Positions 1-64,000 of a DNA stretch of 64,000 nucleotides are shown one piece after another; position 1 is the first letter of the stretch; the number at the start of each line of letters is the position of its first letter. Below the pieces are notes generated by a model. It saw nothing but the letters and a program-made list of their open reading frames with translations, was not told where the DNA came from and did no database searches. A program made the position numbers and the translations under genes. Source of the stretch: Gammaproteobacteria bacterium (GTDB taxonomy: Bacteria; Pseudomonadota; Gammaproteobacteria; Eutrophobiales; Eutrophobiaceae); the NCBI GenBank assembly GCA_965215365.1, contig CBDCDS010000003.1:1472001-1536000 (forward strand), in the 5' to 3' direction.

Positions 1-969
1 CGCCACTATGCCCATGTGGACTGCCCGGGCCACGCAGACTACGTGAAAAACATGATTACCGGTGCCGCGCAAATGGACGGGGCGGTGCTGGTGGTAAGCG
101 CCGCCGACGGACCCATGCCGCAAACCCGTGAACACATCCTGCTGGCGCGTCAGGTCGGTGTGCCGAAGATTGTGGTGTACCTGAACAAGGCCGACCAGGT
201 CGATGATGCAGAACTGCTGGAACTGGTGGATATGGAAGTGCGGGAACTGCTCGACAGCTATGAGTTCCCGGGCGACGATACCCCCATCATCACCGGCAGC
301 GCGTTACAAGCGCTCAATGGTGATGACACCGAGAACGGCCTCAAATCCATCGAGCGCCTCATCGCCGCAATGGACGACTACATCCCCATCCCGGAACGTC
401 CTGTGGACCAGCCGTTCCTGTTGCCCATAGAAGATGTGTTTTCTATCAGCGGGCGTGGCACCGTTGTCACTGGCCGCGTCGAGCGCGGCATCGTCAAGGT
501 AGGGGAAGAGGTGGAGATCGTGGGCATACGCGACACTTCCAAAACCACCTGTACCGGTGTGGAAATGTTTCGCAAGCTGCTCGACGAAGGTCAGGCGGGT
601 GACAATGTGGGCGTACTGCTGCGCGGCACGAAGCGCACTGATGTCGAGCGCGGTCAGGTGGTTTGTAAACCCGGCAGCATCACGCCGCACACCAAATTTG
701 AGTGCGAGGTATATGTGTTGAGCAAGGACGAGGGAGGACGTCACACGCCGTTTTTCAACAATTATCGACCGCAGTTTTATTTTCGTACCACCGACGTAAC
801 CGGCGCGGTGGATTTGCCGGAAGGTACGGAAATGGTAATGCCGGGCGATAATGTCCGTATGACCGTGGAACTGATATCGCCTATCGCGATGGAAGAGGGC
901 TTGCGTTTTGCGATACGCGAGGGCGGCCGCACCGTAGGCGCCGGCGTAGTCAGCAAAATTATCGAATAG
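1..969 (+). CDS. tuf: Elongation factor Tu (5' end outside window)
   Basis: [21 protein letters not shown] from base 1, NKAD motif, C-terminal [10 protein letters not shown]. Confidence 0.99.
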
Positions 970-1003
970 CCGGTTGCAGCCCGAGTATCCCGGTTGTCTC
1001 AAT

Positions 1004-1079
1004 AGGCCAGTAGCTCAATTGGCAGAGCGGCGGTCTCCAAAACCGCAGGTTGGGGGTTCGATTCCCTCCTGGCCTGCCA
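1004..1079 (+). tRNA. tRNA-Trp (CCA)
   Basis: 76 nt, AGGCCAG/CTGGCCT acceptor stem, anticodon loop CTCCAAA, GTTCGATTC T-loop, encoded CCA end; canonical tuf-trnW-secE position. Confidence 0.97.
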
Positions 1080-1116
1080 ACAGGACACACCGCCTGCGCT
1101 TGGGCGGGTAGCTTGA

Positions 1117-1494
1117 GTGATGAGTTCGGAAACAGTTAACGTGAAGTTTGACCTGGTAAAACTGGTTGTTGCAGGACTTATCGTCATCGCGGCAGTGGTC
1201 GGCTTTTACATTTTTGACGAGCAGTCGACGCCATTGCGGGTCGTCGGCCTGCTGGTATTGACGGGCGTTGCCGCCTGGGTCGGATTGCAGACGGCATCGG
1301 GCCGGAAGTTATGGAGCTTCCTGCAGGAGGCTCAGTTTGAAGTGCGCAAGGTGGTGTGGCCGACGCGTCAGGAAACGCTACAGACCACGTTGCTGGTGAT
1401 GGTGGTGGTGATTGTGGTGGCACTGATATTGTGGGGACTGGACTCGGTACTTGGTTGGGCCATCAGGCAGTTGATCGGCGGGCCGGGAGGGTAA
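1117..1494 (+). CDS. secE: Preprotein translocase subunit SecE
   Basis: Three hydrophobic segments, [13 protein letters not shown] motif, synteny. Confidence 0.97.
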
Positions 1495-1498
1495 CCCA

Positions 1499-2032
1499 GT
1501 GGCACTTAAATGGTACGTGGTACAGGCCTATTCCGGCTATGAGCAGAATGTGAGGCGGGCGCTGCTGGAGCGTATTGAGCGCAGCGACCTGAAGGAGCAA
1601 TTTGGCGACATCCTGGTGCCGACCGAGGAAGTCGTGGAGATGCGTGACGGCAAGAAGCGCAAAAGTGATCGTAAATTCTTCCCGGGTTACGTGTTGGTGG
1701 AAATGGAAATGAACGACGCGACCTGGCACCTGGTCAAGGAAGAGCCCCGGGTGCTGGGTTTTATCGGTGGAACGACAGGCCGGCCGGTGCCGATCTCCAG
1801 TGCCGAAGCAGACGCCATCCTGCAACGGGTTGAGGACGGGGTGGACAAACCCAGGCCGAAAGTCCTGTTTGAGCCGGGTGAAGTAGTCCGGGTTAACGAT
1901 GGGCCGTTCACGGATTTTAACGGCGTGGTCGAAGAAGTAAATTATGAAAAGAGTCGATTGCGGGTTTCCGTATTGATATTTGGCCGCTCTACTCCGGTGG
2001 AACTCGAATTCACCCAAGTGGAAAAGGAATAG
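1499..2032 (+). CDS. nusG: Transcription termination/antitermination factor NusG
   Basis: [23 protein letters not shown] domain, [10 protein letters not shown]. Confidence 0.98.
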
Positions 2033-2071
2033 CGGCCGGTATTGCAGCAAGTAACCTGCGGGAGTGAGACA

Positions 2072-2518
2072 ATGGCAAAGAACACCGGTTCAAAGAAAGT
2101 TATCGCCTCGGTTAAGTTTACCGTGCCGGCCGGCAATGCCAGCCCGAGTCCGCCGGTGGGTCCGGCGTTGGGCCAGCACCAGTTGGGTTTGATGGAGTTT
2201 TGCAAGGCCTTCAACGCGCAGACCCAGAATATGGAACCGGGCTTGCCGATACCGGTCGTCGTCAGCGTTTACCCGGACAAGAAATTCTCGTTCATTACCA
2301 AAACACCGCCGGCGGCCTATCTGCTGAAACGGGCTGCCGGCATTGAAAACGGCAGCGGCGTCCCCAACAAGGATAAGGTTGGCAAAGTGACGCGGGCGCA
2401 ACTGGAAGATATTGCAAGGACCAAGGATCCTGATTTGACTGCCATGGACTTGGACGCGGCGGTGCGCACCATTGCCGGCACAGCGAGAAGCATGGGTATT
2501 GAGACGGAGGTGGCCTGA
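2072..2518 (+). CDS. rplK: 50S ribosomal protein L11
   Basis: [27 protein letters not shown]; ATG at 2072 after GGGAG. Confidence 0.97.
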
Positions 2519-2519
2519 C

Positions 2520-3209
2520 ATGGCAAAACTATCGAAGCGCGCACGCGCGTTCAAGGAAAAAGTCAATGCCGGACAGGCATACGCTGCGCTGGATGCCCTG
2601 AACCTGCTCAAGGAGAATGCCAGCACAAAGTTTGACGAGACCGTCGAAGTGGCAGTCAACCTGGGCGTGGACCCGAGAAAATCCGACCAGATGGTGCGCG
2701 GTGCCAGCGTCCTGCCGCAAGGCACCGGCAAGGTTGTCAAGGTGGCCGTGTTCGCACAGGGTGAGCAGGCCGATACCGCCCGGGCCGCCGGCGCTGAATA
2801 TGTGGGCCTGCAGGATCTGGCTGAACAGGTGCAGGCCGGAATGATGGATTTTAACGTCGCCATCGCCGCGCCGGATGCCATGCCGATAGTGGGCAAGCTG
2901 GGCAAGCTGCTGGGTCCCAGGGGGTTAATGCCCAACCCGAAAGTCGGCACTGTAACCAAAGATGTCGGTCAGGCCGTGACCAATGCAAAAGCCGGCCAAG
3001 TGCGGTACCGGACGGACAAGAACGGCATTATCCATTGCGGGATAGGCAAGGCCTCATTTGCTGCAGATGCGCTCAAACAGAATCTGGACACACTGCTGAC
3101 CGATCTGAAAAAAGCGAAACCCGGCGCGGCCAAAGGTATTTACCTGAAAAAAATCAGCCTTTCGACCACTATGGGCTCCAGCGTTGTGGTTGACCAGGCG
3201 AGCCTGTAA
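2520..3209 (+). CDS. rplA: 50S ribosomal protein L1
   Basis: [28 protein letters not shown]. Confidence 0.98.
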
Positions 3210-3225
3210 TCGGGAGACAAGGTTT

Positions 3226-3750
3226 ATGGCTCTGACACTGGAACAGAAGCAGGCTATCGTGGCGGAAGTCGCGGCGATAGCAGCCACCGCCCCCGCCGCT
3301 GTTGCGGCGGAATACACGGGGTTGAACGTGGCCAAAATGACGGCGTTACGGCGTTCGGCCCGGGAGTCCGGCATTTATCTCAAGGTGGTGCGCAACACCT
3401 TGGCGCGCCGTGCCTTCGAGGGTACCCAATTCGATTGTATGAGCAGCACGCTCAGCGGACCGCTGTTGTTGGCTTTTTCCAACGCAGAGCCGGGTTCGGC
3501 CGCAAAGGTCATACGAGACTTCGCTCAAGACAACGAACAACTGGTGGTCAGGCTCATTGCCTTGGACGGCCGCTTGCTGGACGCTACAGAAATCGAAAAT
3601 GTTGCAAATATGCCGTCCTTAGAGCAGGCGCGTGCCATGCTGCTGAGCCTGTTGCAGGCCCCGCTTGGCAAGTTCCTGCGCGTCCTGTCTGAGCCGGAGG
3701 GGAAATTCCTGCGCCTGCTTGACGCTCGCCGCGAACAACAAACCACGTAA
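3226..3750 (+). CDS. rplJ: 50S ribosomal protein L10
   Basis: MALTLEQKQAIVAEV, KVVRNTLARRA; GGGAG RBS. Confidence 0.96.
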   Translation: MALTLEQKQAIVAEVAAIAATAPAAVAAEYTGLNVAKMTALRRSARESGIYLKVVRNTLARRAFEGTQFDCMSSTLSGPLLLAFSNAEPGSAAKVIRDFAQDNEQLVVRLIALDGRLLDATEIENVANMPSLEQARAMLLSLLQAPLGKFLRVLSEPEGKFLRLLDARREQQTT

Positions 3751-3775
3751 TTACACAAGAGTATAGGAGTAGAAA

Positions 3776-4156
3776 ATGTCTGTCTCAAAAGATGAAATCA
3801 AACAGGCCTTAAGCAGTATGCCGGTGCTGGACCTGGTAGGCCTTATCTCGGAACTGGAAGAAGAATGGGGTGTCAGTGCCGCGGCCCCCGTCGCCGCGGT
3901 GGCCGCGGCCGGGCCTGCCGCCGCCGCGGAAGAGGCTGAGGAGCAGACCGAATTTGACGTGGTACTGAGTAGCTTCGGCAGCAACAAGGTGCCGGTGATC
4001 AAGGTTGTGCGCGCCTTGACCGGCATGGGGTTGAAAGAAGCCAAAGAGCTGGTGGAGGGCGCCCCGGCGCCCGTCAGAGAAGGAGTAGCCAAGGAAGAGG
4101 CTGAGGAAGCGAAAGCAAAACTGGAAGAGGCCGGCGCCACGGTTGAGCTTAAATAG
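3776..4156 (+). CDS. rplL: 50S ribosomal protein L7/L12
   Basis: Ala-rich hinge, [28 protein letters not shown]. Confidence 0.98.
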
Positions 4157-4218
4157 TTCGACTCTGGTGCGTTCTTCGACAAAGGTTGTTTTACCCTGCT
4201 GTGCAGGAGGCAATGCCC

Positions 4219-4243
4219 GGGGCAGGTCCGGTCTGCCCCTTTT
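4219..4243 (+). terminator. rplL-rpoB attenuator-like hairpin
   Basis: GGGGCAG-7nt-CTGCCCC followed by TTTT in the rplL-rpoB spacer. Confidence 0.6.
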
Positions 4244-4318
4244 GCGCGTGCGGCGTAATACAACGACGCGGTGGCTGACTGTCCCCGTCCATCTTCCTTT
4301 TCCCATTGATGAGAGCGC

Positions 4319-7300
4319 GTGATGACCTACTCCTACACTGAAAAAAAACGCCTGCGCAAAGATTTCGGCAAAAGACAAGGTGTCTTGGCTGTGCCTTATC
4401 TGCTGGCGACCCAGAAACGTTCCTACGAATTATTTTTGCAATCCGGCGCGGCGCCCGAGGCGCGCGCCGACGCCGGTCTGGAAGCTGTATTGAACTCGGT
4501 TTTCCCGATGAACAGCTATTCCGGCAATGCCGCCCTGGAGTATGTCAGTTACCGGCTGGATACCCCCACCTTTGATGTCAAGGAATGTAAAATGCGCGGG
4601 ACCACCTATGCTGCACCGCTGAAGGTCAAGGTGCGCCTGATCATCTACGACAAAGAAGCCGGTTTGAGCAACAAGGTAGTCAAGGACATCAGGGAGCAGG
4701 AAGTCTATATGGGCGAGCTGCCGCTGATGACGGAAACCGGCACCTTCGTAATCAACGGCACCGAGCGGGTGATCGTGTTCCAGCTGCACCGCTCCCCCGG
4801 CGTGTTTTTTGAAAGCGACAAGGGCAAGACCCACTCATCGGGGAAACTGCTTTACTCGGCGCGCGTAATTCCTTATCGCGGCTCCTGGCTGGACTTCGAA
4901 TTTGACCCGAAGGATATTGTCTATTGCCGTATCGACCGGCGCCGCAAGATCCTGGCTACGATACTACTGCAGGCTCTGGGCTATACTCCCCAGGATATCC
5001 TGGAGGTCTTTTTTGAAACAGATCGGTTCAGGCTTGAGAAAGGCAGGATTTATCTGAACCTGATTGCTGAACGCCTGCGCGGCGAAACGGTCAGTTTCGA
5101 CATTGCGGACAAAGATGGCAACGTCATCGTGGAAAGTGAGAAGCGCATTACCGTCAGGCATATCCGTAATATTGAAAAAGCCGGCATAAAGGAACTGGAA
5201 GTGCCCGCTGAACACCTGCTGGGCAGGGTGCTGGGCCGGGATGTGGTTGACATGGAGACCGGGGAAATTGTGGCGCCGGTCAACGCAGAGATAACCGCGG
5301 AGGTGTTGGAGCGTTTTCACAAGCTGGGCAAGCTGGAACTGGAAACCCTGTTTATCAACGACCTGAATTGCGGCCCGTTTATGGCCGATACGCTACGTAT
5401 GGATACCACCTTGTCGCAGCAGGATGCGCAGGTGGAAATTTATCGGGTCATGCGTCCGGGTGAGCCGCCGACAAAAGAATCTGCCGAAAATCTGTTCAAG
5501 AACCTGTTTTTCTCGCTGGATCGGTATGACTTGTCCGCCGTCGGACGCATGAAATTCAATCGTCGGGTCAGTCGTGAGCAAGCCACCGGTCCGGGCGTCC
5601 TCTATGACGGAAAATACTTCGGCCAGCAGGATGATGAGCTGTCCAGAAATATATGCTCGGAATTAGGTGAGAGTTCGGACATCGTTGACGTGTTGCAGAC
5701 CTTGCTGGATATTCGCAACGGCAAGGGTTCCGTCGATGATATCGACCACTTGGGCAACCGCCGGGTGAGAAGCGTGGGTGAAATGGTGGAAAACCAGTTC
5801 CGTATCGGGTTGGTGCGGTTGGAGAGAGCAGTTAAGGAGCGTCTCAGTCTGGCCGAATCCGAGGGATTGATGCCCCAAGAGATCATCAATGCGAAGCCCG
5901 TATCGGCAGTGGTCAGGGAGTTTTTCGGCTCCAGCCAGCTATCCCAGTTCATGGACCAGAACAACCCGTTATCCGAAATTACTCATAAGCGACGCATCTC
6001 CGCGCTGGGGCCGGGCGGATTGACGCGCGAGCGAGCCGGGTTTGAAGTCCGGGATGTGCATCCGACCCACTATGGCCGGTTGTGCCCCATTGAAACCCCG
6101 GAGGGCCCCAACATTGGCCTCATCAACTCCCTGGCGGTCTATGCGCGCACTAACGAGTACGGTTTTCTGGAAACGCCTTATCGCAAAGTGGAAGGCGGCA
6201 AGGTATCCGGCGAGATTGAATATCTCTCCGCCATCGAAGAGGGTGACTACATCATTGCTCAGGCCAACTCCAACCTCGACGAGCAGGGCCGGTTTGTTGA
6301 TGACCTGATTTCATGCCGGAACCAGAATGAGTTTACCATGTCCACACCGGACCGCGTTGAATATATGGATGTGTCGCCCCGGCAGATTGTCTCGGTGGCC
6401 GCAGCATTGATACCCTTCCTGGAACATGATGATGCCAACCGGGCCTTGATGGGTTCCAACATGCAACGTCAGGCGGTGCCGACCATGCGTGCGGAGAAAC
6501 CACTGGTAGGCACCGGTATTGAGCGCACCGTGGCCAAAGACTCTGGCGTAACGGTGAACGCCGGACGCGGCGGTATCGTCGACTCTGTCGATGCCGCCCG
6601 CATCGTAGTGCGGGTGAGTGATGATGAGATAGTGCCCGGCGAGCCCGGCGTTGATATCTACAACCTCGTCAAATATACCCGTTCCAACCAGAACACCTGT
6701 ATCAACCAGAAGCCGTTGGTCAAAACCGGTGACGTTATCGCCGCCGGAGATGTGCTGTCCGACGGCCCGGCAACCGACCTCGGAGAGTTGGCGTTGGGGC
6801 AGAACCTGATGGTCGCGTTCATGCCGTGGAACGGCTATAACTTCGAGGACTCCATCCTCATTTCCGAACGTCTGGTGACGGAGGAACGCTACACCAGCAT
6901 TCATATTGAAGAACTGGTCTGCGTGGCGCGCGATATCAAACTCGGCCCGGAAGAGATTTCCGCGGATATTCCCAACGTGAGTGAGAGCGCACTGGGCAAA
7001 CTGGACGAATCCGGCATCGTATTCATCGGTGCTGAAGTGCGTCCGGGAGACATCCTGGTGGGCAAGGTGACACCGAAAGGGGAAACACAACTCACCCCGG
7101 AGGAGAAGTTGCTGCGGGCTATTTTTGGTGAGAAAGCCTCTGACGTGAAGGACACCTCCCTGCGCGTGCCTTCGGGCATGAACGGCACAGTCATTGACGT
7201 ACAGGTGTTTACCCGTGACGGCGTGCCCAAGGATGACCGCGCCATGGAAATAGAAGAGACCGAACTGAACCGGGTAAGAAAGGACTTGAACGACCAGTTG

Positions 7301-8464
7301 CGCATTATGGAGGACGGCATTTATCAGCGTCTCGAGCGCCAACTGGTGGGACAGAAGGTACAGGGTGGCCCCGATGGTTTCAAACGCGGCACTGTCATAA
7401 CGAGCGCTGCCCTGGCACAGACGCCACGTGATAAGTGGTTCGAGATCCGTTTCCGCGGTAACGAATTGAGCCGCCTGCTGGAGCGCACCTCGGAGCAGTT
7501 ACACCAGCTCCGGGAAAAATTTGACGAGCTGTTCAAGGACAAGCGCGACAAGCTGACTTCCGGCGATGATCTAGCGCCCGGCGTACTGAAAATCGTCAAG
7601 GTGTATCTTGCCGTCAAGCGGCACATCCAGCCGGGCGATAAAATGGCGGGCCGGCACGGCAATAAAGGAGTTATTTCCACCATTATCCCGGTTGAGGACA
7701 TGCCCTATCTGCAGGATGGCACGCCGGTGGACATCGTGCTCAACCCCTTGGGCGTGCCGTCCCGGATGAATGTGGGTCAGGTTTTGGAAACCCACCTGGG
7801 CTGGGCGGCCAAGGGACTGGGCCAGCGCATCGGCGCTATGCTCGCTGCACAGGAGGGCATTGGCAAGTTGCGCGGCTTGCTGGATCAGATCTATAACGAA
7901 AGCGGCGGCAAGAACGAACAGCTGGAACTGTTGTCAGACGACGAAATACTGCAACTGGCTGCGAACCTCAAGGACGGAGTGCCCATAGCCACGCCGGTTT
8001 TTGACGGTGCCAGTGAGACGGAAATCAAGGACCTGCTGGAACTGGCGGGACTGAGCCGCAACGGCCAGAGCATACTCTATGACGGCAGGACTGGCGACGC
8101 GTTCGACCGCCCGATCACCGTTGGCTACATGTACATGTTGAAGCTTAACCATCTGGTCGATGACAAGATGCACGCCCGTTCTACCGGCCCCTACAGTCTG
8201 GTTACCCAGCAACCGCTGGGCGGCAAGGCGCAATTCGGCGGTCAGCGTTTTGGCGAAATGGAGGTCTGGGCGCTGGAGGCTTACGGCGCGGCTTACACCT
8301 TGCAGGAAATGTTGACAGTCAAGTCTGATGACGTGAACGGCCGTACCAAAATGTACAAGAACATCGTTGACGGCGGCCACTATATCGAAGCCGGTATGCC
8401 TGAGTCCTTTAACGTGTTGTTAAAGGAAATCAAGTCCCTGGGCATAGACATAGACCTTGAGTGA
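4319..8464 (+). CDS. rpoB: RNA polymerase beta subunit
   Basis: [34 protein letters not shown]; start GTG 4319 or ATG 4322. Confidence 0.99.
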
Positions 8465-8475
8465 GGTAGCGAACA

Positions 8476-11400
8476 TTGAAAGATTTATTAAAGCTGTTAA
8501 AGCAACAGAATCAGCTTGATGAATTCGACGTCATTGCCATCGGTCTGGCGTCGCCGGAAAAAATACGTTCCTGGTCCATGGGCGAGGTGAAAAAACCGGA
8601 AACCATCAATTACCGGACGTTCAAGCCCGAGCGAGACGGCTTGTTCTGTGCCAAAATTTTTGGCCCCGTGAAAGATTACGAGTGCCTCTGCGGCAAGTAC
8701 AAGCGTCTGAAACACCGCGGCGTGAAGTGTGAAAAATGCGGCGTCGAGGTCACCCTGTCCAAAGAGCGGCGGGAACGTATGGGACATATCGAGCTGGCCA
8801 GCCCGGTGGCGCATATCTGGTACCTGAAATCCCTCCCATCCCGCATGGGACTGTTGCTGGATATGACGCTGCGAGAAATAGAACGGGTATTGTACTTTGA
8901 AGCTTATGTGGTCATCGAACCGGGCATGACCCAACTCGAGCGTGGGCAATTACTGACAGAAGAGAGCTACCTAGAGGCCATTGAAGAATACGGCGATGAG
9001 TTCGAGGCAAAAATGGGCGCTGAGGCCATTCGCGAGCTGCTTGCCAACATCGACCTGAGCGTGGAGATAGAGCAGTTACGGGTTGAGATACCGCAGACCA
9101 AATCCGAAACCAAGCTGAAAAAAATGTCAAAACGCCTGAAACTGCTGGAAGCGTTTCAGCGTTCCGGCAACCAGCCCAAGTGGATAGTTATGGAAGTGTT
9201 GCCGGTGTTGCCGCCTGATTTGCGGCCGCTGGTGCCGCTGGATGGCGGCCGTTTTGCCACGTCTGACCTGAATGACCTGTATCGCCGCGTCATCAACCGT
9301 AATAACCGCTTAAAACGCCTGCTCGACTTAAATGCGCCGGACATCATCGTGCGTAACGAGAAGCGCATGTTGCAGGAAGCGGTGGATGCGCTGCTGGATA
9401 ATGGCCGGCGCGGCAGGGCTATCACCGGCACCAACAAGCTGCCATTGAAGTCCTTAGCCGACATGATCAAGGGCAAGCAGGGGCGTTTTCGCCAGAACCT
9501 GCTGGGCAAGCGTGTCGATTATTCGGGACGCTCCGTGATCGTGGTAGGCCCCACCCTCAAGCTGCATCAGTGTGGGTTGCCCAAAAAAATGGCACTGGAA
9601 TTATTCAAGCCTTTCATTTTCAATAAGTTACAAGGCCGCGGGCTGGCGACAACCATCAAGGCGGCGAAAAAGCTAGTGGAAAGAGAGGGGACGGAAGTCT
9701 GGGATATTCTCGATGAGGTCATCCGCGAGCATCCGGTCATGCTGAACCGGGCACCTACCTTGCACCGGCTCGGAATCCAGGCCTTTGAGCCGATCCTGAT
9801 CGAGGGCAAGGCGATCCAGCTGCATCCACTGGTCTGTACCGCGTTCAACGCGGATTTTGACGGTGACCAGATGGCCGTGCATGTGCCACTTTCCATTGAA
9901 GCGCAACTGGAATTGCGCACCCTGATGATGTCCACCAATAATATCCTGTCACCGGCCAATGGCGAGCCGATTATCGTGCCGACCCAGGATGTGGTGCTGG
10001 GGCTGTATTACATGACCCGCGAGTCCGCCGGGGCTAGGGGCTCAGGCAAGAGTTTCGTTGACGTGAGCGAAGTGCACCGCGCTTACGAATGCGGTGCGGT
10101 GGACCTGCATGCCCGGATCAGCGTGCGTATCAAGCAGGTTGCACGGAGCAACGACAACGCTGAGCCGGCGCGTTATGAACGGGTGGACACCACGGTAGGG
10201 CGGGCGCTGCTGTCGCGCATCCTGCCTGAGGAACTGCCGTTTTCCCTGGTCAATCAGGTACTCAACAAACGCTCTATTTCCAGGCTGGTCAATGTCTGCT
10301 ACCGTCGTCTGGGCCTGAAAACTTCGGTGATATTCTCCGATCGCCTGATGTATGCCGGCTTTCACTATTCAACCCGCGCCGGTGTCTCTTTCGGCGTTGA
10401 TGACATGGTGGTGCCAGAAGTCAAGGGCAGCATCATCAGCGAGACCGAAGCACAGGTTAAACAGTTTGAGCAGCAATATATTGACGGGCTGATCACCACC
10501 GGTGAACGCTACAACAAGGTGGTTGACATCTGGTCCCATGCCAATGATCAGGTCGCCAAGGCGATGATGGAAAAACTGGGCGTGGACACGGTCCAGGATC
10601 GGGACGGCAAAGCTGTGGACGAGCCGTCCTTCAATTCAATTTTTATGATGGCGGATTCCGGCGCGCGCGGCTCTGCCGCGCAGATCCGGCAACTGGCCGG
10701 CATGCGCGGGCTGATGGCGAAACCGGATGGTTCCATTATCGAAACACCGATTACTGCAAACTTCCGGGAAGGTTTGAATGTGCTGCAGTATTTCATATCC
10801 ACCCACGGCGCGCGCAAGGGTCTGGCCGACACGGCCCTGAAAACCGCCAATTCCGGCTACCTGACCCGACGGCTGGTGGACGTGGCCCAGGATCTGGTCG
10901 TGGCTGAGGAAGATTGCGGCACGCAGGCCGGCGTCCGCATGACTTCCTTAATTGAAGGCGGAGATGTTGTCGAACCACTGCGGGAGAGAGTTCTGGGCCG
11001 GGTGCTGGCTGCTGACGTGACGAGGCCCGGAGAGCCTGAGGAGGTGATTATTCCCGCCGGCACGCTGCTGGATGAAAAACTGGTCGAAGTGCTGGATGAA
11101 AACGGTGTGGACGAGGTGGAAGTGCGGTCGGCCATTACCTGTGAGACCCGTTACGGCATTTGTGCGATGTGTTACGGCAGGGATCTGGCCCGAGGCCATC
11201 TGGCCAATATCGGCGAGGCGGTCGGCGTAGTCGCAGCGCAGTCCATCGGCGAACCCGGCACGCAGCTGACCATGCGCACGTTTCATATCGGCGGCGCCGC
11301 GTCCAGGGCGGCTGCGATCAGCAGCATCGAGGTCAAATATGGCGGCAGTGTGCGCCTAGACAACGTCAAGCTGCTGGAACAGGAGAGCGGCAACCGGGTT

Positions 11401-12735
11401 GTAGTCTCGCGTTCCGGTGACGTTTCCCTACTCGATGAGGTAGGCAGAGAACGCGAACGCTACAAACTTCCCTATGGCGCAGTGCTGACGGTGCAGGGGG
11501 GTGATACGGTCGAGCCCGGCGTTAAAATTGCCAGTTGGGATCCGCATACGCATCCGGTCATATCCGAGGTCTCAGGCCATGTCCAGTTCGCTGACATCGT
11601 TGAAGGCGAGACTGTCTCCCGGCATGTGGATGATATTACCGGCCTGACCAACATGATGATCATGGACCCCAAGGAGCGCCCCAGAGACGCCAGAGAATTG
11701 CGCCCGACCGTCATCCTGATGGATGCAAAAGGGGTACAGTTGAACTTTCCGGGAACAGACATTCCTGCGCATTACCCGCTGCCGCCCAAGGCCTTGATTA
11801 CCGTCACCGCCGGCGCCGAGGTCAAGGTAGGCGATGTGGTGGCTAAAATGCCGCAGGAATCCCTGAAAACCCGCGACATTACCGGTGGCTTGCCGCGGGT
11901 GGCGGATCTGTTCGAGGCAAGAAAGCCCAAGGAACCGGGGCTCCTGGCCGAAGCCACCGGCACAGTCAGCTTTGGCAAGGATACCAAAGGCAAGCAACGC
12001 CTGATCATCACCGACCGCCACGGCGAGAGCAACGAATTACTGATTCCGAAATGGCGTCATATCAACGTGTTTGAGGGAGAACAGGTGGAAAAGGGCGATA
12101 CGGTCGTCGATGGGCCGCCGACCCCCCACGATATCCTCAGGTTGCAAGGGGTGCACGCACTGGCGAACTATATCGTGAATGAAATTCAGGAGGTCTATCG
12201 CCTGCAGGGTGTGAAGATCAACGATAAACACATCGAGGTCATCGTGCGGCAGATGCTGCGCAAGGTGGAAATCACAGAAACCGGAGAGTCGGTCTTCCTC
12301 AAGGGTGAACAAACGGAAAAAGCACTGGTGATGGAGGAGAACGAACGGTTGCGCGCCGAAGACAAGCTGGAGGCACAATGGGAACCGGTGCTGCTGGGCA
12401 TCACCAAAGCCTCCTTGTCAACGGAGTCGTTTATATCGGCGGCATCATTCCAGGAAACCACGCGGGTGCTGACCGAGGCCAGCGTTAACGGCAAACGGGA
12501 CGACCTGCGCGGCTTGAAAGAGAACGTTATCGTCGGCCGCCTGATCCCAGCCGGCACCGGTCTTGCCTACCATTCCGAGCGCAAGAAGAAACGTCTGGAA
12601 GATGAGCTCGAAGTGCAGGAAGGCATTGCTGAAGAGGCGCTGGCGAGCGAAGCTGACGTTGATGAAAGCGAAGTCATCATGCTGACCCCGGCAACGGAAG
12701 AACCCGTGCCAATGGCCGGCACTCTTTCGAATTAA
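8476..12735 (+). CDS. rpoC: RNA polymerase beta' subunit
   Basis: [12 protein letters not shown] catalytic motif, zinc fingers; TTG start after GAGG. Confidence 0.99.
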
Positions 12736-12775
12736 GGGCGCCTCTATTACACGAGGTTCCCTTAAGGGCGGCGCC

Positions 12776-13726
12776 TCAACCGTAACCCTGTTCCCGGGCT
12801 TTCACCAGCCGGTACAGGGTTTCGTGGTACGGCGCCGGGGCGCCGGTTTTGTGCGCCTCGCGTACGATGGCGCCAGTGATCCAGTCTATCTCCGTCAGGC
12901 GTTTATTGCGTACGTCATCCAGCATGGAGGGAATATGGGCATAGTCCTCGCCACTGGTGGTGCCCTGGTTGACCGCCCTGACGTTCATTACCCAGGGGTC
13001 ATCCGCCAGCGTCACGCCGCGGGCTTTGGCGATACGCTTGGCTTCGTCCATCATGGCGCGCACCAGATGACCCAGATCCTCCAGCTTGTCCTGTACGGCA
13101 AACGCCCGGACATGTGGTAAGTCGGTGAGCGCCGAAATGCTGTTCACCGCCGAGTTGAAGATCAGTTTCGACCACTGGTGCGGCAGCAGGTCCTCGTAGG
13201 CCTCTGCCTTCAGACCGGAACGGATGAAGAGTTCTTCAACCTGCTTGACGTAGTCATAAGTAGCGCTGCCCCCCGCCCAGGGACCCATCCAGGTGGCCGT
13301 ATCCAGTTCGTACTCCACATGTGTGTCCGTGTGGCGGGTGCCACTCATGAAGGTGACGCCGGATATGAGCGGCCAGTCGCCGAACCGACTCACCACTTCC
13401 TCGCAGCCCAGGCCGTTCTGGATCATCAGTACGTGGGCGTTGGGGAAATGACCCTCGAGCAGCTGCGCGCAGGCTTCCACGTCCAGGGCCTTGCAGGCAA
13501 TGATAACCAGATCAACCTCGCCCAGCTGCGCGGCGTCTGTGGCGGCGCGCACGTTTACATGCAGTTCCGATTTGCCGCTGACTCGCAGACCCTCGTGATT
13601 TAATGCCTTGGCATGACCGTCCCGCCGTGCCAGCACCGCCAGGTCTGCGACGTTACCTAAGTGCCCCACCAGCAAACTGCCGATGGCGCCGGCGCCGACG
13701 ATGCATACTTTTTCGATTGCTTTCAT
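12776..13726 (-). CDS. Ketopantoate reductase (PanE/ApbA) family oxidoreductase
   Basis: GAGAIG Rossmann motif, IQNGLG, WSKLIFN, PSMLDD..TEIDWITG. Confidence 0.88.
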   Translation of the reverse strand: MKAIEKVCIVGAGAIGSLLVGHLGNVADLAVLARRDGHAKALNHEGLRVSGKSELHVNVRAATDAAQLGEVDLVIIACKALDVEACAQLLEGHFPNAHVLMIQNGLGCEEVVSRFGDWPLISGVTFMSGTRHTDTHVEYELDTATWMGPWAGGSATYDYVKQVEELFIRSGLKAEAYEDLLPHQWSKLIFNSAVNSISALTDLPHVRAFAVQDKLEDLGHLVRAMMDEAKRIAKARGVTLADDPWVMNVRAVNQGTTSGEDYAHIPSMLDDVRNKRLTEIDWITGAIVREAHKTGAPAPYHETLYRLVKAREQGYG

Positions 13727-13730
13727 TTAG

Positions 13731-13969
13731 CCCGCAGATCTCACCAAGTCGCTTGTTGCCTTGTGAAACATAATTGCTCTCAATAGGTTATGATAATGCT
13801 GCTACTCTTCTCACATAACACACTGCGCTTGATGCGCCCTCGCTGGTCCTGGTGCTGCCTGTGGGCACGTGCTTGTTCAACCATAGCTACCGCTATGCTT
13901 TCGGGCGCAGGCACCCGCCGGCAGCACCAATCCGGCGCGATCTTCGCATCACTTGGTGAGATATGCGGG
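13731..13969. mobile_element. 239-bp MITE copy 1
   Basis: Terminal inverted repeats CCCGCAGATCTCACCAAGT / ACTTGGTGAGATATGCGGG, TTAG on both flanks, near-identical to 15259-15497 and 39547-39785. Confidence 0.9.
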
Positions 13970-14011
13970 TTAGTAGTTGTCCGCAGCTACCGCAGTCTGC
14001 GGCGGCGGCGA

Positions 14012-15211
14012 TTATACCACCCGTGCGACAATATCCTTGAACTCCTCGTCAGTCACCAGGCGGGCGTTGCGGACGCCGAGGTCTTTCACCGCCGCCAGCA
14101 CGCCGGCACGCTTGTCTTCCGGTATGTCCAGCCCCAGTTCCTCGCCCTTGAGCCTGACGTTGGACAGCCCGCTCTTCTTGCCCAGTACGATGCGGCGCTC
14201 GGCATCCACAATCTCCGCTGAGTACGGTTCGATGGCCTGCGGAATGTGGAACTGGTTTGCCACCGCGCCGCTCTCGCGGGTGTAAAGGAACTCCCCGACT
14301 ACGGGTTTCCAGCCGTCCACACGGTAACCACCGGCTTGTTGCACCACCTTCGAGGTCTCTCTGGCGCGGGTCAGGTCCAGTTCCACCGGCATGTCGTACA
14401 GGCATTGCAGCGCCAGTGCCACTTCGCAAATATCTGCATTGCCGGCGCGCTCGCCCATGCCGTTGATGGTACCCTGGATCCAGCGGGCGCCGCCACGCAC
14501 CGCCGCCACCGCCGCGGCAGTCGCCATGCCAAAATCATTATGGCCGTGCCAATGGATGGGGATGTCAGGCCCCACCCAACCGCTCACCTCGCCAATCAAC
14601 TGCTCCACCGCTTCCGGGGAACATACGCCGATGGTATCGACCACAGACACCTCATCGGCGCCCTGCTCGATGGCCGTTGAATACACGTCACGCAGGAAAC
14701 CCAGGTCGCTACGGGTCGAATCCACGGCAAAGAAGTTCACGGTCTTAATCCCGTTATCCTTGGCATGACGGATGGCGTCGGTCACGCGCTGCAAAACGAT
14801 GTCCCGGGTAAAACCGTAGGCCTTGATCTTCATGTCGCTGGTCGAAATCTCGATCAGGACATGCTCCGTACCCAGCTCGATATGGGCATCAATATCCGCC
14901 GTCACGGCCCGGGAAAACCCCCAGATCTGCGCGCGCAGTCCCGCGTCCAGAATACGCCTGACCGCCACGGTATCATCGGCAGAAACCCGAGGAAACCCCG
15001 ACTCAATCCTGCTCACACCCAGGTCACTGAGCCGGCAGGCAATATCGAACTTCTCCTCAGGGGTAAAACAGACACCAACGGACTGCTCGCCATCGCGCAA
15101 TGTCGTATCGTAAAAACGCACCGGCGTGGAGCGGTCAAAGCGGGACAGAATGTCATCTGTCCGGTTCAGGTCGCTGGTCCAGATCTTGTCGGGGGAAATG
15201 TTTTTGCTCAT
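14012..15211 (-). CDS. Homocitrate/isopropylmalate synthase family (DRE-TIM) acyl-CoA condensing enzyme without LeuA regulatory domain
   Basis: DTTLRDGEQ, HGHNDFGMA, GMGERAGN, LGKKSG; about 400 aa. Confidence 0.88.
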   Translation of the reverse strand: MSKNISPDKIWTSDLNRTDDILSRFDRSTPVRFYDTTLRDGEQSVGVCFTPEEKFDIACRLSDLGVSRIESGFPRVSADDTVAVRRILDAGLRAQIWGFSRAVTADIDAHIELGTEHVLIEISTSDMKIKAYGFTRDIVLQRVTDAIRHAKDNGIKTVNFFAVDSTRSDLGFLRDVYSTAIEQGADEVSVVDTIGVCSPEAVEQLIGEVSGWVGPDIPIHWHGHNDFGMATAAAVAAVRGGARWIQGTINGMGERAGNADICEVALALQCLYDMPVELDLTRARETSKVVQQAGGYRVDGWKPVVGEFLYTRESGAVANQFHIPQAIEPYSAEIVDAERRIVLGKKSGLSNVRLKGEELGLDIPEDKRAGVLAAVKDLGVRNARLVTDEEFKDIVARVV

Positions 15212-15258
15212 AATTATGCACTGATTCAATAGTGTTAAATTTTTAACGGTGTCTTTAA

Positions 15259-15497
15259 CCCGCGGATCTCACCAAGTCGCTTGCTGCCTTACGCAACATG
15301 ATTGCTCTCAATAAGCTATGATAATACTGTTGCTCTTTCCACATAACACACTGCGCTTGATGCGCCCTCGCTGGTCCTGGTTCTGCCTGCGGGCATGTGC
15401 TTGTTCAACCATAGCTACCGTTATGGTTTCGGTCGCAGGCACCCGCAGGCAGAACTAATCCAGCGCGATCTTCGCATCACCGGGTGAGATATGCGGG
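15259..15497. mobile_element. 239-bp MITE copy 2
   Basis: Same terminal repeats and interior, TTAA on both flanks. Confidence 0.9.
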
Positions 15498-15571
15498 TTA
15501 ATTCTTCGCCTGGATGCACAGGATAAACAGGATTTTTTAATGAATAATCTGTCCATGTACAGCCATGTCAA

Positions 15572-16438
15572 TTACCTGCTGAACCACTCATACAACTCAT
15601 CGGCCGTGGCAAACCATACGTCGTCCCGCGCCAGAATATAATCCAGCACCTCCTCGAAATACTTTATCCGGTGCGGCACCCCCATGATATAAGGATGCAC
15701 GCCCAATGACATGACCCGGGGCTGCTTTGCGCCCTCCTCGTAGAGCCGATCGAACTGGTCCATGGCACGTTGCAGCCATACGTCCGAGGTGTGCGCATGC
15801 ACGACCATCATCGGCAGGTCGCTGAGTTCAAAGGAATACGGCATGGCCATGATCGGCCCGGTCGCGGTTTTCATGGTCACAGGGTGTTCGTCCATAGGCC
15901 AGTCGCAAACGAATTTGAACCCGACTGCGGCGAGGTGATCCAGGGTATCTAAGGTCTCTTGCAGGCCCGGCCCCAGCCAGCCCTTGGGCGCCTTGCCGGT
16001 GTAATCCCTGATTATGGCGAAGGACTTGTGCGCCACCTCCGCCTGATCCTCGACAATGTGCATAGGCGTCTGGGCATAACCATGCCCCATGAAATCGCAG
16101 CCGGCTTCCCGCAGGGCCCGGGCTACCGGCTCGCCGGCAGTCTCGCACACCCGGGCATTGATGGCGATGTTGGCTTTCAGGTCGCGCGCCGTCAGCGCCT
16201 CCATGATGCGCCAGATTCCGACCCGCATACCGTACTCATGCCAGGACCAGTTAGGCACGTTGGGCACGGTAACCACCCCCGCGGGCGCGGTCACGTACTC
16301 CCTGGCAACAGGCTTTTCGATATTCCATTCCTCAATATTGACGATCATGTACACCGCAATACGGGCGCCGTCCGGCAGCTGCAAGGGTTCCCGCTGCGGC
16401 ATGGCGGAATAATCAAATCGTTTGTGAGGCAATTTCAT
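15572..16438 (-). CDS. Polysaccharide deacetylase-fold (CE4, PuuE-like) amidohydrolase
   Basis: WHEYGMRVGIWR, GHGY, GWLGPGL, LGVHPYIMG. Confidence 0.85.
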   Translation of the reverse strand: MKLPHKRFDYSAMPQREPLQLPDGARIAVYMIVNIEEWNIEKPVAREYVTAPAGVVTVPNVPNWSWHEYGMRVGIWRIMEALTARDLKANIAINARVCETAGEPVARALREAGCDFMGHGYAQTPMHIVEDQAEVAHKSFAIIRDYTGKAPKGWLGPGLQETLDTLDHLAAVGFKFVCDWPMDEHPVTMKTATGPIMAMPYSFELSDLPMMVVHAHTSDVWLQRAMDQFDRLYEEGAKQPRVMSLGVHPYIMGVPHRIKYFEEVLDYILARDDVWFATADELYEWFSR

Positions 16439-16489
16439 CAGGGCATTTTAACCCTGAAACGGATAAACTGCTATCAGGAACCTTAAAAA

Positions 16490-17968
16490 ATGCCAATGTC
16501 CCCACCACAACCCCCTTCACAGGTTGGCTATACCAACTTCATCGCCGAGGCCGGTGCCTGGAGCGAAGCTCAAGCCGAACGTGCCGGGCAATTACCGGAA
16601 CTGCTTAACGAAAAAAACATCAGCACAGTCCGTGTCGTTTACAGCGATCAACATGGCCTGATGCGCGGCAAGGCGTTAAGTACGGAAAACTTCCTGCTGG
16701 CTTTGAACAACGGCGTCACCGAAACCGTGGCCAACTTAGGAAAAGACACAGCAAATTTCCCGGTCGTCCCGCTGTTCGACCGGGATGGCGGCTTCGGCCT
16801 TGAGCAAATGGGCGGCGTCGGCGATATGCTGCTGGTCCCGGACCCGCTGACAATGAAAATTCTGCCCTGGGCGCCGGATACGGCCTGGGTCATTTCCGAT
16901 CTCTATCTGAAAGATCGCACCCGCTGCCCGTTCGACTGTCGGCAGCTCATGCGTGACGCGCTGGCCGCGCTGCAAGAACAGGCGCTTGATTACATCGCCG
17001 GTCTGGAACTGGAGTTCTACGTGTTCAACATAGAGGACGAGAAACTGTCGCTGCGCGACTCCGGCCAGCCGCCCACCCCGCCGACCGTGAAGGCGCTCAG
17101 CCATGGCTTTCAGTACCACGCCGAGCGCCACCTGGGCCAGGCCGCGCCCGTGGCCGACATGATCCGTGACCTGGTCATCGGTCTGGAACTGCCGTTGCGC
17201 ACCATTGAGGCCGAATGGGGGCCGGGCCAGTTCGAGGTGACATTCAACCCCCTGGACGGCCTCGCCGCGGCCGATTCCCTGCTGCTGTTCCGCAGCGCGG
17301 TCAAACACCTGATGCGGCGTCACGGTCTGCTTGCCAGCTTCATGGCAAAACCGGCCCTGCCCAACGTCTATTCCAGCGGGTGGCACCTGCACCAGTCACT
17401 ACGGCACAGGGAAACCGGAGCCAATGCGCTCATCGACAACGAAAACCTGTTAAGCAAAACCGGCTACCACTACCTCGGTGGTCTGCTGCAACATAGCGCA
17501 GCCCTGACCGCCTTCTCCAACCCCACCATCAACGGCTACAAACGTCTCAACGCCAACCTCCTGGCCCCAAACCGAATTCTCTGGGCGCATGACAACCGCG
17601 GCGCGCTGCTGCGACTGGTGGGTGGATACACCGAACCGGGAACACGCATCGAGAATCGCGCCGGCGAACCCTCGGCCAATCCGTACCTGTACATGGCCTC
17701 ACAGATATACGCCGGACTGGATGGACTGCGGAACAAAACAGACCCGGGCGAGCCGGTGCGAGCTGACCCCTACCAACAGACCAACAGGCCGGCTATGCCG
17801 AGATCGCTGATGCAAGCAGTCGCAGCGTTGGATGGGTCAACAGTATTGAGGGCCGGGTTCGGAGATCGGTTTGTCGATCATTTCCTGCTCATTAAGCAGG
17901 CGGAGATCGAGCGATTTCTGGCGCATGTTACGGATTGGGAACACAGGGAGTATTTTGAGATGTTTTGA
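16490..17968 (+). CDS. Glutamine synthetase-like gamma-glutamyl-amine ligase (TdnQ/AtdA1-like)
   Basis: DQHGLMRGK, GLELEF, EWGPGQFE, SGWHLHQS, RIENR, VTDWEHREYFEMF; GYEAP flap replaced by NLLAP. Confidence 0.85.
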   Translation: MPMSPPQPPSQVGYTNFIAEAGAWSEAQAERAGQLPELLNEKNISTVRVVYSDQHGLMRGKALSTENFLLALNNGVTETVANLGKDTANFPVVPLFDRDGGFGLEQMGGVGDMLLVPDPLTMKILPWAPDTAWVISDLYLKDRTRCPFDCRQLMRDALAALQEQALDYIAGLELEFYVFNIEDEKLSLRDSGQPPTPPTVKALSHGFQYHAERHLGQAAPVADMIRDLVIGLELPLRTIEAEWGPGQFEVTFNPLDGLAAADSLLLFRSAVKHLMRRHGLLASFMAKPALPNVYSSGWHLHQSLRHRETGANALIDNENLLSKTGYHYLGGLLQHSAALTAFSNPTINGYKRLNANLLAPNRILWAHDNRGALLRLVGGYTEPGTRIENRAGEPSANPYLYMASQIYAGLDGLRNKTDPGEPVRADPYQQTNRPAMPRSLMQAVAALDGSTVLRAGFGDRFVDHFLLIKQAEIERFLAHVTDWEHREYFEMF

Positions 17969-17983
17969 TGGGTTAAGGAGCCT

Positions 17984-18874
17984 CTAACTTTTGGGAACTT
18001 TATCTTGTATATCTTGTATATCCCTGTTAAACAAAACAAAAACACCTTCCCCGCCATGCTCAAAGTCGATCCAGATAAAAGGAACGCGAGGGTATTTCGC
18101 CTCCAGCCCCGCACGGGTGTTGCCGACTTCCACTACCAGGATACCGTGCTGCGTTAAATGCCTGTGGGCATCGAGTAAAATGCCATCGACCAGGTCCAGG
18201 CCAGCAACTCCCGCAGCCAGGGCCCGGGATGGCTCATGCCGGTACTCAGCCGGCAGGGTCGCCATTTCTGCAGCGCTGACGTAGGGCGGATTGCTGACGA
18301 TAATATCATATTTCCGATCTTCCAGGGCGTTGAACAAATCTGCTTCGATCAGGTTGACCCGCGCCGTCAGTTCGTGTCGCTGACAGTTGCTGCGGGCGAC
18401 TGCCAGTGCCTCGGGGTCAATATCCGTGGCGTCAATCACCGCACTGGGGAATGCCATGGCACAGACGATGGCAATGCAACCACTACCTGTGCCCAGATCC
18501 AGGATACGTGTGACCTCGGCGGGTTTAATCCAGGGGGAGAACCGGTCACGGATCAGCTCCGCAAGCGGTGAACGGGGCACCAGCACGCGCTCATCCACGT
18601 ATAGCGGCAGGCCGGCAAACCAGGCCTGATTGAGCAGGTAGGCAACGGGTTTTCGAGTACTGATCCTGCGCGCAGCCAGTGCCCGGATAAGTGCCTCTTC
18701 AGCAGCGGTGACGTTCGTATGCAACTGTTCATGGCTTAAATCAAACGGCAGCGCCAGTGCGCCTAGCACCAGGTAGGCAGCCTCATCCAAGGCATTGTCA
18801 GTCCCATGACCGTAACATAGGTCGGCGCCGTTGAACTGCTGCTCGACCCAGTGAATAAGTTGTTCGAGGTAAAT
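17984..18874 (-). CDS. prmB: Ribosomal protein L3 glutamine methyltransferase (start uncertain, possibly ATT at 18874)
   Basis: YGHGTDNALDEA, DERVLVPRSP, LDLGTGSGCIA, SNPPYV, VVEVGN; the frame stays open upstream of the TTG at 18790. Confidence 0.92.
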   Translation of the reverse strand: MYLEQLIHWVEQQFNGADLCYGHGTDNALDEAAYLVLGALALPFDLSHEQLHTNVTAAEEALIRALAARRISTRKPVAYLLNQAWFAGLPLYVDERVLVPRSPLAELIRDRFSPWIKPAEVTRILDLGTGSGCIAIVCAMAFPSAVIDATDIDPEALAVARSNCQRHELTARVNLIEADLFNALEDRKYDIIVSNPPYVSAAEMATLPAEYRHEPSRALAAGVAGLDLVDGILLDAHRHLTQHGILVVEVGNTRAGLEAKYPRVPFIWIDFEHGGEGVFVLFNRDIQDIQDKVPKS

Positions 18875-18965
18875 TGCCTTACCCTTTTGTCAACATGTAC
18901 TCACGCGGGGAACAATCGTAGTGTTGCCGGAACTTTTGGTAGAAATACGGCAGGCTACCGTTTCA

Positions 18966-20858
18966 CTATTTTAGTTCCAGAAAAATGCTGTTAAGCCGGT
19001 GCACAAACCCTGCCGGGTCTTGCAGTTGACCGCCTTCGCTGAGCAGGGCTTGTTCGAACAGGATGTTGGCCCAGTCGGCAAAGCGATTGGCGTCTTCCTC
19101 GTCTTGTAACTTGCCGACCAGAGGATGGCTCGGGTTGATTTCCAGGATGGGCTTGGCGGCGTTAATCTGCTGGCCTGAGGCCTTGAGAATCTGCTCCAGG
19201 TGGCGACCCATGCCGTGTTCGTCGGCAACCAGACAGGCGGGGGACTCGGTCAGGCGCCGGGTGACGCGTACTTCCTGCACCTGTTCATCCAGTATTTTTG
19301 CTATGCGTTGGGTCAGTTCATCCAGTTTTTTATCATCAGCCTGTTCAGCTTCAGGCTCGTCTTTCTCCTCATCCGAATCACCTAGGTCACCCAGGTCCAA
19401 TTCGCCCTTGCTCACCGAAGTCAACGGCTTATCCTGGTATTCGGTCAGGTGAGTGACCAGCCATTCGTCCACCGGGTCGGTCAGCAGCAGCACCTCTATG
19501 CCTTTTTTACGGAATATTTCCAGGTGCGGACTGTTTTTTGCCGTGGCGTAATTTTCCGCAGTCACGTAGTAGATGGCTTTCTGCCCCTCTTTCATGCGCG
19601 CCAGATACTCATCCAGCGCCACGGTTTCGTCCTCAGTGTCTTCATGGGTGGACTTGAAGCGGAACAGTTTTCCCAGGTCCTCGCGCTGCTCCGGGGCCTC
19701 GATGACGCCTTCCTTGAGCACCCGGCCGAAGGTCTGCCAGAACTGCTGGTATTGGTCCGGTTCCTTCTGCGCCATTTTTTTCAGCAAGGCCAATATCTTT
19801 TTGGTGCTGGCCGCGCGGATGGTTTCAATGACCTTGTTATGTTGCAATATCTCCCTGGAGATGTTCAACGGCAGGTCAGCGGAATCCACCACGCCCTTGA
19901 CGAAGCGCAGGTAGGACGGCAATAACTGTTTGGCGTCGTCCATGATGAACACCCGCTTCACGTACAGTTTTACACCATGGCGCTGTTCCCGGTCCCACAG
20001 GTCGAACGGGGCGCGGGCGGGTATGAATAACAGGCTGGTGTATTCCAGCTTGCCTTCCACCTTGTTATGGAGGTGGCACAGCGGGTCTTCAAAATCGTGC
20101 GCGATGGCCTTGTAGAACTCGTTATAGTCTTCCTGCTTGAGGTCTTTCCGGTTGCGCGTCCACAGCGCCGTGGCGGTGTTGACGGTATCCTCGCCTTGCT
20201 CATCCTTGCCCTCTTTGGGCATGATGATGGGTAGGGAGATATGGTCCGAGTACTTGCTGATAATCGTGCGCAAGCGGTAGCCGTCGAGGAACTCCTTGGC
20301 CTCCTTGCGCAGATACAGGATGACCTTGCTGCCGCGCCGGGGTCGGTCCACGGTCTCCACGCTGTAGTCGCTCTTGCCGTCGGATACCCAGCGCACGCCC
20401 TGCGCACGTGGCAGGCCGGCGCGGCGCGTCACTACTTCCACCTTTTCGGCGACGATGAACGAGGAATAAAACCCGACGCCGAACTGGCCGATCAGTTGTG
20501 AGTCCTTGCTCTGATCGCCGGTGAGCGAGGCAAAGAACTGTTTGGTGCCGGATTTGGCGATGGTGCCCAGGTTGTCGATCACTTCCTGCCTGGACATACC
20601 GATGCCGTTGTCGATGACGGTCACGGTCTTCTGGCGTTTGTTGTACTCCACCCGGATGTTCAGTTCCGGGTCATCCTCGAACAGGCTGTCGTCCTGCAAG
20701 CCTTCAAAGCGCAGCCGGTCGGCGGCGTCCGAGGCATTGGAGATCAGCTCACGCAGGAAAATTTCCTGGTTGCTGTACAAGGAATGGATCATCAGGTCCA
20801 GCAATTGCTGGACTTCTGTCTGAAAACCCAGCGATTCTTTTTGTGTATCCGCAGTCAT
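18966..20858 (-). CDS. htpG: Hsp90 chaperone HtpG
   Basis: FLRELISNASDA, IGQFGVGFYS, LEINPSHPL; ATG at 20858. Confidence 0.98.
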   Translation of the reverse strand: MTADTQKESLGFQTEVQQLLDLMIHSLYSNQEIFLRELISNASDAADRLRFEGLQDDSLFEDDPELNIRVEYNKRQKTVTVIDNGIGMSRQEVIDNLGTIAKSGTKQFFASLTGDQSKDSQLIGQFGVGFYSSFIVAEKVEVVTRRAGLPRAQGVRWVSDGKSDYSVETVDRPRRGSKVILYLRKEAKEFLDGYRLRTIISKYSDHISLPIIMPKEGKDEQGEDTVNTATALWTRNRKDLKQEDYNEFYKAIAHDFEDPLCHLHNKVEGKLEYTSLLFIPARAPFDLWDREQRHGVKLYVKRVFIMDDAKQLLPSYLRFVKGVVDSADLPLNISREILQHNKVIETIRAASTKKILALLKKMAQKEPDQYQQFWQTFGRVLKEGVIEAPEQREDLGKLFRFKSTHEDTEDETVALDEYLARMKEGQKAIYYVTAENYATAKNSPHLEIFRKKGIEVLLLTDPVDEWLVTHLTEYQDKPLTSVSKGELDLGDLGDSDEEKDEPEAEQADDKKLDELTQRIAKILDEQVQEVRVTRRLTESPACLVADEHGMGRHLEQILKASGQQINAAKPILEINPSHPLVGKLQDEEDANRFADWANILFEQALLSEGGQLQDPAGFVHRLNSIFLELK

Positions 20859-20895
20859 GGTATCCCCGTCATCAGTCAAAATACGCAACTGCACA

Positions 20896-20924
20896 ATTTG
20901 GGGGCGCGCAAAATAAATTTCAAG
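20896..20924 (-). promoter_or_regulatory. Sigma-32 heat-shock promoter of htpG
   Basis: Minus strand CTTGAAA-N14-CCCCAAAT, close to the RpoH consensus, 37 nt upstream of htpG. Confidence 0.8.
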
Positions 20925-20961
20925 CCTTGAAGTCCACGCCCTTTGTAAGCAGAATAGACTG

Positions 20962-23508
20962 ATGCACCCGGATAATTCCACACATACTCCGGTCATGCAG
21001 CAATACTTGGGCCTGAAGGCCGAGTATCCGGATATTCTGCTGCTGTTTCGTATGGGGGACTTCTACGAGTTGTTCTTCGAGGATGCGCGCAAGGCGGCGC
21101 GCCTGCTTGACCTGACCCTGACCTCGCGCGGCAAATCCGGCAATCAGGTCATTCCCATGGCGGGGGTGCCGTACCACGCAGTTGATTCCTACCTAGCAAA
21201 GTTAATCCGCATGGGTGAATCCGCGGTCATCTGTGAACAGATCGGTGACCCGGCACTGGCCAAAGGGCCGGTGGAGAGAAAAGTCACGCGGGTCGTCACG
21301 CCCGGCACCGTTACCGACGAGGCTTTGCTGGAGGAGAAGGCCGACAGCCTGCTGGTTTGCGTCCACACTCTGAGCGCTGAGTACGGGGTCGCAGCCCTGA
21401 ATCTGGCAGACGGGCGCTTCGCGCTCAGCCAGATGCGGGATAGTGACTCGCTGCTGGACGAACTGGCGCGCCTGCAGCCGGCGGAGTTATTGCTGTGTGA
21501 AGGCAGCAGCCTAGAACAGACTCTGGGCATTGCCTGTAAAAATATGACTGTGCGCGCGGCCTGGCAGTTCGAAGCGGCCAGAGCCGAGGACGCTATCAGG
21601 GGTCAATATCAGGTCAAGGAACTGGACGGTCTGGGGCTCACGGAGCTGGCCGCGGCCACTGCCGCCGCCGGCGCGTTGCTGCAATATGTGGATGAAACCC
21701 AAGGCGCGGCATTGCTGCACCTGCAATCGATCAAGGTCGAACAGCACTCGGACAGCGTGATTCTCGATGCCGTCACCCGCCGCAACCTGGAACTCGAACA
21801 GGATCTGAGAGGGCGCAAGGCAAACAGCCTGCTGGCCGTGCTGGATACCGCCGCTACCACCATGGGCAGCCGCTTGCTGAAACGCTGGCTGAACCGGCCG
21901 TTGCGTGATCAGCAGACCTTGAGCCGGCGCCACGACGCAGTGCGCCAACTGTCCGCTGATAAAACCTGGCGAGCGGTGCATGAAGCGTTGAAACAGATCA
22001 ACGACTTAGAGCGCATCTTAGCGCGCGTGGCGCTGAAATCGGCGCGTCCTCGAGACCTGTCACAACTGCACAAAGCACTGCTGCAACTGCCGGAATTGAA
22101 AACGACACTGGCAGGAGTTGACAGTCCGCGTGTGAGTGAACTCAATGAGCTGATCCTGGAGTTTCCGGCGTTACAGCAATACCTGGACGCGGCCTTGTTG
22201 AAAGAGCCGGCGGCAGTCATCCGGGAAGGCGGTGTCATTGCCGATGGTTTTGACACCGAACTGGACGAGTTGCGGCAACTGGACCGGGATGCCGGCTCAT
22301 TTCTGGAGGACCTGGAAATGCGTGAACGTGAACAGACTGGCATTCCCACCCTGAAGGTCGGCTTTAACCGCGTGCACGGCTATTATATTGAAGTCTCACG
22401 GGCGTACAGCGAAGCCGTGCCGGCGCGCTATCACCGCCGGCAGACCCTGAAAGCAGCAGAACGCTTCATCAGCGCCGAGCTCAAGGACTTTGAAGACAAG
22501 GCGCTGAGCGCCAGGGAACGGGCGTTGGCCCGGGAAAAAGTCCTGTATGAACTTATTCTGGAGCGCATCTGCACCGAGCTGGCACCGTTGCAAACCACGG
22601 CCGCGGCGCTGTGTGAAGTTGATGTGCTGGCCTGTTTTGCCGAACGCGCCGAGGCGCTGGATTACTGCCAGCCGGAGTTCACCAACAGGCCTGGCATACA
22701 AATCCACGCCGGGCGCCATGCGGTGATCGAACGGTTGCAGGACATGCCTTTTATTGCCAATGACATACACCTAGATGACTCGGTCAGGATGCTGCTCATT
22801 ACCGGGCCGAACATGGGCGGTAAATCCACCTACATGCGCCAGACTGCGCTCATCGCGCTGCTGGCGCATATCGGCAGTTTCGTGCCGGCCGCGCGCGCCG
22901 TGCTCGGGCCGATTGACCGTATCTTCACTCGCATCGGCGCAGTCGATGATATTTCTTCCGGCAAGTCCACCTTCATGGCCGAAATGGTGGAGGCTGCAAT
23001 CATCCTCAACAACGCCAGCGACCGCAGCCTGGTGTTGATCGACGAGATCGGGCGCGGCACCAGCACTTATGATGGGCTGGCGCTGGCCTGGGCCTGCGCC
23101 GCCCACCTGGCAAATAAGGTGCGGGCGTTGACCCTGTTTGCCACGCATTACTTCGAGTTGACCGTGCTGCCGGAACTCATGGACACGGTGCAGAACGCAC
23201 ACCTAGACGCAATCAGGCATGATAACGAGATCATCTTCCTGTACGCTGTCAAACCGGGTGCCACGAACAGAAGTTACGGCATCTGGGTGGCGCAACTGGC
23301 CGGCATCCCGCATACAGTCATCAATCAGGCCCGGCAGCAACTTGAAATCATGGAAAAAAACAGTGCGGCCCTGGTGCCGGATGCGCCGCAACAGGACTTG
23401 TTCCAGCAACCCGATGAAGTGCGCGCGCTGCTGCGGGAGACCGATCCGGACGGCCTCACGCCGAAACAAGCTCTGGAATTGTTGTATCGGCTGCGTGAAC
23501 TGGTATAA
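20962..23508 (+). CDS. mutS: DNA mismatch repair protein MutS
   Basis: [29 protein letters not shown]. Confidence 0.99.
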
Positions 23509-23542
23509 TTCCAACCTGCTCAACCGATAGTAGGATATTGTT

Positions 23543-23866
23543 ATGCCCTTTGTCGTCACAGAAAACTGCATCAAGTGCAAATATACTGATTGCGTCGAAG
23601 TATGCCCGGTCGATTGTTTCCACGAAGGACCGAATATGCTGGTCATCGACCCGGACGAGTGTATCGACTGCACCTTGTGTGAGCCGGAGTGCCCGGTCGA
23701 GGCAATTATGTCTGAGGAGGATGTGCAAGAAGGCATGCAGCATTTCGTCGAACTGAACGCCGAGCTCTCTAGGGAATGGCCGGTCATCAACTCCATGCAA
23801 GACGCGCCGGCTGACGCGGATGACTGGAAAGAAGTCAAGGACAAGCTCCAATACCTGGAAAGGTAA
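23543..23866 (+). CDS. fdxA: 7Fe-type ferredoxin
   Basis: [17 protein letters not shown] and [12 protein letters not shown]; mutS-fdxA synteny. Confidence 0.95.
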
Positions 23867-23943
23867 GATGCCTGAGGTCGGCGCCGGCTGAGCGGTGCCG
23901 GCAACGGCCATCGGCCTGACGCTCTTTCCCGACTGCTTCCGCG

Positions 23944-25155
23944 ATGGAAAAAAAGGACAAGACCTTACCCATAGCAGAAGCTCTGCGCGAGTTCCTGCGC
24001 CTAGAGACGGCCGGCGGCGCGCTGCTGTTGGTGTCCGTCATTGTCGCAATGTTTGTGGCCAATTCGCCGCTGGCCAGCCTCTACAACTCGCTGGTGGATA
24101 TGACGGTGGCAGTGCAGGTTGGCGCCCTGGCCATCGACAAGCCGCTGCTGCTGTGGGTCAATGACGGTCTGATGGCCGTATTCTTTTTCCTGATAGGGCT
24201 GGAAATAAAACGCGAAATCATGGAAGGTGAGTTGTCGTCCATCGAACAGGTTGCCTTGCCCGGCATGGGCGCGCTGGGCGGCATGTTGGTCCCCGCAGCG
24301 ATCTATATCTGGCTCAACCGGGGGGATGCCATTGCGCTCGATGGCTGGGCGATCCCGGTGGCAACAGACATTGCGTTTGCGCTGGCCCTGCTGGGCTCGT
24401 TCGGCGCCCGCGTGCCCACTGCGCTCAAGGTGTTCCTGCTGACCCTGGCGATCCTGGATGATCTGGCGGCCATCACCATCATCGCGCTGTTCTATTCGGC
24501 AGACCTGTCCCCGACCATGCTTGGCATCGGCGCGGTGTTCCTGGTCATTGCCATCGCCATGAACCGCATGGGCGTCACCCGCACCTCAACTTATATCCTG
24601 CTCGGCGTCGCGCTGTGGGTAGCCGTGCTCAAATCAGGCGTCCATGCGACGCTGGCGGGCGTGCTCATTGCATTGTGCATACCGATACGTGATGAGCAGG
24701 GGAACTCGCCCCTGCGGGCGCTGGAGCATAACCTGCATGGCCCGGTTGCCTATATCATCCTGCCGGTATTTGCCTTCGTCAACGCCGGCCTGCCGTTGGC
24801 AGACATGTCGTTAAGCGACTTCACACACCCGGTCACCTTAGGTGTGATATCCGGTTTGGCGGTGGGAAAACCCGTCGGCATCCTGCTGTTCACAGGTCTG
24901 GCTGTCGCCCTGGGCATGGCGCGCCTGCCCAAAGGCGTGAATTGGGGTCAGCTGCTCGGCGCCGCCTGTGCCTGTGGCATCGGTTTTACCATGAGCCTGT
25001 TTATCGCCGGCCTGGCCTTTGAGCACGGCAGCGGCGATTACTTCAGCGGCGACCGCCTGGGCGTGATGGTGGGGTCGCTGCTATCCGCCGTAGCAGCTTA
25101 TGTGATACTCCGCTTCAGCTTGCCGAAGGCCGCTGCGGGCTCACAGAAAACGTGA
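23944..25155 (+). CDS. nhaA: Na+/H+ antiporter NhaA
   Basis: WVNDGLMAVFF, ATDIAFAL, LAILDDL, GIGFTMSLFI. Confidence 0.97.
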   Translation: MEKKDKTLPIAEALREFLRLETAGGALLLVSVIVAMFVANSPLASLYNSLVDMTVAVQVGALAIDKPLLLWVNDGLMAVFFFLIGLEIKREIMEGELSSIEQVALPGMGALGGMLVPAAIYIWLNRGDAIALDGWAIPVATDIAFALALLGSFGARVPTALKVFLLTLAILDDLAAITIIALFYSADLSPTMLGIGAVFLVIAIAMNRMGVTRTSTYILLGVALWVAVLKSGVHATLAGVLIALCIPIRDEQGNSPLRALEHNLHGPVAYIILPVFAFVNAGLPLADMSLSDFTHPVTLGVISGLAVGKPVGILLFTGLAVALGMARLPKGVNWGQLLGAACACGIGFTMSLFIAGLAFEHGSGDYFSGDRLGVMVGSLLSAVAAYVILRFSLPKAAAGSQKT

Positions 25156-25166
25156 CTGGCGCCGTT

Positions 25167-25649
25167 TTATCTTCCCGGCCATAGTCGTGGGTCAATTTGT
25201 GCGGGCGACGGGTCGTGAATAACGAGCATGGAAAATTCATTATGCTCCTGGTTGAAAAGCAGATTCGATTCAACAGGAGATACTGTGGAAGGTACGAATA
25301 ATACTGCGCTGTCGCATCGATCATACCAGTCGTCCCCAATGGCACGAGACCTCGTATAGTCGTTTGTGCCTCCCGGTGCAAAATCCATGTAGTCCAACTT
25401 TTCCTGTGAGACAGCATCCGGGATATCCACGGTTACGGTAACCAACGCAGGAGGCAGCGCACTGGTTTGCCAGTGGACAAGGTTTTCCAGTATCGCCAAA
25501 GAGTGGGTTTCGGCGGCATGTACGACCCGGCGTCCGGGACTGATCCAGCGGCTGCCGTAGCGGTAAGTCCCCAACCCATCAAAGGGTGGATATTTCGAGT
25601 TGACAATTCGATAAGCTCGGGTAAAAAACGTATCAGGCCGGGAGACCAT
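25167..25649 (-). CDS. RES-domain toxin
   Basis: YRI..GSRW..LAILENLVH..VPSTV..ESNLLFN; overlaps the upstream antitoxin gene. Confidence 0.88.
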   Translation of the reverse strand: MVSRPDTFFTRAYRIVNSKYPPFDGLGTYRYGSRWISPGRRVVHAAETHSLAILENLVHWQTSALPPALVTVTVDIPDAVSQEKLDYMDFAPGGTNDYTRSRAIGDDWYDRCDSAVLFVPSTVSPVESNLLFNQEHNEFSMLVIHDPSPAQIDPRLWPGR

Positions 25650-26073
25650 GCAGGCCGCGCTCCATGACTTCTTCAACCTCACGACCGCCGATTTCAGTCA
25701 GCGCCATGTCAAAAGGTGTTTTACCGTCAAGTTCCGGGTGCGCGCTCATCATAAAGCGCGTCGCGGCAGCCTTGTCCTCAAATACAGACAACGCCAACGC
25801 GTACAAGCGCGCTAGGCGTTCTGTAGTCTCGCTAACCTGTTGGTTAAATCGGACTGCCTGCTGGTAGGTAGCACGCGGTACAATCCTGTTACGCAACCCG
25901 ATGGCCGTTTCACGATAAGGTTTTGCGCCTATGCGGGTAATAAAAGTATCCAGTGCAGTTTTTGGGATGCCCTCCTGTACAACCAAATCCAGTTCACGCA
26001 TGGTCTTTATCCGGCAACCAAGTACCCGCCGCCCGCCCAGTACTTCAGCAATTTGATGCGCAGATATGTTCAT
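25633..26073 (-). CDS. Xre/MbcA/ParS-type antitoxin
   Basis: N-terminal HTH-like part, C-terminal ERLARL..VFED..HPELDGKTP..G..EVEE. Confidence 0.88.
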   Translation of the reverse strand: MNISAHQIAEVLGGRRVLGCRIKTMRELDLVVQEGIPKTALDTFITRIGAKPYRETAIGLRNRIVPRATYQQAVRFNQQVSETTERLARLYALALSVFEDKAAATRFMMSAHPELDGKTPFDMALTEIGGREVEEVMERGLHGLPA

Positions 26074-26081
26074 TTGAGACA

Positions 26082-26110
26082 AGTCTATGTGTAAAATAAG
26101 TCAAAGTCAA
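26082..26110 (-). promoter_or_regulatory. Sigma-70 promoter of the xre-res operon
   Basis: Minus strand TTGACT-N17-TAGACT ending 8 nt before ATG 26073. Confidence 0.6.
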
Positions 26111-26206
26111 GGATAAAGATTGCCAGAGTGCTCACGTTCGCTGGAATACGCAGTCTCAGGGCATGTCTCCCACCGGAGGCGCAAACGGATGTTGAATCGG
26201 CAGGCT

Positions 26207-26461
26207 TTATAATGCTACCACAGTTTCAGTATCCCCGGCCGCTAATGCGTTCATGTATGCCAGGATGAGGGCTTTAGTGCGGTAAGCGCCGAACTTTGCT
26301 TCGTCTTGCTTACGGACGATGGGGAAAGTGTCGAGTACGTAGCTTGCGTCTTGCCGGGTCAGGCCGTACAGGTGGAAGTACAACGCATCCAGGCGGGCGC
26401 GCAGGTGTCGGCGTTCTTCTTCATTCCAGGTAAACGGTAGTCCGTCATAGCCCAGGTCGCG
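26207..26461 (-). pseudogene. 3' remnant of an Eco57I-like/type IIG RM methylase gene
   Basis: Manual translation [67 protein letters not shown]...stop; no start codon at the 5' end of this homologous stretch. Confidence 0.75.
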
Positions 26462-26488
26462 GTCCTGCTCAACTTACTTCTGCACTGT

Positions 26489-27271
26489 TCAATAAGAATC
26501 AATATTTTGCCGGGCTATTTCTTTGAATTTCTTGGACAGCTTCTCCTTAAAGGTTTTCCCGACCTCATCAAATGTGTCCAGTAAGGCCGAAAAGGTGTTT
26601 TCGCCACCAATGTAATCCCAATATTCATCTCCGACCAAAAAGTCGTTAGGTGCATTCATCATCCCGACTTCCGTAAAACGGCTATATGGTTCGGGATAGT
26701 AAGGGTTATACGGAAATGCCAAGTAAACATTTACAGGCATTCTTCTCCTTGCAACCCATTCCAGTAGTTTTGTTTTACTCTTTTCGAAAACATCAATATT
26801 TGGTTTCACTGTTTTGATTTCAAAATAGTGCTCGTGCCCATCTCTTTTCATGTAGAAGTCAGCGATGTTGCCGGATTTTTGAAACCTGCCATTTTCAGAG
26901 GATGCTTTTAACACCTCACATTTTTCGCTGTTAATATCTGCAGATCGTTCTCTGTTTCTGAGTCCTGATACAATTCCCGATATGGTCGCTTTTTGTCCTT
27001 CCGAGATAACACCGCCCACTCCATAATTTCTGAAAGCTTCATCAGCAGTTTCTGATGCAATAATTACAGATACATCTTCATAGATGCTCATCCCGAGAGA
27101 TGTGGATATAGAATGAATAAACGAGTATGCAGCAATTTTTTCATTGTCTTGGATAAGTCTCGCCAAAAACGGCATTGATGTGGTTTCCCTACCGTATTGC
27201 TGTAGCTTCTTTTCTATCTTATCCGATAATAGCGCTTCAATTTTTTGTTTTTGGGTCTCTGATAACGGCAT
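26489..27271 (-). CDS. Type II restriction endonuclease, TdeIII family
   Basis: ETTSMPF..YSFIHSISTSLGMSIYE, AD..FEIKTVKPN (PD-D/ExK), AFPYNPY; AT-rich. Confidence 0.85.
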   Translation of the reverse strand: MPLSETQKQKIEALLSDKIEKKLQQYGRETTSMPFLARLIQDNEKIAAYSFIHSISTSLGMSIYEDVSVIIASETADEAFRNYGVGGVISEGQKATISGIVSGLRNRERSADINSEKCEVLKASSENGRFQKSGNIADFYMKRDGHEHYFEIKTVKPNIDVFEKSKTKLLEWVARRRMPVNVYLAFPYNPYYPEPYSRFTEVGMMNAPNDFLVGDEYWDYIGGENTFSALLDTFDEVGKTFKEKLSKKFKEIARQNIDSY

Positions 27272-27544
27272 AATGGTTATCCGGGGGTGATGATTTGTCG
27301 GAGATTTTACTACATTGTGACCGGGTGCGGTTGAATATTACTGAGTTGACGGTGCGTTGGTTATGGTACAATCGTCAACGGCAATTCTCGTCAGGGAAAC
27401 ACGCTTGGCGATTCCGACGGGGGCGTAGGTGTTGGTTTGTTTTCCCGTTATTGTGCATTGATTTTAAGAATATTGAGAGCAAAACCAGGGAGGACAAAAG
27501 ATGAGTAGCTTACATGCTATTAAATCACTAACGGAGAGACAGAG

Positions 27545-29149
27545 ATGAGTCAACAGGTACTATTCAGGGAACAAGGTCAAGAGTTGGTCAACTTGAGGCA
27601 GGCAGCGGACTGGGCTGCCAACTACACTAACCACGATATAACCCCATCCAATATTTCATATCTGGTCCAGTATGGACGCGTAAAAAAGTATGAGGATAAG
27701 GGCGGCACCTTAATTGACAAGGAAGAGCTGAAATGTTATTACGACTCGTTCAATAGGGAACAACAATGGAAGGAGAAACTAGGCGATGACCTGAACTGGC
27801 GCCTGTCTTTTGTGGAATACAGAGAGAAGGAACGAACGAAACATGTTCACCGATTACATCCATATAAAGGGAAATTCATTCCCCAGCTGGTGGAGTATTT
27901 TCTCGACACACACACAGATGAATTCAAGAAGGAGCTTTATTTCCGTAAGGGTGATATCGTCTTAGACCCGTTTTGTGGAAGTGGTACAACTCTGGTACAA
28001 GCAAATGAACTGGGGCTCCATGCCGTTGGCACAGATATATCCCTGTTCAATTGCATGATTTCCAATACCAAAGTTGAACAGCACGATGTTCCTTTGCTCA
28101 GCCGCGCCATTCGCAGTTTGACTTCGAAATTGGAGGGTTTTCAGAAAGACAGCAACAGCCCCAGCTTCGAGCAACATCTCCTGTCGGAATTGGCAAGATT
28201 CAATGCTGAATTTTTTCCGTCACCAGATTATAAGCGCAGGGTTAGCACAAAAGAGATAGATGAGGCCAGCTTTGCCGCCGAAAGGGAAGAGAAATTTTTA
28301 TCCACCTACTATTCACTAACTGATAAATATCAAATCAAAATCAAGCAAGACGAGGGAGGCGCCTTTCTTGATAAATGGCTTTTGTATCCGGTCAGGGAGG
28401 AAGTGAATTTCCTGTTTGAAGAACTGAAAAAGTTTGAAAATACGAAGCTCAAGAAGATACTGGCAGTTATCCTGAGCAGGACTGTTCGTTCTTGCAGAGC
28501 TACAACGCATGCTGACCTTGGCACCTTAAAAGAACCTGTCACCACGACTTACTACTGTAAAAAACACGGGAAAATATGCAAGCCGATTTTCTCCATCGGT
28601 AGTTGGTGGAAAAGGTATTCCATTGATACGTTAAACCGGATCAGCGCATTCAATAAGCTGAGAACAGAGACACATCAATGTTGTTTGCAAGGGGATAGTA
28701 GAAACATTGATATATTCGGAGAGATGGATAAGAAAAATTCCGGTTTTGCGAAAATGCTCAGGCAAAATAAAATCAGCGGAATCTTCTCCAGTCCGCCCTA
28801 TGTGGGTCTTATTGATTACCATGAACAGCACGCATATGCCTATGAGTTGTTCGGATTCGATCGTTCTGATGAACTGGAAATCGGCCCCCTTTACAAAGGG
28901 CAAGGAAAAAAAGCCCGGGATTCTTACGCCAGAGGGATAGCTGAAGTACTAAACAACAGCCGACCCTATCTCCAAAAAGACTATGACATCTTTCTGGTAG
29001 CCAATGATAAGTACAATCTGTATCCGCAGATCGCTGGTTTGGCCGGCATGGAAATTGTCAACCGATTCAAACGTCCGGTACTGAACAGGGTGGAAAAGGA
29101 CCGGTCCAACGCATACTCGGAAATCATTTTTCATTTGAAGGAAAGATAA
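27545..29149 (+). CDS. Amino-DNA methyltransferase (probable N4-cytosine) with N-terminal HTH-like extension
   Basis: HPYKGKFIPQL, LDPFCGSGTT motif I, then SSPPY motif IV. Confidence 0.9.
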   Translation: MSQQVLFREQGQELVNLRQAADWAANYTNHDITPSNISYLVQYGRVKKYEDKGGTLIDKEELKCYYDSFNREQQWKEKLGDDLNWRLSFVEYREKERTKHVHRLHPYKGKFIPQLVEYFLDTHTDEFKKELYFRKGDIVLDPFCGSGTTLVQANELGLHAVGTDISLFNCMISNTKVEQHDVPLLSRAIRSLTSKLEGFQKDSNSPSFEQHLLSELARFNAEFFPSPDYKRRVSTKEIDEASFAAEREEKFLSTYYSLTDKYQIKIKQDEGGAFLDKWLLYPVREEVNFLFEELKKFENTKLKKILAVILSRTVRSCRATTHADLGTLKEPVTTTYYCKKHGKICKPIFSIGSWWKRYSIDTLNRISAFNKLRTETHQCCLQGDSRNIDIFGEMDKKNSGFAKMLRQNKISGIFSSPPYVGLIDYHEQHAYAYELFGFDRSDELEIGPLYKGQGKKARDSYARGIAEVLNNSRPYLQKDYDIFLVANDKYNLYPQIAGLAGMEIVNRFKRPVLNRVEKDRSNAYSEIIFHLKER

Positions 29150-29156
29150 AATACTG

Positions 29157-29279
29157 TTGACAGCAGGCCAACAAAAGATCATCAAGGAAATTATCAGGAA
29201 ATGTCTCAGGGACAAGTTTAAGAATTACGATCCGGAATCGAAACACACGCCTTTCCACTACCGACTGCTTGGTAAAGAC
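29157..29279 (+). pseudogene. 5' stub of a second TdeIII-family endonuclease
   Basis: IRKCLRDKFKNYDPESKHTPFHYRLLGKD parallels the N-terminus of 26489-27271, then runs into antisense of other genes. Confidence 0.75.
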
Positions 29280-29366
29280 TGCCGCGTGACTCACCGCATC
29301 CCGCCACTCCGGTGTCTGCCGTATGCCGTCGGTCAAAAAGTATTGTTTGAACAGCTGGCCGGTCAT
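29280..29366 (-). pseudogene. 5' stub of an Eco57I-like/type IIG RM gene
   Basis: ATG 5 nt after the nth stop: MTGQLFKQYFLTDGIRQTPEWRD, resembling the N-termini of that family; same strand as the 3' remnant. Confidence 0.55.
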
Positions 29367-29371
29367 TTCTA

Positions 29372-30022
29372 TCACTGCTGTTTGTCCCTGAAAAATGCCT
29401 TCTCTCCCCACTCACAAAGCTCAAAAATAATACACTCCCCACACTTGGGTTTGCGTGCGGTGCAGGTATAGCGGCCGTGCAGGATGAGCCAGTGGTGGGC
29501 GTCTTTTTTGTATTCTGCGGGGACCTGTATGAGCAGGCGTTGTTCGACTTCCAGGACGTTTTTTCCAGGCGCCAGACCGGTGCGGTTGGAGACCCGGAAG
29601 ATGTGGGTATCGACCGCGATGGTGGGTTGGCCGAAGGCGGTATTGAGGATGACGTTGGCGGTTTTTCTGCCGACGCCGGGGAGTTTTTCCAGGGCTTCAC
29701 GGTCGGCGGGCACCGCGCCGGCATGGTCGCGCAGCAGCAGGTGGCAGGTCTTGATGATATTTTCCGCCTTGGTGTTGAACAGGCCGATGGACTTGATGTG
29801 CTGCTTCAGCCCGGCCACGCCCTGGTCGATAAATTGCTGCGGCGTATTGGCTGCCCGAAACAGTCCTGCCGTGGCCTTGTTGACGCTGACATCAGTGGCC
29901 TGCGCCGACAGGATGACGGCTACCAGCAACTCGAACGGGTCGGAGTAATGAAGTTCCGTGGTGGGCGCCGGGTTGTGCCGGCGCAACAGCGAGAACATCT
30001 GCGCGCGTTGGGCTTTGTTCAA
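29372..30022 (-). CDS. nth: Endonuclease III
   Basis: LSAQATD, LPGVGRKTA HhH motif, VDTH, CTARKPKCGEC..C. Confidence 0.98.
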   Translation of the reverse strand: MNKAQRAQMFSLLRRHNPAPTTELHYSDPFELLVAVILSAQATDVSVNKATAGLFRAANTPQQFIDQGVAGLKQHIKSIGLFNTKAENIIKTCHLLLRDHAGAVPADREALEKLPGVGRKTANVILNTAFGQPTIAVDTHIFRVSNRTGLAPGKNVLEVEQRLLIQVPAEYKKDAHHWLILHGRYTCTARKPKCGECIIFELCEWGEKAFFRDKQQ

Positions 30023-30684
30023 GCGCCCGTCCTATGCGGCCAGGAAGCCCTGGCCGGTAGGCAATATGACCGCAAGGCCAGCAACAATCCGAACACCATA
30101 AAGGCGCCAGCGCCGGCGCCAAACAGGTGCAAACCGCCATCGAACAGGTGGATGGGTTGCAGGCCGTGCAACCCTTTTACCTGTGCCAGCAGCTGCACAT
30201 CCGTGAGCAGGCCGCCCCGCCCCGCCAGTTCCCGCACCAGGCCCGTTAGTGTCAGCAACACAAACCCGGCCAGGGCCGGGCGCAGGCAAACCGGCAGGCT
30301 GTTGCCGAGGCCCTGTCGTAACGGGGCGCGCTCGAGCTGCAACAGCAAGGTGGTATTCATTGCCAACAGGTACAGGTAGATGCCGAGCTGCTCTCTGAGC
30401 GCATAGCTCCAAGCTTGCAGCAGCAGCTCGATGACTGAGACCCAGGTTGCCGCAATCAGCAATACATATATCAGGCGGTAACGGCCCAGACCGTAACGGC
30501 TTGGTAACATACGCCCGGCGCCAGCTACGGTGAGCGCCGACAGCATCGACGTAGCCAGCAAAGCCAGTCCCATGCACAGGCCGCTGAGCAGGGTCGTGCA
30601 CACTGCCAGCAACGGTGTCAGCCCGACCAGGTTGAGCACGGCCGGCGGCAGAGACTTGCTTACCTCAGGATGCAGGTCACTCAT
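30019..30684 (-). CDS. rnfE: RnfE/RsxE-like membrane protein (divergent)
   Basis: GLTPLLAV, LGIYLYLLAMN, GLVRELAG, GAFMVFGLLLA; rnfE-nth synteny. Confidence 0.75.
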   Translation of the reverse strand: MSDLHPEVSKSLPPAVLNLVGLTPLLAVCTTLLSGLCMGLALLATSMLSALTVAGAGRMLPSRYGLGRYRLIYVLLIAATWVSVIELLLQAWSYALREQLGIYLYLLAMNTTLLLQLERAPLRQGLGNSLPVCLRPALAGFVLLTLTGLVRELAGRGGLLTDVQLLAQVKGLHGLQPIHLFDGGLHLFGAGAGAFMVFGLLLALRSYCLPARASWPHRTGA

Positions 30685-31290
30685 TCATGCGCGCGCAATG
30701 GCGTCCTCAATCTCAGCTTCCAAACTCATCAGGCCGGTCTTGATCAATTCCAGGCGCGCGGCTGCATCGTCTGTCTCCAGCAGTTCCTGTTTTGCATCTT
30801 TCGCAAACGGCAGAAATTCCGCCAGCCGATAACTGAGCAACATCGGACTCACTGCGGCATGATCTTCGTGGTTATACAAGGTCTCATAATTTTCCATCAG
30901 ATGCAGGTATAAGTCTTTGAGCTGACCGTATTCTTCCGGGTAGGTGCCGGATTGTTCGGCAGTGACCCAGACTACCTCTCCGGTGAGCAGGTTATTGTCG
31001 CGCCGCGCGGTTTGCAGCACCTTGAAGCGTTTTTTGCCTTGCACGGTGATGCCCAACAGCCCATCGGCCTGCCGTGAAAAATCAATGATTTCCGCATAAG
31101 TGCCGATATCAAAGCAGGAGGCCGCCGCACTGGTTTCCGAACCCGGCCTGAGCAGGCAGACTCCAAACCCGCTACCGGTTTTCATACACTCGCTGACCAT
31201 ATCAAGGTAACGCGGCTCGAAGATGCGCAACGGCATGCGTCCATGGGGATATAAAACCGTGTTCAGAGGAAACAGGGGAATATTTTGCAT
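30685..31290 (-). CDS. LON peptidase N-terminal (substrate-binding) domain protein
   Basis: IPLFPLNTVLYP..LRIFEPRYLDMV..KQELLE. Confidence 0.9.
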   Translation of the reverse strand: MQNIPLFPLNTVLYPHGRMPLRIFEPRYLDMVSECMKTGSGFGVCLLRPGSETSAAASCFDIGTYAEIIDFSRQADGLLGITVQGKKRFKVLQTARRDNNLLTGEVVWVTAEQSGTYPEEYGQLKDLYLHLMENYETLYNHEDHAAVSPMLLSYRLAEFLPFAKDAKQELLETDDAAARLELIKTGLMSLEAEIEDAIARA

Positions 31291-32660
31291 CAGTCTGACA
31301 GTCTCTCCGGCAGGCGTTGGTAAATTCTATCAAATCCGCCATTACTCATGATCAGAATGTGCGCGCCGGGCTTGCCAATCTGTCGCAGATACTCCACGAT
31401 AGTTGCCACCTCAGGAAACAGGCGCAACCGATCGCCCAGGCTGCGCAGGCTGGCGCGCAAGTCCCAGGTCAGCCCCGGTGGCTCCAGCACACAGACCTGA
31501 TCTGCCTCATGCAGGGCGCCGGCCAGGGTATGTTTATGTATTCCCGCTTTCATGGTGTTGGAGCGCAACTCCAGCACCGCGATAAGAGGCTGGCCGCCGA
31601 TGCGACCCCGCAACGCCTGCAAGGCCGATTTGATGGCAGTCGGATGGTGCGCAAAGTCATCATATACCGAAATGCCGTTCACTGTCGCCAGCAATTGCAA
31701 ACGGCGTTTGACACTGTTGAACCCGGACAGGCTGGCACAGCCCTGCGTTATCGGGATACCGGCCTGCTGCGCGGCCAGCAGGGCGGCCAGGGCGTTGTCG
31801 GCATTATGTTGACCAAACAGAGACCAGCGCACCTTGCCAATTTCCCGGGGGGGCGCTTCCCGGTCGGCGTGAATGACCTGAAATTCGGTATAGTCAGCGG
31901 TGTGCGGTACGGTATGCCAGGCAGCAGACGCATTTCCGAACCGGGTCAGCGGCGACCAGATTCCCATTTCCAGCAGGGTATTGATAGGGGCGTTGCCGTC
32001 GCGGACGATGACCTGCCCGTTGCCCGGCACGGTGCGTAGCAAATGGTGGAACTGCCTTTGAATTTCCTCAATACCGGCAAAGATGTCCGCATGATCGTAT
32101 TCCAGGTTATTTATCACCAGTATATCAGGACGATAGTGGACAAACTTTGAGCGTTTATCGAAAAATGCCGTGTCATATTCGTCGGCTTCAACGACAAAAT
32201 AACCCGGCTCACCCAGGGTCGCGGAATACCCGAAGTTTTCCGGCACCCCGCCGATCAGGAAGCCGGGGTTCAGCCCGGCATCGTGCAACAACCAGGCAAG
32301 GATGCTGGCAGTGGTGGTCTTGCCATGGGTGCCGGCAACAGCCAATACCGTGCGTCCCGGCAATACCTGCTGCGCCAGCCACTGCGGTCCCGAGGTGTAG
32401 GGCAGTTTTTGCGCCAGTACATATTCCACACACGGGTTGCCACGTGCCAGGGCATTGCCGATAATCACCAGATCCGGCTTAGGGTCGAGCCGATCCGGTT
32501 TATAGCCCTGGCGCACTTCTATGCCGGCGCGCGCCAACTCGTCGCTCATGGGAGGATAGACGTTCTGGTCGGTTCCGGTCACCCGGTGTCCCAGTTGTTG
32601 CGCCAGTCGCGCCAGCCCCCCCATAAAGGTGCCGCAGATGCCGAGTAGGTGCAGATTCAA
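31290..32660 (-). CDS. mpl: Murein peptide ligase Mpl
   Basis: HLLGICGTFMGG, GTHGKTTT, EADEYDTAFFDKRSKF, DDFAHHP; TTG start at 32660. Confidence 0.96.
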   Translation of the reverse strand: MNLHLLGICGTFMGGLARLAQQLGHRVTGTDQNVYPPMSDELARAGIEVRQGYKPDRLDPKPDLVIIGNALARGNPCVEYVLAQKLPYTSGPQWLAQQVLPGRTVLAVAGTHGKTTTASILAWLLHDAGLNPGFLIGGVPENFGYSATLGEPGYFVVEADEYDTAFFDKRSKFVHYRPDILVINNLEYDHADIFAGIEEIQRQFHHLLRTVPGNGQVIVRDGNAPINTLLEMGIWSPLTRFGNASAAWHTVPHTADYTEFQVIHADREAPPREIGKVRWSLFGQHNADNALAALLAAQQAGIPITQGCASLSGFNSVKRRLQLLATVNGISVYDDFAHHPTAIKSALQALRGRIGGQPLIAVLELRSNTMKAGIHKHTLAGALHEADQVCVLEPPGLTWDLRASLRSLGDRLRLFPEVATIVEYLRQIGKPGAHILIMSNGGFDRIYQRLPERLSD

Positions 32661-32682
32661 TTGAAATTCCGTGAAAATTCTA

Positions 32683-32710
32683 TTGACACGATCCGATAAC
32701 TTCGTATAAT
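32683..32710 (+). promoter_or_regulatory. Consensus sigma-70 promoter
   Basis: TTGACA-N16-TATAAT with both hexamers perfect. Confidence 0.75.
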
Positions 32711-32755
32711 ACAGGCTGTTTGTTCCGATACAACCATAAGCAAAAAGAGATTTGA

Positions 32756-32950
32756 ATGAGCAACACTGCCCTGTACAAAGCATTGACCGAAGCGGGCGCG
32801 TCGAAAGAAAGCGCTGGCGCTGCCGCCGAGACCCTGAGCGAACGTCTGCACAAGATTGAAATAACTGTTGCTGAGCTGAAAATTACCACCCGGGTGACGT
32901 TGGGTCTGGTTTGCGCCTTGCTTGTGCTGATGTTAAAATCCACACTTTAG
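32756..32950 (+). CDS. Small coiled-coil protein with C-terminal membrane anchor (DUF1640-like)
   Basis: LYKALTEAGA..AAAE, heptad-like middle, hydrophobic tail; downstream of a consensus promoter. Confidence 0.6.
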   Translation: MSNTALYKALTEAGASKESAGAAAETLSERLHKIEITVAELKITTRVTLGLVCALLVLMLKSTL

Positions 32951-33055
32951 AGCAGTCCTCTTATTGTTTCATTTCCTCGCTCCGGCAAGGGGTCAAAGCG
33001 CCGTTGCACTGCGCCTGCTCCCGTTTGAGCATGTTCACAAGATGGGGAGAACGAC

Positions 33056-33532
33056 ATGCAGATAGATATTGGCATTTCCGAAGAAAACCGGCAGCAGATA
33101 GCCGCAGGTTTATCTAGGTTGCTCGCCGACAGTTACACTTTGTACCTCAAGACCCATAATTTTCACTGGAACGTAACCGGCCCGATGTTCACTACCCTGC
33201 ACACCCTATTTGAGCAGCATTATACCGAGCTGGCGACGGCGGTGGATGAGATTGCAGAACGTATTCGGGCGCTGGGCGTGGCGGCGCCCGGGTCTTACCG
33301 ACAATTCAGTGAACTGTCTTCCATCCCCGAGGAAACCGGCGTACCCGGCGCCGAGGAGATGATCCGACAACTGGCGCAGGGCCAGGAAGCCGTGGTCAAA
33401 ACCGCCAGGGGCATTTTCCCCGTCGTGGAAAGCGCCAACGACGAAGCCTCTGCGGACCTGTTGACCCAGCGCATGCAAATCCATGAAAAAAACGCCTGGA
33501 TGCTGCGCAGTCTGCTCGATGAGCGTGGTTAG
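33056..33532 (+). CDS. dps: Dps ferritin-like DNA protection protein
   Basis: HNFHWNVTGPMF..LH..DEIAERI, HEKNAWML. Confidence 0.96.
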   Translation: MQIDIGISEENRQQIAAGLSRLLADSYTLYLKTHNFHWNVTGPMFTTLHTLFEQHYTELATAVDEIAERIRALGVAAPGSYRQFSELSSIPEETGVPGAEEMIRQLAQGQEAVVKTARGIFPVVESANDEASADLLTQRMQIHEKNAWMLRSLLDERG

Positions 33533-33564
33533 CCCACAGCGCTTCACCTGGTGAGATATGTGGG
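33533..33564. repeat. Collapsed MITE derivative (two joined terminal repeats)
   Basis: TTAG-CCCACAGCGCTTCACC-TGGTGAGATATGTGGG-TCAG. Confidence 0.7.
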
Positions 33565-33923
33565 TCAGACTGCTACTGTTGATTTCCCTGTTGCTCTTCG
33601 GCGCCGCAGGGTGTGCAAAAGCGCCGGTAAGAAATACCTTCAACCAGGAAGAAATGGCACTGCTGGCCGAGACTAATCTGGCCTTCACCAGCTGCCTGCA
33701 GGAAGCTGCCCCGGAACAGCTCGAATCCAGCCCGGATGTACGCGTAGTGGCTGCAAATACGGTCGAAGTCTGCAACCCCATCCTGGACGAATTAAAAACC
33801 ACGCTGGAGCAAAACGGGGTCAACCCGGCTTTCTTCATGCACGCAGTCACCCGCATAAAAAACCGCGCCATCCGCCGCCTGCTGCCGCTGCTGATGATGG
33901 AGAAATCGAACCAAACGCCTTGA
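33558..33923 (+). CDS. Hypothetical lipoprotein
   Basis: Hydrophobic signal peptide ending AAGC (lipobox). Confidence 0.7.
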   Translation: MWVRLLLLISLLLFGAAGCAKAPVRNTFNQEEMALLAETNLAFTSCLQEAAPEQLESSPDVRVVAANTVEVCNPILDELKTTLEQNGVNPAFFMHAVTRIKNRAIRRLLPLLMMEKSNQTP

Positions 33924-34193
33924 CTGGCACCTTTATATTCAGGTAACCTCTAAAAATACCCTCCGTGGTATTTTTTGATGCGTCTCATCCTTGGGACGCC
34001 CCCTGCGGGCATCGAAGTGGATGTCCAAATCTGTTCCAAACAGATTGGTGAGACGGAAATGAAAAAGTATGATTTTTCATTTCCTTCATTTTCAAGCACT
34101 GACGTGCTTGCAGTGACTGGCAGCACATCCCTGTGCTGCACGGTCACCTCGTGTTTGTGAGAGGTGCCCTTCAGATATTGGCAGGAATTGTTC

Positions 34194-34433
34194 ATGTTAG
34201 TTACCGTAAAAAAATGGGGTAATAGCGCTGCAATACGCTTGCCGGCTGAGGTGCTGAATGCCGCGCAGGTTAGTCTGGAGCAGCGTGTCAGTGTACATGT
34301 GGAAGGTCGTAGAATTGTGCTCGACCCCTCCGAGGATGAAAATAGTCTTGATATGCTGCTTGCACAAATTACCCCCGATAACATTCACGGCGAAGTATCT
34401 TTTGGCTCCCCGACAGGCAAAGAATTACTTTAA
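34194..34433 (+). CDS. mazE: MazE/AbrB-family antitoxin
   Basis: VKKWGNSAAIRLP, LLAQITPDNIHGEVSFG..GKE. Confidence 0.9.
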   Translation: MLVTVKKWGNSAAIRLPAEVLNAAQVSLEQRVSVHVEGRRIVLDPSEDENSLDMLLAQITPDNIHGEVSFGSPTGKELL

Positions 34434-34684
34434 TGTCGTCAACCTATGTTCCCGACACAGGTGATATTATCTGGCTGGATTTCGACCCGTCAGCAGGACA
34501 TGAGCAGGCAGGACACCGGCTTGCTCTGGTTTTATCCCCGAAACTCTACAACAGCAAAACCGGACTGTTAATTTGTGTTCCTCTTACCAGTCAGATAAAG
34601 GGTTTTCCCTTTGAGGTTGGGCTTCAACAACGAACGCGAAGCAGACTACCTGGGCATTATCTGGGCTGTAGAAGCCGGTTATGA
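34433..34684 (+). pseudogene. mazF: MazF toxin, truncated after about 63 codons
   Basis: YVPDTGDIIWLDFDPSAGHEQAGHR..PLTSQIKGFPFEV, then unrelated sequence; the DQ-containing C-terminal half is missing. Confidence 0.8.
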
Positions 34685-34826
34685 TCCGCAGGGCGCTATC
34701 AGGCTACGCGACAACCCAATGAGAAAGAAAAGCGCTTGCAGAGGATACTGCATCTCTCATCCCCTCTCTGTCGAACGAATTATGAAGTCAAAGGCGCTGG
34801 CACGTCGCTTGTCACGCGATAACTAG
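34620..34826 (+). pseudogene. 3' remnant of an M48-family peptidase
   Basis: EREADYLG..AGYDPQGA..SHP..ERI; the HExxH region is absent. Confidence 0.65.
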
Positions 34827-34932
34827 CTCTCACCTCCTGCTAAATCTAAATGCTTATGCAGGGCACTGCGCGCCCTGACGGCATGTAACTGAAAAGTTTC
34901 AGGGTGGTAATTTTTCATTGTTATCGGTCCAT

Positions 34933-36651
34933 TCATTGGTGGAAGTCAGAAATAAGACCATCCATCTCCAGGAATAATGGCGCACCGGTAAATGAGAGCG
35001 GAGAGATTGGCCCGTAGAACATGAATGGGAATTTTTTGTTGCTTGAGGGGTCGATAAATGAGCGGTAGAACTTTGCGCCGGTATCATCGTTAATAGTATC
35101 CCTGATTTTGTTAAACTCGGAACCGCTGGTCAGGCCGTAGCCGAAAGCAAATATTCTGATTTGTCGCCTTATCTCCTCGTGTAAGGAATCGATGGTTTGG
35201 GTGATAAACATGTAGCCTATGCCGTATTTACGCGTCGTACGGACGGCATCAATGATGCTGGTGGTCAACTCCTTGATTTCCTGATCGTAGTTGTAGGTAC
35301 TGATAAAGCGATGTGCTTCGTCCATTACCACCAGACAATTTGCTTGTTCACCATTCGCATATAATTCTGCTCCTTTCTCTTTGATGGCATCTTCGATGAT
35401 TTTGATGAAAAGCGTTTGAATAGATTCCATCCCGCTTATGGCATGTCTGCCTGATATATTGAGCACTACCACATTCCCTGAGGCACGGACTACGTTTTCG
35501 ATAACATTCTCTAATCCAGTTTTGCCAGACTGAGAAAAAAGTTTGCATACATACATCCATATTTTTTGTGCCTCGTAATCTACGGAATTACTCACCATAT
35601 TCTCAATCCGCTTCTTTAAATTGTTGAGGTGCTGACCGCTTGAATAGACACTTGCAATGTATTTATCATCCTCGCCAAATCGCGTGATCATTGATTTAAG
35701 GAGAGAGTTGCTATCTTCATTTCCAATCGAAAAATTTGGATTATTCATCCTCCCCATAATGTAATCCTGTATCGCCTCTGCCATCAGTTCTCTTTTTTCC
35801 TGACTGTGAATCCTGAAGGCCTTTCTGACGAATCCGTAGTTCAGCAGTAGCATGCTGAATAATCTTGCGTCATTGGGTAACGCAACATCATCTGGTACTT
35901 TTAACTTCTTGTATTGCATTCCTGTTTTTGTGATCTCTTCTTCAAACTTGACTTGCCCCGGCAACACATTATTGTCCTCATAAAACTGCTCCTGCGGGTC
36001 AAGTATCAGGATACTCATTTTGTCGCTGTGTTGTGCGTAACCCAGAATCATGTTGGCGGCGGTGGTTGTTTTCCCGGACCCGGTTCGCCCAAAAACGCCG
36101 ATGTGGTAAGCATCTCCTCCTCCGCCTTCATCGGGCTTGCCGAAGTGTTTGAACCAGAATGGGACATTCACATTTGTGTCATAGGCTTTTCCGAGACAGA
36201 CAAGTTGTCCTTGGTATTGTTTCATTAATTCCTGCATAACTTCGTTAGTGATCCCCTTTACCGGCACACCGGTTGACGGAGAGTTTGCCAGTTTGTGGGC
36301 TTCGGATTTGTCGCTGGTCAAAATGAAGCTGGATTGAACATTAATCTTGGCAATACGGTTGTCGGCAACGCCGCTCAGATTTGGCAGCTTTCCATGCCGC
36401 TTGATGATCCCCTTGAATGAGGGTTCCTCATGCCATCTGTTTTTGGTCTCTATCTCGGTAATTTGCCCCAGGACAAGCACTGTGTTCTCGCCCTCTTTTA
36501 CATGAAAGCAAACCAATTCTCCAAGCAGCTTGCTCGTTTCATTTACCTCTTTAATATCAACGATAGCTTCAAAGGAACTGCTTGGGGAACCGACTACGCC
36601 GAGCGCCTGATCGTCAGAATCTAAAAGTTCAATAATATTCGTACTGGTCAT
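34933..36651 (-). CDS. HerA-family ATPase
   Basis: N-terminal HAS-barrel-like GVVGSPSS, Walker A GRTGSGKT, Walker B VVMDEAHRF, RTTRKYG arginine finger, ITQ. Confidence 0.9.
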   Translation of the reverse strand: MTSTNIIELLDSDDQALGVVGSPSSSFEAIVDIKEVNETSKLLGELVCFHVKEGENTVLVLGQITEIETKNRWHEEPSFKGIIKRHGKLPNLSGVADNRIAKINVQSSFILTSDKSEAHKLANSPSTGVPVKGITNEVMQELMKQYQGQLVCLGKAYDTNVNVPFWFKHFGKPDEGGGGDAYHIGVFGRTGSGKTTTAANMILGYAQHSDKMSILILDPQEQFYEDNNVLPGQVKFEEEITKTGMQYKKLKVPDDVALPNDARLFSMLLLNYGFVRKAFRIHSQEKRELMAEAIQDYIMGRMNNPNFSIGNEDSNSLLKSMITRFGEDDKYIASVYSSGQHLNNLKKRIENMVSNSVDYEAQKIWMYVCKLFSQSGKTGLENVIENVVRASGNVVVLNISGRHAISGMESIQTLFIKIIEDAIKEKGAELYANGEQANCLVVMDEAHRFISTYNYDQEIKELTTSIIDAVRTTRKYGIGYMFITQTIDSLHEEIRRQIRIFAFGYGLTSGSEFNKIRDTINDDTGAKFYRSFIDPSSNKKFPFMFYGPISPLSFTGAPLFLEMDGLISDFHQ

Positions 36652-36662
36652 GTTGCTAAAAA

Positions 36663-37853
36663 CTAATTAGTGCGGTAAGGAAAAATGAGTTCAAAATGTT
36701 TTTGTTGATTGAGCATAGGGTCATTACTGATAGCCTGATTCACAGCTTCCATTCCAAAAGAAATGTTTTTGGCTATCACATCTGCAAGGTATTGTGGATA
36801 TGGCTCTCTGATTTCCGGAGAAATAATCTGGCGTCGCAGGCTGCGAAAATATTTTTCCAGCCTTTGTGTATCCTCAGCAAGGTCTTTTTTGATTTCAAAC
36901 CTGAAAGCAGAAGAAAATGAATTCGGTTTGTAGTAGCAGAAATACAACTCTGATTTATGGCTATCTGTAATCTTGAACGGAGCAATGGCCTGGCCCAGAA
37001 GCGGGTTTAATTCGGTTTCGTTATCCACGCCATCAATTTCAAGATTACAAGCGATGTGTATTTGCTTCCACATAGCCTTGTCTTTTTCACTTTGCCCCAC
37101 AGAGAGGGGCTTGGTGTACTCGTCTTCATTCAAGATCATGGACATAAACACCTTGTCGTCCGCCTTGATGTCTAATTCATGCAAAACAGTATCAATAATT
37201 TCCCGGGAAGAAGAATACTTGGTAAGCCCGATAACAGCATCATCCGCAAAGGCATTGCTGATAATATCGGGAATATCAGGGATCACTTTTCTATAATTTT
37301 CATGCAAAAAATCGGAAAGAGATTGAACGTATGGTTGATCGGCCGCATCCCGATCATTGGCGCTTAACAGACTGTTGAGTTTAAGGATGGTCGTCAAATG
37401 AGAGCCATCCATGATCCTTATCTCCCGATCAGTCTCAGCAAGAATACTGAGCTCCATCAAAAACATGATCCCTTGTGACAGCCTGGTATTAGCAACATGG
37501 TGTGGCAGCACAGCCTGCCACTGCTGATACTGTCTCGCATCTGCTGGCCACGCGCTGGATTCCTGGTTGGAAAGACCATCGACACCCACAGCGAGCGCCA
37601 GTAGTATATCCGCGCTGGTTTTGTGCTCTATGATATTGGCGCCATCCGCCGCCATGATTGACGAGGTATATTCTCCTTCAGGACAGGTACGTATAATCGC
37701 TTGCTCATGCAGGGTTGCCCTGGCCCTATCTGCCTGCTCGGTATTTAATTGGACGGTTGCTGCCAGTTGTTTCGCCGTTTCCGGCGTTTTCTCCAGCATC
37801 TGCAGTAAAAGATCTTCCGGGAGGTAAGCATAGTCCTTATGCTGTTCAGTCAT
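36663..37853 (-). CDS. NurA-family nuclease
   Basis: IMAADGA and IMDGS acidic motifs, C-terminal PYPQYLAD..AK; directly upstream of HerA. Confidence 0.8.
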   Translation of the reverse strand: MTEQHKDYAYLPEDLLLQMLEKTPETAKQLAATVQLNTEQADRARATLHEQAIIRTCPEGEYTSSIMAADGANIIEHKTSADILLALAVGVDGLSNQESSAWPADARQYQQWQAVLPHHVANTRLSQGIMFLMELSILAETDREIRIMDGSHLTTILKLNSLLSANDRDAADQPYVQSLSDFLHENYRKVIPDIPDIISNAFADDAVIGLTKYSSSREIIDTVLHELDIKADDKVFMSMILNEDEYTKPLSVGQSEKDKAMWKQIHIACNLEIDGVDNETELNPLLGQAIAPFKITDSHKSELYFCYYKPNSFSSAFRFEIKKDLAEDTQRLEKYFRSLRRQIISPEIREPYPQYLADVIAKNISFGMEAVNQAISNDPMLNQQKHFELIFPYRTN

Positions 37854-39022
37854 GCCGGGAGGCCCACTACCAGGTTTTTACTACGTATCAGGTCCTCTTT
37901 TATGTCATGGAGGAATTGTTCTTTTGAAAACATGAGTTTTTCTTTCGCACAATCGCCAGACCGCTTTATCGCCCAGCGTTCTTGCCAATATTCAGTCAGA
38001 CCTTCTATAGTGCGCTTTTCCCACTGTGGCGCTTGACTTTGGTGAATAACAGCCTTGATATTTTGGGCCAGAGGGAACAGGTAAACGGCTCGTTTGATCC
38101 CGTGTCCCACGCCATTTTTGAAACCTAAATCACCCATCGCACGGTCGATAATTTTCATTTTAACCGACGGGCCATTACCAAAAGATCTACCCGCTTCAAT
38201 ATTATTCCTCCTGAGATAGTCAACAAATCCCTCGTATAAACTATTTGGAATATGAAATGAACCGCTCCCATGTGTGTAGCCGATAAAATCACAAACTCTC
38301 CTACCGTTAAACCGCAGCCGGTTATAGACACTGCTTTTGCCGTAAGCACCCGTGGTTGTAACAAAAAGCAGGTCGGCAGGTATGTTTCTCTTCTTCAACA
38401 GGGTTTTATAGTCTTTATATTTTTCATGAAATTCTGTCCGTATTTCGTCACACGTCAAGAGCAGAGCAACCAGTTTCCCGCCCAAAAACCTGTTGTAGGG
38501 GGGCAAGGCGCCAAGACGCTGAGCATTCATGGACTGGTTTATCCAGTAATCCCGCATATTTTTGGTAATGCCAAGATAATTGTCCCTGACACTCCAACTT
38601 AGAATCGGACTCTGTAATCCTATGAGGCCAACAGGAGCATTGTGGCAATCATCCCAGACAATAAAACGCATTTGCCGGCCATACGCCCTTTCATAAGGCA
38701 GGCTCCACCAGGTGAAATTCCACCAACGGAATAATTTTTCGTGTTCCGACCCGGATTGCACTGCAATCAGGCGAGGCCTGATTTTTGCTACGTCCAACTC
38801 TGCACTGTCCAGCATGAATTGTCTGGCTTTGGGGGTGAAGGATTCAATGAAATTAACATGTTCAGCAACTCGCTCCGCCCTGGAGATTGAATGAATATTT
38901 CTTATATCCGGCTTGTCATGTTCAGAGATATGGAAGGTACCGTCTCTGATTATGAATCCCTGTGAACGAAGTGCTTCGATGACTTCGTTTTTGAGCGTTG
39001 TTTCGGCTGGCGATAGATTCAT
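37850..39022 (-). CDS. DruA-like (DUF4338) protein
   Basis: WSLPY..GRQMRFIVWD..GLIGL..RDNYLG, LGALPPYNRFLGGKLVALL, TTTGAYGKSSVYNRL, IGYTHGSG; alternative TTG start at 39034. Confidence 0.82.
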   Translation of the reverse strand: MNLSPAETTLKNEVIEALRSQGFIIRDGTFHISEHDKPDIRNIHSISRAERVAEHVNFIESFTPKARQFMLDSAELDVAKIRPRLIAVQSGSEHEKLFRWWNFTWWSLPYERAYGRQMRFIVWDDCHNAPVGLIGLQSPILSWSVRDNYLGITKNMRDYWINQSMNAQRLGALPPYNRFLGGKLVALLLTCDEIRTEFHEKYKDYKTLLKKRNIPADLLFVTTTGAYGKSSVYNRLRFNGRRVCDFIGYTHGSGSFHIPNSLYEGFVDYLRRNNIEAGRSFGNGPSVKMKIIDRAMGDLGFKNGVGHGIKRAVYLFPLAQNIKAVIHQSQAPQWEKRTIEGLTEYWQERWAIKRSGDCAKEKLMFSKEQFLHDIKEDLIRSKNLVVGLPA

Positions 39023-39034
39023 TGAATTCGGCAA

Positions 39035-39553
39035 TTATAAACCTGCTGCAAAAGGATGCACTTTCATCAACGGCTTGAGTTCCTCCAGCGCGCGCCGGTA
39101 CACGTCTCGTTTGAAAAACACGACGTTTCTGGCCGGTTCGGAAAAGTCTGCCCAGCGCCAGTGGTCGAATTCCGGACGACGGCTTGACGACAGGTTGACG
39201 GCGCTTTCATCGCCGGTGAGTCTCAGCAGGTACCAGCGCTGCTTCTGGCCGATGCACAGGGGTTTGAGGTGGCGTCGGATGTATCGTTGCGGCAACTTGT
39301 AGCGCAGCCAGTTGCGGGTGGCGCCGACTATCTCGACATGCTCCGGCAACAGGCCGACTTCTTCGTGCAACTCCCGGTACATGGCTGCTTCCACGGACTC
39401 TTCCGGTCTGATACCACCTTGCGGAAACTGCCAGGCATCCGTGCCGACACGTTTTGCCCAGAATACCTGATGCTCATTATTAAACAGCACTATCCCCACA
39501 TTGGCGCGGAAGCCGTCTGCATCAATAATTTGTGAATCCCGTCTAACCCGCAT
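39035..39553 (-). CDS. rppH: RNA pyrophosphohydrolase
   Basis: [31 protein letters not shown] Nudix box, [19 protein letters not shown]. Confidence 0.96.
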
Positions 39554-39785
39554 ATCTCACCAAGTCGCTTGTTGCCTTATGAAACATTTCTGCTATCAAT
39601 AAGTTATGATAATACTGCTATTCTTTCCACCTGACACACCACGCTTGATGCGCCCTCGCTGGTCCTGGTTCTGCCTGCGGGCACGTGCTTGTTCAACCAT
39701 AGCTACCGCTATGGTTTCGGGCGCAGGCACCCGCAGGCAGAACCAATCCGGCGCGATCTTCGCATCACTTGGTGAGATATGCGGG
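39547..39785. mobile_element. 239-bp MITE copy 3
   Basis: Perfect 19-bp inverted termini CCCGCATATCTCACCAAGT; flanks CTAA / TTAG. Confidence 0.9.
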
Positions 39786-39885
39786 TTAGGCATTGTGTCA
39801 TACTGCTTGTGGAAAGCTGAACTTTTAACACAGATTGCATGACGCAACAAGTTACGGCCACCTCTGAAAATCAGCGGTGGACTGG

Positions 39886-40863
39886 TTACAACAAATGCTT
39901 AATCGCTTCGCGCTCCTGCTCCAGCTCGGCCCGGGTTGCTTCCAGCTTCAGCCGGCTGAATTCGTTAATTTCCAGCCCCCGGACTATTTCATAACCGCCG
40001 GCTGAGCAAGTGACCGGGTAGGAATAGACGATGCCTTCGGGGATGCCGTAACTGCCGTCGGCGGCGACGGCCATGCTGGCCCAGTCATGGTCGGGGGTGC
40101 CGAAGGTCCAAGCACGGGCGTGATCGATGATGGCGTTGGCCGCAGAGGCGGCGCTGGAGGCGCCGCGCGCGCGGATGATGGCGGCGCCGCGTTGGGCGAC
40201 GCCGGGGATGAATTCGTTTTCGTACCAGTCCTGTTCGACCCGCTCCAGAGCCGGTTGCCCAGCCACCAGGGCATGGTGCAGGTCCGGGTATTGCGTGGTG
40301 GAATGATTCCCCCACACGGTCAGGTTACGCACGGCGTCAACCGGACACTGCGCACGTGCCGCCAGCATGGCCTGCGCCCGATTGTGATCCAGACGCATCA
40401 TTGCCTGTATCTGGCGCGGGTCCAGGTCCGGCGCATTGTTCATGGCAATCAAGGCATTGGTATTGGCGGGGTTGCCGATCACCAGCACTTTAACGTGCCG
40501 CTGCGCATGCTCGTTCAAGGCCCGGCCCTGCGCCTTGAAAATCTCGGCGTTGCTTAACAACAGGTCGGCGCGCTCCATGCCGGGGCCGCGCGGTCTGGCG
40601 CCGACCAGGAAGGCATAGTCGGCATCCCTGAACGCGACATTGGCGTCGGCACTGGTGACCACGCCGGCCAGGGTGGGAAACGCGCAGTCGTTAAGTTCCA
40701 TGACCACACCGTCCAGCACCGGCAACGCCGGGGGAATTTCAAGCAGTTGCAGGAACACCGGTTGCTCCTGGCCCAGCAACTCACCGGCGGCAAGCCGGAA
40801 CAGCAGGGCATAGCCGATCTGACCGGCGGCGCCGGTGACAGCAATTCGTAGTGGCGGGTTCAT
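39886..40863 (-). CDS. mdh: Malate dehydrogenase
   Basis: [41 protein letters not shown]. Confidence 0.97.
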
Positions 40864-40864
40864 G

Positions 40865-42157
40865 TCAGCGTCGCCTCTCGATGGGAATATAATCGCGGGT
40901 TTCAGCGCCCACGTACAACTGTCTGGGGCGACCGATACGAAAATCTTCGTCCTGCATGAATTCCATCCACTGGGCCACCCAGCCGGCGCTACGGGCCAGG
41001 GCGAACATGACGGTAAACATGGAGGTGGGGATGCGTAACGCCTGATAGATCAGGCCGGAATAAAAATCCACATTGGGATACAGCTTGCGTTCGATGAAAT
41101 AGTCATCCTCCAGCGCGATCCGCTCCAGTTCCATGGCGATCTCGAACAGCGGCTGGTTCAACTTCATTTCATCCAGCAAATCGTGGCAGACCTCGCGAAT
41201 GATTTTTGCTCTGGGGTCGTAGTTCTTGTACACCCGGTGGCCGAAGCCCATCAGGCGAAACGGGTCGTTGCGATCCTTGGCCCGGGCCACATACTGCGGA
41301 ATGTTGGCCGGGCTGCCAATCTCCTCCAGCATGCGCACCACCGCCTCATTGGCACCGCCGTGGGACTTGCCCCATAAAGTGGTGATGCCGGCGGCGACAC
41401 AGGCAAACGGATTGGCTTCCGAGCTGCCGGCCAGGCGTACCGTGGAGGTACTGGCATTTTGTTCGTGGTCCGCATGCAGAATGAACAGCAGGTCCAGGGC
41501 CCGTATTGCAACCGGGGAGGGCACGTATTCCTCGGTAGGCCAGGAAAACGTCATGTACATGAAATTCTCGATGTAACTGCGGGAATTGTCCGGGTACACG
41601 AACGGCAGTCCCGAGGCGTGGCGATAACACTTCGAGGCCACGTTGGGCATCTTGGCGATCACGCGCCGGGCGGTGATGATGCGGTTTTCCGCGTCCCAGA
41701 TGTCAGTTCTGTCGTGGTAATAAGAAGCGATAGCACTCGTCACTCCGGCCATGATCGACATCGGATGGGCGTCGTAGCGGTAGGCCGTGTAAAACCGGGA
41801 AATGTGCTCATGGGTCATCATGTGCATCTTGATGGAATGCTCCCATTCATCCATCTGCGCCCGGGTCGGCAAGTTGCCGTGGATCAGCAGATATACGACT
41901 TCCAGGAAGGTACTGTGTTGCGCCAGTTGTTCTATCGGATAACCGCGATAAAGCAGTATGCCTTTCTCCCCGTCCAAGTAAGTAATGGCGCTACGGCAAC
42001 TGGCCGTGGTAACAAAGCCCGGATCAAAGGTGAACATGCCCAGTTCCTGGTACAGGGCGCTGGTATTGATGACCGGCGCACCATAAGTGCCCTCCGTCAC
42101 CGGACATTCGATTTGTTTGCCGGTTTTGTTGTCGGTAATGGTAACCGTGCGGGTCAT
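40865..42157 (-). CDS. gltA: Citrate synthase
   Basis: [40 protein letters not shown]. Confidence 0.98.
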
Positions 42158-42312
42158 GGAAACGTCTCCTTAAATGTGTTGTTATTTTTTCAGCATACAG
42201 GTATGAGACGGGAACGCAAGTATTCAGGCGCGGCGCGCAGAAATGCCTTATAATGCTCCCCGTGCCGTAGTGATCGTCGGCCAATGTATTGACCAACACT
42301 TTCTGCAAAACG

Positions 42313-45201
42313 ATGAGCAACGCCAACCCGGTGGATTTTTTCAGCGCCAACTCCGCGTTTATCGAGGATGTCTACGCGCGCTATGTTGAAAACCCACAGC
42401 AGGTGGGCGCTGACTGGCGCCGTTATTTTGACGGGTTACAAGCCGGCGAGGGCGCGCCTGAAGCGCCGCGGGTTGGAGCCGACAAAAGCAGCCCGACGGA
42501 CGCGCCTGAACCCCCGGCAGCGGCCGCCCGCCCGCCAACAGCGGCGCAAGCCCCGGCTGCGGTGAATACGGATAACAAGAAGCAGGCCTCGGTGTTGCAG
42601 TTGATCAACGCCCATCGTTTCCGCGGGCATCAGCAGGCAGACCTGGACCCACTGAAACAATATGAGCGCCCGAAAGTGCCGGAACTGGACCCGGACTACT
42701 ACAATTTCACGGAGGCAGATCTGAGTCGGGTTTTCAATACCGGTTCCCTGTTTGCGCCGGACGAACTCACGCTGGCGGAAATTTTTTATATCGTCAAAGG
42801 CACGTACTGCCGGACCATTGGTGCCGAGTACATGCACATTAACGAAACGGAGCAAAAGCGCTGGATCCAGCGCCGGCTGGAAGAATCCGAGGGCCGTCAC
42901 CGCTTCTCCAACGAAAAGCGCAAGCACATCCTCGAACGGGTGATTGCCGCCAACGCGTTGGAAGAATACCTGCACCGGAAATACGTGGGGCAGAAACGCT
43001 TTTCCCTAGAGGGCGGCGAGGCTTTGATTCCATTGCTGGACGAACTGGTGCAGTCGGGCGGCGCCGCCGGGGTGCGCGAGGCGGTGATCGGTATGGCCCA
43101 TCGCGGCCGGCTAAATGTCCTAGTCAACATCATCGGTAAACTGCCCGGGGAATTATTCGATGAATTTGAAGGCGGCAACCAAGAGCAGGACATCGCAACC
43201 AAGCGCTCTGGCGATGTCAAATACCACCTAGGTTATTCCTCCGATATACAAACATCGGGCGGCGTGATCCATTTGACCTTATCGTTTAACCCCTCTCATC
43301 TTGAGATTATCGACCCGGTGGTGGAAGGTTCGGTACGGGCGCGCCAGGACCGGCGCCGCGACAAGTCCCGCACCCAGGTGCTGCCGATCATTATTCATGG
43401 CGATGCCGCATTTGCCGGTCAGGGCGTGGTGATGGAGACTTTCAACCTGTCCCAGACCCGCGGCTACAGCACCGGCGGCACCGTGCATATCATCGTCAAC
43501 AACCAGATCGGCTTCACCACCAGCGACCCACTGGACTCGCGCTCGACCTTGTACTGTTCGGATGTCGCCAAGATGGTGCAGGCGCCCATTTTCCATGTCA
43601 ACGGCGATGATCCCGACGCAGTGGTGTACGCGGCTAGGCTGGCCCTGGACTTTCGCATGGAATTCAAGAAGGACGTGGTGATCGACATGGTCTGTTACCG
43701 CCGCCACGGCCACAGTGAAGCGGATGAGCCGGCAGCCACCCAGCCCCTCATGTATCGCAAGATCAGGCAACACCGGAACGTCAGGGAGATCCACGGCGAC
43801 CGTCTGGTAAAAGAACAGGTGGTCACCCACGATGACATCCGCAAAATTCATGACGACTACATCGAAGCGCTGGAGGCCAACCGGGTGGTGGCGGGGGCCA
43901 GGGCCAGCAACGCGGATTTAAGGTTCCTGATCAACTATGAACCGTTCAGGAAAACGCCATGGGATATGCGCGTCGACACGGCTATCAGCCCCATGCTGGT
44001 GCCCCGCCTGACGGAGCGTTTTACCACCGTGCCAGAGCATTTTACCTTGCACCCGACCGTGGCAAAGATCATCGAGAACCGCAAAAAAATGGGCGCAGGA
44101 GAGCTGCCACTGGACTGGGGTTATGCCGAAACCCTGGCTTATGCCAGCCTGCTTGATGCCGGTTTCCCGGTGCGTATTTCCGGCCAGGACAGCGCCCGCG
44201 GCACCTTCTTCCATCGTCATGCCGTGATCCACAACCAGGATGACGGCGATACCTATCTGCCGCTGCAACACCTCAGCGCTGAGCAGCCTTCGTTCCTGGC
44301 CATCAACTCGACCCTGTCCGAAGAGGCCGTGCTCGCCTTTGACTACGGTTACAGCAGTGCCGAACCCAACGCGCTGGTGATCTGGGAAGCCCAGTTCGGT
44401 GACTTCGCCAACGGCGCACAGGTCGTGTTCGACCAGTTCATCAGTTCCTGCGAGGCGAAATGGGATCGGTTCTGCGGGCTGACGGTATTTTTACCGCATG
44501 GCTATGATGGTCAGGGACCGGAACATTCCTCTGCCAGGCTGGAGCGTTTCCTGCAGCTCTGCGCCCGGGAAAACATGCAGGTCTGCCATCCGAGCACCCC
44601 GGCCCAGATGTTCCACCTGTTGCGGCGTCAGGTCATCCGCCCGTATCGCAAACCGCTGATCGTGATGAGCCCGAAGAGCCTGCTACGGCATAAATTGTCC
44701 ACCTCCACGCTGGACAAGGTGACCGGTGGCGAGTTCAAACTGGTGATCGATGAAATAGATGACAACATAGACCGACAAGCGGTCACGCGCCTGCTGATTT
44801 GCAGCGGCAAGGTCTATTACGACCTGTTGGAAGCACGGCGCGCCAATGACATCCGCAATATTGCGATTATTCGTCTGGAACAGTTATTTCCGTTCCCGCA
44901 ACTGGAAATGAAACACGTGATTGACGCATACCCGAATGCCAATGAAGTGGTGTGGGTGCAGGAGGAGCCGAAAAACCAGGGCAGCTGGTACTATATGCAA
45001 TCCCGGGGCACCATGATCGGCTGTTTGAGCGAGCGCCATGTGTTCGGTTATGCCGGTCGCATCTACTCGGCTTCCCCGGCGGTTGGCTACCTGAGCCTGC
45101 ACCTAGCGCGGCAGAAGAAACTGATCGACGATGCCCTGCAACTGGAAAGGATGGAAGTCACCACGCACATGCAGGAGCAACGCACGCTGGGCATCAGGTA
45201 G
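42313..45201 (+). CDS. sucA: 2-oxoglutarate dehydrogenase E1
   Basis: GMAHRGRLN, HGDAAFAGQG, WEAQFGDF, GPEHSSARLER. Confidence 0.98.
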   Translation: MSNANPVDFFSANSAFIEDVYARYVENPQQVGADWRRYFDGLQAGEGAPEAPRVGADKSSPTDAPEPPAAAARPPTAAQAPAAVNTDNKKQASVLQLINAHRFRGHQQADLDPLKQYERPKVPELDPDYYNFTEADLSRVFNTGSLFAPDELTLAEIFYIVKGTYCRTIGAEYMHINETEQKRWIQRRLEESEGRHRFSNEKRKHILERVIAANALEEYLHRKYVGQKRFSLEGGEALIPLLDELVQSGGAAGVREAVIGMAHRGRLNVLVNIIGKLPGELFDEFEGGNQEQDIATKRSGDVKYHLGYSSDIQTSGGVIHLTLSFNPSHLEIIDPVVEGSVRARQDRRRDKSRTQVLPIIIHGDAAFAGQGVVMETFNLSQTRGYSTGGTVHIIVNNQIGFTTSDPLDSRSTLYCSDVAKMVQAPIFHVNGDDPDAVVYAARLALDFRMEFKKDVVIDMVCYRRHGHSEADEPAATQPLMYRKIRQHRNVREIHGDRLVKEQVVTHDDIRKIHDDYIEALEANRVVAGARASNADLRFLINYEPFRKTPWDMRVDTAISPMLVPRLTERFTTVPEHFTLHPTVAKIIENRKKMGAGELPLDWGYAETLAYASLLDAGFPVRISGQDSARGTFFHRHAVIHNQDDGDTYLPLQHLSAEQPSFLAINSTLSEEAVLAFDYGYSSAEPNALVIWEAQFGDFANGAQVVFDQFISSCEAKWDRFCGLTVFLPHGYDGQGPEHSSARLERFLQLCARENMQVCHPSTPAQMFHLLRRQVIRPYRKPLIVMSPKSLLRHKLSTSTLDKVTGGEFKLVIDEIDDNIDRQAVTRLLICSGKVYYDLLEARRANDIRNIAIIRLEQLFPFPQLEMKHVIDAYPNANEVVWVQEEPKNQGSWYYMQSRGTMIGCLSERHVFGYAGRIYSASPAVGYLSLHLARQKKLIDDALQLERMEVTTHMQEQRTLGIR

Positions 45202-45277
45202 GCGCAACCGCGTCTTTGAACATGGCGTATAGCCCGGTACTGCAAGGCACCTCTAAATCCAATCACAGGAGAATATA

Positions 45278-46723
45278 GTGTTAGTTGAAGTCAGAGTCCC
45301 GATGCTGGCCGAATCAGTCGCTGAGGCCACCTTGATGGATTGGCACAAACAGCCGGGTGACGCGGTGAAATTCGGCGACGTACTTATCGATATAGAGACG
45401 GACAAAGTCACCTTGGAAATCGTCGCGCCGGAAGACGGCACACTGGCGGAGGTGCTGAAAAACGGCGGTGAAGATGTCGCCAGCAACGAGTTACTGGCGC
45501 AGATTGATACCGGCGGCGACGCCACCGCGTCTTCCCCGGCCGCGCCCGAGAGCCGGTCACAGGAACAACCCGCCGCGCCGGAACCGGCGGCCGTGCCGGA
45601 AAAGACGCAACAGTCACTGCTGGCGGACGTTGCAGATAGTGCCGCGCCACCGCCGGCCGCTGGCACCTCGACTGACGGCGTGACAACCTCACCGAAACTC
45701 AGCCCCGCGGTAAGAAACCTGTTACGCGAACATAACCTGGAGGTTGGCGAGATCCCGATACAGGGCGACAGGCTTACCAAAAAGGCGGTGCTGAACTTCC
45801 TCAAAGACAGGCAACAGCAGACCGCTGTGAGCAAGCCGGCCGCGCCGGCGGAGACTCCTCTGGTGGCAGACCCCGCAGCGCCGACAGAGGCTCCCGCACC
45901 GGCAGACGCCGCGGCACCGACAGAGACTTCTGCAGGCGCAGACCAGGCTGAGCAACAACCGCCCGCTCCTGACCGGAAACCGGCCACCCGGGCCGCGACC
46001 GAAGCGGTAGCGCCACCCACGCGGGCCGACGAGAAACGCGTGCCCATGACCCGCCTGCGGCGGCGCGCAGCGGAACGCCTGTTGGCGGCGCAGCGGGAAA
46101 ATGCCATTCTCACTACCTTCAACGAAGTCAATATGAAACCGGTGCTGGACTTGCGCCAACGCTACCGGGAGAGTTTCGAACAGGCCCATCATGTCAAGCT
46201 GGGTTTCATGTCGTTCTTCACCAAGGCGGTGGTGGAAGCGCTCAGGAAGTTTCCGTTGTTGAACGCCTCGGTGGACGGCACCGATATTGTCTATCACGAC
46301 TATTTCGATGTCGGCATTGCCGTCAGTTCGCCGCGCGGGCTGGTGGTGCCGGTATTACGCGCCGCGGACCGGCTCAGCTTTGCCGAGATCGAAAAAAATA
46401 TCAGCGCCTACGGCCAGAAGGCCCGCGACGCAAAACTCACCATAGAGGACCTGAGCGGTGGCACCTTTACCATTACTAACGGCGGCGTGTTCGGCTCGCT
46501 GTTATCCACGCCTATCATCAACCCGCCGCAAAGTGCTATCCTGGGCATGCATAAAATTGAGGAACGCCCCATTGCACAAGACGGCGCGGTGGTGATCCGA
46601 CCGATGATGTATCTGGCGCTGTCTTATGACCACCGTATCATTGACGGGCGTGAAGCCGTGTCGTTCCTGGTGACCGTCAAAGAAGCGCTGGAAGACCCCT
46701 CGCGCCTGCTGTTACAAATCTGA
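45278..46723 (+). CDS. sucB: Dihydrolipoyllysine succinyltransferase E2
   Basis: ETDKV lipoyl motif, Pro/Ala linkers, YDHRIIDG. Confidence 0.98.
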
Positions 46724-46762
46724 ACATGGCGATAGCAGGTTGAAAGAGTACGGTATTGCGCC

Positions 46763-48187
46763 ATGAAAAAGTATGACGTAGTCGTGATCGGCGCGGGGCC
46801 GGGAGGCTACCTCAGCGCCATCCGTTGCGCGCAGCTGGGGTTGGTCACGGCCTGTGTGGATGGCGAGCTCAGCGCCAACGGCAAACCCACCCTGGGCGGC
46901 ACTTGCCTGAACAAGGGCTGTATCCCGTCCAAGGCCCTGCTTGATTCATCCCATCATTACAGCTTCGTCAAAGACCACGCGGCGGAACACGGCATCAATG
47001 TCTCCGGCGTCAGGATAGACCTGCACAAGATGCTCAACCGCAAGGAGCGGGTGGTACAGAAGCTGACCCGGGGTATTGCCGGGCTGTTCAAAAAGAACGG
47101 GGTGGACTGGTTGCAGGGTCAGGGTAAGCTGCTGGGGGATAACCATGTCGAGGTAACGCCAGATGGCAAGCAGCCGCCCGAGCCTTACCGGGTTGCTGCA
47201 AAAAACATCATTATTGCCACCGGCTCGATGCCGGCAAAACTACCCGTTGCCGCAGTTGACCAGAACCGGATCGTCGATTCCACCGGCGCGCTGGCTTTCA
47301 CAGAAGTGCCGAAGCGCTTGGGCATTATCGGCGCCGGGGTTATCGGCCTGGAGTTGGGCAGCGTCTGGAGCAGGATGGGCGCTGAGGTGGTTATCCTGGA
47401 AGCGCTGGATGAGTTGCTGGCGCCGGTGGATCGGGATATTGCCGTGGCTGCGGCGAAGCTTTTTGAGAAACAGGGACTGGACATCCGGTTGGGCGCCCGA
47501 GTCATGGGCACCGGTCTTAACAACCATGAGGTCAGTGTCTCCTACGAACAGGCCGGGGAGAAACAAAAGCAGGTTTTCGACAAGCTGGTGGTAGCCACCG
47601 GACGTTCTCCTAATATTGCCGGGCTCGGTGCCGAAGAGGCCGGGCTGGCCCTGAACCGGAGCGGTGGTATCCAGGTTGACAACTATTGCGCTACCAACCT
47701 GCCGGGGGTTTATGCTATCGGCGATGTGGTGCGCGGCCCGATGCTGGCGCATAAGGCCGCTGAGGAAGGGGTCATGGTGGCCGAACGCCTGGCCGGACAT
47801 GACTGCGAACTCAATCTGGAACTGGTACCCTGGGTCATCTACACCTGGCCTGAGATAGCTTGGGTGGGTAAAACCGAACACGAGCTGGAAACTGCCGGAG
47901 AAAAATACAAGTCCGGGCTGTTTCCCATCGCTGCCAGCGGCCGCGCGCAAGCCGCTGGGAATGTCGAGGGCACGATAAAAATGCTCAGCGCAGCCGACAG
48001 CGACTGCCTGCTCGGTGTCCATATCCTGGCGCCGAATGCCTCGGAGCTGGTGGCCGAAGCGGTGCTGGCCATGGCATTCGACGGCAGCGCCGAGGATATC
48101 GCCCGCACCATCCACGCCCACCCGACCCTGTCCGAAGCCATACACGAAGCGGCGCTGGCCACCGACCAGCGCGCGCTGCATATCTGA
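46763..48187 (+). CDS. lpdA: Dihydrolipoyl dehydrogenase
   Basis: GAGPGGY, GGTCLNKGCIPSK, HAHPTLSE. Confidence 0.98.
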   Translation: MKKYDVVVIGAGPGGYLSAIRCAQLGLVTACVDGELSANGKPTLGGTCLNKGCIPSKALLDSSHHYSFVKDHAAEHGINVSGVRIDLHKMLNRKERVVQKLTRGIAGLFKKNGVDWLQGQGKLLGDNHVEVTPDGKQPPEPYRVAAKNIIIATGSMPAKLPVAAVDQNRIVDSTGALAFTEVPKRLGIIGAGVIGLELGSVWSRMGAEVVILEALDELLAPVDRDIAVAAAKLFEKQGLDIRLGARVMGTGLNNHEVSVSYEQAGEKQKQVFDKLVVATGRSPNIAGLGAEEAGLALNRSGGIQVDNYCATNLPGVYAIGDVVRGPMLAHKAAEEGVMVAERLAGHDCELNLELVPWVIYTWPEIAWVGKTEHELETAGEKYKSGLFPIAASGRAQAAGNVEGTIKMLSAADSDCLLGVHILAPNASELVAEAVLAMAFDGSAEDIARTIHAHPTLSEAIHEAALATDQRALHI

Positions 48188-48224
48188 CTACGCCTCAGCA
48201 TCCGTCATCTCCATTCCCGCCGTT

Positions 48225-48254
48225 TTGTGCATCGCAATCAGGTTGCTGTATAAT
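48225..48254 (+). promoter_or_regulatory. phaA promoter with putative PhaR box
   Basis: TTGTGC-N18-TATAAT; TGC-ATC-GCA overlaps the -35 region. Confidence 0.5.
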
Positions 48255-48290
48255 GCCGCAGTCGTACCATAAATCCTTGAGGTAGCTAAC

Positions 48291-49472
48291 ATGACCCACG
48301 ACGCAGTCATCGTCGCTGCAGCCCGTACTCCCATCGGTTCCTTCGGTGGCGCACTCGCCAATACGCTGGCGCATACCCTGGGCGCGACCGTGATCCAGGC
48401 GCTACTGGAAAAAACCGGACTGGACCCGGCTCGGGTTGACGAGGTTATCCTAGGACAGGTGCTTACCGCCGGCGCCGGTCAGAACCCGGCGCGCCAGGCC
48501 GCCATTGCCGCGGGCCTGCCTGAGACAGTGCCGGCCATGACTATCAACAAGGTCTGCGGCAGTGGCCTGAAAGCCGTGCACCTTGCCGCCCAAGCCATCA
48601 AATGCGGCGATGCCGATGTCGTCATTGCCGGCGGCCAGGAAAACATGAGTCAGGCGCCGCACGTATTGCCCAAATCCCGCGTCGGCACCAAAATGGGCGA
48701 CTGGAAGCTGCTCGACTCCATGATCATCGACGGCTTGTGGGATGCTTTTAACGACTACCACATGGGTATGACCGCGGAAAACATCGTGAACAGGTTCAGG
48801 ATTACGCGGGAAGAACAGGACCGCTTTGCCGCGCATTCCCAGCAAAAAACCGAACAGGCCCAGGCTGACGGAGTATTCGCGGACGAGATCGTGCCCGTGA
48901 GCATTCCGCAACGCCGCGGCGACCCCATCGTATTCGACCGCGACGAGTATCCGAAATCGGGCGTTACTGAAGAGAAAATTGCGAAGTTGCGTCCGGCTTT
49001 TACGCGCGAAGGGACGGTCACTGCGGCCAATGCCTCCGGTCTCAATGACGGTGCCGCGGCGGTGATTGTCACCGCGCGCGCCAAGGCCGAGGCCCTGGGC
49101 CTGTCACCGCTGGCCACCATCAGCGCTTATGCCAGTGCCGGCGTCGAGCCCGCCATCATGGGTACCGGGCCGATACCGGCCAGCCAGCGCTGCCTGGAAA
49201 AAGCCGGCTGGACGGTAGCCGATCTGGACCTGATCGAGGCCAATGAGGCGTTCGCCGCGCAAGCTATCTCCGTTAACAATGGCTTAGGCTGGGATACGGC
49301 GAAAGTGAACGTGCACGGTGGCGCCATCGCCCTCGGGCACCCCATCGGCGCGTCCGGCTGCCGGGTGCTGGTCACGTTGCTCCATGCCATGCAACGCCGG
49401 GACGCACACAAGGGGCTGGCTACCTTGTGCATCGGCGGGGGTCAGGGCGTCGCCCTGGCTGTATCAAGATAA
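48291..49472 (+). CDS. phaA: Acetyl-CoA acetyltransferase (beta-ketothiolase)
   Basis: [28 protein letters not shown]; adjacent to phaR. Confidence 0.93.
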
Positions 49473-49490
49473 ATCACTCGAGTCACGCTC

Positions 49491-49964
49491 ATGCGCACCA
49501 TCAAGAAATACCCCAACCGTCGTCTCTACGACACTGAGATCAGCCGCTATATCACCTTGGATGATGTCAGGAAGCTGGTGCTGAGCGGCATCGATATATG
49601 CGTCACGGATGTCAAGACCGAGGAAGATCTGACCCGTAGCGTGCTGCTGCAGATCATCGCCGAGCAGGAACACGAAGGCAAACCCATTTTCAACACGCTG
49701 ATGCTGACCCAACTCATCCGCTTCTACGGCAACGCCTACCAGTCCGCGTTCAGCGATTACCTGCAACAAAGCCTAGAAATGTTCACCGCGCAACAACAGA
49801 ACATACAAAAAAACCTGGAGCAAGCAGTCACCGGCAACCCCATCACCACCACCATGAACGAACTGACAGAACGCAACCTGGACGCCTGGAGGCAACTGCA
49901 GAACAGCTTCTTCCAGGCCACCGGATTTACCGGCAACGACGGTAAACGCGAGGAAGGCGACTGA
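49491..49964 (+). CDS. phaR: Polyhydroxyalkanoate synthesis repressor PhaR
   Basis: IKKYPNRRLYDTEISRYITL, EDLTRSVLLQII, LIRFYG. Confidence 0.95.
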   Translation: MRTIKKYPNRRLYDTEISRYITLDDVRKLVLSGIDICVTDVKTEEDLTRSVLLQIIAEQEHEGKPIFNTLMLTQLIRFYGNAYQSAFSDYLQQSLEMFTAQQQNIQKNLEQAVTGNPITTTMNELTERNLDAWRQLQNSFFQATGFTGNDGKREEGD

Positions 49965-50046
49965 TCTGCCGAGGGATAGCTGGATATGCGGGTTAGTGCT
50001 TCCGTTTACCTTATACCCGGGTATTGAAGCACGTTGTTGCGACGTT

Positions 50047-50595
50047 TCACGGGCGGCAGGTCAGCACCTGTGCCAAGGGCGGGCGTTGCGCTGTCGGCAC
50101 TGTGGTTGGGAAGCCGTACCAGAATAACCCCACCAGCTGTTCCCGGTCGGGGTCGGCGCCGATGATGTCATAGAACTCTCTGGTTCGGGTCACCGTGCCG
50201 GTCGTCCATTTCACCCCGATGCCTTGCTCCCATAACAGCAGCATCAGGTTTTGGGCGGCACAGCAACAGGACGCGTAGTTTTCCTGCATGGTGAGCGCGT
50301 CATCCGCTTTCCGGCTGGTCAGCGCCAGCCAGCCGGGCGCTTCACGCCAGCGCCTGAGCTTGATCTGCGCGGCCCGCTCGCCCTGCTTCTCATCGACAAG
50401 CCTTGCATTCAGCAGGCAGATGCGCTCCTTGCTCTGCGCGCCCAGCAGGTAGAAGCGCCAGGGTTGTGTCAGGCGATGGTTCGGCGCCCAGACTGACTGC
50501 GCCATGGCTGTGCGCACGACGGCCTCATCCGGCAGGTTGCCGGGTTGGAACTGGTGGATGGTACGGCGGTTTCTGATGAGGTCTGTTATATTCAT
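50047..50595 (-). CDS. Nitroreductase (YdjA-like)
   Basis: RRTI, APNHRLTQPWRF, AAQNLML..GIGVKWTTG. Confidence 0.88.
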   Translation of the reverse strand: MNITDLIRNRRTIHQFQPGNLPDEAVVRTAMAQSVWAPNHRLTQPWRFYLLGAQSKERICLLNARLVDEKQGERAAQIKLRRWREAPGWLALTSRKADDALTMQENYASCCCAAQNLMLLLWEQGIGVKWTTGTVTRTREFYDIIGADPDREQLVGLFWYGFPTTVPTAQRPPLAQVLTCRP

Positions 50596-50602
50596 TGGCG
50601 AC

Positions 50603-52120
50603 CTAAACCATATTCGACAAGTCGTTCAGCACATCGTCCACCAGGGCGCGGGATTGTTTGGCGGCGTCATTGCGTTGTCGGGACAGGTTGGCCAGATAAT
50701 CTTCACTCACATCATCGGTCAGGTAGGCACCGGTGAACACCGACATTTCAAAGCGGTCGATACGCGGGTTCCCTTCCCGGGCTGCTTCGATCAGGTCATC
50801 CACCTCTTGGTAGATCAACCAGTCGGCGCCGATGGCTGCACACACTTCATCTTCACTTTTGCCATGGGCAACCAGTTCCTCCGGGGTAGGGATGTCTATG
50901 CCGTAAACATTGGGGTACAACACCGGCGGCGCGGCGGAGGCGAAATACACTTTTGCCGCGCCGGCGTCGCGGGCCATCTGGATGATCTCGCCGGAGGTGG
51001 TGCCACGCACAATGGAATCATCCACCAGCAACACATTTTTACCCCGGAACTCCAGCCCGATTGCGTTCAGCTTCTGTCTTACCGACTTTTCCCTGACGCT
51101 TTGCCCGGGCATGATGAAGGTGCGCGGGATGTATCGGTTCTTGATAAACCCTTCCCGGTATTTCACCCCCAGTTCATAAGCCAGCGGCAGGGCTGCGGTG
51201 CGTCCCGTATCCGGGATCGGGATCACCACGTCGATGTCATGATCCGGACGCAGGCGCCGGATCTTTGCGGCCAGTTTTTCCCCCATGCGTAACCGCGTCT
51301 TGTACACGGAAATATTGTCGATGACGGAATCCGGCCGTGCCAGATAGACGTATTCAAAGATACAAGGCGCTTGCTGCGGTTCTGCCACGCACGGTTCTGC
51401 GTACAGTTCACCCCGGGCGCTGATGAAAATTGCCTCCCCCGGCGCCACGTCACGCGTCACGTCAAAGTCCAGGGCGTCCATGGCCACACTTTCGGAGGCG
51501 ACAACGTATTCCGTGCCTCGTTCGGTGACGCGCTCCCCGAAGATTAGCGGGCGGATGCCGAAGCGATCGCGAAACGCCAGCACGCCCACGCCGGAAATCA
51601 AGGCCGCGGCGGAATAGCCGCCGCGGCAACGCTGATTCAAGCGGCGCACTGCGGTAAAGATGTCTGCGGCAGTGAGGTCTTTTTTCAGCTTGCCGATACG
51701 CTGCAATTCAAACGCCAGAATGTTCAGCAGTACCTCGGAATCCGATCCCGTGTTGATATGCCGCAATTCATCTGTGATCAGGTCTTTTTTCAGCTCTTCG
51801 CTGTTGGTGAGATTGCCGTTATGCGCTAGGGCAATGCCGTAGGGGGAATTGACATAGAACGGCTGCGCCTCGGACGAGGAGTCACACCCGGCGGTGGGAT
51901 ACCTGAGGTGCCCGATACCCATGTTGCCCACCAGATTCAGCATCTGCGGGGCGCTGAACACATCCCTCACCAGGCCGTTGTTTTTGCAAAGATACAAGCG
52001 GGCATTGTCGCAGGTGACGATCCCGGCCGCATCCTGGCCGCGGTGCTGCAGGATGGTCAACCCATCAACCAACATCTGGTTGACGTTTGACTTCGCAACG
52101 ATGCCGACAATGCCGCACAT
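50603..52120 (-). CDS. purF: Amidophosphoribosyltransferase
   Basis: [22 protein letters not shown]. Confidence 0.98.
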
Positions 52121-52136
52121 GGCAGGCCCCGGTGCG

Positions 52137-52697
52137 TTACCCGGTCCCTACCGGGGAGCGGGAGGCCTGTTCGGCGGCCGGCGTTGGGGGCAGAGCTGGA
52201 GCCGGGGCCGGTTCGTAACGATGAGCGGCGGCAATATCTGCCGGCAGCAAGCCGCGCCCCCAGACGGCGACACGCTGGAACGGTTCCAGCAAAACCGCTT
52301 CATGCCACCATGCGTTTTTAGATGCTGCCGTGAAGCCCGCCAGGAACACGATGACGGTAATCAGTGCCGCGCCCAGTCCGGCCCCGAAGCAAAAACCCAG
52401 TGCCCTGTTGACGGCGGTCAACCCGGCCCGGTTAAACAATTTGATGACAAAGTGACCCAGCACGGTGAACGCCATCAGGCTGGCGATGAACACGCCCGCA
52501 AACGCCACAATGTCCCGCAGCAACGGGTCCAGGTGAGCCGCCAGCAACAACGAAACCCAACCACTGAATTCAGTTGCAACGAAGACCGCCAATAACCAGG
52601 CGGTGATGGACAACAGCACGTTCAACAACCCGTATAACAGCCCCAGGATTGCCGGCAGCAACAACAGCGCGAGAATGCCGATATCAATGCCTGGCAC
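52137..52697 (-). CDS. cvpA: Colicin V production protein CvpA
   Basis: Four hydrophobic helices, [12 protein letters not shown]; cvpA-purF synteny. Confidence 0.88.
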
Positions 52698-52734
52698 GAT
52701 CAGATTTCAAGCTGCGCCATCAGCATGGCCGCGC

Positions 52735-53244
52735 TCATGGATAATCGACAATGAAACCGTCCAGGTCCAGCTTCTTTTTCAGTTCGTCCTGCAGCGCCTC
52801 GACTTCCGAACGCAGTGCTTCCGGGCCTACTCTGACCTGATATAACGCGGAACCGTCCGTGGCTGTCACCGGCTCATCCACAATGTAGGAGCGGTAGCCG
52901 GCCGTACGTAACCTGTCATTGAGGGCCTCGGCATTGTTTCGGGAAAGACTGCCCACCTGCACAACCCATCCGGTCAAGGCGGCGCTCCGCGCACGGGCGC
53001 CCGACACCAAGGCATCGTTTGGCGCGCCGGTAGCGCCTGTCGCTCCCGCCCCGGATGCCACCTCGCCCGGCGCCGGAATGGGCGTTAAACGGGTACTGAA
53101 TTCTGTATCCGGCGGCGTCGGGATATTGGTGGTTTTGATGCCGCGCTCGACGCGGGTGTCATCCAGCGCCAGCGGGATCAATATCACTGCCAGCAACAGC
53201 AGCACCACGGCGCCGGTCAGTCTTTCTTTATGTTTCTGTTCCAC
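52735..53244 (-). CDS. dedD: SPOR-domain cell division protein DedD
   Basis: ERLTGAVVL..VILIP anchor, WVVQVGS..YQVRVGP SPOR domain; synteny. Confidence 0.88.
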   Translation of the reverse strand: MEQKHKERLTGAVVLLLLAVILIPLALDDTRVERGIKTTNIPTPPDTEFSTRLTPIPAPGEVASGAGATGATGAPNDALVSGARARSAALTGWVVQVGSLSRNNAEALNDRLRTAGYRSYIVDEPVTATDGSALYQVRVGPEALRSEVEALQDELKKKLDLDGFIVDYP

Positions 53245-53250
53245 AGGGGC

Positions 53251-54570
53251 TTAGCAACTCCGCAGGTAATCAAGCGCGGCACCGACCGTGACGAACGAAC
53301 CGGTAACGATAATTCTATCACCGGCGCCGGCACCAGTCTCGGCCGCAGACAGGGCTTCAACAACGGTGTTAAATTGCTCGATCTTTTCCGCATCGGCATA
53401 TTTTTCCAGAGCGCGGCCCAATTCCGCCAGCCCCGCAGCACGTTCCTCGGGCAATTCAACCAGATACCAGTGATCGGCAATTTCCGTCAATTGCCTGAAT
53501 ACGGCATCATGATTCTTGTCTCTGAGCATGCCGATCACAACATGTGTTTCACCAAAGCCGGGGAGCTTTTTCACGTTCTCAACCAGCGCTGAGACTGCTT
53601 GCGGGTTATGCGCAACGTCCAGGATAAACGGATTTTTGCCGGGGATGGTCTGGAAGCGGCCGGCCAGTCGGAAATCCCGCAGGCAGGACTTGATCGTTTC
53701 CAGGCTGACCGGAAATTCCGCAGCCAGCACCTCCAGTGTCATCAATACGCCGGCGGCATTTTGTATCTGCCGGTTGTTATTGATGCCCGGTTTGGGCAGC
53801 CCGGTATGGACGCTGTCGGCGCAACGCCAGGTCCAACTATCGGCCTGTAGGGCGCTGCTGAAATCGCGGCCGGCCTGATACAGGCGCGCGCCCGTTTCCT
53901 GCGCACAGGCGGCGATGGACGGCGGCGGCGCCGGATCCGAACACACGGCAGGGCGTCCTGACCGGAAAATTCCCGCCTTCTCCCGGCCGATACTGTCCCT
54001 GTCATAGCCCAGCCATTGCTCGTGGTCCAGGTCTATGGTAACGACCAGAGCGACATCCGCATCGAGAATATTCACGGCATCCAGCCGCCCGCCCAGTCCC
54101 ACTTCCAGTATCACCATGTCAAGCTGCGCGTGTTGGAATATATCCAGCGCCGCCAGCGTGCCAAATTCAAAATACGTCAGGGAAATATCGCCGCGCGCCC
54201 GGTCGATGCGATCAAACGAAGCGCACAGTTGCGCATCCGTGACCTGCTTGCCGTCAACACAAATCCTTTCGTTGTAGCGGCTCAGGTGGGGAGATGTATA
54301 GGCACCTACCCGATAGCCGGCTTTTCTCAACATCGCATCCAGCATGGCCGCGCTGGAGCCTTTGCCGTTGGTGCCGGAGACGCTGATCACCTTGCTGTCC
54401 GGTTGTAGCAGGTCCAGCCTTTGCGCGACCTTATTGCAGCGATCCAGACCCAGCTCAATGGCGGTGAAATGCAGGCTCTCCTGCCACCTCAGCCAGTCAG
54501 TCAGGCAAGTGAACCTGGGGTTAAGCGCCAGCACAGGAGGCGCCAGCAGGGTGTTTGGAGTGCCGCTCAT
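53251..54570 (-). CDS. folC: Folylpolyglutamate/dihydrofolate synthase
   Basis: GTNGKGS, YTSPHL, EVGLGGRLDAVN, LDVAHNP, TGSF. Confidence 0.97.
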   Translation of the reverse strand: MSGTPNTLLAPPVLALNPRFTCLTDWLRWQESLHFTAIELGLDRCNKVAQRLDLLQPDSKVISVSGTNGKGSSAAMLDAMLRKAGYRVGAYTSPHLSRYNERICVDGKQVTDAQLCASFDRIDRARGDISLTYFEFGTLAALDIFQHAQLDMVILEVGLGGRLDAVNILDADVALVVTIDLDHEQWLGYDRDSIGREKAGIFRSGRPAVCSDPAPPPSIAACAQETGARLYQAGRDFSSALQADSWTWRCADSVHTGLPKPGINNNRQIQNAAGVLMTLEVLAAEFPVSLETIKSCLRDFRLAGRFQTIPGKNPFILDVAHNPQAVSALVENVKKLPGFGETHVVIGMLRDKNHDAVFRQLTEIADHWYLVELPEERAAGLAELGRALEKYADAEKIEQFNTVVEALSAAETGAGAGDRIIVTGSFVTVGAALDYLRSC

Positions 54571-55430
54571 CAGGAACCGGGGTGATGACACAGCATGGAT
54601 AGTATCGACGCTATCGTGTCGCGCAACTGGCGCCGATCGGTGATCATATCGATATTCCCATGTTCCAGTAAAAACTCACTTTTCTGAAATTCTTCCGGCA
54701 GCGTCTCGCGCACGGTCTGCTCGATCACGCGTGGCCCGGCAAACCCGATCAGGGCGCCGGGTTCTGCGATGTTGATGTCTCCTAAAGTGCCGATACTTGC
54801 CGAAACACCGCCCATGGTCGGGTGGGTCAACACCGATATGTACGGCAAACCGGCGGCGCGCAGTTTGCCCAGCGCGGCGCTGGTTTTGGCCATCTGGAAC
54901 AGTGCTATCAGTGCCTCTTGCATGCGCGCGCCGCCGCTGGCGGAGAAGCACACCAGCGGCAGACGCTGCTCAATACAGGTATCGACCGCCCGCACCAGAC
55001 GCTCACCGACGACCGAGCCCATGGAGCCACCCATGAATTCAAATTCAAAGGCAGCGACAACTAAGGGCTGGCCCTTGAGTTTGCCCATGAGCACCACCAG
55101 CGCGTCATTCTCGCCGGTGTCCTTGCTGGCGCTGCTCAGGCGATCCTTGTATCTCCTGCTGTCACGAAATTTTAACTTGTCCACCGACATCAGGGCAGCG
55201 CCGATCTCAACCCATTCCTCCGGGTCCAGGAAGCTGTGCAACCGCTCCCGGGCGCCGATACGCATGTGGTGGCCGCACTTGGGGCAGACTTCCAGATTGC
55301 GGGATAGTTCCGCCCGGTACAAGGTGGCATTACAACTGTCGCACTTGGCCCAGACTCCTTCCGGCACCGAACGACGATTGACCGCGCTGGTCTTGATGCG
55401 CGAGGGCAGCAGTCGGTCCAGCCAGCTCAT
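54570..55430 (-). CDS. accD: Acetyl-CoA carboxylase carboxyltransferase beta
   Basis: CDSC..CPKC zinc finger, [20 protein letters not shown]. Confidence 0.98.
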
Positions 55431-56236
55431 GCCGCTTGATCTAACGCCGCGCGCAGCGGCGCAATAAACGCGCCAATCCGGGCCTGCAAGTCGGCCCCTG
55501 CCTGTGCCGCGTCATGGATACGCTCGACCAGGGCGCTGCCCATGACGACAGCATCGCTATGAGGTGCCAGCTGCGCGGCGGTGGCCGCGTCGGTTATCCC
55601 GAAACCGACGGCTAGGGGCAGCTCGGTCATGGCCCTGAGGCTACGCAGTTTCTGCGCCACTTCCTGCGTATCGGGCCGATTCCCGCCGGTGGTCCCCGTC
55701 ACGGACACATAGTACAGAAACCCGGATGCCAGTCCGGCAATGGTCTTGATACACGGCGCGCTGGTAACGGGTGTCACCAGAAAAATCTGGTCGATAGCCC
55801 GGGCGCGCAGCGGCCGGTTAAGCAAGGTCGCCTGTTCCGGCGGCAAGTCCGCGATAATGACCCCGTCAACCCCTGCCGCCGCAGCCTGTTCGGCAAATGT
55901 CTCATAACCGAATACTTCGATGGAGTTCAGGTATCCCATCAACAGCACCGGGGTATGGCTGTCGGCCTGACGAAATCGGGCCACCATCTCCAGCACCTCA
56001 GGCAGCGCAACCCCCTGTGCCAGCGCCCGTTCATGGGCGCGCCGGATGGTCGGCCCATCCGCCCTCGGGTCGGAAGACGGCACCCCGAGTTCCAGCAAAT
56101 CAGCACCATGCCGCACCAGCGCGTGCATGATGTCAAGTGTAGCCGCCGGGTCCGGGTCTCCGGCTGTGACAAAGGTCACCAGAGCTGTTCTGTTGTGCCG
56201 CTTAAGCGTCTGGTATGTGGACGAAATACGACTCAT
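55427..56236 (-). CDS. trpA: Tryptophan synthase alpha chain (divergent)
   Basis: TAGDP, LELGVP.SDP.ADGPTI, DLPPE, YYVS..G.TG, VGFGI. Confidence 0.95.
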
Positions 56237-56337
56237 CGGTTGATTGAATGCCAACTCAATATATTCAGGCATAACAGGTTACAGCATTCCGAAGGTAGAG
56301 AACAATCGTTTTTCCGGCCTTGGGGCATGCCTCGCAC

Positions 56338-56588
56338 AGTATTTTCCAATACTGGAATGAGCCTGAAGCGGAGGGAGTCAGCCCCGATCTCAAGCCCGTT
56401 TGTATTCCTGTTCATGCATGGTGGTAAAGAGGTCCCGGCGCGCCTGTTGTAGGGCGGCCGCGTTGTCGCTGACTTGGTAAGCGATCTTATCTAGTATCTC
56501 AAAGCTCAGCTCGGGTTTCAAACAGGCTTGTGCACTAGGCAGCGATTTGAGTTTCTCGTATGGGGTCATGAGGTTCTTGTGGGGGGTA
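56338..56588 (-). mobile_element. 3' end remnant of an ISNCY-type element
   Basis: Manual translation MTPYEKLKSLPSAQACLKPELSFEILDKIAYQVSDN..ARRDLF..stop at 56390, followed by an IS-end-like TTCAGGCTCATTCCAGTATTGGAAAATACT; family recognised from memory. Confidence 0.6.
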
Positions 56589-56594
56589 ACGTAC

Positions 56595-57726
56595 TGTCCG
56601 GGTTCAGAAACAAGTGAGACTCTTTAGATAAAGAAATCGGGTAGTCTGTGTGTGAATTAATCTCAACTAATTGACACAGGAGGACTACCCGATGCAGATC
56701 AAAAGCCTGCGGGTGAAATCATATCGCAGTTGGCGCGTCGATGATACTACCGATGCTGACGCGCGCGGTCGTTTGAAGCAGTTGGAATTGGTTGCGACGT
56801 TACGCGAGGATGGGTGTGGTGAGGCGACGGCACTGGCAGCAGTAGGTTGGTCGAGGGCGACCTACTACCGTTGGTTGAAGCGGTATCGTGAACATGGGCT
56901 GAAGGGTCTGGGGTGTGGCTCTCGTGCGCCGCGGCGGCGGCGTGTGCCGCAATGGACGCGCCAGCACGAGCAGCAGGTCTTGCACCTTCGCCAACGTTAT
57001 CCGTTATGGGGTAAGCGTAAGCTCTGGCGGGTGGGGGTGCGCGAGCAGGGCTGGACTTTGAGCGAGAGTACGGTCGGGCGCATCGTGGCGAAGCTGGTGC
57101 GGCTGGGTCGGGTCAAGCCGGTGGCGTTTTACTATGGCCGGGTGAAGCCTAAGCGCCGCCGGGCGTTTACCCATCATGCCAAGCGCTGGCGCTACGGGAT
57201 GAAGGCTAAGGCGCCAGGGGAGTTGATGCAGATAGACCACATGAGTGTCGGCTTCACGGACGGCATCACGGTGAAGGAGTTCAAGGCCGTCTGTCCGGTG
57301 AGCAAATGGAGTGCGCTGCGAGCCTACAGTCGGGCCACCAGTGGCAATGCCCGGCGCTTCTTAAAAGCGCTGCTCGGTGAGGCGCCGTTTCCCATCCGTT
57401 CTATCCAGGTCGATGGCGGCTCGGAGTTCCGAGATGAGTTCGAGCAGGCTTGCCAGGACTTAGGAATCCCCCTGTACGTGCTGCCCCCGAAAAAACCCGA
57501 ATACAACGGCTGTGTAGAACGCGCCAATGCCACCAGCCGCTATGAGTTCTATCCGTTCTACGAGGGCCCACTGACCGTGGCCGCCATCAACCGCAAACTG
57601 GCAGAGTATCAGCAATACTACAATACCTACCGCCCGCATGACGGTATTGGTTTATTAACCCCAATGGAGTATTATCAACAACTCACACAGCCTGCCTCTG
57701 AGTCTCATATGTATTGAACCTGGACA
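56595..57726 (+). mobile_element. Complete IS481-family element, 1132 bp
   Basis: Imperfect terminal repeats TGTCCGGGTTCAGAAACAAGTGAGACTC / TGTCCAGGTTCAATACATATGAGACTC; 6-bp target duplication ACGTAC at 56589-56594 and 57727-57732. Confidence 0.92.
56692..57717 (+). CDS. IS481-family DDE transposase
   Basis: HTH SRATYYRW, MQID, QVDGGSEF, NGCVER, YNTYRPH. Confidence 0.93.
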   Translation: MQIKSLRVKSYRSWRVDDTTDADARGRLKQLELVATLREDGCGEATALAAVGWSRATYYRWLKRYREHGLKGLGCGSRAPRRRRVPQWTRQHEQQVLHLRQRYPLWGKRKLWRVGVREQGWTLSESTVGRIVAKLVRLGRVKPVAFYYGRVKPKRRRAFTHHAKRWRYGMKAKAPGELMQIDHMSVGFTDGITVKEFKAVCPVSKWSALRAYSRATSGNARRFLKALLGEAPFPIRSIQVDGGSEFRDEFEQACQDLGIPLYVLPPKKPEYNGCVERANATSRYEFYPFYEGPLTVAAINRKLAEYQQYYNTYRPHDGIGLLTPMEYYQQLTQPASESHMY

Positions 57727-57787
57727 ACGTACTGGACACCTTGCAGATTTTGATACATAATTCCCAAGTGACTACTCGCCCCCTGGT

Positions 57788-57919
57788 CGTCATTCCCGCG
57801 CATGCGGGAATCTAGTGGAAAAAGTCCCGAAGGGACACTTTATAAGGTGTCGCGAGCGACTGTTTGATCGACTGGATTCCTGCATTCGCAGGAATGACGG
57901 TGAAGAGAGCAGGAATGAC
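57788..57919. repeat. Inverted pair of GTCATTCCCGC..GGGAAT palindromic repeats (REP/dRS3-like doublet)
   Basis: CGTCATTCCCGCGCATGCGGGAATCTAG at 57788-57815, inverted CTGGATTCCTGCATTCGCAGGAATGACG at 57872-57899, extra half GCAGGAATGAC at 57909-57919. Confidence 0.8.
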
Positions 57920-58008
57920 AAACGGGGGGCGAGTAGTTACATTCCCAAGCAGAACGAATCCTATGCCTTGGGCTTTGATGAAGATGACAGCCAATTTCGG
58001 AGGTGAAT

Positions 58009-58281
58009 ATGGCGAATGCTTGTGCATTGAAACAGGTGTCAAATCCAACTGAACAAGTGAAGTTTCAGAAGCGCTTGAGAAAAATACTGGAACTTTTAGG
58101 GCCAAGCATCTGGCTACATTTTTGTGACGATGTTTTTTTGAGGGCTGCATTCGGTAGTGAAGATTTGAGTCGCAAGGCAGATGAGTTTGCGAAACAACAT
58201 AAGTGCTGCTTTTTCTATGATGGGCACGATCGCGGAGGCCGTTTCGGTCGAGCCTACTTCGCTGATGAGGAATCAGAATGA
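58009..58281 (+). CDS. Hypothetical protein
   Basis: GGAGGTGA RBS before ATG 58009; ATGA overlap with the next gene. Confidence 0.5.
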   Translation: MANACALKQVSNPTEQVKFQKRLRKILELLGPSIWLHFCDDVFLRAAFGSEDLSRKADEFAKQHKCCFFYDGHDRGGRFGRAYFADEESE

Positions 58282-58613
58282 AAAAATCAGTGTTAGTTAT
58301 AGCCCTAGTTGCCACCTTGGTCCTTGGAGGCTGCACTACTACCAATTCAAGGCCATATCTTCAAACTGAAACCGTATACTTGCAAACAGAGGATGGGCTC
58401 GTGGCCCAGTGCGGCCCGTATATCTATACATCCGCGGACGCACGACGGGATTTACACCGATGGAAGGCTGTTGCAGATGACCTTGCGGATGGCACTGCGG
58501 CTACGGTCAACTACGATCATCGGCTCCGGCAGGCGATGGAGAAAATGCTGAGGCAATGCGTTAATGACTATCTGGTATCAGGGTATCGGCGAATCCCTGC
58601 CCCGCCGAATTAA
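58278..58613 (+). CDS. Hypothetical lipoprotein
   Basis: MKK + hydrophobic stretch + LGGC lipobox, GAGG RBS. Confidence 0.7.
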   Translation: MKKSVLVIALVATLVLGGCTTTNSRPYLQTETVYLQTEDGLVAQCGPYIYTSADARRDLHRWKAVADDLADGTAATVNYDHRLRQAMEKMLRQCVNDYLVSGYRRIPAPPN

Positions 58614-58656
58614 GAGCCTTTTCTAAACCAGTCAATACCTTAAACTAGGAAATTCC

Positions 58657-58734
58657 GAAAAAAATATCGAGAAGTTAATCGAGGAGCATTACCATGAGCT
58701 CAGCAGCGCCTGGGAACGACACTTCAACCTGTGA
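58657..58734 (+). pseudogene. 3' remnant of a DUF4160-like gene
   Basis: Manual translation EKNIEKLIEEHYHELSSAWERHFNL-stop overlapping the DUF2442 start; no in-frame start after the stop at 58624-58626. Confidence 0.6.
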
Positions 58735-58960
58735 AGTTGCGCATATTTCCGCACACGGAATATGGCTGTTCGCACATAACGAGGAATTTTTCATGTCTTA
58801 CGAAGACTTCCCCTGGTTCAAAAAGCAACCCATTGAGGCAGTCCTGAATGTTGAGGAATCATCCCCGGATCATTATTATTGGCCGGCGATTGATGTGGAT
58901 TTAACCAAAGAGATTATCAAAAACCCGGGGCGGTTTCCGCTAAAGGCAAAAGTCAAATAA
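58694..58960 (+). CDS. DUF2442-domain protein
   Basis: EVAHISAHGIWL..FMSYEDFPWF..YWPAIDVDL..P.RFPL. Confidence 0.8.
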   Translation: MSSAAPGNDTSTCEVAHISAHGIWLFAHNEEFFMSYEDFPWFKKQPIEAVLNVEESSPDHYYWPAIDVDLTKEIIKNPGRFPLKAKVK

Positions 58961-59232
58961 TGAGGCATCTTGTCGTCTGTGACTACGGTGCCTTCCTGGG
59001 GTTGCACAGTCACCGTCTGGCAGTGCGCCAGGACGACGAAACCAGACACTATCCGCTGAACCGGCTCTGCACTGTCACAGTTGCCAAGCGCGGTGTCAGT
59101 GTATCCAGCGATTTGATCGAGGCATTCAGCCAGCGCGGCATCAAGCTGTTCTTCCTGGATTTTCGTGACGCTGCGCACTCGGCCCTGCTGGGCCCAGTCG
59201 CAACACGGCTACTCGTTGACACGCCGCCATAA
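58960..59232 (+). pseudogene. cas1: Cas1 N-terminal fragment
   Basis: LVVCDYGAFLG....RLAV..YPLNRL..V...GVSVSSDLI....RGI.LFFLD; ends before the catalytic domain. Confidence 0.75.
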
Positions 59233-59279
59233 CAATCATAGGCTTGAAAGAGTATCGGGTAGTACAACCAACAGGCCCC

Positions 59280-59411
59280 ATGTCTGAAAAATCACAAATT
59301 ATAAGCCCCATATCAATTGACCTTGGCGCCAAGAATACTGGCGTTTACTTTGCGCGCTATGAGGCTGGCAGTTCGATTGAAAATAGTGTTGGCGTTCAGA
59401 TTGAATCATGA
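59280..59411 (+). pseudogene. cas9: Type II-B Cas9 5' stub (RuvC-I), 43 codons
   Basis: Manual translation MSEKSQIISPISIDLGAKNTGVYFARYEAGSS; matches the P(I/V)xIDLGxKxTG start of type II-B Cas9 proteins. Confidence 0.7.
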
Positions 59412-59452
59412 TCGCCACACCCCCCCGGAGCGGCCAGACACAAAGTAATCCA

Positions 59453-59929
59453 ATGACAGTGTCAAAGTACATTTCACTCTACTCGGCGCTGAACATGATG
59501 GACCCCGGCGGTAACAGCGGTGATTGGCACCCGATAAATCTGCTGTGTGAAAACCTGGACTTTGTTGGTGCAGGACAGGAAGTCGATACTCGGTTATGGT
59601 TTCAGGATAAAGATATTGTCATTTATCCGAACCATGCTTCACTGCCTGAATACTGCCCATCACGGGATTACTGGTCGGGTTTGTCTCCACCATTTATTGC
59701 AGCCAATCATCGACGGGCTGCGGTTGACCTGCTGTATCGTGACTTTTTCATTTGGCAAAAACAAGGCCGGACCGTGGATATGTACGGTTGGATTGACACG
59801 GATGAGCTGATTCAAAGCATCTTTGACGATTTTCAAATCATTGTGGATGATTTATCAACAACATCCTTAAAAATTGACCCGGCAATCTGGCATGGCTACC
59901 AGCGGTGGATTTGGGAAATGGCTGCGTGA
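59453..59929 (+). CDS. Hypothetical protein, probable partner/antitoxin of the AbiEii-like toxin
   Basis: KYISLYSALN..GDWH..ANHRRAAVDL; GTGA overlap with the toxin gene. Confidence 0.6.
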   Translation: MTVSKYISLYSALNMMDPGGNSGDWHPINLLCENLDFVGAGQEVDTRLWFQDKDIVIYPNHASLPEYCPSRDYWSGLSPPFIAANHRRAAVDLLYRDFFIWQKQGRTVDMYGWIDTDELIQSIFDDFQIIVDDLSTTSLKIDPAIWHGYQRWIWEMAA

Positions 59930-60585
59930 CCGATATTCCTGACCGCATTCACCAAAATTTGATACGCACCATCGTCGTGGGGCTAGCGGATACGCCGATG
60001 GTCCTGAAGGGCGGTGCGGCGCTGCTCCTCGTGTATTCGCTGGACCGGCATTCGGTGGATATCGACTATGATTCGCCGGTTAAACCCGATGTGCTGGGCC
60101 GCTTGGATGAGATTATGCGGCGCACACGGATGGACTTCAAAATAATCGACAGGAAGCGCACGGACACAACAAGCAGAATGTTGGTCCACTATCAGACCGG
60201 CAGGGTCAAAAATGGTCTGCTGAAAATAGAAATAAAAAATAACCGATCGATAGATCCTATCCATGTACAATCTAATCCCGGCTTTCGTGTCTATACTATC
60301 GACAAACTATGTGGGCAAAAGCTCAGCGCGATTGCTACTCGTACCAAAGCGCGTGATTTGTACGACTTGGCCCATATTGCCAGAAGTTTCAAAGCGGAAC
60401 TCAGTGATAACAATGTTGCCGAATTACAATCTCTGGCCAAAGACATATCCCTGCGTGAGCGATTTTTTGAAGACTGGCATTATGAAAAGACGACCAGGAA
60501 TAAATCTATTGATGCCATGCTGAACGCGCTTCAAACTGTACTTGAGTCGGGTCATTCACGGGATGACACTGACAAACCCGAATAG
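59926..60585 (+). CDS. AbiEii/AbiGii-family nucleotidyltransferase toxin
   Basis: LKGGAAL..RHSVDIDYD, KIEI, KL.A..R.KARDLYDL. Confidence 0.88.
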   Translation: MTDIPDRIHQNLIRTIVVGLADTPMVLKGGAALLLVYSLDRHSVDIDYDSPVKPDVLGRLDEIMRRTRMDFKIIDRKRTDTTSRMLVHYQTGRVKNGLLKIEIKNNRSIDPIHVQSNPGFRVYTIDKLCGQKLSAIATRTKARDLYDLAHIARSFKAELSDNNVAELQSLAKDISLRERFFEDWHYEKTTRNKSIDAMLNALQTVLESGHSRDDTDKPE

Positions 60586-60652
60586 AGCAGGGAATCCGGC
60601 GAACAATCGGTTCTCACTTTTTTCGAGAAAACAGCTAAAATGGCCGTGTTCG

Positions 60653-61279
60653 TCAGGCAATTTCAGCGGCGCCTGCCACTTCACGTATAAACTCTGTCAT
60701 GGCATGTTTGTCTTTGATGCCTTTAGCAAGTTCCACGCCGCTGCTGACATCGACCGCGGCCGGCCGGCACGCGGCAATGGCCTGACGCACGTTGGCAGCC
60801 GTCAGTCCCCCGGCCAGAATGACGGGCCGGGGCAGGTCGGGCGGGACCCGGCTCCAGTCAAAACGGGTACCCGTGCCGCCGGGCGCAGCTTCGGCATAGC
60901 CGTCCAGCAACAGCGCTGAAGCATCGGCATAACGCGCGCACACCTCGTGCAAATCAAGCCCCGGTTTCATCCTCACGGCCTTGAGGTAAGGCTTGTCGAA
61001 ACCGGCGCAAAAATCGGGGGGCTCATCCCCATGAAACTGGATGACATCCAGCGGCGCAGTTGCCAGTACGGAATGGATGAAGGCCGGGTCGGCATCCACA
61101 AACAGGCCGACCCGGGTGATGAAGGGCGGTAGTCGGGTAATAATGGCGCGGGCGTCGCCCGCTGCCACAAAACGCGGGCTGGGCGGGTAGAACACAAACC
61201 CCAGCGCCTGGGCGCCGGCCGCAGCCGCAGCTAAGGCGTCTTCAACGCGGGTGATGCCGCAGATTTTTACCCTGACCAT
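60653..61279 (-). CDS. trpF: Phosphoribosylanthranilate isomerase
   Basis: VKICGIT, QFHGDE, GGTG..FDW, LAGGL, DVSSGVE. Confidence 0.97.
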   Translation of the reverse strand: MVRVKICGITRVEDALAAAAAGAQALGFVFYPPSPRFVAAGDARAIITRLPPFITRVGLFVDADPAFIHSVLATAPLDVIQFHGDEPPDFCAGFDKPYLKAVRMKPGLDLHEVCARYADASALLLDGYAEAAPGGTGTRFDWSRVPPDLPRPVILAGGLTAANVRQAIAACRPAAVDVSSGVELAKGIKDKHAMTEFIREVAGAAEIA

Positions 61280-61424
61280 AACGATGCGTAAATGCTACAA
61301 ATAACGCCATGCTCGTGCTTCCTGCGCGCGCAGGAAACCGGTGAGCAAGCATTCATAACGACGCGCAGCAGTGATAAATCGTAATGCACTATCGAACCTT
61401 GTATAGTCTGTGGAGACAGATTTT

Positions 61425-62186
61425 TCAGCCCGGCGCCGGGATGCCGTATTTTTCGGGATAATTGACACCGACAAGATACAGCCCGTCCGGCGCTGCGGTG
61501 ACACCGCCACGTTCCCGGCTCCGCGCCGCAAGCACCTCCTGTTCCCAGCCCGGTGCCTGCTTGCCCATGCCGATGGCCATCAACACGCCGGCGATGTTAC
61601 GTACCATGTGGTGCAGAAAGGCGTTCGCCTTGATGATAATCAAGACCTGCTCATTGCTGCGTTCGACGCTGATATCCATAACGTTTCTGACAGGTGATTT
61701 TGCCTGGCAGGATGTTGCCCGGTAGGAGGTAAAATCATGCTCGCCGAGCAGGGACAGGGCGGCCCGGGCCATCTTCCCGGCATCCAGGGGACGGCATTCC
61801 CAGGTGACGCGGGCCTGATCCAGACCGGGGCGGGCGGGCCGATTCAGGATGATGTATTGATAAACGCGGCTCGTTGCCGTGTAACGGGCATGGAAATCCG
61901 CCGGCACGGGCCTGGCCCAAGTCAGGCTGATGTCGGCCGGCAGCCGGGTATTGGCGCCCAGCACCCAGGCATGAAGCGGGCGCGCGGCCTCCGATTCGAA
62001 ATGAATAACCTGATTCAGCGCATGCACCCCTGCGTCGGTCCTGCCGGCGCAGGTGACCACAAGCGAATGGTCGGCAACGGCTGACAACGCGGCTGCTACA
62101 CACTCCTGTACCGAGGTCGCATGTTTTTGCAGTTGCCAGCCGCAATAACGGGACCCGTCATATTCAACGCCTGCGGCAATTTTCAT
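61425..62186 (-). CDS. truA: tRNA pseudouridine(38-40) synthase
   Basis: YDGS, AGRTDAGVHA, FHAR, FLHHMVRNI. Confidence 0.98.
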   Translation of the reverse strand: MKIAAGVEYDGSRYCGWQLQKHATSVQECVAAALSAVADHSLVVTCAGRTDAGVHALNQVIHFESEAARPLHAWVLGANTRLPADISLTWARPVPADFHARYTATSRVYQYIILNRPARPGLDQARVTWECRPLDAGKMARAALSLLGEHDFTSYRATSCQAKSPVRNVMDISVERSNEQVLIIIKANAFLHHMVRNIAGVLMAIGMGKQAPGWEQEVLAARSRERGGVTAAPDGLYLVGVNYPEKYGIPAPG

Positions 62187-62210
62187 TATCCCGACCCGGC
62201 GCCCTTTTTG

Positions 62211-63995
62211 TCATGCCGCGCCCGGGTCGCCATCTGCATCGGCCCGCTGCAGTAACTGCCGGGCCTCTTCCCGTTGCGCCGCGTTGCCCTCTGCCAGAAC
62301 CTCATCCAGTATGGAATGGACGTTCTCGGTATCGCCAAGGTCGAGGTAGGCGCGGGCCAGTTCGAGCTTGTTCCAGACCAGGTCTTCTGCCTCTTCCTCG
62401 TCTTCGGGCTCGGGCTCTTCATTCTGCCCGCCGGCGCGTTCCAGCACGGGAAATTCCAGCTCTTCGACGGCAATATCCTGATCTTTCCGGGTGAAGAGCC
62501 CTAGTTCTTCGGCTTGCTCAGCTTCATCTTTGTCCATGAAGAGTTCCGGTGCTTCGGTGTCCTCGTCCTTATCTTCACCCGCAAAGAATTCCGGTGCTTT
62601 GGCTTCTTCGTCCTTATCCTTGTCGGCGAAGAGTTCCGGTTCTGCAGCTTCCCCGGCCTTGGTTGGTGCCGCGGACATGTCCGTGTTGTTACCGGTGCGC
62701 TTGAGCGCATCGGGGAAATCCGAGCGGATTGAGGCAGCGGGAGATGCCAAACCCTTGGGGTGCGCCGTTTTAATCCGCAACAGCAACCAGCCCAACAGTA
62801 TCAGCAGCGCCAGCACACACGCGGACGCGATGCGCCAGTGACTCCGGGCCAGCTCCGGCAGCGCAGCAAACAAGGCTTGCGCCTGCGCCGGCAAGCCGGG
62901 CCCCGGTTCTGCCTGAGCCTGTATGCGCTGCTCCTGTATCGCAGCCAGTTCATCATCCTTGATTTCAACCAGACGCTTGAGCTCGTCAATGGCACCCTCG
63001 GCTGTGACCAGCCGGTCGGCCAATTCAGTATTTTCCCGGGATAACTGCTCGTTTGCCAGCGTCAGCGCGTGGGTCTGTTGTTGGGCTTGCTCCTCGGCTT
63101 GAGCGGGTGCGCTGACCGCGCCCGCCTGTTGCGCCTCCGGGCTTTCGTCGCTGAGCGGCGCCAGACGTAATTCCGCCGCACTGGCGCGCGCTTGAGGCGA
63201 CTGCTGTGGTTCCGCCGCCAGCGGCGGATAACCACGCGTCAGGCGCCACACGTTGTTTTGCGCCAGCACTTCGGCATAGGCCTGTGCCGCGCTCAGCGCC
63301 TGTAGTTCGGACGCAGCGGGTATCGACAAGGTGGCGCCGGCCCGTAACCAGTTGATATTGTCCTCACTGAAGGCCTGCGGGTTGGCGCGCAACAGGGCCA
63401 ACATCATCTGATTGATGGTGACGGACTGTTGCGGACGCAGCTCGCGGGCAATTTCCCACAAGGTGTCGCCGCGGACTACGTCATAACTGTCAGGTTGCCG
63501 GATAGCTGCGGGAGTATCGTCCGGCTCAGCATCCGCGTTGTCGGTGACGATGAGCAGGTCCGGCCCTGCCGCCGGCGTCGCCGGTTGCGCGGCTGTTTGG
63601 GGCGCCGGCTCGAGCTCCAGGGTATATTCCCGGAACAGGCGGCCCCGTTCCCAGGCGACTGTTAATAAAATATGCAGGCGCGCAACCGGCAACGCCTCAT
63701 CGGTAGAGATGCGAATGGACAGCGCATCGCCGGTGCCGCGTTGCAACTCAAATTGCAAGCGATCCAACGTGGGAGTCCATTCGATGCCGGCCCAGCGGAA
63801 GCCTTCCATATCAGCCAGACTGACGCTGAGGCTGTCGCGCACCTCCGCGGCGATATCGGTCACGGCTATTTCCGCTGCCAGCGGCTCGCCCGGCTCCGAC
63901 TTCAGCGTGACGTTGCCCAGGTTCAGGGCCAGCGCCCAGGCCGGCATCAACAACAGCGGCAGGCCACTCAATACTCTTGTCTTCATCTGTCTCAT
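62211..63995 (-). CDS. fimV: FimV/HubP polar landmark protein
   Basis: Signal peptide + LG...S..GEPL, LysM GDTLWEIA..QMMLAL..ANP.AF..NIN, TM helix, acidic region, C-terminal KLELARAYLDLGD. Confidence 0.93.
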   Translation of the reverse strand: MRQMKTRVLSGLPLLLMPAWALALNLGNVTLKSEPGEPLAAEIAVTDIAAEVRDSLSVSLADMEGFRWAGIEWTPTLDRLQFELQRGTGDALSIRISTDEALPVARLHILLTVAWERGRLFREYTLELEPAPQTAAQPATPAAGPDLLIVTDNADAEPDDTPAAIRQPDSYDVVRGDTLWEIARELRPQQSVTINQMMLALLRANPQAFSEDNINWLRAGATLSIPAASELQALSAAQAYAEVLAQNNVWRLTRGYPPLAAEPQQSPQARASAAELRLAPLSDESPEAQQAGAVSAPAQAEEQAQQQTHALTLANEQLSRENTELADRLVTAEGAIDELKRLVEIKDDELAAIQEQRIQAQAEPGPGLPAQAQALFAALPELARSHWRIASACVLALLILLGWLLLRIKTAHPKGLASPAASIRSDFPDALKRTGNNTDMSAAPTKAGEAAEPELFADKDKDEEAKAPEFFAGEDKDEDTEAPELFMDKDEAEQAEELGLFTRKDQDIAVEELEFPVLERAGGQNEEPEPEDEEEAEDLVWNKLELARAYLDLGDTENVHSILDEVLAEGNAAQREEARQLLQRADADGDPGAA

Positions 63996-64000
63996 TGCGT

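Follow-up and report, generated by a model that had tools for sequence, protein, structure and literature searches.

A conserved DruA–NurA–HerA gene trio as a candidate end-dependent DNA-degrading defence module

What is the function of a DruA-like protein that is encoded beside a NurA-like nuclease and a HerA-type ATPase? Druantia type I has druA as its signature gene. Besides their part in DNA repair, machines based on HerA and NurA operate in a few defence systems and in one element for DNA donation. In the window, which is the whole 64,000-nucleotide stretch of gammaproteobacterial DNA analysed here, the three genes stand together. The original prediction described them as intact and co-oriented, in a block bordered by rppH and a broken mazEF. 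All three were confirmed as minus-strand open reading frames, and both borders were confirmed by profile matches of the neighbouring genes. The features of the locus are:

33925..39016, no strand, insertion of 5.1 kb relative to the closest congener (G006), by blastn
34164–34433, plus strand, mazE, neighbour at the same hotspot as the trio
34433–34684, plus strand, mazF, 3'-truncated, neighbour at the same hotspot as the trio
34933..36651, minus strand, HerA/FtsK-type ATPase gene, 572 aa
36663..37853, minus strand, NurA-like RNase H-fold nuclease gene, 396 aa
37850..39022, minus strand, DruA-like gene (DUF4338), 390 aa counted from the ATG at 39022
39035..39553, minus strand, rppH (RNA pyrophosphohydrolase), core gene directly upstream of druA and co-oriented with it

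The longest DruA-like open reading frame is 39034..37850, with a TTG start at 39034. The ATG at 39022, located 12 nt past the rppH TAA, is the likelier start of druA, since it agrees with a 390-aa database copy (P0004). The nurA ATG overlaps the druA stop codon (ATGA), and nurA and herA are separated by 11 nt; both junctions had been pointed out before and were confirmed in the sequence. The identity of rppH is given by NCBIfam NF001937 (250 bits, cut-off 139). The mazF product of 83 aa corresponds to positions 1–70 of a 111-position profile. No terminator-like site was found between rppH and druA, and thus read-through transcription from rppH into druA is plausible.

The three genes had been described as visibly AT-rich. 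This is borne out by the GC content in 500-nt bins, which is 0.40–0.51 from 35000 to 38999 compared with 0.55–0.65 in the core flanks. In the closest congener G006 the site is empty: the sequences corresponding to 29271–33924 and 39017–39543 of the window are only 8 nt apart (blastn, 90–91% identity). The insertion contains an unassigned stretch, mazE, the truncated mazF, a 248-nt spacer and the trio; no restriction–modification (RM) gene, methylase, integrase or conjugation gene was found in it or among the genes beside the trio. In the genome G005, the trio is located at a different locus and the homology stops at the gene boundaries; G005 has an intact mazEF, and its homology with the mazEF of the window ends at 34629. 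The trio is present in one of 22 other same-genus genomes and in none of 18 further relatives searched. Its homologues show a wide, patchy spread with 50–60% identity across phyla, and the trio of G356 is located directly behind TniA-TniB-TniQ. These three genes form a module that moves horizontally.

The original prediction was to fall if the DruA-like gene proved unlinked to nurA–herA in other genomes. The linkage was surveyed by tblastn with the three proteins against 82 related loci, 73 of which have enough flank, and it is tight and wide: a NurA match adjoins DruA in 68 of the 73. Three of the five misses are contig-end cases (L008, L068, L075), and at L077 HerA is present and NurA is cut off by the contig end. 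L062 is the sole real exception. All three genes were found in 62 loci (52 non-redundant), with gaps mostly of −4 to +20 nt. The gene order is kept in the divergent trio of G356 (identities of 32% for DruA, 19% for NurA and 28% for HerA), and is also unchanged in the divergent trios of two IMG/VR contigs. The trio is a conserved unit.

DruA matches Pfam PF14236 (E 6.1e-70) and, over the full length of the model, the PADLOC model DruA1 (PDLC00002, E 1.8e-94). The AF2 model (pLDDT 85.8) shows a GNAT-fold acyltransferase core at approximately residues 84–331, to which N- and C-terminal helical parts are added. According to VIA-align of this model, all 50 matches listed are GNAT-type acyltransferase folds (Z 8.0–9.6, residues ~81–340), and the earlier guess of a GNAT/Mom-like fold is thus borne out at the fold level. 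The best among the matches listed, phage Mu Mom (8bv8_B, Z 9.6, rmsd 3.6, 166 of 202 residues aligned), is an enzyme with the GNAT fold and carries the annotation of a DNA modification protein. Ordinary protein and small-molecule GNATs score level with Mom, as the Z differences are less than 1. DruA is about twice as long as Mom and has extra N- and C-terminal parts, and the sequence-profile comparison of the two gave no support (hhalign probability 0.3%). The Foldseek list of DruA is weak and dominated by NAT10, SpeG, GCN5 and malonyl-CoA decarboxylase. No PDB chain was matched by the DruA profile, and no obvious sequence-specificity domain was seen in DruA. The invariant stretch Q172 R173 G175 ... 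P178 P179 Y180 N181 ... G186 K187 L188 maps to the strand–helix element E168-176/H180-192, which is presumably where GNAT motif A would sit.

The mean column identity of DruA is 63% across phyla, and in this respect DruA is unlike a fast-evolving sensor. The DruA of L040 is 70% identical to those of L064 and L024, whereas its NurA and HerA are only 22–23% and 31–34% identical. Between L029 and L058, the identities are 71% for DruA, 28% for NurA and 34% for HerA. Variation in NurA goes together with that in HerA, and DruA recombines freely between the types of pair. As far as can be judged from these sequences, DruA acts independently of its NurA–HerA partners. Distant DruA homologues occur alone in Pelagibacter phages, in Synechococcus phages and on a replicon-like contig. 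Such solo occurrence is as for orphan modification enzymes.

NurA matches Pfam PF09376 (E 8e-7, 29.2 bits, cut-off 21), and the Pfam NurA model is matched by 38 of 39 members of the trio's NurA family. The top Foldseek matches of its AF2 model (pLDDT 87.5) are 2ygk_A (E 6e-11, TM 0.53/0.64), 9x1m_G and 3taz_A, while the NurA profile found no NurA chain in the PDB at E ≤ 1. HerA matches the DUF87/HerA Pfam family (E 1.6e-9), and mad8 (6.6e-14) and HerA models in PADLOC; its best PDB sequence match is the HerA central-domain protein 8wiv (E 4.9e-5). The motifs that had been read as intact are invariant in the family alignments, namely the acidic residues D70, D82, E134, D149 and D358 of NurA, and the Walker A (G188..K194), Walker B (D444-E445) and arginine-finger (R471/R474) residues of HerA. 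An internal stop is present in two of the 51 full-length HerA copies examined (L063 and L074). An apparent internal stop in the HerA of L019 was rejected, as the reading frame was over-extended.

No complete known system was matched by the trio in PADLOC-DB v2.0.0, which also contains PDC candidate models, and NurA had no match there. Neither DruA nor NurA has a model in NCBIfam, and no paper naming both was found in the literature searched. These results uphold the earlier statement that no named system has the same composition. The trio shares a full-length DruA with Druantia type I (DruABCDE), and the DruA of plasmid-borne canonical Druantia is 34–36% identical to that of the trio over residues 5–359. 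The partners are different: in the canonical plasmid loci, DruA is followed by three or four other genes and a DEAD/DEAH helicase, whereas in the trio it is followed by NurA and HerA. The claimed absence of druB–E was confirmed at the locus, where the trio is flanked by rppH and mazEF and no DruB, DruC or DruD is located beside DruA. The DruE hallmark MZB/DUF1998 (PF09369) gave no match in the whole source genome, which is 97.6% complete; the control of this search was positive in 8 of 14 genomes.

The nearest functional analogue of the trio appears to be TdpABC, a phosphorothioate-based system of thermophiles, which consists, in the available part of its description, of one modification gene, a HerA-like protein and a NurA-like protein (PMC12914056). 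The three-gene plan, with a modification-type enzyme, HerA-like TdpA and NurA-like TdpB, resembles that of the trio. TdpA (8wet) is the second-best PDB sequence match of the trio HerA (phmmer E 2.3e-4). TdpB (8wfd_G) matches the trio NurA model with a Foldseek E of 9.2e-6, which is weaker than for archaeal NurA structures. The third gene of the trio, however, encodes the GNAT-fold DruA, whereas TdpC, which acts through an adenylated DNA intermediate, is probably an enzyme of another kind. Genes for phosphorothioation were not seen. HerA is paired with an effector enzyme in SIR2-HerA and DUF4297-HerA, according to the available excerpts on these systems. Like the trio, these two and the HerA/FtsK 'capture' systems combine a HerA-family ATPase with an effector in defence islands. 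A BRC 'capture' system with GNAT/TGT recruits a GNAT proposed to modify DNA, as stated in the accessible portion of PMC12839542. In the trio genes, no SIR2, DUF4297, PglZ, BrxC-like or TGT match was detected with Pfam and PADLOC, and the NCBIfam model HerA_antiphage_2 scored 19 bits against the trio HerA (cut-off 850).

For 36 non-redundant loci, 1 kb or more of upstream sequence was available. In 19 of them a co-oriented gene precedes the trio by no more than 250 nt, and this gene is a restriction or RM gene in 13 of the 19. At least five types are represented (HsdR, HsdS, type IIG, type ISP, ResIII with an endonuclease, GmrSD-HNH and Dam-like methyltransferase). When the Pfam families of the 122 upstream and 105 downstream ORFs are counted, those of DNA methylases, restriction domains and serine recombinases come first. 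The RM neighbours and these tallies, together with the empty site and TniA-TniB-TniQ, bear out the defence-like, mobile context of the original prediction. Its interpretation has held in part, as to linkage, the lack of a catalogued match, context and the GNAT fold, but it had overlooked TdpABC, ICEth1 and the strong operonic link to restriction genes.

We consider it slightly more probable than not that the trio serves in defence by degrading DNA from its ends, with a licensing or modifying role for the enzyme DruA. The module would most likely protect the cell from incoming linear or cleaved phage or plasmid DNA. HerA as a hexameric dsDNA translocase and NurA as a dimeric RNase H-fold nuclease would form the engine, which, by analogy with the solved archaeal, Deinococcus and TdpAB complexes, would engage free ends of DNA and digest it processively. 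Restriction cuts are a suggested source of these ends, in view of how often the trio comes immediately after restriction genes; HerA–NurA would then destroy the DNA from the cuts. The trio may also stand alone, as the window copy does. DruA would be the licensing component, as a GNAT-fold, Mom-like acyl-CoA-dependent transferase. Its target would most likely be a shared substrate, acted on in trans; host DNA is our first candidate, and self DNA would thereby be spared. Several points count against this reading. No DNA acylation mark of this kind is known to us in bacteria apart from that of phage Mom, the match to Mom is tied and finds no support in sequence, and DruA lacks an obvious sequence-specificity domain. 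HerA has internal stops in L063 and L074, and the window copy lacks an adjacent RM system. Many trios are located behind a complete RM system with its own methylase, where a second mark is not obviously needed.

The role of DruA in a defence module could be a different one. DruA might be a sensor or gate, or a second effector, that is, a GNAT that acetylates a protein, an aminoacyl-tRNA or HerA–NurA itself upon engagement of foreign DNA ends. The three genes are tightly, translationally coupled, protein and small-molecule acetyltransferases match the GNAT fold at the Z of Mom, and HerA has effector enzymes as partners in SIR2-HerA and DUF4297-HerA. Moreover, the available part of PMC10853773 lists a DUF4338 GNAT, together with HEPN, nuclease and kinase domains, among those that DndF variably carries at its N-terminus. 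The conservation of DruA, far higher than that of its partners, and its swapping between very different NurA–HerA pairs argue against a tailored protein–protein interface and against a sensor under rapid evolution. The module also has an effector already, its nuclease. We regard such a role as unlikely.

The main rival to the defence reading is DNA donation, in which a restriction enzyme and NurA would cut and trim the chromosome, the HerA-like ATPase would export the DNA, and the element would spread as in transjugation. The available text on Thermus thermophilus ICEth1 describes a four-gene operon of the type IIG enzyme Tth111II, a NurA-like protein, TdtA and an N4/N6 methylase downstream, and all four genes are required for efficient transjugation, i.e. 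DNA donation (PMC5365140). By analogy, the one studied operon of this kind speaks against defence. Its layout of NurA-like then HerA-like gene behind a type IIG gene, in a low-GC mobile element, is partly reproduced at L015, L028 and L039, where a type IIG gene is directly upstream of the trio. In addition, N6_N4 methylases are the commonest downstream family (5 of 105 ORFs), and serine recombinases and transposition genes are nearby. ICEth1, however, has no DruA in the published portion available, and it has an integrase and att repeats, none of which were seen around the window copy. Neighbouring RM and conjugation genes are likewise missing from the window copy. The restriction genes found upstream of trios belong to numerous unrelated kinds, among them GmrSD, which is modification-dependent, and this diversity fits a defence island better. 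We consider DNA donation improbable. Housekeeping double-strand-break repair, in which HerA–NurA would resect ends as in archaea and Deinococcus and DruA would be an accessory regulator, is more improbable still. The NurA fold and the HerA motifs are intact, and the homologues of NurA carry the database name 'DNA double-strand break repair nuclease NurA'. The archaeal and Deinococcus/Thermus HerA–NurA have the same two folds, encoded adjacently in the order NurA then HerA as in the trio, but the sequence relation is very distant. They are conserved in their lineages, whereas the trio is accessory and mobile: neither the closest congener nor 21 of the 22 other congeners searched have the insertion, its GC content is low, its contexts are RM systems and transposons, and its spread is patchy. 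As to mre11/rad50, which the original prediction had reported absent, neither is among the flanking genes.

Returning to the licensing role of DruA in a defence module, it is conceivable, albeit doubtful, that DruA, as a Mom-like acyltransferase of DNA, puts a new mark on host DNA, neither methyl nor phosphorothioate. HerA–NurA in the trio and DruBCDE in Druantia type I would then be alternative readers, which destroy unmarked DNA from ends. If this were true, the trio would be a minimal acyl-based restriction–modification system, and the role of DruA in Druantia would be explained. The systematic location of the trio after restriction systems that are unrelated to one another suggests that restriction enzymes and a RecBCD-independent, end-dependent exonuclease cooperate generally, by 'cut, then shred'. 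Nothing on what DruA does was found in the literature searched. The loci described here show that DruA forms a second, compact, widely spread system with NurA–HerA, and the trio provides a three-gene model for direct testing of the role of DruA. In a quick DruA tree, four Druantia-I proteins are split from 44 trio-type proteins (SH-aLRT 99 and 98), and the long-branch trio DruA of L094 is placed on the Druantia side.

The locus consists of three intact, co-oriented genes on the minus strand, here called the trio. The genes and their immediate neighbours are as follows.

39034..34933, minus strand, the three ORFs of the trio, all intact
39022..37850, minus strand, DruA-like (DUF4338) protein; probable start ATG at 39022, 12 nt past the rppH TAA
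37853..36663, minus strand, NurA-like protein
36651..34933, minus strand, HerA-like ATPase
Upstream of druA, rppH (NCBIfam, 250 bits against a cut-off of 139)
Far side of the trio, opposite rppH, mazE and a mazF shortened to 83 aa

The first product is a full-length DUF4338 protein (Pfam, E = 6.1e-70), and it matches the PADLOC DruA1 model with E = 1.8e-94 over profile positions 9-388 of 407. The second ORF shows a weak yet passing match to the NurA domain (Pfam, 29.2 bits, cut-off 21), and the same model is matched by 38 of the 39 aligned family members. The third ORF is a HerA/DUF87 ATPase (Pfam, E = 1.6e-9). The druA stop and the nurA start share an ATGA, and the nurA stop is separated from the herA start by 11 nt. 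The GC content is 0.40-0.51 within the trio versus 0.55-0.65 in the core flanks. According to the family alignments, Walker A, the DE Walker B and two arginines are invariant in HerA, and five acidic residues are invariant in NurA. The HerA alignment excludes the loci L063 and L074, whose HerA genes (L063:10355-12163 and L074:10354-12138) have one internal stop each; these stops may reflect decay or sequencing error. An apparent HerA fusion in locus L019 was rejected, as it is an ORF extended across a stop. The original prediction described three intact, co-oriented genes in an AT-richer block, with the overlap, the short gap, rppH on one side, a broken mazEF on the other and intact NurA and HerA motifs. 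This observation is right in every checkable detail.

The trio is a conserved unit. The DruA protein search gave 2086 relatives; among the top 120, identity is 52-81% throughout once the window's own copy is set aside, and their few named hosts include Patescibacteria, Omnitrophota, Thermodesulfovibrionales and Eubacteriaceae. Loci were collected via DruA, two from genomes and 80 from metagenomes, and the presence of NurA and HerA was scored by tblastn. NurA was detected in 68 of the 73 loci with enough flank, as expected from the predicted linkage of DruA to nurA-herA in other genomes. Three of the five misses are contig ends (L008, L068 and L075), and in a fourth (L077) HerA is kept and NurA is lost at the contig end. 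The one real exception is L062:1669-5443. Here DruA (51% identical) stands alone, neither NurA nor HerA being present, and the genes that come next on this contig, whose GC is 0.58, encode a proline-rich protein and a DnaB-like helicase. This DruA may be an orphan carried by a phage or a plasmid. The complete trio was found in 62 loci, 52 of them non-redundant, with operon-like gene spacing. In four loci whose DruA is less similar (39-44%), the genes run NurA-HerA-DruA, and the standard order is kept with a DruA of ~32-33% identity in genome G356 and in two IMG/VR contigs. These two contigs (L100, 42 kb; L101, 30 kb) are classed as viral, and each carries a divergent complete trio. A pattern scan of viral contigs, which detects close relatives only, gave no close DruA relative. 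Among 1.84 billion representatives, 675 representative clusters belong to the trio-type NurA family at E <= 1e-3, and 208 do so at E <= 1e-30; its members are publicly named 'DNA double-strand break repair nuclease NurA' or 'hypothetical'.

Within this unit, DruA is strongly conserved, with a mean column identity of 63% and 94 invariant columns in 37 sequences from many phyla. Between L040 and either L064 or L024, DruA is 70% identical, NurA 22-23% and HerA 31-34%; between L029 and L058 the values are 71, 28 and 34%, respectively. NurA and HerA change together in every such comparison. As DruA is recombined with very different NurA-HerA pairs and is also present in Druantia, we regard it as a portable module able to serve different translocase-nuclease engines. 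In Druantia type I on plasmids, the DruA is 34-36% identical to that of the window and is followed by other genes and a giant helicase. In a DruA tree (quick maximum-likelihood search, midpoint root), four Druantia proteins are placed apart from 44 trio-type proteins with SH-aLRT values of 99 and 98; the split is not clean, because the long-branch trio copy of G356 falls on the Druantia side. Distant solo DruA homologues are found in Pelagibacter and Synechococcus phages, and the available text of the Phold preprint also notes phage DruA homologues.

The trio occupies a variable site. In G006, the closest genome of the same genus, the segments 29271-33924 and 39017-39543 of the window are only 8 nt apart (~90-92% identity). 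Thus, 33925-39016 is extra DNA in the window, and the site downstream of rppH is empty in G006. Another congener, G005, has an intact mazEF and two unrelated small genes at the same site.

L092 (G005:C1:2969500-2981500), about 1583-3224, mazEF, DUF6998 and a weak DUF4145 match, no trio

The trio of G005 is located elsewhere, with icd-aceK-apbE immediately ahead of it and an IS21 element behind it. The trios of the window and G005 show 82-87% nucleotide homology, which stops at the first and last codons. According to the NurA profile, the trio is present in one of 22 other genomes of the genus, while 18 further relatives gave no match. The differing content of the site and the patchy presence therefore mark the position downstream of rppH as a variable hotspot and the trio as a mobile accessory cassette. 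The trio of G356 comes after TniA-TniB-TniQ, in the same orientation and with an overlap, so it is cargo of a Tn5053/Tn7-type transposon. Many homologues are on contigs of 4.3-5 kb. A small circular replicon or an insertion sequence was considered and rejected, as no terminal overlap is present in any of 40 contigs under 7 kb (39 retrieved, plus L001, a segment of the window's own genome), and the unit contains no recombinase. The contig sizes are better explained by assembly breaks at a presence/absence island. A dispersed repeat of ~245 nt lies between rppH and mdh (39543-39790). The rppH-mdh query gave 53 matches in G003, 32 in G004, 35 in G005 and 18 in G006, most of them on 39543-39790 with 73-93% identity; the repeat looks like a MITE/REP-type element. 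A second low-GC stretch (28000-29500, 0.43-0.49), with a 534-aa ORF at 27545-29149, may be another insertion.

The neighbours of the trio were tallied by Pfam for ORFs within 5 kb (122 upstream, 105 downstream), after near-duplicate loci of >90% nucleotide identity had been removed (52 of 62 kept). The upstream tally is led by N6_Mtase (8), Eco57I (7), N6_N4_Mtase (6), ResIII (6) and resolvase (5), followed by MmeI_Mtase (5), TaqI_C (4), HSDR_N (3) and Methylase_S (3). Downstream, N6_N4_Mtase (5) and resolvase (4) lead, and the methylases are classed by PADLOC as type II. Upstream sequence of at least 1 kb is available for 36 non-redundant loci of standard order. In 19 of them a co-oriented gene ends within 250 nt of druA, and in 13 of these 19 it is a restriction or restriction-modification (RM) gene. 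The 19 genes, apart from those of L007 and L009, were annotated singly or by blastp to an annotated one.

Type I: HsdR in L013 and L074, HsdS in L058
Type IIG, Eco57I/MmeI-like: L015, L028 and L039
Type ISP: L060 and L073
ResIII helicase with or without an endonuclease domain: L048, L017 and L069
GmrSD-HNH: L031
Dam-like methylase: L063
Remaining six: ApbE (L003), thioredoxin-like (L006), NOV_C (L037), no family (L034), L007 and L009

The close relative L002 has a ResIII/methylase pair on one side of the trio and a further methylase on the other. Such a neighbourhood is characteristic of defence-island gene sets and bears out the proposed defence-like context. The variety of restriction types argues for generic cooperation and not for one fixed composite system.

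The predicted NurA structure (pLDDT 87.5) gave 2ygk_A (E = 6e-11), 9x1m_G and 3taz_A as top Foldseek matches. After the NurA structures came TdpB of the TdpAB complex (8wfd_G, 9.2e-6), endonuclease V and Deinococcus NurA. The NurA profile found no PDB sequence at E <= 1. For HerA, the best PDB sequence matches are the HerA central-domain protein 8wiv and TdpA 8wet. The DruA model (pLDDT 85.8) has no strong Foldseek match, and its weak list is mostly GNAT-fold enzymes. In an exhaustive VIA-align search, the 50 entries listed, with Z of 8.0-9.6, are GNAT-type acyltransferase folds over residues ~81-340. The top entry is phage Mu Mom (8bv8_B, Z 9.6, r.m.s. difference 3.6, 166 aligned), although entries less than 1 Z unit apart count as tied. 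An hhalign comparison of DruA with Mom gave a probability of 0.3% and thus no support from sequence. The original prediction had guessed a GNAT/Mom-like fold. The GNAT fold of the modeled DruA core is secure, whereas the likeness to Mom is only a lead because of the tied Z values and the hhalign result. The DruA profile found no relative among PDB sequences (best E = 1.1, unrelated), and Protein Atlas gave a weak lead, PF22559 (GNAT-phage-like, score 0.83). The Aravind group independently classes DUF4338 as GNAT in the available text of PMC10853773.

On balance, we read the trio as a whole as a candidate defence module, a reading that is slightly more likely than not. By analogy with the complexes solved for HerA-NurA and TdpAB, HerA would act as a hexamer that takes up double-stranded DNA at a free end and passes it to a dimer of NurA for degradation. 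The free ends may be injected linear phage genomes or restriction cuts; the latter would explain the position of the trio behind restriction genes. DruA would perform acyl transfer in trans on a shared substrate, for which host DNA is the simplest choice, and would exempt self DNA. Four points favour this role: DruA is conserved like an enzyme, unlike a sensor; it is indifferent to the accompanying NurA-HerA pair; its best structural neighbour is Mom, to our knowledge the one GNAT known to modify DNA; and distant solo homologues sit in phages and on the replicon-like L062, in the manner of orphan modification enzymes. Against DNA marking, DruA has no visible specificity domain, many trios lie beside complete RM systems, and we know of no such acyl DNA mark. 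A DNA-marking DruA is thus a tentative and rather doubtful assignment. According to the available text of PMC12914056, TdpABC is a precedent for one modification gene combined with HerA-like and NurA-like genes. The same defence engine with DruA as a sensor, gate or second effector is unlikely, given the enzyme-like conservation.

The trio might instead serve DNA donation. The Thermus ICEth1 operon (Tth111II, a NurA-like gene, tdtA and a methylase) is described as required for transjugation in the available text of PMC5365140, and the gene layout of L015, L028 and L039 is strikingly like this operon. However, ICEth1 lacks DruA, and the window copy is without RM, integrase or transfer genes, which makes donation quite improbable. 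The insertion, the patchy spread of the trio and its context contradict housekeeping end resection, to which we give hardly any weight.

The trio was compared with known systems. No DruB-E is present at the trio and the DUF1998 hallmark is absent genome-wide, so that it does not belong to Druantia type I. Neither the SIR2 nor the DUF4297 effector of the SIR2-HerA and DUF4297-HerA systems is found in the trio genes. A repair system is not indicated, with no mre11/rad50 linkage and no conservation in the lineage. No model in PADLOC-DB v2.0.0, PDC candidate models included, matches NurA, and NCBIfam has no model for DruA or NurA. Among the papers searched, none names both DruA and NurA, and the text on DruA listed from them does not describe the trio. 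NurA is unmentioned in the main text of two Aravind-group HerA/FtsK surveys (PMC10853773, PMC12839542), whose supplementary tables could list the trio. Within PADLOC-DB, NCBIfam and main-text literature, the supposed lack of a match to a catalogued system holds. The trio is a putative HerA-NurA-based defence system, probably modification-linked; it is not categorically new but a variant within the HerA-NurA-based systems. It is compact, widespread and experimentally tractable, and could reveal the role of DruA and show if acyl marking of DNA exists in bacteria.

DUF4338 was also found outside the trio. Genomes of the families f53, f56 and f60 (e.g. G175, G230 and G268) have short DUF4338 proteins (~300 aa), often several per genome and near the contig ends of fragmented assemblies, as is typical for repeated or mobile elements. 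These proteins are a different class from the trio DruA. The domain is also present inside long proteins of 700-1300 aa, in L099 (Hymenobacter plasmid, 6161-9319) and in genomes G084, G042, G154 and G174. The Hymenobacter protein adjoins a very large DUF3883 protein. Such fusion partners might hint at the function of DruA.
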